In this document: positions 1-64,000 of the stretch, piece by piece
Layout of the letters: the number at the start of each line of letters is the position of its first letter
Position numbering within the stretch: the first letter of the stretch is position 1
Origin: Syntrophaceae bacterium UBA5764
Lineage (GTDB): Bacteria > Desulfobacterota > Syntrophia > Syntrophales > Smithellaceae
Reading direction: 5' to 3'
Length of the DNA stretch: 64,000 nucleotides
NCBI GenBank assembly: GCA_002418825.1
Contig: DIEW01000015.1
Coordinates: 157 to 64,156 of the forward strand
The notes under the pieces: model-generated
The model's input: only the letters and a program-made list of their open reading frames with translations
Databases searched by the model: none
What the model was told of the DNA's origin: nothing
Translations under genes and position numbers: made by a program

Positions 1-106
1 AAGTAAGAAGTTTTGGCAACACAATGCAGTAAAGCGGCGGCCTTTTTCGACATCGCCGGGGCTCTTCATCAAGAAAATTTTATCAGGATCGTTAATAATT
101 AAGGAG

Positions 107-148
107 ATCCGCTTCCGCCCCAGGAAGCGGATATTTCATTTTGCATTT
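107..148 (+). terminator. candidate intrinsic terminator hairpin
   Basis: Perfect 10-bp inverted repeat ATCCGCTTCC (107-116) / GGAAGCGGAT (123-132) with a 6-nt loop, followed by T-rich ATTTCATTTTGCATTT. Read directly. Confidence 0.35.
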
Positions 149-369
149 GTCCATCTTTTCTTACTGCAGTTGCAATGTGGAGGAGACGTTCCGCCCCATT
201 CTGAATGCGGATTTTTTCCATTGTCTCCCCAACAGACAAACTGAAGTTATCTTCATAGCCATGATCAAGAGCATCTATAACAATCAGGGAGATCGGTCCT
301 GCCTTAGCAGCGTATCTAACATTACGAAACCATTTTTGATCTTTAAATTCCCAAAACAGGAGTAGAGCA

Positions 370-1803
370 ATGAGAGGATTCGAAGCGCTTTCTTTTCTGG
401 ACGCCACGGCCGCGGCACAGCTTGTCAAAAAGAAGGAAGTCCAGGCCGGTGAGCTGGTCGAAGCGGCCATAGAAAACATCGAAAAGCTTAATCCTCAGCT
501 CAATGCCGTTGTTACCGCCATGTACGAAGAGGCAAGACGGATGGCGCAAGAGAAGCAGCCGGCTGGACCATTTGCCGGTGTTCCCTTTCTGCTCAAGGAC
601 TTATTGGCTTTATACAAAGGCGTACGCATGACATCCGGCACAAAAAATATGCAAAATTATGTGCCTGATCATGACAGTGAACTTGTTGCCCGCTATAAGA
701 AAGCGGGGTTTATTATTGTGGGAAAAACAAACACTCCCGAACTTGGTCTCTTGCCGACCACTGAACCGCGCCTCTTCGGCCCCTGCCGCAACCCCTGGAA
801 TTTGCAGCGCACCGCCGGAGGATCAAGCGGCGGATCGGCTGTTGCCGTAGCCTCGCGCATGGTACCTGCCGCCCATGGAAATGACGGCGGCGGTTCCATC
901 CGCATTCCGGCTTCATGCTGTGGTTTATTTGGTTTGAAACCCACGCGGGCGAGAAATTCTCTGGCGCCGGACGCGGGTGATGCCATGAGCGGTCTCGTCA
1001 ACGAACATGTGTTGACCCGTTCCGTCCGCGACAGCGCGGCTATTCTTGATGCGACACGCGGCTGTGTTCCCGGCGATCCTTATGTCGCGCCCGAACCTGT
1101 TCGCCCTTACGTGGAAGAAATAAAGAAAAAACCCGGCTGTCTGCGTATCGCGTACTTGGATACAACACTGGACGGAAAAGAAATTCACACCGACTGTGTC
1201 AAAGCGCTTCAAAGCGCGGTGCGCCTGTGCCGCAAATTAGGGCATAAGCTTACGCAAAAAAGCCCGGTTATCGACAGAAAAGTTTTGGGGCGTTCCTTTA
1301 ATGTTATCTGGGCGGCCAACTGTGCCGCGACCATCGATTGGATCGCAGATGTCTCCGGCTGGAAACCAAAGCAGGATGATTACGAACCTTTAACCTGGGC
1401 GCTGTATGAGCAGGGGAAAAATTTTACGTCCGGCGATTACCTTACCGCGGTGGAAAAAATTCAGACAATTTCCCGCGATGTGGCGCGCTTTTTTCTGGAC
1501 TACGATATTTTCATGACGCCCACGCTGGGCGAGCCGCCGGTTTTGATTGGCGAGATGGACGCGACATCGGATGATCCGCTTAAGGGATGGCGACGCGCAG
1601 TGTCCTTTGTCCCTTTCACGCCGCTTTGCAACGCTACCGGCCAGCCGGCGATGTCTGTTCCTCTTTACTGGAATGAGCGGAACCTGCCCATCGGCATTCA
1701 GTTTGTCGGACGCTACGGTGATGAAGCAACGCTCTTTTGTTTAGCCGCGCAACTGGAAAAAGCCCAGCCCTGGGCAAAACGCATCCCGCCCGTTACGGTG
1801 TAA
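370..1803 (+). CDS. amidase (amidase-signature family, GatA-like)
   Basis: 477-aa ORF with the Gly/Ser-rich AS block GGSSGGSAVAVA and GNDGGGSIRIPAS. AGGAG lies 7 nt upstream of the ATG. Confidence 0.85.
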   Translation: MRGFEALSFLDATAAAQLVKKKEVQAGELVEAAIENIEKLNPQLNAVVTAMYEEARRMAQEKQPAGPFAGVPFLLKDLLALYKGVRMTSGTKNMQNYVPDHDSELVARYKKAGFIIVGKTNTPELGLLPTTEPRLFGPCRNPWNLQRTAGGSSGGSAVAVASRMVPAAHGNDGGGSIRIPASCCGLFGLKPTRARNSLAPDAGDAMSGLVNEHVLTRSVRDSAAILDATRGCVPGDPYVAPEPVRPYVEEIKKKPGCLRIAYLDTTLDGKEIHTDCVKALQSAVRLCRKLGHKLTQKSPVIDRKVLGRSFNVIWAANCAATIDWIADVSGWKPKQDDYEPLTWALYEQGKNFTSGDYLTAVEKIQTISRDVARFFLDYDIFMTPTLGEPPVLIGEMDATSDDPLKGWRRAVSFVPFTPLCNATGQPAMSVPLYWNERNLPIGIQFVGRYGDEATLFCLAAQLEKAQPWAKRIPPVTV

Positions 1804-2061
1804 AGATTAGGCTGGTGTATGCAGGTTTGGGAAGCACGTAGAGAAGTTTACAATATAATATTTAAGCGGGGCTTCCGTTTCTTCCTCAGAAGATTTTCCG
1901 GAAAACATCCAAACGCGGATGATGAAAAATATTTTCCCGATAAAAAACCATGTCGGCAGGCGGACATGCGCTGATGGGTTTTTTGTATTTATCGGTCAAA
2001 TTGCTGTTACATTAATATATGATAAAACCAGTTAAAATAAATTGCCTTGAGGGAAAAAACG

Positions 2062-2826
2062 ATGAAAAAAAATAAACCAGTTGCCATTGTTACCGGTTCA
2101 TCAAGAGGCTTGGGCGCGGCCACAGCAAAAATGCTGGCAAAAAGGAGTTACAATATAGTGGTTAATTATTCCCAAAGTGAGGCCGAAGCGCGTGAGGTCC
2201 AGAATAGCTGCGAGGCATTAGGCGTTGAAACTTTATTATGCCGGGCTGATGTTTCGGAAGATGCTGATTGTCGCCGCATGGTTGATGAGACCATAAACAA
2301 ATGGGGGCGTATTGATGCGCTGGTCAATAATGCCGCCACAACAAAGTTCAACGCGCACGGTAATCTGGAGGGGCTTTCCAAAGAAGATTTTTTGTATATA
2401 TACGGCATTAATGTTGTCGGCCCTTACCAGATGATTCGTGCTGTTGTGCCGCACATGAAAAAAGTGGGTAAGGGTGTTGTGGTCAATATCGCGTCTTTAG
2501 CAGGGGTAAAGGCGATTGGCAGTTCCGTGGCTTATTGCGCTTCCAAGGCGGCGCTGATCAACATGACGATGGCGCTGGCGCGCGCGCTGGGGCCGGAGAT
2601 TCGCGTCAATGCAGTCTGTCCCGGTTTTATTCAAGGCGAATGGCTTAAAGCCGGCATGGGAGAGGAAAAATATAAGAAACTGAAAGATAGGCTTGAGGGT
2701 ACATTGCCTCTGCGCGCGACGGCCACGCCGGAGATTATCGCCGAGACAATCCGCTATTTTATTGAAGACGCGGTTTTGGTCACGGGCGAAGCGTTGCTGC
2801 TCGACGGTGGGCACCACTTGATTTGA
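2062..2826 (+). CDS. short-chain dehydrogenase/reductase (SDR, 3-oxoacyl-ACP reductase-like)
   Basis: TGSSRGLG cofactor motif, NNAA, and catalytic YCASK (YxxxK). ATG at 2062 preferred over the TTG at 2047 given in the ORF track. Confidence 0.85.
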   Translation: MKKNKPVAIVTGSSRGLGAATAKMLAKRSYNIVVNYSQSEAEAREVQNSCEALGVETLLCRADVSEDADCRRMVDETINKWGRIDALVNNAATTKFNAHGNLEGLSKEDFLYIYGINVVGPYQMIRAVVPHMKKVGKGVVVNIASLAGVKAIGSSVAYCASKAALINMTMALARALGPEIRVNAVCPGFIQGEWLKAGMGEEKYKKLKDRLEGTLPLRATATPEIIAETIRYFIEDAVLVTGEALLLDGGHHLI

Positions 2827-2881
2827 AAGTTTCTTTTATCATTTTTTCACTCTGAAGAATGATTTGTCCTGACAATAGGAA

Positions 2882-2911
2882 TTGACACGTGAGCGTAATT
2901 TGCCATATATT
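2882..2911 (+). promoter_or_regulatory. candidate sigma70 promoter for menA-ubiE
   Basis: TTGACA (2882-2887), 18-nt spacer, TATATT (2906-2911). Read directly. Confidence 0.4.
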
Positions 2912-2987
2912 TCTCAATTGTGTCATGATGAAATGAGAGTGTGCATAGATTATTGATTACGTGATATGCGGGAAACGGGTCGAGCTT

Positions 2988-3878
2988 ATGCTGAAAATTT
3001 GTTTTTTGGAAACCAGACCGCAATACCTTTTGCTGTCGGTTATTTTGGCCTTTTTGGGAACATGTATAGCCTGGTATTATCAAGATGCGCTAAATTTAGG
3101 TTACGCTCTGCTGGCGGGTATTGGCTTGGTACTCACGCACATCAGCGTAAACACGTTAAACGATTATTTCGATTATAAAAGCGGTGTGGACCTTAAAACA
3201 CGGGTAACCCCTTTCAGTGGCGGCAGCGGTATTCTAAAAGCAGGACTTTTGCAACCGCGACAGGTTTTGACTATGGGTATTGTCACTTTACTTCTGGCCG
3301 CGCCGATTGGAATTTATTTTATTGTGGTTCAGGGATGGCTGCTTTTACCGTTGCTTATCATTGCGGCACTCTGTGTTGTCTTTTACACGCCGGTGATATT
3401 GAAGCGCAGGTGGCCGGAGTGGTCGGCAGGCCTGGGATTGGGTATGCTTCCCGTTTTGGGAGCGTATTTTGCGCAGGCAGGGACTTATTCCTGGCCGGCA
3501 TTTTTTGGCGCGGTGCCTTCCTTTATATTAGTGCACAATCTTTTGCTGTTAAATGAATTCCCCGATGTGGAGGCGGATAGTTCCGGCGGGCGTAAAACTC
3601 TGCCCATTACCATGGGTAAAACAAAGACCGCGAAATTTTACACGGCCATGACTATCTTAATGTATTTGTGGATTATCGGTTGTGTTGTTACAGGCGTGTC
3701 GCCACTCTGGACACTGCTGGCTTTGTTAACCCTGCCTTTCGCGGTTCTGGCGATGCGCGGTTCTTTTCATCCCGAAAATGAAGCGGGTATTATCAAGGCG
3801 ATGAAAAACAACGTGCTGGTCGTGCTGGCCGCGCAATTTCTTTTGGGCGCGGGTTATCTGCTGGCGGCGGTTGGATAA
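2988..3878 (+). CDS. menA: UbiA-family prenyltransferase, MenA-like (1,4-dihydroxy-2-naphthoate polyprenyltransferase)
   Basis: Polytopic membrane ORF with Asp-rich NDYFDYKSGVD and a second block NEFPDVEAD. ATG at 2988 preferred over the GTG at 2961. Confidence 0.7.
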   Translation: MLKICFLETRPQYLLLSVILAFLGTCIAWYYQDALNLGYALLAGIGLVLTHISVNTLNDYFDYKSGVDLKTRVTPFSGGSGILKAGLLQPRQVLTMGIVTLLLAAPIGIYFIVVQGWLLLPLLIIAALCVVFYTPVILKRRWPEWSAGLGLGMLPVLGAYFAQAGTYSWPAFFGAVPSFILVHNLLLLNEFPDVEADSSGGRKTLPITMGKTKTAKFYTAMTILMYLWIIGCVVTGVSPLWTLLALLTLPFAVLAMRGSFHPENEAGIIKAMKNNVLVVLAAQFLLGAGYLLAAVG

Positions 3879-4626
3879 TAAGGAAGGAAATTTTACGCAT
3901 TTGGGCAAAAATAAAGAAATTACCGGCGAAAATCTGTCGCCGATGTTTGGCGGCATCATTCGCCACTATGATCTGATTAATCATGTTTTTACCTGGGGCA
4001 TGGATATTGGCTGGAGAAAAAAATTAGTTGCCTGTTGTCTGGAAATAAACCCTCGGGAAGTTTTGGACCTCGGTTGCGGCACGGGAGATTTGGCCATAAG
4101 CATCGCCCTCCTTGCGCCGGAAAATCTGCACGTTACCGCCTGCGATTTCAGCAGGGAAATGCTGGCTGTCGCGTCCCAAAAAGCGCGAAAAGTCGGGGTG
4201 GATAATAAAATATCTTTTATCAATGCTGACGCGGCTAATTTTCCTTTTTCTGATAGTTATTTTGATTGCGTCGGCATTTCCTTTGCTTTCCGCAACATGA
4301 TTTATAAAAATGCTTCCGCCGACAGGCACCTTGCCGAAATTTTGCGCGTGCTCAAACCCGGTGGTTCCTGTTTTATTGCCGAAACCAGTCAGCCGCGAAA
4401 TAAATTCATCCAAGCTATGCATCATTTCTACATTCGCACCTATGTTTATACCATGGGGCTGCTTATTTCCGGCGATAGGGCCGCGTATAAATATCTTGCC
4501 GAATCGGCGGTAAATTTCTATGGTCCGGATGAGCTGGGAAAGATTCTGATTACCGCGGGCTTTAAGCAGGTTTTTTATCAGCCTCTTTTTTTCGGCGCGG
4601 CGGGAATTTACCGGTTGATCAAATAA
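3871..4626 (+). CDS. ubiE: demethylmenaquinone/ubiquinone C-methyltransferase (UbiE/MenG family)
   Basis: N-terminal MFGGIIRHYDLINHVFTWG..WRKK typical of UbiE, plus SAM motif LDLGCGTGD. Overlaps the menA stop by 8 nt. Start codon uncertain (TTG). Confidence 0.8.
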   Translation: MDNKEGNFTHLGKNKEITGENLSPMFGGIIRHYDLINHVFTWGMDIGWRKKLVACCLEINPREVLDLGCGTGDLAISIALLAPENLHVTACDFSREMLAVASQKARKVGVDNKISFINADAANFPFSDSYFDCVGISFAFRNMIYKNASADRHLAEILRVLKPGGSCFIAETSQPRNKFIQAMHHFYIRTYVYTMGLLISGDRAAYKYLAESAVNFYGPDELGKILITAGFKQVFYQPLFFGAAGIYRLIK

Positions 4627-4653
4627 GTGGCACGATTATTTTGGGAGGCAAAC

Positions 4654-4956
4654 ATGATAATTGTTACCGGAAATATACTGGCTAAAAGTGAAACGTTGGA
4701 TGAATTATTTGTCCTGGCTTTGGAGCACTCGCGGCGTTCGCGTTTTGAGCCGGGATGTCTTGCCCATGGGGTGCATCAGGATTGTGAAAATCAGTTGCGG
4801 CTTGTTTTTTTTGAACAATGGACTGACCATTCGGCGCTCGCCCAACATTTTCATCTGCCCGCATCCCGCCTTTTTGCCAAAGAAGCGTTTGCGCTGGCCG
4901 CCGAGCCGCCAAAGATAGAAATTTATGAAGCTGTCGCGGTAAGTGTGGGAGGATAA
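4654..4956 (+). CDS. antibiotic-biosynthesis-monooxygenase (ABM) domain protein, putative quinol monooxygenase-like
   Basis: About 100-aa ferredoxin-like fold pattern (MIIVTG..LVFFEQWTDHSALAQHF). Confidence 0.65.
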   Translation: MIIVTGNILAKSETLDELFVLALEHSRRSRFEPGCLAHGVHQDCENQLRLVFFEQWTDHSALAQHFHLPASRLFAKEAFALAAEPPKIEIYEAVAVSVGG

Positions 4957-5025
4957 TATTTTTCCCGGCAATCCGGGTTGGCTGAATTTGTAACGTAATT
5001 ATTTTGTCGCCGCTGAATGCGATTT

Positions 5026-5054
5026 TTGACTCGCGGAGAAGCGGCATATATACA
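5026..5054 (+). promoter_or_regulatory. candidate sigma70 promoter for the acs-mcm-mce module
   Basis: TTGACT (5026-5031), 17-nt spacer, TATACA (5049-5054). Confidence 0.35.
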
Positions 5055-5108
5055 AATAAAGTTTTTCGCCGTCTATATTTTATTAGTATTTATAAATGAA
5101 GGTAAAAT

Positions 5109-7250
5109 ATGGTGGACAAAGCAAGTTCCGATATAAATTTATCATCCCTCGATTCTTTTTTTAATCCGGCTTCCATCGCCCTTATCGGCGTTTCCAGGGA
5201 TATCCGGCGCCCCACAGGCAGATCGTTAAACGCGCTTTTGAAATGGAATTACCCTGGGAAATTATACCCGATAAATCCCAACCATACAGAAATTCATGGT
5301 CTGCCATGTTATCCTTCTCTGTTCGATGTGCCCGGTGAAGTGGACATGGTCATTATCAGCGTGCCCGCATCTTCCGTGCTGGCGGCGCTCGAGCAGTGCG
5401 TGCAGAAAAAAGTAAAGGCCGTTGTTCTTTTTACTTCCGGTTTTGCCGAAATCGGCGCGGAAGGGAAAGCCCTGCAGGATCAAGTAACGCATCTGTCCAG
5501 GAAAAATAATCTGCGCATTTTGGGGCCCAACTGCGTGGGGCTGGTTAACCTGAGCAATTCTGTCATGGCTTCTTTTGCCAATATTGTTGACTTAAAACCG
5601 GTTTATCCGATGACGCTGGGTTTTGTAACGCAAAGCGGCGCTTTCGGCACTTTGATTTTTGCGACCGCAGTAGCGGCAGGAGTTGGATTCAGCTCTTTTG
5701 TCAGTGTCGGTAACGAAGCGGATACGGAATTTGCTGATTTTCTCTATTATCTTTTAAATACGGAAAAAACAAAAGTTGTCGGCGGCTATCTGGAAGGGGC
5801 GAAAAACGGAGCCAAGCTGCGCAGGGCCGCCGAGCAAGCGTTGAAACTTAAAAAACCGATTCTGATTATGAAAGTCGGCCGCACCGGCGCGGGCGCGCGG
5901 GCAGCATCCTCGCATACCGGATCGCTCGCCGGCGATGATAAAATTTATGACGCGTTTTTCCGTCAGATGGGCATTATCCGTATCGAAACATTGTCTGAGC
6001 TTACTTCGTTCGTGATTGTGCACCGTAGCGGACGCCTGCCGCGGGGAAACAATATCGGCATTCTTTCCATTTCCGGCGGCGCGGGCGTGTTGATGGCGGA
6101 TAAATGCGAATCTCTGGGGCTCCATGTCCCGGAGTTTACCGGCGAGACACGCCGCGTGCTGGAACAATATCTGCCGCCTTTCGGCTCGGCCAAAAACCCC
6201 GTGGATTTAACTTCCGCCGCGGTGGCGCAGCCGGAGATGCTGGGCAATTGCCTCAGAGCTTTGGTAGCGGACGAAAACATTCACATGATTAACGTAGCGA
6301 TTGGATTTGTGCCGCACAATGCGCCAATTCTGGCTAAAGATCTCATTGATGTATATCAGTCCACAACCAAACCGATTGTGCTGGTTACCTATAATGTTTC
6401 CGAATCGGAAGTAACAGCAAAGGCGGTTAAATCGATTGAGGAAGCCGGTATGCCGGTTTTACAGGATCATCTGCATTCGGTGCAGGCGCTTAGTAATCTG
6501 GCTTGGTACGCCAGCAGGCTGCGCCGGCCGGTGGAAATCAAAGCGGACAGGTATACGTTCAAATTAGAAAAAGAAATCGAAGAGTTGATTAAAAAAGGCG
6601 GCGCTCTTTCGGAACATGAAGCCAAAAAAATTTTGGCCGCCTACGGTATTCCCGTGACGCGAGAAAAGATTGCCACCACCGCAGACCAAGCCGTAAAAGT
6701 AGCGCGTAAAATCGGCTATCCTGTGGCGCTGAAAATTTCCTCCGCGCAGATAAGGCACAAAACCGAAGCCGGCGGCATCAGGCTCAATATAAAAACTGAT
6801 GCGCAGGTTCGCGTCGCGTTCCGGCAAATTATCGCCAGCGCAAAAAAATATATGTCGCAGGCCGAGATTCAGGGCGTGCTGGTGCAGGAGATGCTCCAAG
6901 GCGGCACCGAGGTGATTGTCGGCACAGTTGATGATCCGGTATTCGGGCCGTGCGTGATGTTCGGCCTGGGCGGTGTTTTTGTTGAAGCGCTCAAGGATGT
7001 TTCCTTCCGCGTCGCGCCTTTGAGCCGCGCGGATGCCGAAGAAATGATCAGCGAGATTCAGGGGCATAGTGTTTTGCGGGGATTGCGTGGCAAGCCGCCT
7101 GTGAATACAGAAGCGCTCATTGATATCATCTTAAAAGTATCGCGCCTGGCAAGCGATCATAAAAACACAATTAAGGAACTGGATATCAATCCACTGATTC
7201 TTTTTAAAAAAGACGCCAAAGTCGCCGACGCCTTAATTATCAAAAAATAA
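5109..7250 (+). CDS. acetate/acyl-CoA ligase (ADP-forming), fused alpha-beta NDP-forming acyl-CoA synthetase
   Basis: 713 aa. Has an N-terminal CoA-binding domain, the phospho-His loop SSHTGSLAG, and a C-terminal ATP-grasp domain. Confidence 0.85.
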   Translation: MVDKASSDINLSSLDSFFNPASIALIGVSRDIRRPTGRSLNALLKWNYPGKLYPINPNHTEIHGLPCYPSLFDVPGEVDMVIISVPASSVLAALEQCVQKKVKAVVLFTSGFAEIGAEGKALQDQVTHLSRKNNLRILGPNCVGLVNLSNSVMASFANIVDLKPVYPMTLGFVTQSGAFGTLIFATAVAAGVGFSSFVSVGNEADTEFADFLYYLLNTEKTKVVGGYLEGAKNGAKLRRAAEQALKLKKPILIMKVGRTGAGARAASSHTGSLAGDDKIYDAFFRQMGIIRIETLSELTSFVIVHRSGRLPRGNNIGILSISGGAGVLMADKCESLGLHVPEFTGETRRVLEQYLPPFGSAKNPVDLTSAAVAQPEMLGNCLRALVADENIHMINVAIGFVPHNAPILAKDLIDVYQSTTKPIVLVTYNVSESEVTAKAVKSIEEAGMPVLQDHLHSVQALSNLAWYASRLRRPVEIKADRYTFKLEKEIEELIKKGGALSEHEAKKILAAYGIPVTREKIATTADQAVKVARKIGYPVALKISSAQIRHKTEAGGIRLNIKTDAQVRVAFRQIIASAKKYMSQAEIQGVLVQEMLQGGTEVIVGTVDDPVFGPCVMFGLGGVFVEALKDVSFRVAPLSRADAEEMISEIQGHSVLRGLRGKPPVNTEALIDIILKVSRLASDHKNTIKELDINPLILFKKDAKVADALIIKK

Positions 7251-7292
7251 AATAAGCAGTTCTAAAAACATGAAACGGGGGGGGTAGGAGTA

Positions 7293-8972
7293 ATGTTTGA
7301 CAAAGACGCGCTTGGAAAAATCAAAACCGCCAAAGACAAATGGGAAAAAGAAATCCTGGATGGGGCGCTGGGTAAGGAAAAGGAACGCAAGGATGTTTTT
7401 ACCAGCATCTCCGGAGAACCAATCGAGCGTCTCTATACGCCGCTTGATGTTTCCGATTTGGATTACAATGAACAGCTTGGCTATCCGGGACAATTTCCTT
7501 TCACGCGCGGCGTGCAGCCCACGATGTACCGTGGGCGTTTCTGGACGATGCGCCAGTACGCGGGCTTCGGCAGCGCCAGGGAGAGCAACGCGCGCTACCG
7601 CTATCTTCTGGAGCAGGGGCAGACTGGACTTAGCGTCGCGTTCGATTTGCCCACGCAGGCGGGTTATGACAGCGACCATCCTCTTTCCATGGGTGAAGTC
7701 GGCAAAGTCGGCGTGGCGGTTGATTGCATCGGCGATATGCGCGTGCTCTTCGATAAGATTCCGCTCGATAAAGTTACCACGTCCATGACGATAAACGCTC
7801 CGGCCACGGTGCTTCTGGCCATGTATCTGGCGATTGCTGACGAGCAGGGAATTTCTTACGAAAAACTGGGCGGCACGGTGCAAAACGACATTCTCAAGGA
7901 AATCACCGTCCGCGGACAGTATATTTATCCTCCCCGGCCCAGCATGAAGCTCACCGTGGATTTGATTGAATACTGTTTTAAAAACGTTCCCCGCTGGAAT
8001 TCCATCAGCATCAGCGGCTATCACATCCGGGAGGCCGGCTCCACCGCCGCGCAGGAAGCGGCGTTCACCATCGCCGACGGCATCGCCTATGTGCAGGCGT
8101 GCGTGGAAAGAGGCCTTGATGTGGATAAATTCGCGCCGCGGCTCAGTTTCTTTTTTAACGCTTTTACCAATGTTGTGGAGGAAGTGGCCAAGTTCCGCGC
8201 GGCGCGGCGCGTCTGGGCAAGAATTATGAAAGAACGCTTTGGCGCGAAAGATCCGCGTTCGCTCATGCTGCGGTTTCATGTGCAGACCGGCGGTGTGACG
8301 CTTACCGCGCAGCAGCCTTTGAATAATATTATCCGCGTAACTCTTCAGGCTTACGCCGCGGCGCTGGGTGGTTGCCAGTCGCTGCATACAAATTCCTATG
8401 ACGAGGCGCTCTGCCTGCCCACCGAGCAGGCAGTAACGGTTGCTTTGCGTACCCAGCAGATTGTGGCCGAAGAAAGCGGCGCGACGGATTCGATTGACCC
8501 CCTGGCGGGCTCTTATATGGTGGAGGCGCTCACGGATAAAATTGAGAAACAGGTATTTGATTATCTGGAAAAAATCGACAACATGGGTGGAACGCTCAAA
8601 GCTATCGAAAAAAATTATATTCAAAAGGAAATACAGCAGAGCTCCTATCGTTTTCAAAAAGAAATTGAAAACAATGAACGTGTTTATGTAGGCATTAATA
8701 AATACACGATGGAAGAAGCGCCCCCGGCCAATCTGCTTAAAGTGGATATGAAAGTTGGTCAAGCTGAAGCAGAAAAACTCCGCAAAATGCGCGCGGCGCG
8801 TGATAAGAAAAGATGGGAAAAAGCGCTGGAGAATTTGCGCAAAGTTTCTGAAAAAAATGAAAACGTTATGTCCGCGGTGATTGAAGCGGTTAAGGCCGAG
8901 GCCACGATTGGCGAAATCTGCGATGTCTGGAGAGAGATTTATGGAGAATATAAACCTAAACAGTCTTTTTAG
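7293..8972 (+). CDS. methylmalonyl-CoA mutase family, large (substrate-binding) subunit
   Basis: FPFTRGVQPTMYRGRFWTMRQYAGFG and other MCM TIM-barrel blocks. Lacks a B12 domain, which is encoded by the next gene. Confidence 0.9.
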   Translation: MFDKDALGKIKTAKDKWEKEILDGALGKEKERKDVFTSISGEPIERLYTPLDVSDLDYNEQLGYPGQFPFTRGVQPTMYRGRFWTMRQYAGFGSARESNARYRYLLEQGQTGLSVAFDLPTQAGYDSDHPLSMGEVGKVGVAVDCIGDMRVLFDKIPLDKVTTSMTINAPATVLLAMYLAIADEQGISYEKLGGTVQNDILKEITVRGQYIYPPRPSMKLTVDLIEYCFKNVPRWNSISISGYHIREAGSTAAQEAAFTIADGIAYVQACVERGLDVDKFAPRLSFFFNAFTNVVEEVAKFRAARRVWARIMKERFGAKDPRSLMLRFHVQTGGVTLTAQQPLNNIIRVTLQAYAAALGGCQSLHTNSYDEALCLPTEQAVTVALRTQQIVAEESGATDSIDPLAGSYMVEALTDKIEKQVFDYLEKIDNMGGTLKAIEKNYIQKEIQQSSYRFQKEIENNERVYVGINKYTMEEAPPANLLKVDMKVGQAEAEKLRKMRAARDKKRWEKALENLRKVSEKNENVMSAVIEAVKAEATIGEICDVWREIYGEYKPKQSF

Positions 8973-9006
8973 ATTATTGAAATTAAGCGAACTGGAGAAC
9001 TGTTAA

Positions 9007-9408
9007 ATGAGGAAAGATAGAAAAATCAGAATCGTTTTAGCCAAGCCGGGGCTGGATGGTCATGACCGCGGGGCGAAGCTTTTAGTGCGCATCTTTATGG
9101 AAGCGGGGATGGAAGTTATTTACACGGGGCTTCGCCAGACGCCGGAAATGATTGTGGCCACCGCTCTTCAGGAAGACGCGGATGTGATAGGCCTAAGCAG
9201 CTTATCCGGTGTGCACAATTATTTTTTCCCGCGCGTGACGGAACTCCTGCGCGAAAAAGGCATGGCCGATGTGCTGGTGGTGGGCGGTGGGATTATTCCC
9301 GATGAAGACATTGCCGGTTTGAAAAAAGCGGGCATTGCCGCCATCTTTGGGCCGGGCACGCCGACTACGGAAATTGTGGAATTTATCCGGGCCAACGTCC
9401 GCAAATAA
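9007..9408 (+). CDS. methylmalonyl-CoA mutase small subunit, cobalamin-binding domain
   Basis: 133 aa with the DxHxxG motif (DGHDRGAK) and a GGGIIP block. Confidence 0.9.
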
Positions 9409-9424
9409 ACATAAAGGAGAAAAA

Positions 9425-9835
9425 ATGAAAGTTCTGAAAATTGACCATATCGGCATTGCCGTAAAAAGTATTGATGAAGCGAAAAATCTCTACAGCGGCC
9501 TTTTGGGCTTGAACCATGAAGGCAGTGAAACAGTGGCCGAGCAAAAAGTAACCACGGCATTTTTTCCGGTGGGCGATACGGAAGTTGAACTTATGGAGTC
9601 AACATCACCTGATGGGCCGATTGCCAAATATATTGAAAAGAAGGGCGAAGGAATTCAGCACATCGCTTTCCGCGTGGAAAATATCGAAGAGGCGCTGGCG
9701 GAGCTTAAAGCCAAAGGCATTCAGCTAATCGATGAAAAACCGCGCCGAGGCGCCAGCGGGGCAAAAATTGCCTTTCTGCATCCGAAATCAACTTTTGGGG
9801 TTTTGGTTGAACTTTGCGAGAAGCAAGAATCATAA
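9425..9835 (+). CDS. mce: methylmalonyl-CoA epimerase (VOC/glyoxalase family)
   Basis: [25 protein letters not shown] at 9425 with GGAG upstream; the ORF-track start at 9335 overlaps the previous gene. Confidence 0.85.
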
Positions 9836-10048
9836 CTCCTGAAAGAAATAGTCGCTTTCACCTACAAACAAACAAGCATGGCAAACAATTATTCTGATAA
9901 TTTGCTTTTGAAGTGTTTAACGGAGCCGCGACTGAGCTGTCTCGTGTAACGGGATCTGTTCCAGTCGCTTGTTCGGCCGCCGCAGGCGGTTGAGCAAGCG
10001 ACTTTCAGGCGCGGCTGTAAACCGTCGCCTGCATGGCTTTGTTGGCTG

Positions 10049-10405
10049 CTAGAATGTGATGACCTTATCGCTGCCAATAACCCATTCGGCCAGTTCCGGC
10101 ATGGTTGCTTTCTCTGCTCCGTCGAAATAGGGATGGTTCTTGTAGATTCCACAGCGAGCCATGCAGGTTCCGCAAACTTTGACGGGGACACCTTTCGAGA
10201 TCAAATCCTTGAGCATGGCCGAGAGGTCTTGGTCGTAGTTCTCGGGCGGCTTGCATACGTCGCGTGCCATGTCCACGGAATCGTTCATGAGGAAGATGCG
10301 GACTTCCTGTCCGGCCTCCTGAAGTTTTCCTGCCAGTCGGAGTCCGTTCCACGTGATATCGGTGTTGTCGTACGGTTCGCGGTTGAAGATGATCAGCACT
10401 TTCAT
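10049..10405 (-). CDS. DsrE/DsrF-like sulfur-relay family protein
   Basis: 118-aa MKVLIIFN..YDNTD..RIFLMNDSV..VCGTCMARCG pattern typical of DsrE-like proteins. Confidence 0.7.
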   Translation of the reverse strand: MKVLIIFNREPYDNTDITWNGLRLAGKLQEAGQEVRIFLMNDSVDMARDVCKPPENYDQDLSAMLKDLISKGVPVKVCGTCMARCGIYKNHPYFDGAEKATMPELAEWVIGSDKVITF

Positions 10406-10506
10406 GTTTTCCCTTTCTCTTGTTCAGCCAACGACAGAGATCAGTGGCCGGGGCGCAAGCCCCGGTCCACTGCATTGATTTGTTGGGACTTTTCTCAAGA
10501 TATTCT

Positions 10507-11445
10507 TTAACAATAATCAGGTGATGGTTCGTGTACTTCTGTATGGCAATCCATCCATTCTAAATCTTTACCAATAACAAGCTCTTCAATCATAGAATGA
10601 TGTGTATTTGTCATTGGGATTAGGCGCATTTGAAATCCGTGCAATCTAGCCATTGCCTTTACTTCATCAGCATTATCATATGTCATTAGGAAGTCGCCTT
10701 CTATGGAATCGCATAGAGTAAACAAACGTTCATGGTCGAGATCGAAGTGGCGGTATAGTCTTTTGCCCGCCTTTTTACCTCCTGCTGTATAAGGTGGATC
10801 AATAAAGAAAATAACATCCCTTCTGTTTGAATATTCTTGAATAACTTCCAGGCCGTCCTTTTGAAGAAAGGTTATTTTATTCTGAATAAATTTTAAATTA
10901 TTAAATCGTTTTGCAAGTGTTTCCGGATACCATCGAGAATGAATTCCCTTACCGTTTTCTCCATATTTTAAAAATCCAGAACCCTCAGCTAATATGCCAC
11001 CGTGAAAGGTCCTGTTTTTTAATATAGTTTGAAATGCTCTTTCTTTTGTACTCACTTCTTTTTTTGAAATTTCTTCTATTACTGAATCTCTTGTTAGAAC
11101 AAAGGACAATATTTTATCAGCAATCCATTCTGAATTTCCATCGATTACAGACTGCCAGACTGATGCAATATCATCATCAATTTCCGACATGATAACTCTT
11201 GATACTAAATTCTCGAATAGACCTGTGAGGCTTATTATTCCACCGCCTGCAAAGGGCTCTATCAAGATTGTTGGCTTCGGATTATGATTTGATACCCATT
11301 CCCGAAATGTTGGGACAAACCATGTTTTACCGCCAGGATAGCGGAATGGGCTTCGCTGAGGTATTGACGCAACATTAACAGGTCTGGGTCTTGTGATCTC
11401 TTCACCCATTTCTGAAAATAATGTTTGTTGTTTAGGTTTTTTCAT
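10507..11445 (-). CDS. DNA N6-adenine methyltransferase, Dam/D12 class (type II R-M, M subunit)
   Basis: Motif I EPFAGGG followed later by motif IV FFIDPPY. Starts 1 nt after the upstream nuclease gene. Confidence 0.85.
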   Translation of the reverse strand: MKKPKQQTLFSEMGEEITRPRPVNVASIPQRSPFRYPGGKTWFVPTFREWVSNHNPKPTILIEPFAGGGIISLTGLFENLVSRVIMSEIDDDIASVWQSVIDGNSEWIADKILSFVLTRDSVIEEISKKEVSTKERAFQTILKNRTFHGGILAEGSGFLKYGENGKGIHSRWYPETLAKRFNNLKFIQNKITFLQKDGLEVIQEYSNRRDVIFFIDPPYTAGGKKAGKRLYRHFDLDHERLFTLCDSIEGDFLMTYDNADEVKAMARLHGFQMRLIPMTNTHHSMIEELVIGKDLEWMDCHTEVHEPSPDYC

Positions 11446-11446
11446 C

Positions 11447-12355
11447 TTAAAAAGGATTATCTATTGTTTTGTTCGTTGGTGGTGTTTCAAGTTTATCGTC
11501 TAGCTTATCCTGCAATAATCTTATAAAATCATCAATCTTACCGGGCACAGGAGTAGTTATAGATATTAGAGCAGGTTCAAATTCTGTGAAGACTTCATCG
11601 ATTTTTGTTAACATAAACCTTTCCTGACCATCTTCTTCGATTAACTTAAGATCATATATGAGCCATGCAATATCAGCTTTTGATTTGCTCACTGATTTCA
11701 GGGGCGGAAGTGTATCAAAGAAACTCTTATTTAATGCAACTGCTGATCTTTTTCGCCATGTGTGAAGAATGCCACCCTTGAATAATAGCTGAGGCGCTAA
11801 CCGCTTCCTTGAAGATGAAAGATAATCTGGCCTAGGATAGTTTGGTTGTGCAGACCAGTCCATTTTTGCATTACCCTTCGGATCTTTCATATAGTACTCG
11901 AATGGATCACGAACATTTCCTGAGATATAAACTGCTTGAACTTCTAGAGCACCAAAATCAAGAATCTTCCCGCAATCATCATATTGAACAAGAACAATAT
12001 CAATATTGCCAGCTGATTTACCGTTTGCATCGTTCAGGCGAACTTCCGTGAGGGAACTCCACAATGCATCCTTATCAAAGAAAAAAGAAGCTGCATCATC
12101 TGTAATTAGCCATTCCTCTCTAAACCGAATGGGACAAGTGATCGCTGGATAGCTGTTTTGAAAAACACTGCATACCCCGAGTGGATTCTTTGCCTTGTCT
12201 TTTGTGCAGTTTGGTACTTTGTTATTGAAAGGACATAGGCGATGGGATCTGTATCGGTTAGCTTTTGCTGTTTGATCGTTAATGAGGTGACCAAAAACCT
12301 CTGCAAGTGGCTGATTATGATCTTTCATGCTTTTGATTATACCATCATATTTCAT
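11447..12355 (-). CDS. type II restriction endonuclease, NotI-like family
   Basis: N-terminal AEVFGH.., a Cys cluster CPF..NC..GVC..TCP, and a later ID..LEVQ block resemble R.NotI as I recall it. Genetic linkage to the MTase. GGAGG RBS. Confidence 0.65.
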   Translation of the reverse strand: MKYDGIIKSMKDHNQPLAEVFGHLINDQTAKANRYRSHRLCPFNNKVPNCTKDKAKNPLGVCSVFQNSYPAITCPIRFREEWLITDDAASFFFDKDALWSSLTEVRLNDANGKSAGNIDIVLVQYDDCGKILDFGALEVQAVYISGNVRDPFEYYMKDPKGNAKMDWSAQPNYPRPDYLSSSRKRLAPQLLFKGGILHTWRKRSAVALNKSFFDTLPPLKSVSKSKADIAWLIYDLKLIEEDGQERFMLTKIDEVFTEFEPALISITTPVPGKIDDFIRLLQDKLDDKLETPPTNKTIDNPF

Positions 12356-12430
12356 AGGAGGGATAATACTAATTTTGTAAGTCAGTTCAATTCTATTCGC
12401 TGATAAGCGCTATTTCCTAGCATTGGTCCC

Positions 12431-12826
12431 AACAATGTTTATATGGATCGGTGCTAATACTGCAAACGCCGACAGCACTGTCGGCCTAACACCCCTCTAA
12501 AAAATCTATGATTTTGAACTTAATAGCTTAATATTAAACAAGAATCAATGTTTTTGTTTGTCTTTATTTTGGATATTATGCCGATCCTTATAATATCACA
12601 ATTCACTGCAATTATTTTTCTTCTAATCCCTCAACAAACGCCAGCACATTTTTCCCCAATATGCTGTGGTTATAGCCTCCCTCTAAAATGCCGAAGCAGC
12701 CACCGTGGTTGCGCTGGGCGGTTTCTCGCATCAGTTTGCCCATAAAAGTATAATCCTCGGTTTTTAATAGGCCGCCCCAGTCGGCTTCGTGATTGTCGAA
12801 TCCGGCGGAAGCGGCAATCATGTCGG
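12431..12826. repeat. left copy of an imperfect direct repeat (orphan HDAC 3' end plus downstream element)
   Basis: Aligns with 17425-17763: a 59-nt block (12431-12489), a diverged spacer, then the last 69 codons. A 40-nt run is identical (12787-12826). Confidence 0.85.
12612..12826 (-). pseudogene. orphan 3' fragment of an HDAC-like deacetylase gene
   Basis: Translates to MIAASAGFDNHEADWGG..EGGYNHSILGKNVLAFVEGLEEK, which differs at 3 of 69 residues from the C-terminus of the intact gene at 17549-18295. No upstream coding part. Confidence 0.85.
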
Positions 12827-12859
12827 TGTGTCGGCGCTACATTTTCAAAAAATCGTTCA

Positions 12860-13969
12860 TTATCGTCCTGTCCGGTCCGTGATATCTACAATAATTTCCC
12901 GGTCGGTAAACATCGGGATAGTTCTGATTCGGTTTGTCTGAAAGTTGATTTTTTTGAGGTCGATTTTCCTGAGGTTGAAATTGTCGTAGGTGCGGTAATA
13001 ATACACGCGGTTGGTCAGATCACGGAAACTGGACCACTGGGTCGTTTCGCTGGCGGTAATGTTGCCTTTCGCATCTCGGTCCACCGCCATGCCCCGGACG
13101 ATATGCAATGAGCTGACGATGTGTTGAGCAAGATTCAGCAGGCCTTCGGCATTTTCCTGCTGGTCGGCAAATCGAAGCGTGACGGCCATCCGGACAAAGC
13201 GGGAAGGGGGTGTCAAATCACCCGGCAGGCCGAACAAGCTTGCGCCGTGGCCGGTGGCGGTATAAGCCTTGCCGCCGAAGACGGCGGGCGGTGTCTGATC
13301 GTTTTTCATGCCGACATAATTGCGCAGATTTGTGAGCATCCAGGGAAAATTCGGCGCGTTGGTCATGATCCCCAGGGGGTTGTCGTAAATATGCACATTA
13401 CCCTGTTCGTATTCGATAACGGCGCAGTCGCCGGATGCGTCGTGTAAAATGAAATGGCCGGGAAGCACCATGCCTCCCAATTCCGGATTTTTGTGTCCAA
13501 AAACTTTTACTTTGTTAATGGCTTGCACCGCTTCTTTAACGCTGCCGAAATTTCCCAGAATCCAGGAGCCGAAAACGATATTGGCCAGCGCCGGCGATTT
13601 GTCTTTGGTAGGGACGCTTTGCCATTGCATGTCAGCGTCATACCAAAGAAGGCTGAAAGACAAGCCTGCTTCATTCAAGCCGTCACTGATACCGTCTTCT
13701 TTTCCCAGAGAGTTTATGGCGACGTACCCGTACTTGGTGATCCATTTTACGGGGACAACACCATCGGGCGCGGGACTGACGAAACTTTTTCCGCGCGGCA
13801 CCACAATCACGGCATAACCCATATCGTAACCGAATTCCATGGTTCGTCCACTGATAATGGTTTTATCCTTGGCAGTTACGCTGAAAACGGAACAGGCGCT
13901 GAGTGTTTTCCATGGCCCGCACACTATCACGCAGGTCAGAATCAGAATAGATACCACTAATTTTTTCAT
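12860..13969 (-). CDS. secreted linear-amide C-N hydrolase, choloylglycine hydrolase / penicillin V acylase family (Ntn hydrolase)
   Basis: Signal peptide ends ..LSA, followed by the nucleophile Cys (CSVFSV..GRTMEF). ATG at 13969 has AGGAGGA upstream. Confidence 0.8.
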   Translation of the reverse strand: MKKLVVSILILTCVIVCGPWKTLSACSVFSVTAKDKTIISGRTMEFGYDMGYAVIVVPRGKSFVSPAPDGVVPVKWITKYGYVAINSLGKEDGISDGLNEAGLSFSLLWYDADMQWQSVPTKDKSPALANIVFGSWILGNFGSVKEAVQAINKVKVFGHKNPELGGMVLPGHFILHDASGDCAVIEYEQGNVHIYDNPLGIMTNAPNFPWMLTNLRNYVGMKNDQTPPAVFGGKAYTATGHGASLFGLPGDLTPPSRFVRMAVTLRFADQQENAEGLLNLAQHIVSSLHIVRGMAVDRDAKGNITASETTQWSSFRDLTNRVYYYRTYDNFNLRKIDLKKINFQTNRIRTIPMFTDREIIVDITDRTGR

Positions 13970-14100
13970 GGGTTTATCCTCCTTAAAAAAGCGGAAAATT
14001 TGATGTTGCAAGTTCAATAGTTAGTTGTGATTAAAGCAGAACCGCCCCCTTTTATTTTTGCCCAATTCTTTTTTCATATGACAGCTTTTAATGAATGAAA

Positions 14101-17100
14101 TCAGTGGTTGCCTTTTTCTTGCCTACGCAAGATGGGCACTATATCCTCTGCAACCACTGGTTTGTGGAAGTAGAATCCCTGAATTTCGAAACATAAATTG
14201 TCTTTGAGAAAGGCCAGCTGCTGCTGGGTTTCCACTCCTTCAGCCACGACATGCAGGCCAAGCGTTTTCCCAAGCTGTAAAATGATTTTGATGATTCCTT
14301 CATCCTTGGCGTTCTTGGCGATTCCGCGGATGAACTGCATGTCAATTTTAATCCGGTCAACCGGCAGGTCTTTCAGGCGGCCCAGCGAGGAATAATCGGT
14401 TCCGAAATCGTCAATCGAGAGAGACAGCCCCAGCGCTTTGAGTTTGTTCATCGTGTTGATCACGTAGTCCTTGTCGTGTGTCCCCAGGCTTTCTGTTACT
14501 TCCAGCTCCAGGTAACAGGGCATCAGTTTCGTTTCGCGTAACACCCTGTCGACAACATTGACGATATTTGGACTATGGAACTGTTTTACTGAAAGATTGA
14601 CGGCAATCCTCGTTGGTTTGAGGCCCTGATTCTGCCACTCCATGTTCTGGCGGCACGCTGTCATCAGCACCCACTCGCCAATGGAATGAATCAGACTTGT
14701 TTTTTCCGCTATGGGAATAAACTTTGTCGGCGGTATGATTCCTTTCACGGGATGCCGCCAGCGGATCAGGGCTTCCAACCCGATGATTTCAATGGTATCA
14801 GGATTGACCTGGGGCTGATAAAGTAAAAACAGTTCGTTTCTTCCCACAGCCCGGTACAGGCTGTTGGTGAGTTCCATGTTGTCTAAAACTTCCTTTTTCA
14901 TTTCGGCGGAACAAAAGGTGACTTTGTTTTTTCCCGTGCTTTTGGCGGCATACATGGCCATGTCCGCGTTTTTAATGAGTTCGTCCGCGTCTTCACCATC
15001 GAATGGAAATACGGCGACTCCCGCGCTGGCGGTGATAAAAAACTCCTGGCCTTTGATGGTGATGGGCTCATTAAAAACGCTCATGATTTTGTTTGCGGAT
15101 TCTCCGATGTATTTAATATCGGGGATCTGCTGAAGCATCACGAGAAATTCATCTCCGCCGAAACGCGCGACACTATCATATTGGCGCACACATGCCGACA
15201 GCCTTTCCGCGATCTGCATGAGCATGGCGTCTCCCCCGTCATGTCCCATCGTATCGTTAACGGACTTGAAAGAATCAACGTCGATAAAGATGATGCTGAT
15301 GAGCTTTTCAGTGCGCATGGCCAGACTGATGGCCTGTTTCAGGCGATCCGTCAAAAGCGCGCGATTCGGCAATGCGGTCAACGCATCATAGTAAGCCATA
15401 TAGTTGATTGCTTTTTCGGCTTCCACCTGGCGCAAGGCATCCGATAAAAGATTTCCCAAGACCTGAATGATCTCCCGGTGGTCTTGATCCCACTTCCGGG
15501 GACTTTGTATTGCCTCAAAGAAAATATACCCGATAACATTATCTGTGCCGGTCAATGCGACAATGATTAAGGATTGGATTTGTTTGTCTTTCAGGGAGTC
15601 CTTGTCCGGTATGGCACCGGGTTGCAATGTTTCTGCGTCGGAAACGTGAATATACCCTGCCTTGTCAATCTGGTCTTTAACCCCGGGCAGCTCCAGGACT
15701 GTTTGCTGGTTTTTGGAGTCTAAGGTGGAGGCGATTCCGTCGTTGCACCACTCATGGGAATGCACTGGCTGATGGTTTTTTCCCGAATACATGAAAAGAC
15801 CAGCCCGGTCGGCCTGAAAATGACGGCCGCACTGACGCAGCATATCGTTAATGATCTTATCGATGTTCTCTTGACTGGCATCAACAAATTGGGCGGAAAT
15901 GTCAGCCAGCAAACTCTGGTGTTTGACCTGTTCTTCATTTTTTGCCAACCGGTTGAAGTAAATGCGATTGATGTAAAATGCGATCCAGATCAAAACGCCG
16001 AAAATGCCTATTCGGAAGATATGGTTTGATGCGTCAATCTTTACGGTTTGTTCCGGCACCGTTATCCATATCCATAATAGCGTTAAGAAAGTCACAAGGC
16101 TTACCACGTACAATAATCTTTTTTGACGGAATAAAATAGATACCATGACAAAAATAAGGGGCAAGGACCAGAAAGTAACGTGATCGCTGACGAAGCTCAG
16201 AACAATAAGAGGAATCGATAAGATTACCAGGACATTCAGCAACAAATCTTTAGCCCCTTGTTGAATATTTAATTTTTGAATAATCTGCAGCGCCAATCCC
16301 AGAACGATCAGCAACAAGGTTTTCGGCAGCGATGTAATTAGGGGGCTTCCTTGGATGAACGTTTCTATGGCGAAATGCAAAAACGCACTCAGGATATAGG
16401 CCACGGTTAAATACTGGTAAAGCTCGGATTGGCTCGCTTCGCTCAGGATCTGACCTTCCTGAGGAACGGTGTTTTTCAATTTTGGTGCCATTAAACCGTA
16501 TTTGGCGATGCAATAATACATCGTCGCTATCGGAATCAGGATGATTAAGGGGGCGAGTTGGGGAAACTTGAATGGAAAGTAATAATTGATTACAAATTCG
16601 GTCATCGTTCCGACAACCAGAGCCACCGCATAAGAAACGATGATCAGGTACGCCTGCTTCTTGATTACGCGTTCTTTTGAGGACCAGCCCCAGTGAAAAA
16701 ACAGACCGATAACGATCAAAGAAAAAACGGCGTAATAAACATTGAACACCGCGTCCCACGCGGACGCAGGCCGGACATTCACCCAACCGGCATAGGTGTA
16801 TTCCAGAACGTATCTTTTTAACGCCAGGTCGCCATAAAGGCTGAAGACAAAGATATTCAAGATGGCCGGAAGATAGATCAGCGCGTAAATCCATCTTTTC
16901 TTCAAAACGTTTTGCTTTCCGGTCAGGCAAAGCGTGTAGTGAAGAAGAAAACTGTATAATGTTCCCCATCCTATTGCGCCGATGCGTCTCCAGGTCAGGC
17001 TCATTTCATAAGACATTGCCGAGTTGGCGATGGAGAAAGAAAGTGACCAGATACAAAGGGTTAAGCAGATACAAAAAAAGAGCCGGTGAATGACAGAGCC

Positions 17101-17190
17101 GAAGTTGAGCCTGATCACATAAACGCCCAGGAAAAAGTACACGACCATGGCGAGGAAAAACAGCAGTGAAATTAAGTTCGGTAAAGGCAT
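14101..17190 (-). CDS. multi-pass membrane GAF-GGDEF-EAL protein (c-di-GMP synthase/phosphodiesterase)
   Basis: 1029 aa. The N-terminal ~400 aa are hydrophobic helices. Has RFGGDEFLV (GGDEF) and EALIRW plus DDFGTDYSS (EAL). Confidence 0.9.
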   Translation of the reverse strand: MPLPNLISLLFFLAMVVYFFLGVYVIRLNFGSVIHRLFFCICLTLCIWSLSFSIANSAMSYEMSLTWRRIGAIGWGTLYSFLLHYTLCLTGKQNVLKKRWIYALIYLPAILNIFVFSLYGDLALKRYVLEYTYAGWVNVRPASAWDAVFNVYYAVFSLIVIGLFFHWGWSSKERVIKKQAYLIIVSYAVALVVGTMTEFVINYYFPFKFPQLAPLIILIPIATMYYCIAKYGLMAPKLKNTVPQEGQILSEASQSELYQYLTVAYILSAFLHFAIETFIQGSPLITSLPKTLLLIVLGLALQIIQKLNIQQGAKDLLLNVLVILSIPLIVLSFVSDHVTFWSLPLIFVMVSILFRQKRLLYVVSLVTFLTLLWIWITVPEQTVKIDASNHIFRIGIFGVLIWIAFYINRIYFNRLAKNEEQVKHQSLLADISAQFVDASQENIDKIINDMLRQCGRHFQADRAGLFMYSGKNHQPVHSHEWCNDGIASTLDSKNQQTVLELPGVKDQIDKAGYIHVSDAETLQPGAIPDKDSLKDKQIQSLIIVALTGTDNVIGYIFFEAIQSPRKWDQDHREIIQVLGNLLSDALRQVEAEKAINYMAYYDALTALPNRALLTDRLKQAISLAMRTEKLISIIFIDVDSFKSVNDTMGHDGGDAMLMQIAERLSACVRQYDSVARFGGDEFLVMLQQIPDIKYIGESANKIMSVFNEPITIKGQEFFITASAGVAVFPFDGEDADELIKNADMAMYAAKSTGKNKVTFCSAEMKKEVLDNMELTNSLYRAVGRNELFLLYQPQVNPDTIEIIGLEALIRWRHPVKGIIPPTKFIPIAEKTSLIHSIGEWVLMTACRQNMEWQNQGLKPTRIAVNLSVKQFHSPNIVNVVDRVLRETKLMPCYLELEVTESLGTHDKDYVINTMNKLKALGLSLSIDDFGTDYSSLGRLKDLPVDRIKIDMQFIRGIAKNAKDEGIIKIILQLGKTLGLHVVAEGVETQQQLAFLKDNLCFEIQGFYFHKPVVAEDIVPILRRQEKGNH

Positions 17191-17424
17191 TTTATGGAAT
17201 TCCTGTAGCGATCAATTTCGAGAATCCATCTATTTTTCTATTCAATTGGAATTTACAATTAAAATAGAACGGCCTGCTTTATTTTTCAATCCCTTTTTGT
17301 ATCGAACATCGCGACTCATCCTTGAGACGACTCCGTCGGCGGTGGTGCCGAGGAAGATGGGGTTGCCGGTGCGGTAATTATCCTTCTTTTTTCCGGTTGT
17401 TTTCTCGCCATCTTGTCTTGGCCA

Positions 17425-17763
17425 AACATTGTTTATATGGATCGGTTCTAATGCCGCAAACGCCGAACGCAGCGTTGTCCTAAAAATCAGCCACTAAATA
17501 TGTTGTTTGATATCTCATGGCTTTAAATTAAATAATAATAAATCCGTATTATTTTTCCTCCAGCCCCTTAACGAACGCCAGAACATTTTTTCCCAGCACA
17601 CTATGATTATAGCCGCCTTCTAAAATGCCGAAGCAGCCGCCGTGGTTACGCTGGGCGGTTTCTCTTATCAGTTTGCCCATAAAAGTATAATCCTCGGTTT
17701 TTAATAATCCGCCCCAATCGGCCTCGTGATTGTCGAATCCGGCGGAAGCGGCAATCATGTCGG
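17425..17763. repeat. right copy of the imperfect direct repeat (part of the intact HDAC-like gene plus downstream element)
   Basis: Partner of 12431-12826. A 40-nt run is identical (17724-17763). Confidence 0.85.
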
Positions 17764-18295
17764 CATTGGTTTCCGCTAAAGCTTCTTCCACTTTTTTCAA
17801 GTATTCGTTGCGGTTTTGCGTGGCGGGGTTGTAAATGGTCACATAGCCCTTGTTGCCTAAAATATTGACGTTGCCGTCGCCGAAATGCAGATCAAAATCC
17901 AGAATGAAAGCTTTTTTGATTTTGCCCTGGTGTTTTAATTTTTCCAGCGCGATTGCCATATTATTAAAATAACAAAATCCCCAGGCGCTATTAGCGGATG
18001 CGTGATGGCCCGGCGGACGGATTAAAGCAAAACAGGGCTCGGTCAAACCAATTTCGACGGCCTTGATCGCTCCGCCTGCCGCTAAGGCCGCGATGTCATA
18101 CACGCCTTCGCGCTCCACCGATTTTATATGCTCCGGCGTGTGCACGCGCAGGATGTCTTCTTTTGTTGCCGGTTTTGGTTCGACAAAAGTCACTTTGCCT
18201 TTGAGCACGCTTTCCACCGCGCGGATTCTTCCGGGAGAGGCGGCAGGATCGGAGGTGTACACTTCGTTATAATCTTCATGATAAACGACTTTCAT
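17549..18295 (-). CDS. histone deacetylase-family (Zn-dependent) deacetylase, compact form
   Basis: RPPGHHA, DFDLHFGDG, SAGFD and EGGY motifs. Confidence 0.85.
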   Translation of the reverse strand: MKVVYHEDYNEVYTSDPAASPGRIRAVESVLKGKVTFVEPKPATKEDILRVHTPEHIKSVEREGVYDIAALAAGGAIKAVEIGLTEPCFALIRPPGHHASANSAWGFCYFNNMAIALEKLKHQGKIKKAFILDFDLHFGDGNVNILGNKGYVTIYNPATQNRNEYLKKVEEALAETNADMIAASAGFDNHEADWGGLLKTEDYTFMGKLIRETAQRNHGGCFGILEGGYNHSVLGKNVLAFVKGLEEK

Positions 18296-18431
18296 TATAG
18301 CCCCCTTGGCATGTCATTGTAAATTACTACTTGCTGCCATGTGGCAATCCGAATTATGAGATTGCTTTCCGAGCATGCGCAGGACAATATTCGCCATCAA
18401 AGACGAACACACTGCACGCAAGGATAACGCT

Positions 18432-18872
18432 CTAATCTGAAAATCCTATTGTGCGCAAAGCCGCCAGTGTGTTTTTAGAAACGGCAATACTATTCAACTC
18501 CTGCGGGCTAAACCAGCGCGCTTCCAGCGCGTCATCCGCGCCCTGCGGTTCGCCGGAAATATACTTGGCGGCAAAATCAGCAACCACAAAGTGATATTTA
18601 ATTTTTCCCTGCGCGTCGTGCTCCACAAAATCAAAAACATAAACGCATTCTTCGGCTTTGGCCTTAATTCCCGTTTCCTCAAGCAATTCACGTTCGGCGC
18701 ACTGGTGCATTGATTCGCCCAATTTCAGTGTGCCGCCGGGAATTGCCCAAAGGCCAAAGCTTGGTTCCACTCCGCGCTTTACCAGTAATATTTTGCCGTC
18801 TTTTTGGACAATCGCCCCGACGCCGACTAGCGGCTTTGCCGGATAGAAATTGCCATGTTGCTTATTCATCAT
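18432..18872 (-). CDS. Nudix hydrolase
   Basis: Nudix box GGTLKLGESMHQCAERELLEETGI. ATGA overlap with the upstream gene. Confidence 0.85.
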   Translation of the reverse strand: MMNKQHGNFYPAKPLVGVGAIVQKDGKILLVKRGVEPSFGLWAIPGGTLKLGESMHQCAERELLEETGIKAKAEECVYVFDFVEHDAQGKIKYHFVVADFAAKYISGEPQGADDALEARWFSPQELNSIAVSKNTLAALRTIGFSD

Positions 18873-19639
18873 TTATCCAAAATAAAATTAAAGCGGTTCA
18901 CCAGCCACGGCTCATCTCCGCCGTCATAATTTTTTTCAATAAAAGTAACGCGACGGTTCTTACCGATGAGTAAAACCGTGGACGAGCGCGTGCCGTAATG
19001 GGGACTTTTAATAAAAATGGGCGAAAGAACTTTTTCCCATTCTTTATCCACTCCTGTAGAGGGTAGTTTTTCCGGCGGCGGGAAGCGCCGGTCGGATAAA
19101 AGCGCGAACAGCGCTTCTTCCATCGCTGCTCGCTTGCTTTTGAGCGCTTCTTTCATCAGTTTTTTCCCCCGGACAACTTTCGGCCAGGGCGTATTCAGAA
19201 GGTGATTGCTGAGGCCGTGAATCCCCGCCGTTATTTTTTGTTTTTCCCCACCGCGGTTGGAATAATAATAAAAGCCGCCGCTATCCTGAAGAATCAAATT
19301 GTAGCCGTTATATTTTGCATCCTGTCTGCTGATTTTCTTAATGAATTCTTCCGCATTATTTTTGTCGCCTAAAAAATCTTTTACCAGTTTGCCGCGCGAC
19401 TTAGCATCGAACATAAAAGATGCCGGATCGCGGTAGTTGGTTATCGCGGCGAATTTTCCCTGCCGAGTGATGCCCAGCCAGGTGCCTTTTTCCTTTAAAT
19501 CTCGCCCCGCCAGCAGATCGGGATAATCTTTCCAGAAATCGGCGGATGCGGAAGGCCGGTCATAAAATTCATCGCGGTTAGCCGCTAAAACAAGCTTGTA
19601 GGAAGGATGAACATCGTAGGCAAAAATTATCAGGCACAT
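18869..19639 (-). CDS. NRDE family protein (TANGO2-like)
   Basis: N-terminal MCLI.. and the LAANRDEFYDRP signature. Confidence 0.8.
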   Translation of the reverse strand: MCLIIFAYDVHPSYKLVLAANRDEFYDRPSASADFWKDYPDLLAGRDLKEKGTWLGITRQGKFAAITNYRDPASFMFDAKSRGKLVKDFLGDKNNAEEFIKKISRQDAKYNGYNLILQDSGGFYYYSNRGGEKQKITAGIHGLSNHLLNTPWPKVVRGKKLMKEALKSKRAAMEEALFALLSDRRFPPPEKLPSTGVDKEWEKVLSPIFIKSPHYGTRSSTVLLIGKNRRVTFIEKNYDGGDEPWLVNRFNFILDK

Positions 19640-19655
19640 TATTATTTTTTAGTAT

Positions 19656-20420
19656 TTAAATTTTTTCTTTTACTTTTTCGATTATCCGCGACATCGCTTC
19701 TCCCGCGGGCGCTTCAATGCGCACATCGGCGATATCGTCCTGCTGAGTTTCCCCCAGATTTATGATGGCGATTTTCGCGCCGGCTCTTTTGGCGTAAAGC
19801 GGGAGATAGGCCGCCGGATAAACAAACAAAGTGGAGCCGATCACCAAAAGAAAATCGCAGGTGCTTGCTTCCTTTGTGGCGCGGGCTAAAACGGTCTGCG
19901 GCAGCATCTCGCCGAAGAATACAACATCGGGTTTGAGAATGCCGTGGCATGATTCGCAGGAAAGAACGTATTCGGGCGAGGGGACATCTTTTTGGGCGAT
20001 ATCTATGGGATAGCGTTTATGGCATTGCAGGCAGACGATCCTCTGCATGTTGCCGTGCAGTTCGTAGATCAGATGCGGGGAGTTGCCGGCTTTCTGATGC
20101 AGGTTGTCCACGTTCTGCGTGATGACGGAACTTAATTTTCCCATTTTTTCCAGCTCGGCCACCGCGTAGTGCGCACGATTTGGTCGGACATCGGTCATCA
20201 GGCCGCCTTCTCTGAGGTGCTGCCAGATTCGCCGGCGCGTTTCTTCCGAACTTAGAAATCTGTCAATGGTGTAATCGTTGGGGTCAACTTTAGTCCACAA
20301 TCCCTGCGGACCGCGAAAATCCGGAATGCCCGATTCCGTGCTGATGCCCGCGCCGGTAAAAACAACGATTCTTTTCGACGCCACAATTGTTTCCGCTATT
20401 TTACTGATTTGTGCTTCCAT
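19656..20420 (-). CDS. cobB: NAD-dependent protein deacylase (sirtuin, Sir2/CobB family)
   Basis: GAGISTESGIPDFRG, catalytic ELHGN, and the Zn ribbon CLQC..CESC. Confidence 0.9.
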   Translation of the reverse strand: MEAQISKIAETIVASKRIVVFTGAGISTESGIPDFRGPQGLWTKVDPNDYTIDRFLSSEETRRRIWQHLREGGLMTDVRPNRAHYAVAELEKMGKLSSVITQNVDNLHQKAGNSPHLIYELHGNMQRIVCLQCHKRYPIDIAQKDVPSPEYVLSCESCHGILKPDVVFFGEMLPQTVLARATKEASTCDFLLVIGSTLFVYPAAYLPLYAKRAGAKIAIINLGETQQDDIADVRIEAPAGEAMSRIIEKVKEKI

Positions 20421-20581
20421 AATTCAGTTAATACCTCTTTTGCTGATGAAATATATTTTCTAAAATACATCAACTTTTAGTAAAAGCAAAAGGAAAAAGA
20501 GGGTAAAACTGAAAAGCTGAATAAGGATAATAAATTACGAAAATAAAAGGTTTGCGCGCGGAATTTCTTGCACGGCAGAGG

Positions 20582-21355
20582 TCAAAATAAAATTTTGGCT
20601 GTTTTGTCCAGTACGTCTTTTAGTTTTCCGGCATCGCCGGATTTAATCAGTGTACGGATATCGGCCAGAGTTTTTTCGTAAAGCTCTATTATTTTGACAG
20701 TATCCTGATTGCGCGTGATGATGTCAGCGTAAAGCTCCGGGCTTTCGGCAAAAACTTTTTTGACAATTTCCATTTTGGCGCGCAAAACAGGAGTGGAATA
20801 ATTAGCAAGTTCCCGAGGATTAATTTTTGATGCGGCGATGGTCATGCCCAGAGAAATGGTGTGCAGATGATTGAGCACCTGCACAACGGCCATCATTTTA
20901 TCGTGGTGCGCGGGACTCGTTTCCAAAACTTTATAGTTATTATTTTGGAAAAGCTCTTTAATCCAGACAATCCACTTTACGCCGCGCGCAGGGCACAGGA
21001 TGATATTTTGTCCGGAAAAATCCGGCATGTTCGGGCCAAAGAGCGGATGGCAACCGATTACTTCCGCGCTTGTGCTCGCCAGCATCCACTCCACCGGATC
21101 TTTTTTGAGCGAGGTCAAATCCATCAGCAGTTTGTTTTCGTGGAGCAGCGGCCCGACTTCTCTGATGACTTTTTCTGTAGCGGCAACCGGCACGGCCACG
21201 GCGACAACATCGCAAAGCCCGGCAATATCTTTTATACTCAGAGGCGTTTTGCGGCCGCAGATGTGCACCTTGCAATTTTCTTTTTGCAGCAAGGCGGCCA
21301 GCCAGCTGCCCATGCTGCGCGTGCCCCCGATAATGCCCACAGAAATATTATCCAT
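20582..21355 (-). CDS. tyrA: prephenate dehydrogenase
   Basis: N-terminal Rossmann IIGGTRSMGSWLA, a PDH-family C-terminal helical domain, and operon context. Confidence 0.8.
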   Translation of the reverse strand: MDNISVGIIGGTRSMGSWLAALLQKENCKVHICGRKTPLSIKDIAGLCDVVAVAVPVAATEKVIREVGPLLHENKLLMDLTSLKKDPVEWMLASTSAEVIGCHPLFGPNMPDFSGQNIILCPARGVKWIVWIKELFQNNNYKVLETSPAHHDKMMAVVQVLNHLHTISLGMTIAASKINPRELANYSTPVLRAKMEIVKKVFAESPELYADIITRNQDTVKIIELYEKTLADIRTLIKSGDAGKLKDVLDKTAKILF

Positions 21356-22427
21356 TGATTACCGCCCTTTGCCGCAAGAGGTGATCAGCCAAAACAATGC
21401 AAACCATTGCTTCGCATACCGGCACGATTCGCGGTATCACACAGACATCGTGTCTGCCGCTGATTTCAATTTTTCTTTCTTTTCCTTTTGTGTCCAATGT
21501 TTTTTGTTCCTGACCGATAGATGGTATGGGCTTACAATAAGCCCGCAAAATAATATTTTGGCCAGTGGTGATTCCCGCGAGAATTCCGCCGGCATGATTT
21601 GTCTGAAATCCTTTTTTATTCATTTGGTCGTTTATCTGTGAGCCCGCTTTTTGGGCAACCGCGCAGCCGTCGCCGATTTCCACAGCCTTGACCGTGCCGA
21701 TGCTCATCAGCGCTTTGGTCAGGTCCGCGTCCATCTTATCGAAAACCGGCTCGCCCAGTCCCGCCGGAACACCGCGCGCAATGATTTCCACCACCCCGCC
21801 CAGTGAGTCTTTATCCTTCCGCACTGCGGCAATCTTTTCTTCCATAGCGGTCGCCGCCTTTTCGTCGGGACAAAAAAGAGCATTGGCGTGCGTTAGGTGC
21901 AGTAATTCCCTGCCCGTCGGAATGTTTTTGCGGTCGATTTCAATGCCGCCGATGGCTACGGTATAAGCCAAAACCTCCATGCCGGCACGCGCGATAACTT
22001 TTTCCGCGACTGCTCCCGCGGCCACGCGCGCCACCGTTTCTCTGCCGGAGGCACGCCCGCCGCCCCGCCAGTCACGCTGACCGTATTTTTTCCAATAAGT
22101 AAAATCGCCCTGTCCGGGGCGGAAAATATCTTTTAAATTAAGATAAGCGGAAGAATCAGCGCCGGCGTTTCTGATCAAAAGAGAAATAGGCGTGCCGGTG
22201 GTTCTTCCTTCGAAAACTCCGGAAAGAATTTCCACCTTGTCTGCCTCTTTTCTTTTGGTGGAAGAAATTGTTTTTGACGGCCGTCTTCTGTCAAGTGCCG
22301 CTTGAATATCTTTTTCTGCCAGAGCAATTCCCGCCGGGCAGCCGTCCACGACTGCACCAAGGGCTGTTCCGTGTGATTCCCCCCATGTGGTAACGCGAAA
22401 AACACTACCTGTCGTATTTCCGGCCAT
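21348..22427 (-). CDS. aroC: chorismate synthase
   Basis: TTWGESHG and GRHDVCV blocks. GGGAG RBS. Confidence 0.92.
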   Translation of the reverse strand: MAGNTTGSVFRVTTWGESHGTALGAVVDGCPAGIALAEKDIQAALDRRRPSKTISSTKRKEADKVEILSGVFEGRTTGTPISLLIRNAGADSSAYLNLKDIFRPGQGDFTYWKKYGQRDWRGGGRASGRETVARVAAGAVAEKVIARAGMEVLAYTVAIGGIEIDRKNIPTGRELLHLTHANALFCPDEKAATAMEEKIAAVRKDKDSLGGVVEIIARGVPAGLGEPVFDKMDADLTKALMSIGTVKAVEIGDGCAVAQKAGSQINDQMNKKGFQTNHAGGILAGITTGQNIILRAYCKPIPSIGQEQKTLDTKGKERKIEISGRHDVCVIPRIVPVCEAMVCIVLADHLLRQRAVING

Positions 22428-22455
22428 AATATCTCCCGAAAAAAAGTTTTGCCGT

Positions 22456-23022
22456 TTAGTTGATATCGGACAATTTTTTGTTTTTCAAAATATTTATGAG
22501 CATCCCTGTTTCCACAAGGTGTTGATAAATTTCTTCTCCTACTTCTACAATGCTTTTCTGTGCTGTTTCTACCGTATAGTCCGCTGCTTGTTTGTACAGA
22601 GTGTCCCTTTCGTTAACCATTTTTATGGTTTCTTCCACGATGTTCCAATCTGTAAATTGCGGACGGACCACCCCATCCGGTCTTTTGTTGTTGAGTCTGC
22701 TGATGATATCATTAAGCGGTGCGTTAAGCCAGACAACAAATCCGTTTTTTTTAAGAGAAGCAACATTGTCCTTATCCAGCACCACTCCGCCGCCCGTGGC
22801 GATGATACAAGCCTTTTGCTTTTCCAGGGCTTGCACGGCATCTTTCTCCCCGGCGCGGAAGAAGCCCCAACCATGAGTCGCAACAATATCAGCAATGGGC
22901 ATTTTTATATTTTCTTCCACCAGCGTATCTGTGTCAAAAAACGGCAGATTCAGTTTGAAGGCAAGATGTTTTCCGACTGTGGATTTTCCGGTTGTGCGAT
23001 AGCCGATTAGAACGATATTCAT
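22456..23022 (-). CDS. aroK: shikimate kinase
   Basis: Walker A GYRTTGKSTVG and the ATGGG block. ATGA overlap with aroA. Confidence 0.9.
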   Translation of the reverse strand: MNIVLIGYRTTGKSTVGKHLAFKLNLPFFDTDTLVEENIKMPIADIVATHGWGFFRAGEKDAVQALEKQKACIIATGGGVVLDKDNVASLKKNGFVVWLNAPLNDIISRLNNKRPDGVVRPQFTDWNIVEETIKMVNERDTLYKQAADYTVETAQKSIVEVGEEIYQHLVETGMLINILKNKKLSDIN

Positions 23023-24272
23023 ATTTTGCCCAGTTCCTCCCAGAATTCGGGGAATGATTTATCCACGCATTTTTTGTCGGTTATTTCAATGCCGGTAACA
23101 GCCAGCGCGGCAACAGCGAAACTCATCGCAATCCGGTGATCGTTGTACGTTTGAATTTTTGCCGGCTTCATTTTGCCTCCGGCAATGATTAGCCCGCCTG
23201 CTGTTTCTTCAGCTTTGATACCCGCACGTTTTAGCTCCGCCGCCATCGCCGTCAGACGGTCGCTTTCTTTTATTCTTAAATGTTCCACATTCGTTATGGT
23301 TGTCTTGCCACGACGGAAAGCGGCCAGCACAGCCAGCGTGGGCACCATGTCCGGCATGTCATTAAGATCGAAAATGAAATCACCCTCGGTAAGGTTGTTT
23401 CCCGTAACTTCCACCCAGTCTTCCCGCGCCTCTATATGGCAGCCGAGTTTTTCCAGAATCTCCAGCAGATGGATATCGCCCTGGCAGCTTTTACGGCTGA
23501 TTCCCATTACACGGATGGGACGCTGCAGGAGTGCGGCGGCCAGGAAAAAGTAGGAAGCGCTGGAAGCGTCTCCTTCCACGCGGTATTCACGACCCTGATA
23601 TGAATTTTGTCCCTTTACGGTGTATTTATTTTTTTCTTTTTCAATTTTGATGCCGAATTCCCGCATCGCCGCTACGGTCAAGTCGATGTAAGGCACCGAA
23701 GACACGCGCCCGCGCAAGGTAAGTTCGATGCCCTGCCGGGTGTAAGGCGCGCAGAGAAGAAGAGCGGAAACATATTGAGAGCTTTCCACGTCCCTGAGGG
23801 ATATTTTACCGCCGGCAAGTCCGTTGGCGTTTATTGTGACCGGCGGGCAATCGCTGGTGCAGGTAATATGCGCCCCCATTTTTTTCAACGCTTCGGCAAG
23901 CGCGCCTACCGGCCGCTCGCGAAGACGTTTTTCTCCGGTTAAAATATATTGGCCTTGACCCAGGCAAACCAGCGCCGTGAGAAAGCGCAGCGCCGTGCCG
24001 TTGTTCCCCAGAAAAATCTGCCGGTCGGTGTTTGCCAGTTTTCCTGCCGTGCCGTTCACATACAGGCCGCCGGAGACGGAAACAATCTGCGCGCCCAGAA
24101 TGCGGAGTCCCTCCATCAAATAATTTGTGTCTTCGGAAATTAGAGGATTGCTGATAAAAGAATTATCACGCGCCAACGCGGCGATCACCAGCGCCCTTTG
24201 CGTCAGACTTTTGGAGCCGGGGACGCGCACTATTTTGGGCGGCGCCGTCAAGGATAAATTATCGTTGTTCAA
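23019..24272 (-). CDS. aroA: 3-phosphoshikimate 1-carboxyvinyltransferase (EPSP synthase)
   Basis: VPGSKSLTQRAL, and LGNNGTALRFL. TTG start is uncertain. Confidence 0.9.
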   Translation of the reverse strand: MNNDNLSLTAPPKIVRVPGSKSLTQRALVIAALARDNSFISNPLISEDTNYLMEGLRILGAQIVSVSGGLYVNGTAGKLANTDRQIFLGNNGTALRFLTALVCLGQGQYILTGEKRLRERPVGALAEALKKMGAHITCTSDCPPVTINANGLAGGKISLRDVESSQYVSALLLCAPYTRQGIELTLRGRVSSVPYIDLTVAAMREFGIKIEKEKNKYTVKGQNSYQGREYRVEGDASSASYFFLAAALLQRPIRVMGISRKSCQGDIHLLEILEKLGCHIEAREDWVEVTGNNLTEGDFIFDLNDMPDMVPTLAVLAAFRRGKTTITNVEHLRIKESDRLTAMAAELKRAGIKAEETAGGLIIAGGKMKPAKIQTYNDHRIAMSFAVAALAVTGIEITDKKCVDKSFPEFWEELGKI

Positions 24273-25824
24273 GAGTGGTAAGCCTTTCTAAAACTATTTT
24301 TTTCATCAATGCCACAGGCGGTTCCTTTTTTGTCCAAAATTTGAGCTGCGCCGCTCCTTGGTGGACAAACATCCCCACGCCAGAAAGCGCCCGGCAACCC
24401 TGGGCTGCAGCATCTTTTAATAACTTGGTTTGCAATGGATTGTATACGGCATCCATAACATATTTGTAACCTTTAAGCACTGTCTTTGGCACGGGTGATT
24501 TCGAAGTTTGCGGATGCATACCCACAGGTGTTGTATTGATTAAGCAGTCAGCCTTGATTTTGGCGATTTGATTAAGTGGATAAAAAGAGCAGCCGAAATG
24601 CTCGGCCATGATTTTTGCCCTTGATACAGTGCGGTTGACCAAAATCGGTAAGCCGCCTTCTTTGATTATTCCGTAAACGGCCGCCCGCGCCGTTCCTCCC
24701 GCGCCGACAATAACGAAAGTCTTATCCTTAATCTTCATTTCTTCTTTGAGCGTCATGATAAGCCCCAGCCAGTCTGTATTCGTGCCGGTTAATTTTCCTT
24801 CGCTGTTGATGATGGTATTTACCGCGCCGATTTTCAATGTGTCTTCGTCAATATCGTCGAGATACCGCATTACTTCAACCTTAAAAGGAATGGTGACGCT
24901 GGCGCCGCGGACGTTCAGCGCTTTCATGCCGCGTAAGGCATCATCCAAATCCAAAACGCAACAGGCGCTGTATGCTTCCGGCACGCCTATTTCTCTTAAA
25001 GCCGTATTATGCATCAAAGGGGACAAACTGTGCCTTACCGGGTTACCGAGCAAAATAAAATTGTGCGGCGTTTCCTTCTGTAATCTTTCTGCCGGTTGCG
25101 CCTTTTTCTCGCCCAGTGTTTTTTTAATTGAAATCATTTCACGGACGGTTAGCTGTCCCGGCGCTGACTGCTCCTGTGTTTCCAGCGCGACAAAATTCAA
25201 AAAGTTTCCCATAGCCGGCGCGGCAATTCTGCTCAGACGCCCGGCATCACCCATACACAAAGCGATGATATCCTGGCCGCGTTGACGTGCGTAAGGTATC
25301 AGGCTCAACACCTTAAGGTTGTCTTCATCTTGTTCGGCGAATGTTACAATTTTAACCACAGCCGGTTTTTCTTTCATGCAGCGATGAAATATCTCTTTTA
25401 ATTTAGTTGGCGGAGGGGTCTTTTTAACGTCATGATAAGAGATGATGATTTTTGTTTTACTGCCCTGCCGAATGCACAAATTTTTTAATTTGGTAATGTT
25501 TTTCCCCCCTTCCGCCAGTTCTATGTCAATGAAATCAGCGCCCAGAATTATGGCTTCCCGCAGTAGGCCGAATTTTTGCGCCCTTGTTTTTGTATTTTTT
25601 GCTTTTACATTTTTTTTCGCACTAAGAGCCTCATCTTTTCTCCGGCAGGTGACGATGATTTTGATGCCCGGAGAAATCCGGCGGGCGGCGCTGATTAATT
25701 GAGGCAAATTGCCGTCGGTTATCAAGTCCATTCTCAGCTCGATACAATCGGCCGCCAGACACCCCTTGCGCACGGCAAGCAGGGCTTCTTTATTTGTCGC
25801 GGATGTGATAGAAACGCAAATCAT
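24259..25824 (-). CDS. aroDE: bifunctional type I 3-dehydroquinate dehydratase / shikimate 5-dehydrogenase fusion
   Basis: 521 aa. The N-terminal half is AroD-like; the C-terminal half is AroE with GAGGTARA NADP(H) motif. Confidence 0.85.
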   Translation of the reverse strand: MICVSITSATNKEALLAVRKGCLAADCIELRMDLITDGNLPQLISAARRISPGIKIIVTCRRKDEALSAKKNVKAKNTKTRAQKFGLLREAIILGADFIDIELAEGGKNITKLKNLCIRQGSKTKIIISYHDVKKTPPPTKLKEIFHRCMKEKPAVVKIVTFAEQDEDNLKVLSLIPYARQRGQDIIALCMGDAGRLSRIAAPAMGNFLNFVALETQEQSAPGQLTVREMISIKKTLGEKKAQPAERLQKETPHNFILLGNPVRHSLSPLMHNTALREIGVPEAYSACCVLDLDDALRGMKALNVRGASVTIPFKVEVMRYLDDIDEDTLKIGAVNTIINSEGKLTGTNTDWLGLIMTLKEEMKIKDKTFVIVGAGGTARAAVYGIIKEGGLPILVNRTVSRAKIMAEHFGCSFYPLNQIAKIKADCLINTTPVGMHPQTSKSPVPKTVLKGYKYVMDAVYNPLQTKLLKDAAAQGCRALSGVGMFVHQGAAQLKFWTKKEPPVALMKKIVLERLTTLEQR

Positions 25825-26903
25825 AATCTGCCTTCTGCTTTCGGGTATGAACCTAAAATTTTTAACAATGTCGTTTTATCTTTCAACTCTTTCAGGCATG
25901 CACCGGTATGTTTATCCTCGCCATGCCCGATCATGTCCACAAAAAACAAGTATTCCCAGAGTCGTTGTTTGACCGGGTGGGATTCAATTTTGGCCAGGTT
26001 GATGTTGCGACTGGCAAACGAGGCAAGAGCGCGATGCAGCGCGCCGGGGGAGTCCGGCGTGGCGAAAAGCAGAGAAGTTTTATCGTTGCCGGTGACCTCA
26101 TTTTTTCTTCTGCCAATTACCAAAAAACGCGTCATGTTGGAAGAATTATCTTCTATGCCTTCCGCCAGAATGTTCAATCCGTAAATATTTGCGGCCAGCG
26201 CGCCGCCGATGGCGGCTTCGTCTTTTTTCCCGCGTACCATCTGCGCTGCCGCCGCCGTGCTCTGAGCATCACCCAGCTCACAATTCGGCAAATTTGTTTT
26301 AAGCCATACCTGGCATTGCGCCAGCGCGTGCGGGTGGGAATATACTTTCTTTATATCCGAAATATTTTCCGCCGAAGAAATCAAGCAGTGGCTTATGCGC
26401 AGATAAATTTCCGCGCATATCTGTAGGGAGGTGATGATTAACCTGTCCAGTGTAATATTCACCGAGCCCTCCAAAGAATTTTCTACCGGGACGACGCCCC
26501 AGTCGATGGCGCCTTTCTCCACTTCGTCAAAGACGCGCGCAATGCCGGTCTGCGGAAAAAAGCGACTGGATTCTCCGAAATGCGTTCGCGCGGCCTGATG
26601 AGAAAAAGATGCTTCGGGCCCTAAAAAAGCGACGGTTGTCATTTTCTGCAGGCTGCGTGAGGCGGAAATAATTTCGCGGAATATGGCGGTAACGGATTTG
26701 CCGTGCAGAGGGCCCTCGTTAAGTTCCTGCAGATAGCCGTGCACTCTGGCTTCCTGTGCCGGATCGTACACATCGATTCCGTCTTCGCCTTTGACCTTGC
26801 CGATTTCCACCGATATTTGGGCGCGTTCGTTCAACAGCCGGATGATTTCCCGGTCTTTTTCTTTCATCTTTGCTCTCAAAGCTTTAAGTCGCTCGCGCGT
26901 CAT
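25821..26903 (-). CDS. pheA: chorismate mutase / prephenate dehydratase (P-protein) with ACT domain
   Basis: N-terminal CM helix (LRAKMKEKDREIIRLLNERA), a PDT domain with the TRF motif (NMTRFLVIG), and a C-terminal ACT domain. Confidence 0.9.
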   Translation of the reverse strand: MTRERLKALRAKMKEKDREIIRLLNERAQISVEIGKVKGEDGIDVYDPAQEARVHGYLQELNEGPLHGKSVTAIFREIISASRSLQKMTTVAFLGPEASFSHQAARTHFGESSRFFPQTGIARVFDEVEKGAIDWGVVPVENSLEGSVNITLDRLIITSLQICAEIYLRISHCLISSAENISDIKKVYSHPHALAQCQVWLKTNLPNCELGDAQSTAAAAQMVRGKKDEAAIGGALAANIYGLNILAEGIEDNSSNMTRFLVIGRRKNEVTGNDKTSLLFATPDSPGALHRALASFASRNINLAKIESHPVKQRLWEYLFFVDMIGHGEDKHTGACLKELKDKTTLLKILGSYPKAEGRL

Positions 26904-27993
26904 TTTTCATCTCCTCGATAACTTCGTTGATCAGCCTTTTTTCAACTCCTCCGTTTACAAAAGGCATGCCTATTTTCTTCAGTAACACGAAATGAATTGT
27001 GTCCCCATTTTTTTTCTTATCCATCTGCAGACGCGTGATTATTTCTTGCGTGGGCAGTTTTGCCGGTATCTTTACCGGAAGCCCTGCCTTTTCCACAAGT
27101 TCTTTAATGCGTTTTGCCTCAGCGATATCAAGATACCCTTTTTTCGCGGAAATGAGCGCCGCCGCAATCATGCCCACCGCCACGCCTTCGCCGTGCGTCA
27201 TTTTATACATGGAAACGGCTTCCAGCGCGTGTCCCAGGGTATGGCCGTAGTTGAGAATACGCCGCAGTCCTTGTTCGCGTTCGTCTATTTCCACAATAGC
27301 TTTTTTGATCCGGCAGCAATTTTCTACAATCTTAACGAGCAAGGTGGAATCTTTTTGCCGTACTGCTTCCATGTTTTCTTCCAGAAGATAGAACATTTTT
27401 TCGTCATCAATAATGCCGTATTTGATTATTTCCGCCAGGCCGTTTTCGAATTCTTTGGCGGGGAGCGTTTCCAGAAAAGACAAATCCACAAATACCGCCG
27501 CCGGCTGATAAAATGTTCCCAGCAGATTTTTTCCGGTAGGCAAGTCAACGGCCGTTTTCCCGCCGATGGCGCTGTCAACTTGCGCCACGAGCGTTGTCGG
27601 AATCTGCACGTAAGGCACGCCGCGCATGTAAATGGAAGCGATAAATCCGACCATATCGCCCACCACGCCGCCGCCCAATGCTATCAGGCAGGTGCCTCTG
27701 TCGGCGCCGAGCTTCAGGAGTTTATCCGCAAGATCAAGGAGAGTATTGATGCTTTTGGAGGCCTCGCCCGCGGGAAAAGCGATAATGTCGGCGTTCAGAC
27801 CGATATTTTTTAATACGGTCAGGAAGTTTTTGCCGTGAAGAGGCGCCACGTTATCGTCCGTGACGATTACATGTCGCCCCGCCTTGTGATTTTTGGCGAT
27901 AAGCAGGGCGATTCTGTCGGCGATGCCGCGACCGATGTGGATTTCGTAGGATGATGAATATTTCTTATCCAGGTTAACTTTTATTGACCGCAT
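26884..27993 (-). CDS. aroB: 3-dehydroquinate synthase
   Basis: GGGVVGDMVGF and HTLGHALE. ATG at 27993 with GGAG 7 nt upstream is preferred over the TTG at 28014. Confidence 0.9.
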   Translation of the reverse strand: MRSIKVNLDKKYSSSYEIHIGRGIADRIALLIAKNHKAGRHVIVTDDNVAPLHGKNFLTVLKNIGLNADIIAFPAGEASKSINTLLDLADKLLKLGADRGTCLIALGGGVVGDMVGFIASIYMRGVPYVQIPTTLVAQVDSAIGGKTAVDLPTGKNLLGTFYQPAAVFVDLSFLETLPAKEFENGLAEIIKYGIIDDEKMFYLLEENMEAVRQKDSTLLVKIVENCCRIKKAIVEIDEREQGLRRILNYGHTLGHALEAVSMYKMTHGEGVAVGMIAAALISAKKGYLDIAEAKRIKELVEKAGLPVKIPAKLPTQEIITRLQMDKKKNGDTIHFVLLKKIGMPFVNGGVEKRLINEVIEEMKNDARAT

Positions 27994-28010
27994 ATCACTG
28001 CTCCGTTTTT

Positions 28011-29021
28011 TCAATGTTTGATTGCCGAAGAAAGCGTTTTTATCTCTTCCATTAACTGATAGAATTTTTCCGGCTTGAGCGATTGCGCTCCGTCAGAAAC
28101 GGCTTTTTCCGGCGTCGGATGCATTTCTACCAGAATACCATCGGCGCCCACGGCGACCGCGGCGCGGGAAAGCGGAATCACATATTGCCACTGACCCGCG
28201 GCGTGGCTCGGATCCACAATTACCGGCAGATGAGTAAGACTTTTCAAAACGGGAACCGCACTGATGTCCAGCGTGTTTCTTGTGGCCGTTTCAAACGTTC
28301 TGATGCCGCGTTCGCAAAGCATTACGTTTGGATTACCCGAAGAAAGAATGTATTCCGCCGACATCAAGAGCTCTTCTATTGTGGTCATCATGCCTCTTTT
28401 TAAAAGCACCGGCCTACGCGACCGACCGACCTTCTTGAGCAAAGGGAAGTTCTGAACATTGCGCGCGCCGATTTGCAATATATCCACATACGATTCCACC
28501 AGGTCCACATCCGCTGGATTAATAACCTCCGTGATCGTGGGCAGCCCCACGCGTGTTCGTACCTGTTCCAGAAGTTTCAGGCCTTCTTCCTCCATGCCTT
28601 GGAAGCTGTAAGGCGACGTTCGCGGCTTGTAGGCACCGCCGCGCAGAATCTGCGCGCCGCCTTTTTTGACGATATAGGCTGATTCCATCAGTTGCTCCTC
28701 GCTTTCCACCGCGCACGGTCCCGCCATCACCACAAAATCCGGGCCCCCGATTTCTATCGTACCAACGGAAATGACGGTATTGCCCTCGTGCGATTCCCGG
28801 CTGGCCAGTTTGTATGGTTTCAAAATGGGGATAGTTTTTTCCACGCCTTCAAGGAATTCAGCCTGTCTGATTCCTTCTTTCCCGCGCTCGTCGCCAATTA
28901 CTCCGATGATCGTGCGTTCGACCCCGTGCGATGGGTGAGCTTTGAAACCAAGAGATTCAATCCATCGGATTACCTCGGTTAACTGTTTTTCTGTTGCCTG
29001 CTTTTTCATGACAATTATCAT
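28011..29021 (-). CDS. aroF: 3-deoxy-7-phosphoheptulonate (DAHP) synthase, type I-beta with N-terminal ferredoxin-like regulatory domain
   Basis: KdsA-like core (GPCAVES, DPSHAAG) preceded by an ~65-aa extra domain as in Thermotoga-type enzymes. GGGAG RBS. Confidence 0.9.
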   Translation of the reverse strand: MIIVMKKQATEKQLTEVIRWIESLGFKAHPSHGVERTIIGVIGDERGKEGIRQAEFLEGVEKTIPILKPYKLASRESHEGNTVISVGTIEIGGPDFVVMAGPCAVESEEQLMESAYIVKKGGAQILRGGAYKPRTSPYSFQGMEEEGLKLLEQVRTRVGLPTITEVINPADVDLVESYVDILQIGARNVQNFPLLKKVGRSRRPVLLKRGMMTTIEELLMSAEYILSSGNPNVMLCERGIRTFETATRNTLDISAVPVLKSLTHLPVIVDPSHAAGQWQYVIPLSRAAVAVGADGILVEMHPTPEKAVSDGAQSLKPEKFYQLMEEIKTLSSAIKH

Positions 29022-29034
29022 AATTTCTCCCTTT

Positions 29035-29077
29035 CGAAATAAAAAAGGCCATGACGTTTTATGCCGCCATGGCCTTT
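29035..29077 (-). terminator. intrinsic terminator / attenuator stem-loop in the aro operon leader
   Basis: On the - strand: AAAGGCCAUGGCG (29077-29065), an 8-nt loop, CGUCAUGGCCUUU (29056-29044), then UUUAUUU. The one non-Watson-Crick pair is G-U on this strand but A-C on the other. Ends about 15 nt before the aroF RBS. Confidence 0.65.
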
Positions 29078-29145
29078 AAAGAAACAGAAAAGCCATGAGC
29101 GTTTTTTTGATCCACCCATGGCTCGTTTGGTTATGCTACCTTAAA

Positions 29146-29217
29146 CTAGTCCTCCGTGCGCGATGGGCAGACCAATGCGAAATAGGTATAAAACCAGTAA
29201 CCATAAAAAATTTTCAT
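29146..29217 (-). CDS. aromatic-rich leader peptide MKIFYGYWFYTYFALVCPSRTED (23 aa), not in the ORF track
   Basis: Hand translation of the - strand from ATG (29217-29215) to TAG (29148-29146). 8 of the first 13 codons are Phe/Tyr/Trp. Lies between the candidate promoter and the terminator upstream of aroF. Weak SD. Confidence 0.6.
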   Translation of the reverse strand: MKIFYGYWFYTYFALVCPSRTED

Positions 29218-29267
29218 CGCGTTGAGTTTTCTGTCCATCGAGTTAAAAATACCCTTTGTTTGACGTC

Positions 29268-29296
29268 CATATAAACAAACGCAAAATGTTTGTCAA
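29268..29296 (-). promoter_or_regulatory. candidate sigma70 promoter of the aromatic supraoperon
   Basis: On the - strand: TTGACA (29296-29291), 17-nt spacer, TATATG (29273-29268), with an A/T-rich tract upstream. Confidence 0.4.
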
Positions 29297-29454
29297 GGGA
29301 AATTTTTTAAGAATATAGAGCTATTATTTGCCGCTTGGCTTTCTTTTTTACCGGTATTATTTATTTTTTTCGGCAGTGGATAATTTTGTCGGCTACAGTT
29401 GGTGAAGCTTCTTTGTTTCCATTGAGGAGATAAAGTTTTTATTTTGTCTAACCG

Positions 29455-30465
29455 TTATGGTTTTATCATGACTTTTATTGCCGACAGTTCATTAATCTGT
29501 GCTTGGAAAGCCTGCGCTGCCTCGTCCAGAGAAAAAACATGGCTAATCATTTCCTTGGTTCTGACCTTGCCGCTCTTGAGCAGTTCGATCGCCGCGGGAA
29601 AGTTGCCACCCAGGCAGCCGATAAGTGTGAGGTTTTTGCTCAGCACCGATATGGGATCCCAGGTAAGCGGCTCTTCGTAGACGCCGACGAGCATTATTTT
29701 CCCCCCGCCGCGCGCGAGGGTTATTGATTGGTCAAAAGTTTTCTGCTTACCCGCGCATTCGATTACAGTGTTCACACCGAGGTTGCCTGTGGCCTCCATA
29801 ATTATTTTGGCTGCGTCTTCTTTTGCCGCGTCTATTACCAAATCCGCGCCGCATGTTTTGGCGGCGGCGAGGCGCGAGGTCCTTCTGCCGCTTACGAGAA
29901 TCTTGTTCACACCCGTTGCTTTAAGTACCTGGATGCAATAAAGACCAATTACACCCAATCCTAAAACAGCGAAGATTTCGTTTTTCCTTGGCTGGGCGCG
30001 GTTGACGGAAAAATAGGAGACGGAAAGAGGTTCTACCGAAGCCCCGTCTTCATAGGAAAGTTCTTCCGGCAGGGGAAAAACATTGCGTCCCAACGCGGCA
30101 AAAGGCACATGCACATATTCCGCCATCGCGCCGGGAAGCTGATAACCCAGAAGCGCCATGTCCGAACAACGATGCGATTTACCCTCTCGGCACCAGTAAC
30201 ATTTACCGCAGGGGGAAAATCCAACCGCTGTAACGCGCATACCGGTTTTAATGCCCTGTATCCCGGAGCCGACTTCAACAATATCACCGCTGAATTCATG
30301 CCCGAAGATCGTGCCTTTGCCTTCATCTTTTTTGTAAACATGTAAATCCGAGCCACAGACGCCGCAGAGTTTCACCTTGATGATTACACCGTGCGTTTCA
30401 CAAACCGGCTTAGGCACGTTTTGCACTCTTATGTCTTTTTTCCCGCACAGCACGGCCGCTTTCAT
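29455..30465 (-). CDS. zinc-dependent alcohol/polyol dehydrogenase (MDR family)
   Basis: CGVCGSDLH, GHEFSGDIVEVG, a structural Zn Cys cluster (CGKCYWCREG), and the GLGVIGL Rossmann motif. Confidence 0.85.
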   Translation of the reverse strand: MKAAVLCGKKDIRVQNVPKPVCETHGVIIKVKLCGVCGSDLHVYKKDEGKGTIFGHEFSGDIVEVGSGIQGIKTGMRVTAVGFSPCGKCYWCREGKSHRCSDMALLGYQLPGAMAEYVHVPFAALGRNVFPLPEELSYEDGASVEPLSVSYFSVNRAQPRKNEIFAVLGLGVIGLYCIQVLKATGVNKILVSGRRTSRLAAAKTCGADLVIDAAKEDAAKIIMEATGNLGVNTVIECAGKQKTFDQSITLARGGGKIMLVGVYEEPLTWDPISVLSKNLTLIGCLGGNFPAAIELLKSGKVRTKEMISHVFSLDEAAQAFQAQINELSAIKVMIKP

Positions 30466-30494
30466 TTTTCTGCCCAGGTTTACTCCCGATATTT

Positions 30495-30731
30495 TTATTT
30501 TATTCTTCTGACCTCAACGGTCTTTTCGAGGCCTTTGATCCCCAAGTAATATTTTCCATCATGATAGCTGATTTCCGCTTCTGGATTAATGGCGAAGTGA
30601 TGCCAGAACTTGCTTTCGTTTTGGCGCCATTTCTGGCCGTCGGTAAACTCAAATATTGTGTAATTGTTTTTGAAACCCAGGAATTTACCTTTTATTGTAC
30701 CTTTAGATATAATATTTTTTTTTACTTCCAT
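30495..30731 (-). CDS. hypothetical small protein
   Basis: ORF in an AT-rich stretch with no recognisable motif. Internal ATG at 30731 preferred over the 105-aa form. Confidence 0.35.
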   Translation of the reverse strand: MEVKKNIISKGTIKGKFLGFKNNYTIFEFTDGQKWRQNESKFWHHFAINPEAEISYHDGKYYLGIKGLEKTVEVRRIK

Positions 30732-30957
30732 CAGGGTAGCCTTTATGCCAAAAAAACAAAGCACACAACGAAGTTTAATTTTTATATACCTTATATAGAT
30801 GCGATTTGTCATGCTGAATTTGTTTTGAACAAATATTATTGTTTATATATTCCAAGTAGCGCTCCAAATCTGTTCTTTTGAGGATATCCCTTACGGATTC
30901 TACAGGAAAATCAGGCATTCGAATATAGAGTTGGAATTCAATATCCTACTCAGAATA

Positions 30958-32010
30958 TCAGGATAGGGACTTTTTGCTGCGGCGCTCGGTCTCGATTTTC
31001 GAAAGAGTCTCGTCAAAGTCCAAAGGAGGGGGTTCCACTCCTGATTTGGCTACTAAAGTAATAGCCCCTTCTGGGCAAACACCAACACATAATCCGCAGC
31101 CAATACATTTTTCTTCTATAATTTCGCAACATTCATCATTTTCTGCGATTGCGTCCATTGGACATCGCTCGATGCATAAACCGCAGAACGAACACAAACC
31201 GGGATTAATTTTAGACTGGTAATACGATGTAATCATACGACTGGCTTTTGAAGAATGTTTGGCTGCTCTGAGATAAGCGCAACAACACGTACAACAGCAA
31301 CAAACAAATTCTAACTGCTGAGCGTTGGTAGGGGAGAGCACTAACCCGGCCTCTTCGGCCATGTCCAGAACCTTCAGTGCTTCTTCTGCCGTGATTATCC
31401 TTCCTATCTTGTTGTCGATATAGAATTGGGCAAGTGTTCCGAATGCAAGGCATGTTTCTTTGGGGCTATCACACCCTTTTCCCACTAGTTTTTGTTCTTT
31501 ACGGCAAATGCATTCTGTCAGAGAAATCAAATCCTGATTTTTGACTAATTCCTTTATCTTGTTATAAGGAGCAACGCTATTGAGGGCACCGATAGACGAG
31601 TCGACCGGAATGACACGAAACTGTTTGTGAGCCAACCTGAAATAAGGCAGGTATTCTTCGAACATAAGTGAAAATTCATTATCCATGCTTTTCAGCTGAA
31701 ACTCATAAATACCAATTAGAAACTGATAAGCTTTGTATTGCACTTGGTTTCCTTGGCGGGCTCTATAAATAATTCCTTTTTGCGCCATTTTTTCGAGCAA
31801 AGATGCCAGATCATCTTCTTTTCTGCCCGTACGGGCAGCGATTCGCGGGAGATCTTCCAATTCCTTGCCGAGATTCATTGTAAGTTCAGCTTCCTCGGGC
31901 GTAAAGAGCTTTTTAAGAATTTTCAGTTCGATTCCTGTGGGTGTTGCCGGAAAACCTGTCGGCAATTCATCCAGGAAAATTCTCAGCCTTTTGTAAATGT
32001 CCTGTTCCAT
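30958..32010 (-). CDS. Fe-S protein with C-terminal 2x[4Fe-4S] ferredoxin domain and an unusual Cys run
   Basis: CSFCGLCIERCP and CIGCGLCVGVCP motifs, plus upstream CICRKE..GC..C and VCCCCTCCCAYL. Confidence 0.75.
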   Translation of the reverse strand: MEQDIYKRLRIFLDELPTGFPATPTGIELKILKKLFTPEEAELTMNLGKELEDLPRIAARTGRKEDDLASLLEKMAQKGIIYRARQGNQVQYKAYQFLIGIYEFQLKSMDNEFSLMFEEYLPYFRLAHKQFRVIPVDSSIGALNSVAPYNKIKELVKNQDLISLTECICRKEQKLVGKGCDSPKETCLAFGTLAQFYIDNKIGRIITAEEALKVLDMAEEAGLVLSPTNAQQLEFVCCCCTCCCAYLRAAKHSSKASRMITSYYQSKINPGLCSFCGLCIERCPMDAIAENDECCEIIEEKCIGCGLCVGVCPEGAITLVAKSGVEPPPLDFDETLSKIETERRSKKSLS

Positions 32011-32517
32011 TTTTATTCTCCTTTTGTAATTACAAGAAATCCGCGAAAATTTTTTCTATCCTAGGTAAGGTAACAATATTTTTTTTACCATAGTAAGAAT
32101 TAATTTTTATATGGCACTACATATCACAATATGAAAAATAACACAGGCGTTTGTTTTTTGTCTTTTCTGTAAAGGACGTTTCGGGGACTTCGCCGGTTGT
32201 TGATATCAGTGTCGTTTGTAAAGTTATGATTCTTCACATGCCCGAAGGTGATAAAGAGTTAAATATGTGTTCGTGTTTCGGCTGTTTAATTTGGTGCTTG
32301 TCAAATACACTGATTATCTTGACAATTCAGTTTTCAATGTGCAAGTACTCTCATATACTGAATCCCCGATGCCGTTGTTGAAATGCTTTTTAAAACCGGA
32401 TAGGGTATTGATAATATGCTGATCGAATGGCTGGAAAACAGTGTGTACATGAGTGCCATTAGAAAAGTTTTAAGGCGAGGAAACGATTAATTCTGCGAGG
32501 ATTTTTTGATAGATAAA

Positions 32518-34260
32518 ATGGTTTCTGCAGACAGCCCTTTTGCCTTTCAGGCGCGCCCGCGAGGCCTTTATCGCTGGATACCTCTTCTTGCCGTGTTGCG
32601 TGATTATAAATCGAGTTGGCTCATACGAGATATGAGCGCCGGTTTTGTTCTTACCGCGATGCTTGTGCCTGTCGGTATGGGTTATGCGCAGGCAGCGGGA
32701 CTGCCCGCCATTTACGGGTTATATGCCACTATTATTCCGCTCATTGCTTATGCTGTTTTGGGACCTAGCCGCATACTTATTTTAGGTCCGGATTCGGCCC
32801 TGGTCGCATTGATTGCCGCGACGATTTTGCCGCTAGCTGCAGGTGATGAAAGCAGGGCGGTGGCGCTGGCGGGAATGTTGGCTGTCTTAACAGGGTTGTT
32901 ATGTGTTGCGGCGGGATTAGCCAGGTTTGGCTTTATTACCGAGCTTCTTTCCAAGCCTATAAGATATGGTTATCTCAATGGCATTGCGTTGACTGTAATA
33001 ATCGGGCAATTGCCTAAAATTTTCGGGTTTTCCGTCAGCGGCAACTCTTTTCTGCAGGAAACAAAGGGTCTCATTCTGGGCATCTCAGGGGGTCAAATAA
33101 ATTGGATATCTTTTGCAATCGGATTTTTTTGCCTGATTATTATTGTTGGATGTCAGCGGTGGTTTTCCCGAATACCGGGTATTTTGATCGCCGTTACGGC
33201 GGCGACGGCTGTTGTTGCATATTTCGACCTTTCTTCTGCAGGTGGTATTGCTGTGGTTGGTTCACTGCCGCATGGATTGCCCACTTTTCAAATGCCCGAA
33301 TTTTCATATGCCGAGTTGGGCTATTTGTTCACTGGTGCGATAGCTGTGGCGTTAGTTTCTTTTGCCGATATGAGCACTCTTTCCCGTTCTTTTGCTTTGC
33401 GCGCAGGTTATGAGGTCGACAGCAATCAGGAAATTATTGCTCTCGGTGCAGTTAATATCGCCGCCGGTTTTTTTCAGGGGTTCCCCGTAACCAGTAGCGC
33501 TTCGCGCACTCCTGTGGCGGAATCAGCCGGAGCCAAAACACAAATTACCGGTATCGTTGGCGCGATTTGCATCGCGCTTTTGCTGATCTTTGCCCCATCT
33601 CTTTTAAAAAATCTACCCCAGGCCGCACTAGGGGCCATTGTAATATTTGCGTGCAGCGGTCTTGTGGAAATTCGCAATGTTTTGCGGCTGTATAAATTGC
33701 GCCGTGATGAATTTGCTTTGTCCATTATTTGTTTTTTTGGTGTTGTATTGCTGGGCGTTATTAAAGGGATTTTTATCGCTGTAGTTCTTGCCCTGTTTGC
33801 CTTTATTTGGCGAGCTTGGCGACCATACGATGCCGTGCTGGGTCATGTCGATGGCCTGAAAAGTTATCATGATATTACGCGGTATCAGGACGCGCGGCTG
33901 ATTGACGGGCTGGTGCTTTTCCGCTGGGACGCGCCGCTGTTTTTTGCCAACGCGGAAACTTTCCGCGAACAGGTGCTGCGTGCTGTGGCGAAGGCGCCGA
34001 CGCCGACCAAATGGGTTGTGGTCACGGCGGAGCCGATTACCGATGTGGATATTACCGCCGCTGATATTTTGGAAGACCTAGATGAAAAATTGCATAAAGC
34101 CGGGATAGATTTGTTTTTTGCGGAAATGAAGGACCCGGTGAAAGATAGACTCAAGCGTTATGGTCTTTTTAACAGATTTGGAATGGATAGTTTCTTTCCG
34201 ACAATCGAACAAGCTGTGGAGCGTTATTTAACCGAGCATAAAGAAAGAAAAACCGGATGA
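32518..34260 (+). CDS. SulP-family anion (sulfate/bicarbonate) permease with C-terminal STAS domain
   Basis: About 580 aa. Polytopic core followed by a cytosolic STAS-like tail. ATG at 32518 preferred over the TTG at 32506. Confidence 0.88.
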   Translation: MVSADSPFAFQARPRGLYRWIPLLAVLRDYKSSWLIRDMSAGFVLTAMLVPVGMGYAQAAGLPAIYGLYATIIPLIAYAVLGPSRILILGPDSALVALIAATILPLAAGDESRAVALAGMLAVLTGLLCVAAGLARFGFITELLSKPIRYGYLNGIALTVIIGQLPKIFGFSVSGNSFLQETKGLILGISGGQINWISFAIGFFCLIIIVGCQRWFSRIPGILIAVTAATAVVAYFDLSSAGGIAVVGSLPHGLPTFQMPEFSYAELGYLFTGAIAVALVSFADMSTLSRSFALRAGYEVDSNQEIIALGAVNIAAGFFQGFPVTSSASRTPVAESAGAKTQITGIVGAICIALLLIFAPSLLKNLPQAALGAIVIFACSGLVEIRNVLRLYKLRRDEFALSIICFFGVVLLGVIKGIFIAVVLALFAFIWRAWRPYDAVLGHVDGLKSYHDITRYQDARLIDGLVLFRWDAPLFFANAETFREQVLRAVAKAPTPTKWVVVTAEPITDVDITAADILEDLDEKLHKAGIDLFFAEMKDPVKDRLKRYGLFNRFGMDSFFPTIEQAVERYLTEHKERKTG

Positions 34261-34289
34261 AAGTGACCGAGATATAAATTGGATTTTAT

Positions 34290-35219
34290 ATGAAAAAAGT
34301 TATTTATTATGGCATCCGCGATATCAGAGTGGAAGAAGCGCTGGAAATAAGCCCGGGTAAAGGCGAAGTAAAGATTAAAATCAAATACTGCGGCATCTGC
34401 GGCTCGGATCTGCATGAATATCTGCACGGGCCTTTTCCGGAAAGCCCTTTCGGTCATGAAGCCTGCGGCGAAATCGTTGCTTTGGGAGAAGACGTAAAAG
34501 ATTTTGTTGTCGGCGAGCGTGTGTGTTCTGTCATTCCCGGATCGTTTGCCGAATTTATAAACTGCCCTGTAGAAAGAGTACTTAAAATACCCGCCGATAT
34601 GGATTGGAAACGCGCGGCGGTAGTTGAACCGCTTTCGGGTGCGGCCTACGCGCTGGAGCGCGCGCGAATAAAAGGCGATGAAACTGTTTTGGTTGCCGGT
34701 TGCGGCACAGTTGGCCTGATGATTCTTTTGGGCCTGAAATCTATGGGTGTCAGAAATATCTATATGACTGATCTTTTGGATTACCGGCAAGACAAGGCCA
34801 GAGATCTGAGCGCGACGTTGACCTGGAATCCCTTGGAAGTAAAAACATCTACAAAGATTAAAGAATTAACAAGTGGCAAAGGAGTGGATGTGGCCATCGA
34901 AGCCGTGGGCATTGAAGCGACACTAAAGGATTGTCTTTCTTCGGTGAAGTTTGGCGGCAAAGTTATCGTACAGGGAATTTTTACCGAGCGGGCTTTAGTG
35001 CATATGCTGGGTTTTGTCACGCGGGAGACCACCATGATCGGCACCAATTCCATCAATCCGCAGCTGGCCTTGTCCTGGCTTAAATCCGGGAACATCCGCC
35101 CGGAAAGCGTTATCACCAGAATAATTCCCCTGAAAAAAATAAAGGAAGAGGGTTTTGAGGTTCTGGCAGGGAAAAGCACAGAAAATATAAAAATTCTGGT
35201 CGCGCCCTTTGGCGTGTAA
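34290..35219 (+). CDS. zinc-binding dehydrogenase (MDR family, short form)
   Basis: CGICGSDLHEY, GHEACGEIV, and the GCGTVGL Rossmann motif. Confidence 0.8.
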   Translation: MKKVIYYGIRDIRVEEALEISPGKGEVKIKIKYCGICGSDLHEYLHGPFPESPFGHEACGEIVALGEDVKDFVVGERVCSVIPGSFAEFINCPVERVLKIPADMDWKRAAVVEPLSGAAYALERARIKGDETVLVAGCGTVGLMILLGLKSMGVRNIYMTDLLDYRQDKARDLSATLTWNPLEVKTSTKIKELTSGKGVDVAIEAVGIEATLKDCLSSVKFGGKVIVQGIFTERALVHMLGFVTRETTMIGTNSINPQLALSWLKSGNIRPESVITRIIPLKKIKEEGFEVLAGKSTENIKILVAPFGV

Positions 35220-35231
35220 ACTCGTCAGGGG

Positions 35232-35849
35232 CTAGTTAATCGCGCCGCTTTTTTTCAGCAAAGCGGCAATAGCTTCGGCCATTAACCTGTAGCCTGTGGC
35301 GTTGGGATGGATAAAATCGGATTTCAGTTTGCTGTCGGCCAGCACTTCGGATAATATTTTTTCTTCCAGAGGGACAGATAATTCCCAAGCGATTTCTCCG
35401 TACATGACATGTGGTGAAACAGAGAGGTTTGGCGCGGGTACGGCGATGAGCACAACGGATACACCCTCATGGCGAGCCAGTGAAATCATTTTTTTTATGT
35501 TGTCGGCTGCTTTCCGCAAATTCAGGCGCCGGAGCTGGTCGTTGGCACCGTGGCATAAAATAAGCAACGCCGGCTTTTCCTGTTGAAGGACTTTCGGCAA
35601 ACGTGATAATCCGTCAGCCGTTACTTCTCCCGGTACTCCGGCATTGACAACTTTTCGACCGATCATTTGTCCCAAAACGGCCGGATAAGAATAAATCTGT
35701 TCCACGCCGGTGCCGAAAGTCAGACTATCGCCGAAAGCCACAATAACATCATTGGCAGCCAGCGGTGACAGTTTGGGCGGTGAGGAACAGCCAACAAAAC
35801 ACGCGCTGAGGATTATTACTAGAAATAAAATCAAATATTTTGGCTTCAT
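35232..35849 (-). CDS. SGNH/GDSL hydrolase lipoprotein (TesA/arylesterase-like)
   Basis: Lipobox LSACFVGC. Blocks FGDSLTFG, GANDQ and DFIHPN. Confidence 0.85.
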   Translation of the reverse strand: MKPKYLILFLVIILSACFVGCSSPPKLSPLAANDVIVAFGDSLTFGTGVEQIYSYPAVLGQMIGRKVVNAGVPGEVTADGLSRLPKVLQQEKPALLILCHGANDQLRRLNLRKAADNIKKMISLARHEGVSVVLIAVPAPNLSVSPHVMYGEIAWELSVPLEEKILSEVLADSKLKSDFIHPNATGYRLMAEAIAALLKKSGAIN

Positions 35850-36023
35850 TGTATTTGTGCGGGTATCTCCTGTTATTATCCTGATGCGGCGTTATCATGA
35901 TTTAGTCATTATCAGATAATTATCTGCACTTTTTGTCAATAGGGGAAGAGTGATCCGATAGAAAAGTTTATTTTTTCTATTAATTATTTTATGTTAAGCA
36001 ACATTTGATTTGTCAGTAGGGGG

Positions 36024-36812
36024 ATGAGCGTGATGGGATGGTTTGTAAATCGCCTCCGCCGGAAGATTATGCGACAACCTTTTCCTGCTGCGTGGGAAGA
36101 AATTATCCATCGTAATTTTGTTTATTATCGGCTGCTTGATGATGCTGAACAGGCGCACCTGCAAAAGCTGATGCAGGTATTCATTGCGGAAAAAAATTGG
36201 GAAGGAGCCGGTGGCCTGGAACTGACCGACGAAATTCGTGTCACAATTGCTGTTCAAGCCTGCCTGCTTATTCTCAATATGTCGCATGATTATTACCGCA
36301 ACGTGACAACAATCATCGTTTATCCATCTGAAGTCGTGCCCCCGCCGCGCAAGATTTCTTTTTTTGAAACAGCCCTGCATCCGGTGGAACCACCATACCC
36401 GATTGTTGGTCAGGCATTTCATCGGGGACCGCTTATTCTTGTCTGGGAGGCGGTATTATTCAGCGGCCGTCATCCCGGCTCAGGTTATAATGTTGTTTAT
36501 CATGAATTCGCGCATAAGCTGGATATGCTCGACGGTGCCGCCGACGGTACGCCGCCCCTGAATACGCGTTTGGAATATCGAAAATGGATAAAAACGCTTT
36601 CGCGGGAGTATCTCCTTCTGCGGAAAGATTTAGAAAAAGGCGTCGGGATATTTCTTGATGAATACGGAGCCATGGACGAAGCGGAGTTTTTCGCCGTCGC
36701 CACCGAGCAATTTTTTGCTCAGCCCGTTTTGATGTGCGAACATGCGCCGGAACTTTACCGGCTTTTCCGAGAATATTATGGCCAGGATCCTGTGGCGCGT
36801 GGAGGAAAGTGA
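36024..36812 (+). CDS. mtfA: M90-family zinc metallopeptidase (MtfA-like)
   Basis: HEFAHKLD (HExxH) and the conserved EFFAVATEQFF block. Confidence 0.75.
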   Translation: MSVMGWFVNRLRRKIMRQPFPAAWEEIIHRNFVYYRLLDDAEQAHLQKLMQVFIAEKNWEGAGGLELTDEIRVTIAVQACLLILNMSHDYYRNVTTIIVYPSEVVPPPRKISFFETALHPVEPPYPIVGQAFHRGPLILVWEAVLFSGRHPGSGYNVVYHEFAHKLDMLDGAADGTPPLNTRLEYRKWIKTLSREYLLLRKDLEKGVGIFLDEYGAMDEAEFFAVATEQFFAQPVLMCEHAPELYRLFREYYGQDPVARGGK

Positions 36813-36897
36813 CTACACTGTAAATCAGTTGACATGTTTTTTCGGGCAGTTTTTTGTGTTAATATGCACGCAACTATAGCTTGATAAAATAATATGC

Positions 36898-37352
36898 ATG
36901 GGGAAAATAAATGTGAAGAAAATATTTCGCTATGAACTAAAGGTATCCATAGAAACAATTGATGAAAACGGCCATGTGAACAGCGTGGAATATCTGCGCT
37001 GGATGCCGCAGTTATACATGCGGACATATTGGGATGTACCGAAGCGACGAAGGCTGTCGGTGCGACATGGGTGGTGCGCACGCACCGCATTAAATATTTG
37101 CGACCGGCATTTGCCGGTGAAAAAAGTGTTGTTTTGACCTGGGTTTCCAATCTGCGCCGGGTTCTTTCTTTGCGCAAGTATAAAGTTGTGCGCATGGAAG
37201 ATAAAGCGGTTTTAGCCGAAGGCGAAACGGACTGGGTTTTTGTTAATGCGGCAACAGGAAAATTACGTTCGATACCCAAGGATATTTTGTCTGTTTTTGA
37301 AGTTCTGCCCAAGGAAAATGAGGCAGAGGTAATGAAACATGCGCAGGATTGA
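36898..37352 (+). pseudogene. 4HBT/YbgC-type acyl-CoA thioesterase interrupted by a frameshift near 37000
   Basis: Two overlapping ORFs in different frames (36898-37137 and 37029-37352) together give a full hot-dog thioesterase. The junction is at CGCTGGATGCCGCAG. Confidence 0.7.
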
Positions 37353-37377
37353 ATAACCATCGATATGAAGGAATTTT

Positions 37378-37719
37378 ATGATTGCTTATCTGAAAGAACA
37401 TGAGAACTATGTAAAAAAAATGCTCGAAAAAAATCTCAGCCGAAGTGAATTGCAGTCACTTTTAACGCATCACAACAAACAGATCCAGTGGATGCAACAC
37501 GAAAGACTGGCGCACCTGATTGTTATGCTTTTCGTGTGTCTTTTTATGTTGCTTTCCCTGGGTTTTGCTGTTATGAATACGTCTATTGCTACGATAGTTC
37601 TTACTGCTTTTCTTCTTGTTTTATCGGTTGCATACATTATTCATTATTACCGGCTCGAAAACGGTGTGCAAAGATGTTACCTGTTGTCCGGTGAGATTAA
37701 GAAACGTATGGAGTTATGA
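37378..37719 (+). CDS. hypothetical membrane protein (2 TM helices)
   Basis: 113-aa ORF with two hydrophobic segments. Confidence 0.5.
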   Translation: MIAYLKEHENYVKKMLEKNLSRSELQSLLTHHNKQIQWMQHERLAHLIVMLFVCLFMLLSLGFAVMNTSIATIVLTAFLLVLSVAYIIHYYRLENGVQRCYLLSGEIKKRMEL

Positions 37720-37768
37720 ATACGGCGTGGCTACTGCCGCATTATATAATTAGATAAACAGGAGAAAA

Positions 37769-38176
37769 ATGATGGTCCAAAATAAAATAGTTGTCCGTTA
37801 CATGGACGGACAACTATTGAAAGGCGTCACGAATGATTTTTTCCCGGATAAGGAAATTTTTCATTTGTTGCCCGTGGAGACGCCTGAGGAAGGCATACCG
37901 ATAATGCTGTCGGATTCCAATTTGAAAGCAATTTTCTTTGTCAAAGGATATGAAGGCAACCCGGACTATAAGGACAAGAAAGATTTTGATTCAAAAAAAC
38001 CTTTAGTTGGACGCAAAATAAGAGTGGTTTTCAAAGACGGAGAAGTAATGGTCGGCACTACTTACGGTTACCGGCCAGGACGAGCCGGCTTTTTTGTCGT
38101 CCCCGCCGATGCGGATTCCAATATCCAGCGCTGTTATGTTCTTACCGCCGCCACGCAGGAAGTTTCCTTTATTTGA
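37769..38176 (+). CDS. hypothetical protein with an internal duplication
   Basis: 135 aa with GGAG RBS. Two similar halves (VVRYMDGQLLKG..FHLLP and RVVFKDGEVMVG..FFVVP). Confidence 0.6.
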   Translation: MMVQNKIVVRYMDGQLLKGVTNDFFPDKEIFHLLPVETPEEGIPIMLSDSNLKAIFFVKGYEGNPDYKDKKDFDSKKPLVGRKIRVVFKDGEVMVGTTYGYRPGRAGFFVVPADADSNIQRCYVLTAATQEVSFI

Positions 38177-38229
38177 TCGCTTGTTTTACTTAATAAAAAG
38201 ACCATGTTTTAAGGTAAAACAGCGCGGCG

Positions 38230-46687: not shown

Positions 46688-47959
46688 TTATAATAAATTT
46701 TTGTGAATGTAGACGGTCAGGTCGCCCATCCGGTTAGTGTAGCTTCCATACTCGTTGTCGTACCAGCCGAAAATTTTGGCATGGACCACCGGAACCTGCA
46801 GCATCTTGCCGCTCATGTTCTGGAGAATGCCCGCTGGCAGGTCAGGTATTTGCGAAAGGTCAACCGGAATGAATGCCGTGCGGGTGTGGTTGAACTGACC
46901 TTCAATGATAATTGCCGCGTCTTCTCCGATCAGATCGGTGGAAACATTCTGCTGCATGGTAAAGCGGACCAGCGGATTGTTTTGCGCCGTTTTCGCGTAA
47001 ATGTCGTTGAGCTTTTTCGTATCGATATTAGCTGCCTCACCCTTGTCGTTTTGTTTGGCCTGGAAGGTGGCGTTGAGCACGATGAGCGACAGCGTATTGG
47101 TCGGCACCCGGATGGAATCGCCCATGAAACCGATGTTTTTGACTTCCGGAATAACTTCGATTAAGGCATTAGCAGCACCGGTCGAAGTAAGAATTATATT
47201 GTTCAGGATGCTGCGTGTCTTGCGAATGTCCTTCTCGCCGGCTTTTGGCAATTTATCCAGGACGCTCTGGGTGTTTGTGACAGCATGTATTGTGGACATG
47301 GAAGCTGTGAGAATCGTGCTGGTCTCCTCGTTTTCCAGAAGCGGTTTCACCATATGCGCCAGACCTGTTGTGGTGCAGGAGGCCGCGGAAACGAGAAGGT
47401 GCTTCTTGGGATTGAAAGAGGTGTGGTTGATGCCGTAGATAAGCGTCACAGTGTCGTCCGGTGTTGAGAGCGCTTTATTCTTTATTTTGAAAGGCGCGGA
47501 GTGGATTACCACTTTTGCTCCGCCGTTGAGATGTCCGCGGATTGATCCTTTTTTGTCGTCAACAGGCACGGTCGGATCTTTGAAGGAACCGCTGCAATCC
47601 ACCACGATATCCACGCCATGCTGGCGCCAGGGAATATTCATTGGGTTTCGCTGTTCGCGCAGAATCGTAACCGGAATGCCATCAACAAGCAGCTTACCGT
47701 TTTTTTCATCCGTGATTTTAACAACAGGCTGTGCTTTGTAACCGTAAAGAAACCGGTGGAGCAAGCCATATGTGGCGTCCGTTTCGATAAGACGGGCAAT
47801 CGTCTCCATGCCGGTGCCCACCTCCCGACCCTGGTTAACGAAGATTTCCTTGAAATATTTTCTTTGGATATGATGCCAAAGTGTCAATTTACCGATGCGC
47901 CCCAAACTGTTGATACCGAGAAAAGGGGCATTGTTTTCAAATACTTGAACTTTTGCCAT
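46688..47959 (-). CDS. glyceraldehyde-3-phosphate dehydrogenase-family protein, atypical long form
   Basis: GINSLGRIGK Rossmann start, active-site SAASCTTT, C-terminal WYDNEYGY-like block (WYDNEYGS). 423 aa. AGGAGG RBS. Confidence 0.75.
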   Translation of the reverse strand: MAKVQVFENNAPFLGINSLGRIGKLTLWHHIQRKYFKEIFVNQGREVGTGMETIARLIETDATYGLLHRFLYGYKAQPVVKITDEKNGKLLVDGIPVTILREQRNPMNIPWRQHGVDIVVDCSGSFKDPTVPVDDKKGSIRGHLNGGAKVVIHSAPFKIKNKALSTPDDTVTLIYGINHTSFNPKKHLLVSAASCTTTGLAHMVKPLLENEETSTILTASMSTIHAVTNTQSVLDKLPKAGEKDIRKTRSILNNIILTSTGAANALIEVIPEVKNIGFMGDSIRVPTNTLSLIVLNATFQAKQNDKGEAANIDTKKLNDIYAKTAQNNPLVRFTMQQNVSTDLIGEDAAIIIEGQFNHTRTAFIPVDLSQIPDLPAGILQNMSGKMLQVPVVHAKIFGWYDNEYGSYTNRMGDLTVYIHKNLL

Positions 47960-48213
47960 GATGATGTGCCTCCTTGAAACCTGCTTATGGCGGGCTGGTG
48001 TTAATCCGGTCAGAAGACCTGTACTTTATTACAAGAAAGAAGCGCTAAAGTCAAGAATGAGAAATATTTTAGGTTTCCCTGGTTGATTTAAATGAGCCAT
48101 GGCATTAAGCAAAGTTTTGAGAAATATTTTAAAATTCTAAAAATTCAGGGAATTGGGGTTGAAAGTATGATAAGAATTAACAAAATCTTTCACGAAGAGA
48201 TAAGGAGGGGCAT

Positions 48214-49206
48214 ATGAAAAAAGTATATTTGCTCGCTATGATTATGATGATTATGGCGATTTTTATTGTGGGATGTTCTGTGCCAAAGGTCGGTCTGCTT
48301 AAGGGAACACCGAACCCGCTCAAAGAATATACGCTGGAAGGAACCGGCGCGGATAAAATATTGCTCATTGCGGTAAACGGCGTGATTTCAGACAAACCGA
48401 AAAAAGGATTAATTATTGAATCTCCAAGTCTTGTTGAACAGGTGGTGGTGCAGCTGAACAAAGCGAAAAAAGACAGGCAAATTAAGGCAGTTTTGTTCAA
48501 AATAAACTCACCGGGCGGCACGATAACAGCAAGCGATATTCTCTATAACGAAATTATTTCTTACCGGGAGAAAACAGGAAATAAAATTGTTGTTTCTATG
48601 ATGGACGTAGCCGCCTCGGGTGCCTATTACATGTCCTTGCCTGCGGATATGATCGTGGCTCATCCAACAACGGTGACCGGTTCCGTAGGTGTTATTTCCT
48701 TGCAACCGAAATTTAAAGGCTTGATGGATAAAATCGGCGTGGGTGTTGATGTGCAAAAGACAGGAAAATACAAAGATATGGGTTCACCCTACCGCGATAC
48801 GGCCGATGATGAGAAAAAACTTTTACAAAAAGCGATGGACAGTTTTGGCGGTCGCTTTATCGATTTGGTCAAAAAGCACCGCAAGCTCTCGACGCAGGCG
48901 TTGACGGAGGTTTCCACGGCCCGCATTTTTCTGGCCGATGAAGCCCTGCAATGCGGCCTCGTGGATAGAATCGGTTATATCGGCGATGCGGTCGAAGAAG
49001 CAAAAAAACTGGCCAAGCTTTCGGAAGAAGCCAGAGTTATTGTCTACCGCCGGGCGGAATTTCCCGAAGACAATTATTACAACATTGCCGGTTCGTTTTC
49101 GGAACATTTGAATATTTCGCTGGTTAATTTGGAACTGCCGGAAATTCTCAACTCCAGAGCCGGTTTTTATTATCTCTGGCCGGGCGCGATTTCCGTCGAA
49201 CGATAA
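48214..49206 (+). CDS. sppA: signal peptide peptidase SppA (S49, 36K type)
   Basis: N-terminal anchor, INSPGGT and DVAASGAYY blocks. AGGAGG RBS. Confidence 0.85.
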   Translation: MKKVYLLAMIMMIMAIFIVGCSVPKVGLLKGTPNPLKEYTLEGTGADKILLIAVNGVISDKPKKGLIIESPSLVEQVVVQLNKAKKDRQIKAVLFKINSPGGTITASDILYNEIISYREKTGNKIVVSMMDVAASGAYYMSLPADMIVAHPTTVTGSVGVISLQPKFKGLMDKIGVGVDVQKTGKYKDMGSPYRDTADDEKKLLQKAMDSFGGRFIDLVKKHRKLSTQALTEVSTARIFLADEALQCGLVDRIGYIGDAVEEAKKLAKLSEEARVIVYRRAEFPEDNYYNIAGSFSEHLNISLVNLELPEILNSRAGFYYLWPGAISVER

Positions 49207-49225
49207 ATTCCCCGCGGTTGTTTAT

Positions 49226-50203
49226 ATGGCAATAATACAAACCAGGGCGCTGAAAAAAAACTTCGGCAAAATAGAAGCCGTTGCCGGCATTGATCTGAGT
49301 GTTGAAAAGGGAGAAATATTCGGCCTTTTAGGACCAAACGGTGCCGGCAAGTCCACAACCATCGGCATTCTTTGTACCATCGTCAGGCCATCCTCCGGTG
49401 CGGCAGTGATTGCTGGCTATGATGTTGCCAAAGAACCGGCACGGGTCAGGCGCCAGGTTGGTATTGTTTTTCAGGATCCTACTTTGGACACGGTGCTTAC
49501 CGGACGCGAAAATCTTGAGTTGCATGCCCGTCTTTATGGTGTCTCTTCCAGCATCAGGGAAAAAAGGATTGAACAGATGCTGGAGCTGGTGGACCTGAAA
49601 CAGCGCGCTAACGATATCACGCGCACTTATTCCGGTGGAATGCGCCGGCGTCTGGAACTCGCGCGGGGCCTTTTGCACCGCCCGGCGGTGCTTTTTCTGG
49701 ATGAGCCGACTTTGGGTCTTGATCCCCAAACGCGGGCACGTTTGTGGGAGTACATAAAAAAAATGGCGCGGGCTGAACAGACCACCATTGTTCTTACCAC
49801 TCACTACATGGAAGAAGCCGAGCAGGTGTGTGACCGCGTGGGTATCATTGATCATGGCCAGATAATAGCACTCGATGCGCCGGAAAGGCTGAAGGAAACC
49901 ATGGGCGGCCAGATGATTGTAATTAAGGCCGAACAACCACCGCTGGAAAAAATTCGTGGGCTTCCTTATGTTTCCGACGTGCGAGAAAATGACGGTGTGC
50001 TGGAAATTATTACCAGAGAAGCGCACCGGCACCTGCCGAAAATTTTATCCCTAGTTAAGGATGTGCATTGTGTGGAAATCAGAGTGCCCACGCTCAATGA
50101 CGTTTTTATAAAACTGACGGGTCGTGATATTCGTGAGGATACCGTGGAAGACTTCGGTAGCTGGGTTGATTCCGTTGCCCGTTACCGCCAGAGGGGGTCT
50201 TGA
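49226..50203 (+). CDS. ABC transporter ATP-binding protein (ABC-2/DrrA type)
   Basis: Walker A GPNGAGKST, signature YSGGMRRR, and Walker B LFLDEP. Confidence 0.9.
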   Translation: MAIIQTRALKKNFGKIEAVAGIDLSVEKGEIFGLLGPNGAGKSTTIGILCTIVRPSSGAAVIAGYDVAKEPARVRRQVGIVFQDPTLDTVLTGRENLELHARLYGVSSSIREKRIEQMLELVDLKQRANDITRTYSGGMRRRLELARGLLHRPAVLFLDEPTLGLDPQTRARLWEYIKKMARAEQTTIVLTTHYMEEAEQVCDRVGIIDHGQIIALDAPERLKETMGGQMIVIKAEQPPLEKIRGLPYVSDVRENDGVLEIITREAHRHLPKILSLVKDVHCVEIRVPTLNDVFIKLTGRDIREDTVEDFGSWVDSVARYRQRGS

Positions 50204-50207
50204 AACC

Positions 50208-50972
50208 ATGAATAACGGTTTCATCCGCAGGGAATTGATGGGCATTTACGCGGTGTGGTGGCGTGAGTTCAAGGTCTTTCAACGCGAAAAAAGCAGGATT
50301 GTTTCAAGCATCGTCCAGCCGCTGATGTGGCTTTTTCTTTTCGGCAGTGGAATCGGCGCCAGTGTCACCATCGGTTCCATTGACTATCGCGATTATATTT
50401 ATCCGGGCATTCTGGCCATGATGGTTCTTTTCGGGTCCGTTTATTTCGGATTATATATTGTCTGGGACCGCAAGCTTGATGTGCTCAAGGCGATACTCGT
50501 AGCGCCGGTATCGCGCGTCAGCATCTTTTTGGGGAAGGTTTTGGGAGGGTGCACGGATGTTATTCTACAGGTTATTGTCCTTTTTGCGGTATCATTTTTG
50601 TTCCCGGCGATAAACCCATGGGGAATACCGCCGGCCCTAATTTTATTGGTCATTACGGCAATAGCCCTGGTTTCTTTAGGACTGGCGCTGGGCTCGCTTT
50701 TTCAAAGCCTGGAGGGATTTCAGGTGATTTCATCGTTTCTAATTTTCCCGCTTTTTTTTCTGTCGGGCGCGCTTTTCCCGATAACGGATAAACTTCCCAC
50801 CTGGTTGCAGGGATTGGTTAAACTTAATCCGCTTACTTATACAGTGGATGGTGTCAGAGGTGCCCTGCTCGGCGTTAATATCTTTCCGCTTTATATTGAT
50901 TTTGTTGTTGTTATTATTTTCGCTGTACTTATGTTTCTTTTGGGCAATGTTCTTTTCAGTAGAATGAAATAA
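50208..50972 (+). CDS. ABC-2 type transporter permease
   Basis: Six hydrophobic segments. ATG at 50208 lies 4 nt after the ATPase stop. Confidence 0.8.
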   Translation: MNNGFIRRELMGIYAVWWREFKVFQREKSRIVSSIVQPLMWLFLFGSGIGASVTIGSIDYRDYIYPGILAMMVLFGSVYFGLYIVWDRKLDVLKAILVAPVSRVSIFLGKVLGGCTDVILQVIVLFAVSFLFPAINPWGIPPALILLVITAIALVSLGLALGSLFQSLEGFQVISSFLIFPLFFLSGALFPITDKLPTWLQGLVKLNPLTYTVDGVRGALLGVNIFPLYIDFVVVIIFAVLMFLLGNVLFSRMK

Positions 50973-51008
50973 TACTGATAGGAATATAAGAAAGATAAGG
51001 AGGTTGTT

Positions 51009-52514
51009 ATGAATCTGGCCGAGTTCCGCGAAAAAAAAGTTTACAGTGAAGGCGAGCGCGTGGCGCTTTATTTCAAGGAAAGAGTAATGACAAACTTCGA
51101 ACTGCAGAAAAACTCCCGCAAACTGACCAGCGCGCTCAAGGGATTGGGCGTAAAGAGAGGAGACAGGATCATCATCCAGACGCCGAATTGCCCGGAGGTT
51201 CTGGAAACTTTTAGCGCCTGCTGGAGAATGGGCGCGGTTGTCGTGCCGATTAATTACCTGATGAATGATGAGGAGATAGCTTACATTTATCAGGATTCGG
51301 GCGCCAAGATAGTCATCAGCAGCAATGCATTTCTTCCGAAGGTGAAAACTGTGCAGGCCAAAGCACCGGAAATGAAAACGGTTATTCTTGTCGATAAAAA
51401 TGTTCCGGAAGGAACCTTTGCTTATGGTAAGCTCATTGAATCGGTGGAGGAAGACCATTCTTTTGCCGATATGCGGGAAGATGAACTTGCCGCGCTTATT
51501 TACACAGCGGGAACAACCGGCAACTCCAAAGGCGTCATGCACACGCATTATTCTCTTTACGCCAACGCCAAAATGCAGTTCGAGAGCATGCCTTTTCCAG
51601 AGGGCATGATCTATGTCAGCGTTTTGCCTCTTTGTCATTCATTCGGCATCGCCACAATCAACAACGGCATGTTCCGTTCGGCAACAACCGTGTTGCTGGA
51701 TTCTTTTGACCTTGAGCTGATTTTATCTTCGATTGCCAAATATAAAGCCAATATCCTGGTTGCTGTTCCGACAATGTACGTTTACCTGCTTTTGTATCCG
51801 GAGCCCAAAAAACATGATGTCAGCTCCATGAAATACTGGATATGCGGTGCGGCGCCGCTGGCTCTGGAGACGTGGAAAAAATTCAGGGAGGTTTACGGCG
51901 GGGAAATTTGTGAAGGCTGGGGGCTTACGGAAGCGGGCGCGAACAATGCCACCAACCCCATTCATGGGTTAAAGAAAGTCGGCTCCATCGGCATTCCGAT
52001 GAAAGGCACGGAAATGAAGATTATGGATGATGAGGGGAAGTTTCTGCCGGGTGGCCAGCAGGGCGAAATAGTCATCCGCGGACCGCAGGTTATGAAAGGG
52101 TACTGGAATAAACCGGAAGAAACGGCGCAGGTGCTGCGCAACGGGTGGCTGCATACGGGCGATGTCGGTTATGAAGATGAAGACGGTTATTTCTGGATTA
52201 CAGACCGCAAGAAGGATTTAATTATTAAAGGCGGAGAAAACATATCGCCGCGCACGGTGGAGGAAGTCCTGTTCGCTCATCCTAAAATATCAGAAGCCGC
52301 GGTAGTGGGGATGAGAGATGATGTTTACGGTGAAAATATAAAAGCCTTTATTGTTCTTAAACCCGATCAGGCCGCTACCGCCGAGGAAATTATCGAGTAT
52401 TGCAAAAAAAACCTGACGAGTTTCCTGACGCCTAAAGAAGTTGTTTTCATGCAGGCCTTGCCTAAAAATATTATGGGTAAGGTGCTGAAAAAGGAACTCA
52501 GGAAAATGGCTTAA
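51009..52514 (+). CDS. AMP-forming acyl-CoA ligase (medium/long-chain or aromatic acid)
   Basis: AMP-binding motif YTAGTTGNSKGV, plus GWLHTGD and DRKKDLIIKGGENI. Confidence 0.9.
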   Translation: MNLAEFREKKVYSEGERVALYFKERVMTNFELQKNSRKLTSALKGLGVKRGDRIIIQTPNCPEVLETFSACWRMGAVVVPINYLMNDEEIAYIYQDSGAKIVISSNAFLPKVKTVQAKAPEMKTVILVDKNVPEGTFAYGKLIESVEEDHSFADMREDELAALIYTAGTTGNSKGVMHTHYSLYANAKMQFESMPFPEGMIYVSVLPLCHSFGIATINNGMFRSATTVLLDSFDLELILSSIAKYKANILVAVPTMYVYLLLYPEPKKHDVSSMKYWICGAAPLALETWKKFREVYGGEICEGWGLTEAGANNATNPIHGLKKVGSIGIPMKGTEMKIMDDEGKFLPGGQQGEIVIRGPQVMKGYWNKPEETAQVLRNGWLHTGDVGYEDEDGYFWITDRKKDLIIKGGENISPRTVEEVLFAHPKISEAAVVGMRDDVYGENIKAFIVLKPDQAATAEEIIEYCKKNLTSFLTPKEVVFMQALPKNIMGKVLKKELRKMA

Positions 52515-52553
52515 GCTGATGTTACAAAAATAAATATATAGAAGGGGAAAAAT

Positions 52554-54005
52554 ATGGCTATTCGCAGTGTGAAGGAATACAAAGAAAGCTTGCGCGACGG
52601 CCGGCGCGTTTATATCCGCGGCGAGAAAGTGGAGGATATTACCAGACATCCCATTCTCGGCATTACCGTAGACACCATCGCCGGCGGGTATGAATTGACG
52701 GCCTCGGAAGATCCGTCCGTGCGGGATCTTTTTGTGGCGCCGCATCCCAAAACTGGAGAACCGATCAACCGTTATTTTGTCACCCCGGCTAACAGGGAGG
52801 ATTTGGCCAACCGCACAAAAATGATTCAGCGTTCAATTGAGGTTATCGGCGGCCTTCCTTTTGGAAGGGATATCGGCACCGATTGTCTGAACGCGGCTTT
52901 TGTTGTGGCCGGACAGATGGGTAAGAAACAGTATCAGGAAAACGCGATGAATTTTCTGGAGCATCTGCGTAAAAACGATCTGCATACCTGCGGCGCGGTG
53001 ACGTGTGTCAAAGGAGATCGCGGCAAGGAACCGGCTCAACAAAAGCACCCGGATTATTATCTGCATGTCGTGGATAAAAATAAAGAGGGCATTGTGGTTA
53101 AAGGGGCGAAAATCCACATTACCAGCGCGCCGGCCGCCAATGAAATTTTGGTTGTCCCTACCCGTCAGATGCGTGAAAATGAAGCTGATTACGCGGTGAG
53201 CTTCGCGATACCGGCTAATACCAAGGGGATCACTTTCATCTGCCGCGGTGGTCGCGGTGCCTGGTCGGACCATGAATTTCACGCCGACCGTCCGGTACGG
53301 GAACTGACCGAAGCGATGATTGTTTTCGATAATGTTTTTGTTCCCTGGGATAGGGTTTTTATGTGCGGTGAATGGCAGTACTCGATGCTTATCGCTTATA
53401 CCTTCGCCACTTTCCATCGCTTTACCGCTATCAGCTATAAAGTTCCCTCGGTGGAAGTGATGGCCGGTTGTGCTGTGGCGATGGCCAAATACAACGGGCT
53501 GGATAAAGTGAGCCACATCCGCGACAAACTTGCCGACATTGCCGCTTATGTGGAAACATTGCGCGCTTTGACTAACGCTGCCGCGGCGGATCCGGTGATG
53601 TATGGCGAGATCGCCGTGCCGAATCCATTAATCTGCAATATGGCCAAGCTGCACTTTGCCAGCAAGTATCACGAATTCATCAAACTGATTCAGGATATCG
53701 GCGGCGGTATTCTGGCAACCGCGCCGGATAAAAAGGATTGGGACAATCCCGATATTCACGATTACCTGGAACACTATCTGGGTGGGTCAGAAAAATACAG
53801 CACGCTGGACAGATTAAAAATGATTCACGAGACGATGCGCCATGTTTGTTCACACGAGTCAGCGTTTCATGAAGTCACCACGGTGCACGCGGAAGGTTCC
53901 ATGGCGGCACAGAAAATGATGATCCTGGCGGAATCACCCCTCCAGCAGTATGAGGCCAAAGCGATGGCCGCGGCGGGAATCACCCCTTGGAGCAAAAGGT
54001 TATAG
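52554..54005 (+). CDS. 4-hydroxybutyryl-CoA dehydratase / HpaB-family protein (AbfD-like)
   Basis: Collinear with AbfD as I recall it (KGDRG..P..QK.PD..L..V....GIVV.GAK.H.T; DYAVSFA). The expected Fe-S Cys ligands are not evident. Confidence 0.75.
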   Translation: MAIRSVKEYKESLRDGRRVYIRGEKVEDITRHPILGITVDTIAGGYELTASEDPSVRDLFVAPHPKTGEPINRYFVTPANREDLANRTKMIQRSIEVIGGLPFGRDIGTDCLNAAFVVAGQMGKKQYQENAMNFLEHLRKNDLHTCGAVTCVKGDRGKEPAQQKHPDYYLHVVDKNKEGIVVKGAKIHITSAPAANEILVVPTRQMRENEADYAVSFAIPANTKGITFICRGGRGAWSDHEFHADRPVRELTEAMIVFDNVFVPWDRVFMCGEWQYSMLIAYTFATFHRFTAISYKVPSVEVMAGCAVAMAKYNGLDKVSHIRDKLADIAAYVETLRALTNAAAADPVMYGEIAVPNPLICNMAKLHFASKYHEFIKLIQDIGGGILATAPDKKDWDNPDIHDYLEHYLGGSEKYSTLDRLKMIHETMRHVCSHESAFHEVTTVHAEGSMAAQKMMILAESPLQQYEAKAMAAAGITPWSKRL

Positions 54006-54039
54006 ACAAAATAATTGAAAATTTAAATTTTTTGTATTT

Positions 54040-54094
54040 GACAGACTGGCTTGAGTGAAAAGAAAAAATTTATCATCCCAGTCAGTCTTTTTTA
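54040..54094 (+). terminator. candidate intrinsic terminator after the AbfD-like gene
   Basis: GACAGACTGG (54040-54049) / CCAGTCAGTC (54078-54087) with one A-A mismatch and a large loop, followed by TTTTTT. Confidence 0.4.
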
Positions 54095-54179
54095 TACTTG
54101 CGGAGAAAAATCATCTGGCCTTTGGCCTGAATAATATTGAACTAAGCGTCCGTTTTATTTTCCGTCGCGTTTTTTTGTC

Positions 54180-54209
54180 TTGACTGACAGGTTGTATCTT
54201 TAGTATAGT
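54180..54209 (+). promoter_or_regulatory. candidate sigma70 promoter of the liv-type operon
   Basis: TTGACT (54180-54185), 18-nt spacer, TATAGT (54204-54209). Confidence 0.4.
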
Positions 54210-54275
54210 ATAACTTGAAACTGGCACATAATATCAGATCTGTTATCTTCCAATTAAGAGGAGCACTGCAATCCT

Positions 54276-55346
54276 ATGGACATGAAGCGGTCGTATTATG
54301 AGGATATTGAACTTTTCAAAAGCGGCGTGATTCTTTTCTGGACAATAGTTTTTCTCTTGGTCCTTTTTACCTTTCCTCTATATATGTCAGACTACGCGCT
54401 GTATCTGCTGAATCTCATCATGGTATATGTCATTGTCTCGGTAGGCCTGAATATTCTGGTTGGCTCTACCGGGCAGATTTCCTTGGGACACGCGGGATTT
54501 TTTGCCATCGGTGCTTATGCCACCGTTCTGCTGATGACCAACTTGCAGATACCTTTTTTTATCGCCATTATCGCCGCCGCTTTCATCGCGGCTTTTTTTG
54601 GCTTCATTTTGGGCTTGCCGGCACTGAGGTTGGAAGGACCATATCTCACTATTGCCACGCTGGCGTTTGGCCTGGCTATTATGCATGTCATCGGTCATAC
54701 GGAATTTTTCGGTGGTCGTCAGGGCTTGATGGCTCCTCCACTGGATCTGGGGATACCACAACTGGGGTGGAGTTTTGTTCTGTCGTCAGAAACAAGCAAA
54801 TACTATTTGGTTTTGATTATTACAATACTGATGGTGCTGTTTGCGATAAATATTTTAAAGACGAAAGCAGGCCGTGCTTTTGTTGCCATCCGCGACAGTG
54901 ATATCGCCGCTGAAGTTATCGGTATAAATCTCACTATGTATAAAACGCTTTCTTTTGCCGTGAGCGCTTTTTACGCGGGTATCGGTGGCGGACTATTCGC
55001 TTTTGTTCTGGGGTTTTTTGACCCCTTCACCTTTAACCTGATTCTTTCGATTATTTTCATCGTCATGATTGTTGTCGGCGGTTTGGGTTCTGTTATGGGT
55101 TCTATTACAGGCGCGGCGCTGATTACCTATCTTATGTATGACCTGTTTAAAAATGTTAATGAAGCGCCGTACGTGGGGCCGTTGTTTGTCGCTTTTTCCG
55201 AGCGATGGATGACTATTACCGGTATGGATAATTTTAATTATATAGCCTTGGGTCTGGTGATGATTGGCATTATGCTTTTTGAGCCCTTGGGGATGTTTGG
55301 GGCATGGATACGAATAAAGAAGTACTGGAAGACATGGCCCTTCTAA
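54276..55346 (+). CDS. livM: branched-chain amino acid-type ABC transporter permease (LivM family)
   Basis: GQISLGHAGFFAIGAY block; polytopic. Confidence 0.85.
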   Translation: MDMKRSYYEDIELFKSGVILFWTIVFLLVLFTFPLYMSDYALYLLNLIMVYVIVSVGLNILVGSTGQISLGHAGFFAIGAYATVLLMTNLQIPFFIAIIAAAFIAAFFGFILGLPALRLEGPYLTIATLAFGLAIMHVIGHTEFFGGRQGLMAPPLDLGIPQLGWSFVLSSETSKYYLVLIITILMVLFAINILKTKAGRAFVAIRDSDIAAEVIGINLTMYKTLSFAVSAFYAGIGGGLFAFVLGFFDPFTFNLILSIIFIVMIVVGGLGSVMGSITGAALITYLMYDLFKNVNEAPYVGPLFVAFSERWMTITGMDNFNYIALGLVMIGIMLFEPLGMFGAWIRIKKYWKTWPF

Positions 55347-55369
55347 TAGAAAAACAGAGGTAGAGAAAT

Positions 55370-56245
55370 ATGCCGGTTGGACAATTGTTGATTGACGGTT
55401 TGGCGATGGGTGCCTGTTACGGTCTTTTCGGACTGGCGGTTGTTATTATTTACAAAACTTCAGAAGTGCTTAATTTCGCCGCCGGTGAAATGGCCATGGT
55501 TTCGACATTCGTTGCCTACCATGTATTGGTAATTTACGGTTACTCGTTCTGGGTCGCTTTTGTCATTGCCCTTATTTTTGCCGCTTTCCTGGGAGTGTTT
55601 GTGGAATATTTTTTTCTGCGTCCGGCGAAGAATCCCACACTGCTCGGCCTGATTGTTATCACCATCGGAGCGCAGATGCTTCTGATGGGCCTGGCCAGCT
55701 GGAAATGGGGAGCGGAACAGAAACAATTTTCCATTCCGTTCTCTTATAAAGTTACATACGAACCGATTTCGGGATTTATCGTCAGCCAGTGGGCGATAGC
55801 TGTTTTTGTTGCTGCCGCCGCTGTTATGGTTTTTCTGTATTTCTTTTTCCAGCATACCAAGATGGGAACAGCTATGCGCGCGACACAGCAGAATAAACAC
55901 GCGGCCAAAATAATGGGGATAAAGACAGACCGGGTCTTCGCTTTTGCCTGGGCCTTTAGTTCGATTATCGGAGCGGTGGCGGCAATGTTGCTGACAGCCA
56001 AGAGCATTCTTGATCCCAACTTTATGATGGAATCCTTTCTCCGTGCTTTCGCTTCTGCCGTGTTGGGTGGCCTGATGAGCATTCCGGGTGTGCTAATCGG
56101 CGGGTTTATTATGGGACTGATAGAGAATTTTTTCGGTTTTATTTGGCCGGCATGGAAGCCGATAACAGCTTTCGTTGTAATTGTTTTAGTTCTGTGTGTT
56201 CGTCCGAGCGGCCTTTTTGCCAAGCATTACGTTAAAAAAGTGTAA
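55370..56245 (+). CDS. livH: branched-chain amino acid-type ABC transporter permease (LivH family)
   Basis: VLNFAAGEMAMV block near the N-terminus; polytopic. Confidence 0.85.
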   Translation: MPVGQLLIDGLAMGACYGLFGLAVVIIYKTSEVLNFAAGEMAMVSTFVAYHVLVIYGYSFWVAFVIALIFAAFLGVFVEYFFLRPAKNPTLLGLIVITIGAQMLLMGLASWKWGAEQKQFSIPFSYKVTYEPISGFIVSQWAIAVFVAAAAVMVFLYFFFQHTKMGTAMRATQQNKHAAKIMGIKTDRVFAFAWAFSSIIGAVAAMLLTAKSILDPNFMMESFLRAFASAVLGGLMSIPGVLIGGFIMGLIENFFGFIWPAWKPITAFVVIVLVLCVRPSGLFAKHYVKKV

Positions 56246-56248
56246 TAG

Positions 56249-56713
56249 ATGCTGAAAAAGGAACATTTCATAAGAGCTAAAAAACAACTGTTGGTTTTGG
56301 TGGTTTGCCTGGCGTTGGTTTTGCCAGCAGCTTTCTTTGTTTACCGGGCAGCCGGGGAACGCGAGAGGGAAGCGGTGCTCAAAGCGGCGCGTGAATTTCT
56401 GGACGCCGAAATTCGCAGGGATTATGCTGCTGTTTACGCGTGTTTCGCCTCTTCTTCGCCGTATGTGCGTTCGCACAGCTATGATGAATACCTTGCCCAG
56501 GCGAAATCTTTTACTGATCGCGTATCCGATTACCGTATTGTTGCGGTAAGCTATATCCAGAATAATAAGGATCGTGAAACTTATCCGGCAGTGGAGAAGG
56601 TTGCCCAGGTGGAGGTTGATGTGACATTTTTACACGAGAAAACTAATTCGCACTCGGAAATGAATATCGGCTTTATTTTTTTTAAAGAGCAGGGAAAGTG
56701 GTATAAAAGTTAG
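56249..56713 (+). CDS. hypothetical membrane-anchored protein embedded in the liv-type operon
   Basis: 154-aa ORF with an N-terminal TM segment (LLVLVVCLALVLPAAFFV) and a soluble domain. Starts 3 nt after the livH stop. Confidence 0.5.
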   Translation: MLKKEHFIRAKKQLLVLVVCLALVLPAAFFVYRAAGEREREAVLKAAREFLDAEIRRDYAAVYACFASSSPYVRSHSYDEYLAQAKSFTDRVSDYRIVAVSYIQNNKDRETYPAVEKVAQVEVDVTFLHEKTNSHSEMNIGFIFFKEQGKWYKS

Positions 56714-56798
56714 CCGTAAAAAAATATAAAATTTTTAATATTTCAGCGGCAAAAAATTAGAACCAATAACGTAACAGATTGAAGAAAGGGGAAAGGTT

Positions 56799-57995
56799 AT
56801 GCGTTTAAACAAAATCACGTTGGTAATGTTCGTCGCTTTTTGTGCCGTGTTTCTGTTCTCTTACCAGGGGCAGGCGCAGAAGAAAGGTTTTGACGACAAT
56901 GAAATAAGAATAGGCCAGTGGGGGCCGCAGACCGGTCCCGCCGCTCCATGGGGAGCGGTCGCGCGCGGCAGTAAGCTACTTTTCGATATCGTTAACGAAG
57001 AAGGCGGAATTCACGGAAGGAAGATCCGCTACTTCATTCGAGACGACCAGTATAATCCTTCCCAGACTATGGCCGGCGTTAGGGACCTTGTTGACCGTCA
57101 GGGTGTTATTGCCTTTGTTGGTGGTGTCGGTACCGCTCCCGGCGTTGCTGTACAGAGATATTTGCGGCAAAACAAGATTATCTGGATCGGTGTATGCTCT
57201 GGCGCCAAGGCTTTTATTGAACCGCACAATCCCTATCTTTGGAACATGTGGCCCACTTACGATGATGATGCCAGCGTTATGGCGAAATTCTTAGTGGAAA
57301 AAAAGAAATTCAAGAAAATTGGTATGCTTTATCAAAATGATGATTACGGGCTTGATTCCATGGCCGGCGCAAAAAGACGCCTGAAGACGTACAATATGGA
57401 TCTGGTTGCCGCGGTTCCCTGTGAGCCGATTGAAAGAGACCTGACTTCGCAGATAGCGCGGCTTAAAGCTGCCGGAGCGGAGGCGGTTATTGGTTTTGTT
57501 GCCCCGACACAGGCGGCGATTGCACTGCGCAATGCTGTATCGGTAGGTTTTCATCCCCAGTGGATTCATTCCTATAATCTCTGCGACTTTTATCTTATGA
57601 ACCATATTACCGATGGTTTATGGGCGAAAGAAAAAGTTATGACCACCGCGTTTACCGCAGACATTACCGATATGAGCATACCTCTGGTTAAGAAATATCA
57701 TGATGCAACAAAAAGACTTGCTCCGCAGGAACGCTGGGCAATATTTTACGCCGCGGGGATTGTCGTCGCGGAACCTCTGGTTTACGCTCTTAAGAAAGTC
57801 GGCAGAAATTTAAGCACGGAAGCGCTCAAAAATGAGTTGGATAAAGTTACCAATTTTCAGGGAATCGGTCCCAAGCTGACTTGGACGGCAACCAATCACC
57901 GTCCCCCCAAAGCTTTGCGTATTTGGCAGTGCGGTCCCAAGGGAGAGGTAATTGTGCTTCAGGACTGGACGGAAAACGAGCTGTCCGCGTATTAA
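56799..57995 (+). CDS. ABC transporter substrate-binding protein (LivK/Peripla_BP_6 type)
   Basis: Signal peptide followed by a type I periplasmic binding fold pattern (IRIGQWGPQTGPAA..). Confidence 0.85.
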   Translation: MRLNKITLVMFVAFCAVFLFSYQGQAQKKGFDDNEIRIGQWGPQTGPAAPWGAVARGSKLLFDIVNEEGGIHGRKIRYFIRDDQYNPSQTMAGVRDLVDRQGVIAFVGGVGTAPGVAVQRYLRQNKIIWIGVCSGAKAFIEPHNPYLWNMWPTYDDDASVMAKFLVEKKKFKKIGMLYQNDDYGLDSMAGAKRRLKTYNMDLVAAVPCEPIERDLTSQIARLKAAGAEAVIGFVAPTQAAIALRNAVSVGFHPQWIHSYNLCDFYLMNHITDGLWAKEKVMTTAFTADITDMSIPLVKKYHDATKRLAPQERWAIFYAAGIVVAEPLVYALKKVGRNLSTEALKNELDKVTNFQGIGPKLTWTATNHRPPKALRIWQCGPKGEVIVLQDWTENELSAY

Positions 57996-58122
57996 AACAT
58001 TGCTATCAGGGTCGCGGTGCCTGCACAACCCGCGACCCTAAACATGTCCGGTAATATGTTAATGTTGTTAAAGGACGCGCGGTGGTGTGAAAAATCGCTC
58101 TAGAAAGAAGGAATAATATTTA

Positions 58123-58902
58123 ATGGGCTATTTCAGTGTTGAAAATTTAAGCATCAGCTTCGGCGGTATAAAGGCGGTGGACAATATCAGTTTTAGCGTG
58201 GAAAAAAACGAAATTTTTTCCATCATCGGACCCAACGGGTCGGGCAAAACAACCATCTTTAACTTAATCAGCGGCATCTATAAGCCGGATGACGGCGCGG
58301 TGATTATGGAGGGTGAAAATCTTGTGGGTAAAACCCCGGACAGAATCGCCAAAAAGGGAATCGCGCGCACCTTTCAGAATATAGAGTTGTTTGCCAACGC
58401 CACGGTTATGGATAATCTTATGCTGGGCAGGCATATTCACATGAACACTGGGATTTTTACCGGCGCTTTTATGTTCGGTAAAAGGTCGCCCGCCGCGCGG
58501 GAGGAAGTTGAACACAGGGAAAAAGTGGAAAAGATAATAGACTTTCTGGAGCTTCAGTCCGTGCGCGACCAGTTTGTCGGTAGCCTTGCTTACGGTAAGC
58601 GCAAACTGGTGGAAGTTGGACGCGCCCTGGCGCTGGAGCCGAAGGTCATGCTTCTGGACGAGCCTTCCGCCGGCATGAACACGGAAGAAAAAGATGATCT
58701 GACCATTTGGATAAAAGATATACGTGAAGATTATCAGATGACCATCTTGCTTATCGAGCATGACATGAATATGATTATGGGCATATCCGACCGTGTTTTC
58801 GCCATGCAGCAGGGCAAGAAAATAACGCTGGGGCCGCCGCAGGAAGTGCAGAAGCATCCGGAGGTTATCAAGGCGTATCTCGGAGAGGAGGGTATCAGCT
58901 GA
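58123..58902 (+). CDS. livG: ABC transporter ATP-binding protein (LivG family)
   Basis: GPNGSGKTT, LAYGKRKLVEVGRAL, and MLLDEPSAGM. Confidence 0.9.
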   Translation: MGYFSVENLSISFGGIKAVDNISFSVEKNEIFSIIGPNGSGKTTIFNLISGIYKPDDGAVIMEGENLVGKTPDRIAKKGIARTFQNIELFANATVMDNLMLGRHIHMNTGIFTGAFMFGKRSPAAREEVEHREKVEKIIDFLELQSVRDQFVGSLAYGKRKLVEVGRALALEPKVMLLDEPSAGMNTEEKDDLTIWIKDIREDYQMTILLIEHDMNMIMGISDRVFAMQQGKKITLGPPQEVQKHPEVIKAYLGEEGIS

Positions 58903-59684
58903 TGCTCAAAGTCAAAAATATAGAAACCTGGTACGATTTAATCAGAGCACTGCACGGGATTTCCTTCGAGATAAAGCAAGGCGATATTGTCGCGTTACTG
59001 GGTTCCAACGGCGCGGGTAAAACGACAACCCTGAAAACAATTATGCGGCTTTTTTACGATGCCAAGGAAGAACAGCCGGAAAAGGGCAGCATAGAATTTA
59101 TGGGCGAGCGCATTGACAGGAAGGACACCGACGATATTGTAAAGATGGGTATAGGATATGTGCCCGAAGGACGCGAGGTTTTTCCCGAGCTTACTGTTTT
59201 GGAAAACATTACGATCGGCGCTTACACGAGAAAAGACACAAAAAACATTCAAAGCGATTTGGAAAACGTTTTTCATCATTTTCCCATACTGAAAGAGAGA
59301 GTAAAGCAGCAGGCGGGTTTGATGAGCGGCGGCGAACAACAGATGCTGGCCATCGGCAGGGCGCTGATGAGCCGCCCCAAGTTGCTGATGCTCGATGAGC
59401 CTTCGTTGGGTCTTTCGCCCCTGCTGACGCAGGAGATATTCAACATAATTCGTAATATCAACCAGAAGGACGGGGTCACCATTTTTCTGGTGGAGCAAAA
59501 CGTCAACATGGCGCTTAAGTATTCCAATTTTGCCTATCTGCTGGAAAACGGCAGGATAGTACGCGCGGACAAACCGGAAGTGCTCCGTGAGGATGAAGAT
59601 ATAAAGGAATTTTATCTCGGTATTGCTACTGAGCAATCCGTAAAAGGATATAAACGCTACAGAAGAAAAGTACGGTTTCGCTAG
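58902..59684 (+). CDS. livF: ABC transporter ATP-binding protein (LivF family)
   Basis: GSNGAGKTT, MSGGEQQMLAIGRAL, and LMLDEPSLGL. Confidence 0.9.
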   Translation: MLKVKNIETWYDLIRALHGISFEIKQGDIVALLGSNGAGKTTTLKTIMRLFYDAKEEQPEKGSIEFMGERIDRKDTDDIVKMGIGYVPEGREVFPELTVLENITIGAYTRKDTKNIQSDLENVFHHFPILKERVKQQAGLMSGGEQQMLAIGRALMSRPKLLMLDEPSLGLSPLLTQEIFNIIRNINQKDGVTIFLVEQNVNMALKYSNFAYLLENGRIVRADKPEVLREDEDIKEFYLGIATEQSVKGYKRYRRKVRFR

Positions 59685-59757
59685 AAAGCCTCTTTTGGTG
59701 CCGTTTTTCGAACAAATTGTTTGCAAGTGCATTATGATTTTGAAGGGAGATTAGATA

Positions 59758-61560
59758 ATGGCAATAGACACATTGCCCAAAGCGTTATTGAATATAGCAC
59801 AGCGACAACCCAACCGCATTGCCATGCGTAGGAAAGATTACGGCATCTGGCAAGACATAACCTGGGCTGAATATCTGGAAAACGTAAAATATGTAACTTT
59901 GGGGCTCAACGCTCTTGGCGTTAAATACCGTGATCATGTCGCGATAATCGGGGAGAACAGGCCGGAATGGCTCTATTCCGCTCTAGGCGCGGTTTGCGCC
60001 GGCGGTGCCTGGGTGGGCATTTATACGACCAACCCGGTGCCGGAATGTAAATATGTCGTCGAGCACTCTGACTCAGTAGTATATATATGCGAGGATGAGG
60101 AGCAATTAGATAAGGCCTTGGCTTTTCGTGATCAGACTCCTTTATTAAAAAAACTTATCTGTTGGGAGATGGAGGGGCTGAAACATTTTAAAGATCCCAT
60201 GTTCATGAGTTTTGAAGAGCTTTTGGAAATGGGGAAGAAAATCGACCAGGAAAAACCGGATCTTTTTATGCAGTTGGCCATGCAGGCAAAACCGGACGAC
60301 ATTGCCGGCATCATCTATACTTCCGGTACGACCGGTATGCCCAAAGGTGCATTGCTGGCGCATGAAGGTTATTTGTGGGTGGCCGAATCCGCCAAACAAG
60401 TGATCGAGACATTTGCGGATGACGAGACCATTTCTTTTCTGCCGCTTAACCATGTCTATGAGCAGATATACGATATAATGTTTCATCTGACTACGGGGCA
60501 TACGGTGAACTTTACGGAAAACACGGACACCGTTATGGCTGATATGAGGGATGTGTCGCCCACGCTGTTTCATGCCGTGCCGCGGATTTGGGAAAAATAC
60601 TATTCCGCTATTGTTTTGAAAATGGCTGACGCCACTTGGCTCAAACGTACACTTTACGATATTGCTGTAAAAATCGGGACGAAATATAACAACAAAGTCA
60701 TTAAAGGAGATAAAGCTCCTTTGTATCTGGCGCTGGCTTATCATCTTTTTTACTTCATTGTTTTCCGTAAATTGAAAAAACGCCTTGGCTTCGACCGGGT
60801 ACGTGTGGGCGCGTCCGGCGCGGCGCCTATTTCTCACGAGGTTATCAAGTTTTTCCAGAGCATCGGCATTCCCATCCGCGAAGGCTACGGCATGACCGAG
60901 ACAACCGGCATTACGCATATGTCGAGCATACAGGAATACAAGATCGGAACCGTCGGCAAGGCTTTGCCCGGCACGCAGGTAAAGATTGCCGAAGACGGCG
61001 AAATCATCGTCAATCATCCAGGTGTTTTTAAGGGCTATTATAAAGATGAAGCAACCACGAAGGAAGTTTTGGCGGATGGTTGGATACATACCGGCGATGT
61101 GGGTGAGATAGACGAAGAAGGATATCTCAAGATAACCGATCGTAAAAAGGATTTGATTATAACTGCGGGCGGGAAAAACATCGCGCCCCAGTATCTGGAA
61201 AACCTTCTGAAGTTTTCACCGTATATCAATGATGCCGTGGTTATTGGCGACGGCAGAAAATATCTGACGGCAATCATTGTTATTGATGATGAGAATGTCA
61301 CCAAATACGCGCAGGATAACAAAGTGCAGTTTACCACTTTTGCCAGCATGACCAAAACGCCTGAAGTAATAGAGCTTATCCAGAGGGAAGTGGATAAAGT
61401 CAATCAGCAGGTTGCCCGCGTGGAAAACATACGGAAATTCAGGATTCTTGATAAGAAGCTCTACACCGAAGACGGCGAAGTAACTCCAACCATGAAGGTT
61501 AAAAGAAAAGCTATTAATGCGCAATACGGTGACTTAATCGAGGAAATGTACCGTGACTAG
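59758..61560 (+). CDS. long-chain acyl-CoA synthetase (AMP-forming, FadD-like)
   Basis: IIYTSGTTGMPKGA, GYGMTET, GWIHTGD, and DRKKDLIITAGGKNI. Confidence 0.9.
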   Translation: MAIDTLPKALLNIAQRQPNRIAMRRKDYGIWQDITWAEYLENVKYVTLGLNALGVKYRDHVAIIGENRPEWLYSALGAVCAGGAWVGIYTTNPVPECKYVVEHSDSVVYICEDEEQLDKALAFRDQTPLLKKLICWEMEGLKHFKDPMFMSFEELLEMGKKIDQEKPDLFMQLAMQAKPDDIAGIIYTSGTTGMPKGALLAHEGYLWVAESAKQVIETFADDETISFLPLNHVYEQIYDIMFHLTTGHTVNFTENTDTVMADMRDVSPTLFHAVPRIWEKYYSAIVLKMADATWLKRTLYDIAVKIGTKYNNKVIKGDKAPLYLALAYHLFYFIVFRKLKKRLGFDRVRVGASGAAPISHEVIKFFQSIGIPIREGYGMTETTGITHMSSIQEYKIGTVGKALPGTQVKIAEDGEIIVNHPGVFKGYYKDEATTKEVLADGWIHTGDVGEIDEEGYLKITDRKKDLIITAGGKNIAPQYLENLLKFSPYINDAVVIGDGRKYLTAIIVIDDENVTKYAQDNKVQFTTFASMTKTPEVIELIQREVDKVNQQVARVENIRKFRILDKKLYTEDGEVTPTMKVKRKAINAQYGDLIEEMYRD

Positions 61561-61590
61561 GCGCAAACGTGCATAAATTTAAACAATAAA

Positions 61591-61642
61591 AAAACGCTAT
61601 GTTGCGGCAAATGATAAAAGCAGTTCATAGCGTTTTATTTTT
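61591..61642. terminator. candidate bidirectional terminator between convergent genes
   Basis: AAAACGCTATG (61591-61601) / CATAGCGTTTT (61626-61636), flanked by an A-run upstream and a T-run downstream. Large loop. Confidence 0.45.
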
Positions 61643-61662
61643 AGTGAATAACTGACGTTTTA

Positions 61663-62238
61663 TTAGGGTCTTTTGTCCTGAATTTTCCCCAATCTTTTTC
61701 CCAGCCAATCTTTCAAGCTGTCACCGATGGAGGCCTCTTTGACAATCAGCTTTGTCTCTGCCGTTTTATCCGAAAGCATAGATGTTACTTTGGCCGTGTA
61801 GGTACCGGCTGGAATCGGTGGTTGGGTGAGGACGACGTACTGGTCATATGAACCGTCTTTTTTATACTTGCCGCTGACCGTGCCTCTTAAAATTCCGGTC
61901 ACTTTCGCCAGTGTGTCCACAGCAGCGGTAAATTTTCCGCTTGACCCGACTTTGCCGTTGGCGACAACCGCTTCTGTTTTGTTTGGACCAAGCAGTGTAA
62001 CAAAAACAGAGTCATCCGGTTCGAATCCCGATCCTTCAAAAACGATTTTCTGTCCCAAAAGATTTGCCGCACCGAGGCTGATTGATTCCGGATTCACAAT
62101 TACCTGGGGGCCGCTGAGCGCAGGATCAAGAGTTTTAGGGGCGGACGCACAACCGGTCAAAACAAAAATACCTGCTGCAATAAAAAGCCCCACCATAATC
62201 AATGATTTTAAGAACCCTCTTTTTTTCTTACAAAACAT
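61663..62238 (-). CDS. hypothetical lipoprotein
   Basis: Lipobox VLTGC. AAGGAGG RBS. No recognisable catalytic motif. Confidence 0.65.
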   Translation of the reverse strand: MFCKKKRGFLKSLIMVGLFIAAGIFVLTGCASAPKTLDPALSGPQVIVNPESISLGAANLLGQKIVFEGSGFEPDDSVFVTLLGPNKTEAVVANGKVGSSGKFTAAVDTLAKVTGILRGTVSGKYKKDGSYDQYVVLTQPPIPAGTYTAKVTSMLSDKTAETKLIVKEASIGDSLKDWLGKRLGKIQDKRP

Positions 62239-62619
62239 TTAACAATCCTCCTTGTTGCTTATTTTTTTAAGATTGGTCGTTTGCGAAAAGTCATCGACTA
62301 TACCTCATTGTCGGCGGATTTCTTACTTCTTTCCGTTGCTGATACGCCTAACCGGTTGCCTATAAGGATCTTTTAATTAAGAAAGGGTCTTTGGTTTCTC
62401 CGACCCTCCTACTTTTAACCGTATTATAAACCCTTGGCCGCTATTATACAACTTTAAAATGAAAAAATATTATGGAAGCTCTGCGGCAATTCCTGATTGT
62501 CCATGTTATTTGAATTACTGTGGAAAAATAGTCTAAGAGGATTGATCTTTAATGATTAGTTTTTAAAAGGCCGGTTTCCGGTGTGTCGGAAGGATGATTT
62601 TGCCAACAAATATTAAAAA

Positions 62620-63375
62620 TTAGTCGGATGCTTTTGCCTCATCCGGAAATATTTCACGCATCATCTGCAGTGTTTTTTTCTTCTCTTTTTTATATAAGAA
62701 ATAACAAATAAAGGACGTTAGTAGAGCGCCCATGCTGTTGACGATAAGGTCGGACATGGTATCGCGCAAGCCGCTTCCCTGATATGATGCGCCCATAAGT
62801 ATTTCGGTTTCCGGCAAGTCCCATGACTGCAGTGTTGTTTCAAAGAATACGTCCAGTACAAATTCAAATATTTCCCAGAAAACGCCTATAGTTATCGCGA
62901 ACGTAAAGGAGAAGACGGCAACCAGTAACGGACTTATGTTCATGCTGTATTTGCCGTTTATTTTGTAAATGGCAATGAATCCGATAAATCCAATAATAAA
63001 GCCGGACAGGGCATGCAAGACATCATCCCACCAAAAAACGGAGTAATATAATTCAAAACGGGCGCTAAAAAATATTCCGGCAAAAATAAAGACGACGATT
63101 ACTGTTTCCAGGACATTGGGGATGTGTATGTTTTGGTACTTTTCAATATAATCGGGCAAAAAAGTAAGGATCAGGGTTACCAGCGCCAGAAACACCAGTT
63201 CGATTCTTTTACTTACTTCAGTTACGATTTCTTCTTTGGTTACCAGGTTATCATTAAATAGGTGCAAGACAATGAAAACAAAATTTACAAGGACGGAAAT
63301 AATTAACAAAAGCCTGATTGCTTGTATAATGTAGTTGCGCTTTTCCGCTTTGTTTGTTCTGCGTTTGTTTCTCAT
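62620..63375 (-). CDS. hypothetical polytopic membrane protein (possibly YjdF-like)
   Basis: 251 aa with 6-7 hydrophobic helices. Family assignment is tentative. Confidence 0.55.
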   Translation of the reverse strand: MRNKRRTNKAEKRNYIIQAIRLLLIISVLVNFVFIVLHLFNDNLVTKEEIVTEVSKRIELVFLALVTLILTFLPDYIEKYQNIHIPNVLETVIVVFIFAGIFFSARFELYYSVFWWDDVLHALSGFIIGFIGFIAIYKINGKYSMNISPLLVAVFSFTFAITIGVFWEIFEFVLDVFFETTLQSWDLPETEILMGASYQGSGLRDTMSDLIVNSMGALLTSFICYFLYKKEKKKTLQMMREIFPDEAKASD

Positions 63376-63627
63376 AAATATTTTTGCATGACATAATGTT
63401 GTTGAAGTATAAAAAGGGCGGTTTAGGATGTCAATTAAATATTTTCCGCCAACAGGCGCGGTATTTTGTTATTTTCCCATTGCTAAGGTTTAAAAAACGT
63501 GTGATAATATCACACAAATATACAAACAGTTGTTGCAATGTATCACGGCAGAAAAGTGGTGCATGTGTGGCGTGCCGGAAAATATCATTGGTATTTATTT
63601 TCTGCTTAGACAAAAAAATATTTGCCT

Positions 63628-64000
63628 ATGGCCCAAAAAATCACCTGTGAAAACTCTGAGGAAAAAATCAAATTACTTGAAGAAGCGTTAAAGCGCGGCA
63701 AACAGGCCGAAGAGTCCTTGCGCGTTAGCGAACACCAATTCCGGCAGATTTACGAACACACTCAGGTCGGTATCGCTTATGTTTCGCTCGACTTTGTGAT
63801 TGAGCGCGCCAATCCTGCCTATTGCCGGATGCTTGGTTATACCGAAGAAGAGTTACGAGGAAAGCATCTGAAGGATATTACCCATCCCGAAGTTATCGAA
63901 GAAAATCTGCGCAAACAGGCCCAGCTTGGACGCGGTGAAATTGACCATTATGTGATGGAAAAGAAATTTATTCATAAGCAGGGACACACGCTCTACGGCA
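63628..64000 (+). CDS. PAS-domain sensor protein, N-terminal part (runs off the window)
   Basis: Hand translation from ATG 63628: MAQKITCENSEEKIKLLEEALKRGKQAEESLRVSEHQFRQIYEHTQVGIAYVSLDF..CRMLGYTEEELRGKHLKDITHPE. This is a coiled-coil followed by a PAS pattern, with no stop before 64000. Confidence 0.7.
   Translation, partial: MAQKITCENSEEKIKLLEEALKRGKQAEESLRVSEHQFRQIYEHTQVGIAYVSLDFVIERANPAYCRMLGYTEEELRGKHLKDITHPEVIEENLRKQAQLGRGEIDHYVMEKKFIHKQGHTLYG

Follow-up and report, generated by a model that had tools for sequence, protein, structure and literature searches.

Two predicted attI-type sites and a duplicated HDAC gene end bracket two non-cassette genes in a probable integrase-less integron platform

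The locus analysed here raises the question why a second copy of the 3' end of an HDAC-family gene stands apart from the intact gene, with two other genes in between. The original prediction, made from the same stretch of DNA (the 64-kb window), was that an element carrying its own version of the gene's 3' end had recombined into the gene, restoring it and orphaning the old end. A repeat search of the window and a MAFFT alignment bear out the duplication itself: positions 12611-12826 match 17548-17763 over 216 nt with 89% identity, and past the stop codon homology resumes, as had been noticed, in a block of 71% identity (12428-12549 and 17422-17543) that takes in the 59-nt core described earlier. 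The alignment also recovers the predicted run of 40 nt without mismatch (12787-12826 and 17724-17763) and the abrupt end of the left copy past 12826. Each copy comprises the last 216 nt of the gene followed by a non-coding element of 125-185 nt that ends in CCGATCCATATAAACAWTG|TT, and a 25-nt probe from the outer block hits the window at just two sites, one in each copy, with a chance expectation of 0. The intact gene is the final member of a conserved SIR2-TANGO2-Nudix-HDAC block, and the synteny upstream of it is kept in most Smithellaceae among 80 loci; the orphan end is an ORF with an ATG start (12612-12821), annotated by gene callers as a gene of 69 aa. Between the copies Pfam searches find, as predicted, just two genes, termed here the cargo: a 7TM-GAF-GGDEF-EAL protein and a choloylglycine-hydrolase-family (CBAH, Ntn) amidase (Table 1).

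Table 1. Features of the HDAC locus in the window (positions and strand as in the window; R3 and L3 denote the coding parts of the right and left repeat copies)
Feature	Position	Strand	Evidence and remarks
DsrE cassette	9921..10431	-	DsrE 10049-10405; long attC 9921-10047
R-M cassette, 2,001 nt	10432..12432	-	Pfam; attC 10432-10488
D12 adenine methyltransferase	10507-11445	-	Pfam; in R-M cassette
NotI-like restriction endonuclease	11447-12355	-	Pfam; in R-M cassette
attI-like element, type A, full length (predicted)	12431..12597	-	nhmmer E 1e-43; G|TT between 12433 and 12432
Orphan HDAC 3' end (L3)	12612..12826	-	Repeat search, MAFFT, translation
33-nt spacer ending in inner joint	12827..12859	-	Sequence read directly
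CBAH (Ntn) amidase, cargo gene 2, 369 aa	12860..13969	-	Pfam PF02275, E 3e-64
7TM-GAF-GGDEF-EAL protein, cargo gene 1, 1029 aa	14101..17190	-	Pfam
attI-like element, R type (predicted)	17425..17548	-	nhmmer, type-A profile, E 6e-26; G|TT between 17427 and 17426
Right repeat copy, coding part (R3), HDAC nt 533-747 including stop	17549..17763	-	Repeat search, MAFFT, translation
Intact HDAC-family (Hist_deacetyl) gene, 248 aa	17549..18295	-	Pfam PF00850, E 3e-39

The order HDAC, GGDEF-EAL, CBAH, 69-aa orphan recurs outside the window. It was found in all ten long contigs among those listed for the exact window HDAC protein, which is indexed in 68 blocks of the collection, and likewise in 10 of the 10 long contigs listed for the exact orphan ORF (231 blocks of the collection index). 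These contigs belong to JGI, ENA and NCBI assemblies of different samples. At least 40 independent assemblies show an identical arrangement, which argues against mis-assembly.

The two gene ends differ at 24 nucleotides, about 20 of them synonymous (dS 0.68, dN/dS 0.04), and their translations at three residues, I/M, V/I and K/E; the earlier count of three was right, and the pair read as L/I is truly I/M. The low dN/dS supports the earlier suggestion that both ends evolved as coding sequence in separate lineages. In-place divergence of a duplication was considered and rejected on the same values. The 40-nt run had been taken for the footprint of a crossover, a reading that does not hold: it corresponds to HDAC nt 533-572, where the gene is most strongly conserved between species; those about 20% different in the rest of the gene still show no more than 1-4 mismatches in these 40 positions. 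Identity there is therefore expected without a crossover and is not diagnostic of one. Both repeat copies occur as several very different alleles among strains with the same cargo, and several alternative HDAC 3' ends are found in strains with identical 5' parts; with so many alleles per copy, the present divergence neither dates nor explains the original event.

The functional recombination point is predicted to be the attI-type G|TT at the outer end of each repeat copy. A type-A profile gives two nhmmer matches in the same orientation (17586-17425 and 12597-12431); the R-type element, with the motif AACCGATCCATATAAACAATG|TTTG at 17423-17447, has diverged and lacks part of its 5' end. The outer block has the appearance of an attI-type site belonging to a widespread family of environmental integrons in which integrase and cassettes are co-oriented, an identification that rests on position and junction behaviour in comparisons among loci. 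A 21-nt motif occurs in more than 117 metagenome contigs and is conserved as far as G|TT, with unrelated sequence beyond, usually a ribosome-binding site and ATG, and in more than 100 contigs it marks the start of attC cassette arrays. An exact reverse complement of the locus's own GTTnnnn lies downstream in 45 of 74 loci, against 9 of 74 on the control strand, and most of these matches begin a classic attC; attC cores of the family around the motif number 0 upstream and 34 downstream. The conserved element of about 170 nt is nearly always present in one copy per locus, and its core, ATAAACAATG|TTRRRY, is similar to the minimal cores published for attI1 and attI2 (PMC12901181). In three loci (L158, L168 and L194) it begins about 10 nt past the stop codon of a co-oriented integron integrase (TIGR02249; score 432 bits, cutoff 265); intI adjoins it in just 3 of the 52 metagenome loci with more than 1.5 kb of upstream sequence. 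Among strains about 100% identical to the window, similarity ends at 12429/12430, a few bases past the outer-block G|TT, and four different states or first cassettes are found at the type-A G|TT of near-identical strains, whereas the R-type element always has the same cargo downstream. The type-A G|TT (12433/12432) is thus the predicted active point of cassette insertion.

Other identities of the conserved block received no support. That it is itself an attC was rejected, as it folds no better than shuffled sequences, is single-copy per locus and is never preceded by attC. An Rfam scan of 10300-18400 (E up to 5) returned one chance lncRNA match alone, and therefore the element belongs to no known RNA family; a sigma-70 scan did not support a promoter inside it, a divergent gene sought upstream of the "type B" context was not found, and a scan of the window for tRNA and tmRNA found none. 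The motif is carried by one viral contig, so phages are not its main carriers, and none of its 118 metagenome occurrences has an HDAC gene upstream.

The R-M pair and the DsrE gene beyond the type-A site are, judged by their sequence, canonical cassettes with attC hairpins. The R-M cassette begins with G|TTGGGA, of which its R'', TCCCAAC, is the reverse complement, and its attC folds with -23.9 kcal/mol (z -7.1); in the DsrE cassette the R'', AGCCAAC, lies directly past the stop codon and likewise reverse-complements the start G|TTGGCT, and the cassette ends in ...GCGGCTCCG|TTAAAC. Other start/R'' pairs are G|TTGTGC with GCACAAC and G|TTGGCC with GGCCAAC, and cassettes of sister strains encoding 175 and 556 aa show compensatory changes in their attC sites. 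The attC sites of the window were defined by hand and by folding, a strict generic attC regular expression having matched nothing there. In L104-L109 the R-M cassette stands behind other attC or attI sites, in L110 a different cassette precedes the DsrE cassette at the same junction, and in other assemblies both cassettes are part of a different array. GC content was rejected as a mark of the originally proposed insert: it is the R-M cassette that is AT-rich (0.35-0.42), not the two cargo genes. As predicted, there is no local recombinase; a tblastn search of the 64-kb window with an integron integrase as query found no tyrosine recombinase, which fits the definition of a CALIN, not of a complete integron. 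With no integrase in the window and none shown for the species, action in trans is assumed.

The two cargo genes, by comparison, are ordinary chromosomal genes without attC. The CBAH gene has no attC of its own, and its homologues of 78-82% identity lie in unrelated contexts, again without attC; no donor context was found in other species. The leader upstream of the GGDEF-EAL gene starts right at the G|TT of the R copy (TTTGGCCAAG...). A segment of 4,994 nt separates the two G|TT points (17426 down to 12433). It comprises the GGDEF-EAL gene, the CBAH gene, the orphan and the second attI-like element and is, on the predicted sites, an attI-cargo-attI unit. The inner joint at 12826/12827 looks illegitimate: on the gene strand it reads ...GTAGCGCCGACA-CA|CCGACATG..., with the 6-mer CCGACA duplicated, and no att-like features, inverted repeats or GTT-type core were found at the break. 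Beyond 12826, tblastn gave a hint of similarity that, with about 18% identity in the extended part, does not rise above noise. The same CBAH-33 nt-orphan joint is present in strain variant V2, in which the GGDEF-EAL gene is deleted and both copies of the HDAC end are different alleles, so the joint arose once.

Strains of the same species and of sister species have empty sites, in which the HDAC gene is followed by about 70 nt and then kup. The expectation of an insertion relative to empty sites is met in this form, whereas the decayed self-mobile element is not recovered, the two genes sitting between predicted attI sites. The empty site itself had been expected to place the DsrE and R-M genes directly beside HDAC, and this proved wrong because these genes are cassettes of a different array elsewhere. 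Among 80 species-level loci we found neither a second HDAC 3' end or cargo downstream of HDAC nor an attI element behind it, and the search for a robust single-copy ancestor of the order HDAC-attI or HDAC-attI-cargo found none. Among the contigs seen, none joins attI(R) to the downstream cassettes. The insert is absent in just three short Logan contigs, whose crossovers lie in the HDAC part and not at G|TT; these contigs may have arisen as artefacts of the k=31 graph, at the two runs of 40 identical nt.

Taken together, the locus is probably an integrase-less integron platform behind the HDAC stop codon, containing an attI-cargo-attI unit that would be served by an integrase in trans and may derive from one-ended recombination. 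The platform would consist of the predicted attI module right behind the stop codon, followed by the attC cassettes with the R-M pair and DsrE; cassettes would be inserted at the second attI by an integron integrase whose gene lies elsewhere, and the 0.4-kb direct repeats may allow the two genes to be looped out, by homologous or by attI x attI recombination. As to its origin, an ancestor or a diverged relative would have had its own HDAC-attI with the two genes immediately after it, and one microhomology-associated illegitimate joint (12826/12827) would have put a second segment (HDAC nt 533-747 plus attI) behind the cargo. The favoured route is one-ended homologous recombination of the type of homology-facilitated illegitimate recombination (HFIR), in which the HDAC gene would serve as anchor and the other end be sealed illegitimately; acquisition by homologous recombination, one of the options originally named, remains a leading candidate. 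Later, both copies would have been replaced repeatedly by alleles from diverged lineages, and such imports would account for the synonymous divergence between them. This origin is not separable from insertion of a circle of the Campbell type or from tandem duplication followed by cassette loss.

Three other explanations were weighed against this platform. A formerly self-mobile element with its own HDAC 3' end might have entered site-specifically or by Campbell-type insertion within the 40-nt run, its integrase being lost or acting in trans. The direct repeats flanking the cargo, the empty sites, the purifying selection on both ends and the alternative 3' ends behind identical 5' parts all agree with it, and the three short contigs resemble precise loop-outs, with crossovers inside the two 40-nt runs. 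We nevertheless hold it to be quite improbable, since the identity of a run conserved across species is expected anyway, the inner break has neither inverted repeats nor a GTT-type core, no integrase or transposase was found, the start of the cargo exactly at an integron G|TT is unpredicted, and 0 of 80 other species have the element or an orphan at the HDAC end. That reads of two strains were mis-joined into a repeat or an insert is hardly credible, as the order HDAC-attI-GGDEF-EAL-CBAH-orphan-attI is identical in contigs, some of them 100-438 kb long, that come from many unrelated samples and assemblers. The suspect part is the left flank: the orphan-attI is joined to the NotI R-M and DsrE cassettes in SCADC-derived assemblies only, a SCADC-related assembly (L104) has the same cassettes behind a different attI copy, and the change from one attI type to the other, inside a near-identical stretch of about 100 nt, falls at one point in a JGI contig and at another in the window.

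Tandem duplication in place is unlikely. An ancestor with the order HDAC-attI/GGDEF-EAL-CBAH...attC would have formed an illegitimate joint between sister strands, duplicating a segment that begins at HDAC nt 533 and extends 33 nt beyond CBAH; the second copy of the cargo would then have been excised by the integrase between the second attI and its attC, and alleles imported later. This requires one novel joint, whose CCGACA duplication is typical of microhomology-mediated events, between partners no more than 5 kb apart in one chromosome; the sequence past the second attI begins exactly at G|TT, and allele replacement is documented for both copies. However, at least three steps are needed, no strain was seen with the single-copy ancestral order or with two copies of the cargo, and dS 0.68 with dN/dS 0.04 excludes divergence in place as the sole process.

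Among known systems, e14 and phage 21 integrate into icd of E. coli and bring a substitute 3' end of the gene; the integrase is their own, and the crossover takes place within the gene, at a defined core. The likeness consists in the duplicated gene 3' end, with a functional copy and an orphan that differ mainly at synonymous sites. At our locus, in contrast, there is no integrase and no core at the inner boundary, and the predicted recombination site lies downstream of the gene; of the marks of e14 and of genomic islands, neither a recombinase, nor a specific identical core, nor recurrent occupation of the gene end (among the 80 species-level loci) was found. A gene-end duplication beside a variable region is thus not necessarily a decayed prophage or island, which should be borne in mind in annotation. 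Homology-facilitated illegitimate recombination combines a one-ended homologous anchor with a microhomology joint. Our locus resembles its products in that the HDAC anchor adjoins an illegitimate joint with a duplicated 6-mer and that a foreign tail was gained without loss of the recipient gene, and differs in that no donor genome was identified.

A further generalization is doubtful, namely that the attI module is a portable platform that lands behind the stop codons of expressed host genes, duplicates together with a piece of the host gene and so brackets ordinary genes. If it were true, the GGDEF-EAL and CBAH genes would become pseudo-cassettes mobilisable by an integrase, and integrons would have a natural way of recruiting genes that are not cassettes. 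The locus in any case bears on how integrons recruit genes and on what integrase-less arrays are: the attI-like family is defined by sequence, very common in anoxic environmental metagenomes and mostly without an adjacent integrase, and the population series of empty, occupied and partly deleted loci with varied first cassettes makes the activity of the site testable.

The locus shares with CALIN and sedentary chromosomal integrons (IntegronFinder; PMC4889954) the R''/R' complementarity and the G|TT cassette boundaries, and also the presence of at least two attC sites without a nearby integrase, strain-variable cassettes and a defence (R-M) cassette (PMC4889954). Unlike in CALIN, the conserved attI-type region of about 170 nt is kept, directly past the stop codon of a host gene, and there are two copies of it, both accompanied by 216 nt of that gene, with two non-cassette genes between them. 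A further parallel is offered by the deltaattI-type cassettes and the attI1-ORF-attI1 units of class 1 and class 2 mobile integrons, in which a copy or fragment of attI (up to 244 nt) replaces attC and which IntI1 excises and inserts in vivo (PMC12901181). The site cores are similar, AAACAAAGTTRRRY and AATAAAATGTTRRRY there (PMC12901181) and ATAAACAATGTTRRRY here, and here too the cargo is bounded upstream by a predicted attI and downstream by a co-oriented attI copy. In contrast to those units, ours belongs to a chromosomal, environmental platform without a local integrase, its downstream copy takes in the entire attI region and in addition 216 nt of the host gene upstream, and its cargo amounts to 4.6 kb and two genes with their own leaders. 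With these differences, the locus would be the counterpart, on a chromosome, of the deltaattI-type cassettes of clinical integrons, whose proficiency in recombination was shown recently.

The direct repeat that the original prediction had described at the 3' end of the HDAC-family gene is real: the left copy (L3, 12611-12826) and the right copy (R3, 17548-17763) share 216 nt at 89% identity, including an identical run (12787-12826 = 17724-17763) past which the left copy is unrelated, while a second block (12428-12549 vs 17422-17543) shows 71% identity. The claimed number of three residue changes within the last 70 deacetylase residues also holds, although the first is I/M and not L/I; the others are V/I and K/E. 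The order HDAC, GGDEF-EAL, CBAH, 69-aa orphan recurs in all listed contigs encoding exactly this HDAC protein (JGI, ENA and NCBI; many samples), and the orphan ORF is indexed in 231 collection blocks, with the same arrangement in 10 of the 10 places listed. The repeat is not a mis-assembly.

All genes of the region, which belongs to a Smithella-like member of Syntrophales, lie on the minus strand. Among 80 HDAC loci compared, most Smithellaceae have kept the block chorismate synthase-prephenate dehydrogenase-SIR2-TANGO2-(Nudix)-HDAC (18432-22427 in the window), and synteny always breaks directly after HDAC. In several species the HDAC region lies not far from the replication origin, with mnmE-jag-yidC-rnpA in its vicinity.

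Features of the HDAC repeat region and associated cassettes
Feature	Position	Strand	Remarks
DsrE	10049-10405	-	
D12 methyltransferase	10507-11445	-	
NotI-like endonuclease	11447-12355	-	
Orphan HDAC 3' end	12612-12826	-	
CBAH/Ntn hydrolase	12860-13969	-	
7TM-GAF-GGDEF-EAL protein	14101-17190	-	
HDAC	17549-18295	-	beyond it Nudix, TANGO2, SIR2
attI profile match, left	12597-12431	-	nhmmer E 1e-43
attI profile match, right	17586-17425	-	nhmmer E 6e-26
R-M cassette	12432 to 10432	-	attC R'' = TCCCAAC
DsrE cassette	511 nt	-	long attC 9921-10047, R'' = AGCCAAC
ORF-less ~140-nt cassettes	L236 3257-3400; L118, L137, L164, L196, L225 just past motif		

Strains ~100% identical to the window lose identity at 12429/12430, a few bases beyond the outer G|TT of the left copy. 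Four states occur past this point: kup, trkA and trkH behind a 175-aa gene; this set plus a 1.76-kb segment with a 556-aa gene; this set plus another segment of ~0.75 kb; and, only in the window, the R-M pair with DsrE behind it. At the junctions stand ...ATAAACATTG|TTGGCC, ...ATTG|TTGTGC and ...ATTG|TTGGGA. Every inserted segment has an imperfect palindrome at its end, before a G|TT, and this palindrome starts with the reverse complement of the segment's own first bases (GCACAAC/TTGTGC, GGCCAAC/TTGGCC). By these sequence features the variable junctions are integron cassette junctions, and the R-M pair and DsrE are integron cassettes. The attC of the R-M cassette folds into a typical hairpin (-23.9 kcal/mol, z = -7.1). 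In other assemblies this cassette follows different attC sites or a third copy of the outer-block element, a copy with a 6PF2K gene and a toxin-antitoxin-like DUF6290 pair upstream of it; altogether it was seen in at least four different arrays (L104-L109). Endonuclease and methyltransferase make up a single AT-rich 2.0-kb cassette (10432-12432, GC 0.35-0.42), a case of a defence system transported as an integron cassette. We also found a family of ORF-less ~140-nt cassettes (GTTCGnCCGnCCGCATACGC...GAACGGAGCCGCG...CGCGGCTCCG|TTA), often directly behind attI, and the long attC of the DsrE cassette is of the same sequence type.

The join between the orphan-attI and the R-M and DsrE cassettes (12429-12433, with the left flank 1-12432) occurs only in SCADC-derived assemblies, and in a related assembly (L104) both cassettes follow a different attI copy, downstream of 6PF2K and the DUF6290 pair. 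As judged from SNPs, the switch between the two attI types falls at different points in the JGI contig and in the window. Either an attI x attI exchange has really taken place there, or the assembly is chimeric across ~100 nt of near-identity; in both cases the repeat itself stands.

In metagenome contigs, exact matches to CCGATCCATATAAACAWTGTT number at least 117 stretches; all those listed agree as far as G|TT and are unrelated beyond, where usually a ribosome-binding site and an ATG follow. In 45 of the 74 loci with sufficient downstream sequence, a perfect reverse complement of their own GTTnnnn lies downstream, mostly as the start of a classic attC, against 9 of 74 on the control strand. 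All 34 attC cores of the prevailing family lie on the downstream side of the motif, none on the upstream side. A conserved ~170-nt element, nearly always single-copy per locus, has this motif as its 3' end; in three loci it starts ~10 nt past the stop of an integron integrase gene in the same orientation (432 bits on TIGR02249, cutoff 265; a family of >7,700 proteins at E <= 1e-80). At its core, ATAAACAATG|TTRRRY, the element is similar to the minimal cores reported for attI1 and attI2, AAACAAAGTTRRRY and AATAAAATGTTRRRY (PMC12901181). From its position and junction behaviour we conclude that the outer-block element is probably the attI-type site of an integron family. Among the 52 loci that extend >1.5 kb upstream, only 3 have an integrase next to it; about one locus in four has a gene in the same orientation that terminates 7-32 nt before the element.

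In three metagenome loci, L120, L193 and L225, the ~170-nt element is broken by 85-160-nt insertions at model positions ~110-146. The integrase is N-terminally truncated in L194 (1597-2978), where a LexA-like repressor and an SRAP (YedK-like) gene lie upstream, and its reading frame is split in L168 (129-1295); both look like decay stages with attI and array left intact. L133 carries inverted attI elements (903-1057, plus; 4102-4268, minus) with the same first cassette behind each; an inverted duplication or an error of assembly would account for this. One viral-collection contig (L254, IMG/VR, 52 kb) contains the exact motif at 4640-4660.

The repeat unit consists of HDAC nt 533-747 plus attI, the right attI being of a divergent type with a shortened 5' end. 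The first G|TT (17427/17426) is the exact start of the cargo leader (TTTGGCCAAG...), the second (12433/12432) that of the cassettes. The 4,994 nt between these points form an attI-cargo-attI unit. Neither GGDEF-EAL nor CBAH has an attC, and CBAH homologues in other species occur in unrelated contexts without attC. The leaders of both genes (~17230-17290 and ~14020-14060, minus strand) contain a similar ~45-nt motif (AAAAATAAAGCAGGCCGTTCTATTTTAATTG... and AAAAATAAAAGGGGGCGGTTCTGCTTTAATCAC...), which suggests common regulation, unusual compared with promoterless cassettes.

HDAC nt 1 to ~570 is identical across empty-site, window-type, deletion, hybrid and insert-free forms. The empty site (HDAC, ~70 nt, kup, no attI) was found in at least 24 contigs of up to 79 kb and also in sister species. 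The deletion variant has lost GGDEF-EAL through a 3.4-kb deletion between AA microhomologies and carries two more alleles at the HDAC end and orphan; one strain has a hybrid attI. In three short Logan contigs the HDAC 5' part is joined to L3-attI(L) with the insert missing (crossovers at nt 533-572 or 590-629); they are products of homologous loop-out or, since both crossover stretches are 40-nt identities, artefacts of the k=31 graph. In the empty-site strains (L237-L240, 10818-12749) kup is broken into two reading frames of 357-388 aa and 239 aa and is probably a pseudogene; array-carrying strains have an intact kup of 643 aa.

The last 175 nt of HDAC exist in at least five alleles of 78-91% mutual identity. 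The last 100-175 nt are hypervariable (17549-17720 vs L237, L236, L234 and L231) with the protein conserved, and in the same strains there is little or no difference over the first ~570 nt and the 400 nt upstream. Imports from diverged lineages have therefore repeatedly replaced both repeat copies, probably recombining in the conserved HDAC 533-630 stretch, and hence the divergence between R3 and L3 gives no date for the duplication.

How the duplication arose may be considered against these data. About 20 of the 24 differences between the copies are synonymous, and dS of 0.68 with dN/dS of 0.04 excludes in-place divergence alone. The original prediction, correct in its observation and supported in part in its interpretation, proposed that an element carrying its own HDAC 3' end, either decayed, mobilised in trans or acquired by homologous recombination, had recombined into the gene, the repeat with its 40-nt identical run and the abrupt break behind it being the footprint. 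This run fails as a crossover signature: HDAC nt 533-572 shows only 1-4 mismatches against species ~20% different elsewhere in the gene, i.e. it is conserved anyway. At the inner boundary the gene-strand joint reads ...GTAGCGCCGACA-CA|CCGACATG..., with the 6-mer CCGACA on both sides; neither a GTT core nor inverted repeats were found there, and the joint looks illegitimate and microhomology-associated. It arose once, because the variant lineage has the same joint.

We tentatively favour a one-ended homologous import. Its source would be a diverged relative in which the cargo already followed HDAC-attI, and the illegitimate joint would have sealed the other end. A tandem duplication after which an integrase removed the second cargo copy and alleles were then replaced seems rather unlikely, and the originally proposed Campbell-type insertion of a circle is somewhat more doubtful still. 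All three fit the structure alike, and the present data do not separate them.

The feature is a duplicated gene end plus attI of an integrase-less integron platform, bracketing two non-cassette genes. Among described arrangements, the attI-cargo-attI unit comes closest to those known from class 1 and 2 integrons as deltaattI-type cassettes and attI1-ORF-attI1 architectures, which are recombination-proficient (PMC12901181).

Follow-up and report, generated by a model that had tools for sequence, protein, structure and literature searches.

A predicted leader-peptide attenuator, conserved and previously unannotated, upstream of the aroF operon in Syntrophales

The textbook leader-peptide attenuators are trpL, pheL and hisL. 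Both trpL and pheL sense one amino acid and have one terminator, and their sensor codons lie inside segment 1, which is masked directly by the stalled ribosome. The his attenuator of Salmonella and E. coli is built from six segments which pair either as A:B, C:D and E:F or as B:C and D:E, with the His codons situated in segment A and the last helix being the only terminator. In the Firmicutes, aro, trp, phe and tyr genes are controlled by T-boxes, which bind uncharged tRNA directly and for which translation is not needed. Attenuation of aroF has been reported for C. glutamicum, where it is exerted by the Phe-Tyr-Phe leader peptide aroR (Neshat 2014 in PMC11802643; Mentz 2013, PMC4046766). There, stalling of the ribosome increases transcription of the aroF operon, and the response is reported to be to Phe limitation and not to Tyr availability (PMC11802643, PMC4046766).

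The leader described here was found in a window of 64,000 nt (the whole stretch of DNA that was analyzed) from Syntrophaceae bacterium UBA5764 (GCA_002418825.1, DIEW01000015.1, positions 157 to 64,156; GTDB lineage Bacteria; Desulfobacterota; Syntrophia; Syntrophales; Smithellaceae). It precedes an operon on the minus strand which was assigned from NCBIfam matches as aroF-aroB-pheA-aroDE-aroA-aroK-aroC-tyrA (20582..29021) and whose ORFs abut or overlap one another. The first gene, aroF, is a 336-aa ORF encoding a DAHP synthase of type I-beta, with its ATG at 29021-29019 and its RBS (AAAGGGAG) at 29034-29027. Among the other products are a chorismate mutase/prephenate dehydratase (pheA), a prephenate dehydrogenase (tyrA) and an aroD-aroE fusion. 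The operon thus spans the whole common pathway to chorismate and the Phe and Tyr branches, and contains no trp genes. The features on the minus strand follow one another in the order promoter, ATG at 29238, in-frame ATG at 29217, aromatic codon run, stop codon, two hairpins, RBS and aroF. On the basis of the computational evidence, which is the only kind used here, this leader very probably controls the aro operon as a transcription attenuator of the ribosome-mediated (leader-peptide) type, with less confidence attaching to the detailed choreography proposed below than to this assignment of class.

Like aroR, the leader has mixed aromatic codons before a DAHP synthase gene. This is a functional analogy only, and any relatedness between the two sequences is unlikely. 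The aroR leader is from the Actinomycetota and has only three sensor codons and no Trp, whereas the leader here has 7–10 aromatic codons including Trp, tandem terminators and an operon of eight genes. The initial annotation of this locus had held that a mixed-aromatic leader regulon was undescribed, a claim of novelty which is too strong given the aroR-aroF precedent (PMC11802643, PMC4046766).

Conservation was assessed with an AroF scan using one genome per species, which returned 80 loci with 72–88% identity, all from Syntrophales and labeled Smithella, Smithellaceae, Syntrophaceae or Syntrophus. Three of these loci were cut upstream, leaving 77 that were usable. When the regions upstream of the aroF orthologues were aligned, as the initial annotation had proposed, the small aromatic-rich ORF and its hairpins were identified in 75 of the 77; in L031 and L032 the leader is absent and another ORF abuts aroF. 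Among the loci with the leader is that of a MAG labeled S. aciditrophicus (L052). The small ORF mostly ends ~110–140 nt before aroF, with six loci (L045-47, L058, L073, and L075) carrying an insertion which places it farther away. The same layout was observed in about 100 metagenome contigs, and about 190 related sequences in all show its conservation. The leader alignment used below comprises 76 sequences and the covariation recheck 177 unique sequences. While aroB follows aroF in 77 of the 80 loci, the ADH-like upstream neighbor is present in just four, which indicates that the leader stays with aroF even where the gene on its other side changes. Conservation in orthologous loci and in metagenome contigs shows that the observation is real.

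A −35 hexamer, TTGACA (29291..29296, minus strand), is followed after 17 nt by a −10-like hexamer, TATATG (29268..29273, minus strand). In 72 of the 76 orthologous leaders a perfect TTGACA occupies the corresponding position, with an A/T-rich hexamer 16–18 nt past it that typically ends ~29–31 nt (range 23–69) before the aligned start codon. Transcription would start near 29261, ~22 nt ahead of the leader ORF. This promoter, along with the ORF, segments S1 to S5, the UUUAUUU tract and the aroF ATG, was located on the minus strand at the very positions given by the initial annotation.

The ORF proposed in that annotation has 23 codons (29217->29146; MKIFYGYWFYTYFALVCPSRTED), and eight aromatic residues (3 Phe, 4 Tyr, 1 Trp) can indeed be read in its first 13 codons. 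It is real, in frame and conserved, with the amendment that the conserved start lies 7 codons upstream. The alignment has one start codon, ATG in 73/76 leaders, which corresponds to 29238 in the window, giving a leader ORF of 30 codons plus a stop (29146..29238, minus strand; MDRKLNAMKIFYGYWFYTYFALVCPSRTED; stop codon TAG at 29148-29146). A Shine-Dalgarno (SD)-like 4-mer was detected in 64 of the 76 leaders; in the window the SD-like GGG is weak and distant, being separated from the ATG at 29238 by 13 nt, and none precedes the ATG at 29217. The leader ORF is present in all 76 aligned leaders, at 27–33 aa with 5–12 aromatic residues (mean 8.1). It was without a gene call, and six of the leader peptides had no exact match in a collection of 15 billion proteins.

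The aromatic residues are concentrated in a putative sensor run at codons 11–20 (F Y G Y W F Y T Y F; 29179..29208, minus strand), the last aromatic codon ending ~5 nt ahead of the core of S1. Tyr is encoded in 76/76 leaders, Phe in 75/76 and Trp in 69/76. Most leaders contain a single Trp codon. Both codons of Tyr and of Phe are used in the run across the 76 leaders (TAT 235, TAC 65, TTT 178, TTC 43), and Phe, Tyr, and Trp interchange with one another. As synonymous sites are free to vary and the aromatic residues replace each other, the constraint on the run is on amino-acid class. No other small ORF on either strand of the 64-kb window reaches its density of 8 aromatic codons in 10. However, a density of 7 arises by chance inside genes of the same window, so that a single sequence alone would not be decisive.

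The region 29265->29022 was folded with RNAfold, a check which the initial annotation had put forward, and gave a structure of −73.7 kcal/mol (z = −4.24), a stability which 0 of 200 shuffles equaled. Two hairpins, S2':S3 and S4:S5, are both contained in this minimum-energy structure with the very pairs that the initial annotation had assigned by hand, whereas the fold of the opposite (plus) strand is 10 kcal/mol worse and lacks the U tails. Both are built around CCAUGG cores. The first, T1, pairs 29124-29113 with 29101-29090 and is followed by the U-rich tail UUCUGUUUCUUU (29078..29124 in all, minus strand); the second, T2, pairs 29077-29065 with 29056-29044 and is followed by UUUAUUU (29037..29077, minus strand). 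In the alignment 90.4% of the cells of T1 and T2 were paired compared with 23–54% in slid controls. Double changes were found at 6 of the 12 pairs of T1 and at 9 of the 13 pairs of T2, together 15/25, a level reached in 0 of 500 shuffles, and this covariation holds in the 177 unique sequences. On the full alignment RNAalifold returned T1 and T2 only, alternative folds being beyond that method. T1 and T2 are therefore predicted as intrinsic terminators between the ORF and aroF.

That S4:S5 is a terminator, as had been claimed, is borne out by the minimum-energy fold, by its double changes and by a consensus terminator scan which called 29077-29044. The role given to S2':S3 required revision: the 12-bp hairpin is present, yet it is not just an anti-antiterminator, having a U tract of its own. 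The T1 tail has at least 6 U per 9 nt in 74 of 76 loci, and the U tail of T2 is found in 67/75. T2 is absent or untailed in 7 of 76 loci: in six of them the second hairpin lacks a U tail, and in L072 T1 is the sole terminator. T1 is thus the only universal terminator of the leader.

It could be argued that the ORF encodes a functional hydrophobic micropeptide, or is a uORF tuning the translation of aroF, with the hairpins serving as ordinary terminators or insulators. The ORF is conserved and its peptide hydrophobic, and terminator-like hairpins are common intergenically, the consensus scan having made 5 calls in 2.5 kb against 4.0 expected. However, apart from its aromatic content the peptide varies widely among relatives, and its stop codon lies ~125 nt upstream of the aroF start, which makes translational coupling impossible. 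Moreover, the hairpins show covariation and accompany the ORF in about 190 sequences. Both terminators stand after the only conserved promoter, with 22 nt left before the RBS and no space for another promoter between T2 and aroF, so that expression of aroF needs T1 and T2 to be bypassed. This explanation is considered extremely improbable, and the least probable of the three alternatives weighed here. Attenuation, by which such a bypass would be regulated, requires a further structure that competes with the terminators.

A candidate for this structure is the pairing of S1 (UUGGUCUGCCCAU; 29163..29175, minus strand), the antiterminator 5' arm which lies inside the ORF at codons LVCPS, with S2 (AUGGGUGGAUCAA; 29107..29119, minus strand), the 3' arm which overlaps the 5' arm and loop of T1. 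The initial annotation had S1:S2 as a helix of 9 bp; the pairing is conserved, at 90.7% of cells compared with 29–46% in slid controls, and the helix is longer, comprising 13 bp (29175-29163 with 29119-29107). Its covariation is weak and confined to the outer pairs, where 35 double-change cells were counted against 22.6 expected in the 177 sequences (1/300 shuffles). The motif AUGGGUG is common to S1:S2 and T1, and the otherwise puzzling conservation of the T1 loop, GAUCGA, is accounted for by the S1:S2 pairing. Within S1 the nucleotides are near-invariant. The third codon positions are C in 70/76, C in 73/76 and G in 76/76 leaders, and the S1 nucleotides persist despite 1-nt insertions which change the frame (L023, L026, L029), both of which place the constraint at the RNA level.

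These observations also bear on the suggestion that the peptide undergoes a TnaC-like nascent-chain arrest, sensing free aromatic amino acids instead of codon starvation. The conserved C-terminal VCPS could be taken as an arrest motif. Its third positions are conserved as well, however, and the nucleotides are retained in the frameshift variants L023, L026, L029, and L138; as they are kept where the peptide changes, it is the RNA and not the peptide which is constrained. In addition, a biosynthetic operon induced by an excess of its product would respond in the wrong direction, and runs of 7–10 codons specifying the very end products of the operon are the hallmark of a starvation sensor. Peptide arrest is accordingly judged very unlikely, and a ribosome starved for aromatic aminoacyl-tRNAs is preferred as the sensor.

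Two further pairings were examined. S3:S4, a second putative antiterminator, joins UCAUGGCUUUU (29098-29088) with AAAGGCCAUGG (29077-29067; 29067..29098 in all, minus strand). As an alternative to the terminator helices it had been proposed in the initial annotation, and the pairing itself stands, with 90.5–94.7% of cells paired compared with about 30–46% in slid controls; covariation was not found, including in the 177 sequences. The complementarity may be in part a by-product of the palindromic CCAUGG core common to both hairpins. S3:S4 is nonetheless the only conserved way of holding S4. Of the stems for which covariation had been expected, T1 and T2 show it clearly, S1:S2 weakly and S3:S4 to no significant extent. 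The other pairing is that of S1 with S0 (CGAUGGACAGA; 29230..29240, minus strand), the complementary region around the start codon, for which 84.4% of cells were paired compared with 27–42% in slid controls and no significant covariation was detected, again including the 177 sequences. Codon 2 ends in C in ~65/76 leaders although its residue varies between D, N, and G.

Partition-function calculations suggest how these pairings would succeed each other. Before S2 is present, S1 pairs chiefly with S0 in most of the 76 loci (median 0.64) and likewise in 78 independent metagenome loci (median 0.67–0.72). With S2 present S1 moves to S2 (median 0.84), and with S3 present S2 moves to S3 (0.86) and S1 goes back to S0 (0.53). 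The mean duplex energies are −12.6 kcal/mol for S0:S1, −18.3 for S1:S2, −20.2 for T1, −14.6 for S3:S4 and −20.6 for T2. The leader is therefore modeled as a predicted chain of six segments with two registers, S0:S1 / S2:S3 / S4:S5 (off) and S1:S2 / S3:S4 (on).

Other arrangements were considered and set aside. An SD-like GGAGGAC (29149..29155, minus strand) between S1 and the stop codon is conserved in the alignment and could form a hairpin with S1 as an anti-antiterminator. This pairing is weakly supported, with 81.6% of cells paired compared with 39–63% in slid controls and a mean energy of −5.9 kcal/mol, and GGAGGAC is missing from the leaders with a Trp run which are described below. A possible helix joining the aromatic run to the spacer that follows the stop codon, which appears in the minimum-energy fold of the window and by eye in one subgroup of the L054 type, was not adopted, since before S2 the median probability of S1 pairing was 0.64 with S0 and 0.00 with the sequence downstream of S1. 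A purely thermodynamic switch was rejected also, as with S3 present T1 wins under every ribosome mask tried in an equilibrium model. The decision to read through must for this reason be kinetic, as it is in classical attenuators.

The ORF in the 5' leader and its codons for the end products of a chorismate, Phe and Tyr operon are features of the attenuator class that were observed directly, as was an antiterminator segment overlapping both the terminator and the ORF; the dependence of that antiterminator on the ribosome is what the model adds. What we infer in the following scheme is where the ribosome sits, the kinetics, what S0 does and how the leader responds to aromatic amino acids. In the growing RNA each new segment would capture the previous one, giving S0:S1, then S1:S2, then S2:S3 (T1), with S4 as the alternative partner of S3 and with S4 preferring S5 to form T2. 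A shortage of charged Phe-, Tyr- or Trp-tRNA would stall the ribosome in the aromatic run between S0 and S1. S1 would be left exposed and S0:S1 hindered, so that S1:S2 would form and last while the first U tract is being transcribed; S3, now free, would then hold S4 as the polymerase moves through the second U tract, and the operon would be transcribed. A difficulty is that a ribosome halted at codons 11–20 leaves S0 itself unmasked.

Where charged tRNAs are available, translation would carry the ribosome across S1 to a halt between S1 and S2, blocking S1:S2. Both terminators would then fold and transcription would end near 29080 or 29038. If there is no translation, the stable end state would be S0:S1 together with both terminators, which is also off. 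S1 ends a median of 15 nt before the stop codon, which is itself ~21 nt before T1, and a ribosome at the stop would consequently sit in the S1-S2 loop with S1 uncovered. The statement in the initial annotation that full translation covers S1 is thus tenable for the transit of the ribosome and not for its halt at the stop. The off state may be secured by masking during transit, by steric blocking or by S0:S1, and the pairing of S0 with S1 probably completes its logic.

A sister class of leaders was obtained by scanning metagenomes with the S1...S2...S3 pattern, which returned at least 120 contigs, of which 117 with the pattern were resolved. Eighty six of these have an aromatic-rich leader and AroF, and three more a frameshift-type leader and AroF. 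Sixteen have a leader with WWW or WWWW (e.g., MAGLAHKTLLGWWWWANISAGVCPS) followed by a gene for a PF13557 outer-membrane protein ('Phenol_MetA_deg', Pfam E = 4e-77), a product for which a weak match to PDB 4RL8 was also found. No cross combination of leader class and downstream gene was found (89 vs 16; 105/105 informative loci agree), and no second copy of the shared chassis was detected by regex search off the known site in the window or in all 200 loci. The Trp-run peptide has W12–15 and a P24 that is followed one codon on by the stop, and in this respect it resembles the spacing of TnaC (W12/P24), a point which could be raised in favor of the arrest model rejected above.

The sister class is of most relevance to a further alternative, namely that S1 and S2 are read by a trans-acting factor (a TRAP- or PyrR-like protein, an uncharged tRNA in the manner of a T-box, or a riboswitch ligand) and that the ORF is incidental. 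The sequences of S1, S2 and the T1 loop are conserved beyond what pairing needs and the alternative pairings show little covariation, both of which speak for such a factor. However, neither the 64-kb window nor four related loci gave an Rfam match at the gathering score, and leader, T-box and riboswitch families were absent from 28900-29500 even at E <= 10. The chance-level matches at E <= 10 (aspC motif, rliA and others) were discarded as they fall far below the gathering score. The frame, length and aromatic identity of the ORF are kept while its synonymous sites vary. Above all, sensor codons that switch without exception with the downstream gene, on one chassis, are what ribosome sensing predicts and not what a shared RNA-binding factor would. 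A trans-acting factor is for these reasons thought unlikely, with only a small chance of being correct, if a larger one than either of the other two alternatives. The match between leader class and downstream gene is the strongest support, drawn from sequence comparison, for sensing by the ribosome. The central proposal of the initial annotation, an unannotated leader-peptide attenuator of the aro operon, is accordingly upheld by the conserved ORF and run, the covarying terminators, the retained promoter and the codons that track the regulated gene.

With trpL and pheL the leader shares a short ORF rich in end-product codons, mutually exclusive terminator and antiterminator, a decision predicted to depend on ribosome position and a terminator that is favored thermodynamically. 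In contrast to them, its sensor codons occupy the loop that separates S0 from S1. It resembles the his attenuator in its predicted chain of six segments with two registers, through which disruption of the first helix would be relayed to the terminator, and differs in that S2:S3 and S4:S5 are both U-tailed and that the first segment is the initiation region. As in the Firmicutes T-boxes, aromatic genes would be under antitermination responding to tRNA charging; unlike in these, a specifier loop and T-box motif are absent, the conserved blocks being S1, S2 and the CCAUGG cores. A search of the literature found no described attenuator for aro genes of Syntrophus, Smithella or delta-proteobacteria. 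The leader is previously unannotated and well conserved, and its kind of mechanism is already known. Some features are distinctive, namely the three sensor amino acids, the tandem terminators which would be opened by relay and the pairing of the start codon. As the mechanism is of textbook type, the value of the finding lies in annotation and physiology and not in concept.

It is tentatively suggested, at somewhat less than an even chance, that Syntrophales possess a modular chassis (S0:S1, the antiterminator and tandem relay-opened terminators) which has been re-armed with different sensor codons for the aro operon and for the COG4313/PF13557 channel. If true, this would be the first leader-peptide regulon described in Desulfobacterota, the driving of two terminators in series by one sensor would be unusual, and uptake of Trp or a precursor would be induced by starvation in obligate syntrophs. 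In any case, the Trp-run class singles out a candidate channel for uptake that is linked to Trp starvation. The leaders together form a compact family outside Rfam with about 190 examples, which is fit for a curated model. Syntrophs of the Smithella/Syntrophus type are key organisms in methanogenic digesters and in hydrocarbon degradation, and are hard to grow and to study genetically. For their central aromatic pathway the present analysis supplies an unannotated regulatory gene and RNA element, and it predicts that these syntrophs sense the supply of aromatic amino acids via the charging of tRNA.

The S1 segment, which lies within the leader ORF and forms the 5′ arm of the antiterminator, is constrained at the RNA level, as shown by a natural experiment among the leaders. 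A 1-nt insertion 3′ of the aromatic run was found to shift the reading frame at three genome loci (L023, L026, and L029) and likewise at three metagenome loci (L138, L170, and L176). The peptide tail is thereby changed from VCPSLRR to CIGLPV..., while the S1 nucleotides are the same as those in unshifted leaders. A second conserved element of the class with aromatic-rich leaders before aroF is the Shine-Dalgarno-like GGAGGAC (29149–29155, minus strand; columns 157–164 of the leader alignment A1), which is kept between S1 and the leader stop codon and often reads AGGAGGAC, i.e., Arg-Arg codons. It might conceivably pair with S1.

A sister class built on the same attenuator chassis is marked by a Trp run in the leader peptide, e.g., MAGLAHKTLLGWWWWANISAGVCPS (L085, L094, L099, L100, L110, L112, L124, L133, L145, L149, L156, L160, L163, L185, L187, L188, L193, and L197; example leaders at L110:5433–5516 and L099:1961–2051). 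S1 and the first terminator (T1) are identical to those of the aromatic class, and a second terminator (T2) is also present. The leader stop codon is usually located 2 nt past S1, and GGAGGAC is missing from these leaders. The downstream gene, which appears to be monocistronic, encodes a PF13557 (COG4313-like) outer-membrane channel. The position of a Trp-run leader before this gene suggests that the channel is switched on by Trp starvation.

Several aroF loci depart from the usual layout. The leader is absent at two Smithella/Syntrophaceae loci (L031 and L032, 80% identity), where a different ORF ends 29 nt upstream of aroF; at these loci, aroF could be an additional copy, or its operon could have been rearranged. 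Extra sequence of 80–300 nt, partly GC-rich and repeat-like, is inserted between T2 and the aroF ribosome-binding site at L045–L047, L058, L073, L075, L083, L086, L136, L140, and L142. MAG MFD04716.bin.2.259 has a leader-aroF locus on each of two contigs (L002 and L003, 86–87% identity to the window); either the locus is duplicated or the bin contains more than one strain. Within the window, a hairpin that resembles a terminator and has a T tract is located, in plus-strand orientation (29411–29435), just past the end of a minus-strand ADH-like gene (29455–30465), with no obvious plus-strand gene leading into it.

AroF itself was found to possess ~70 extra N-terminal residues (residues 1–71; 28809–29021, minus strand) preceding the catalytic TIGR01361 domain. 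This extension may be an allosteric regulatory domain, and if so, the pathway could therefore be under dual control, with feedback inhibition joining attenuation.
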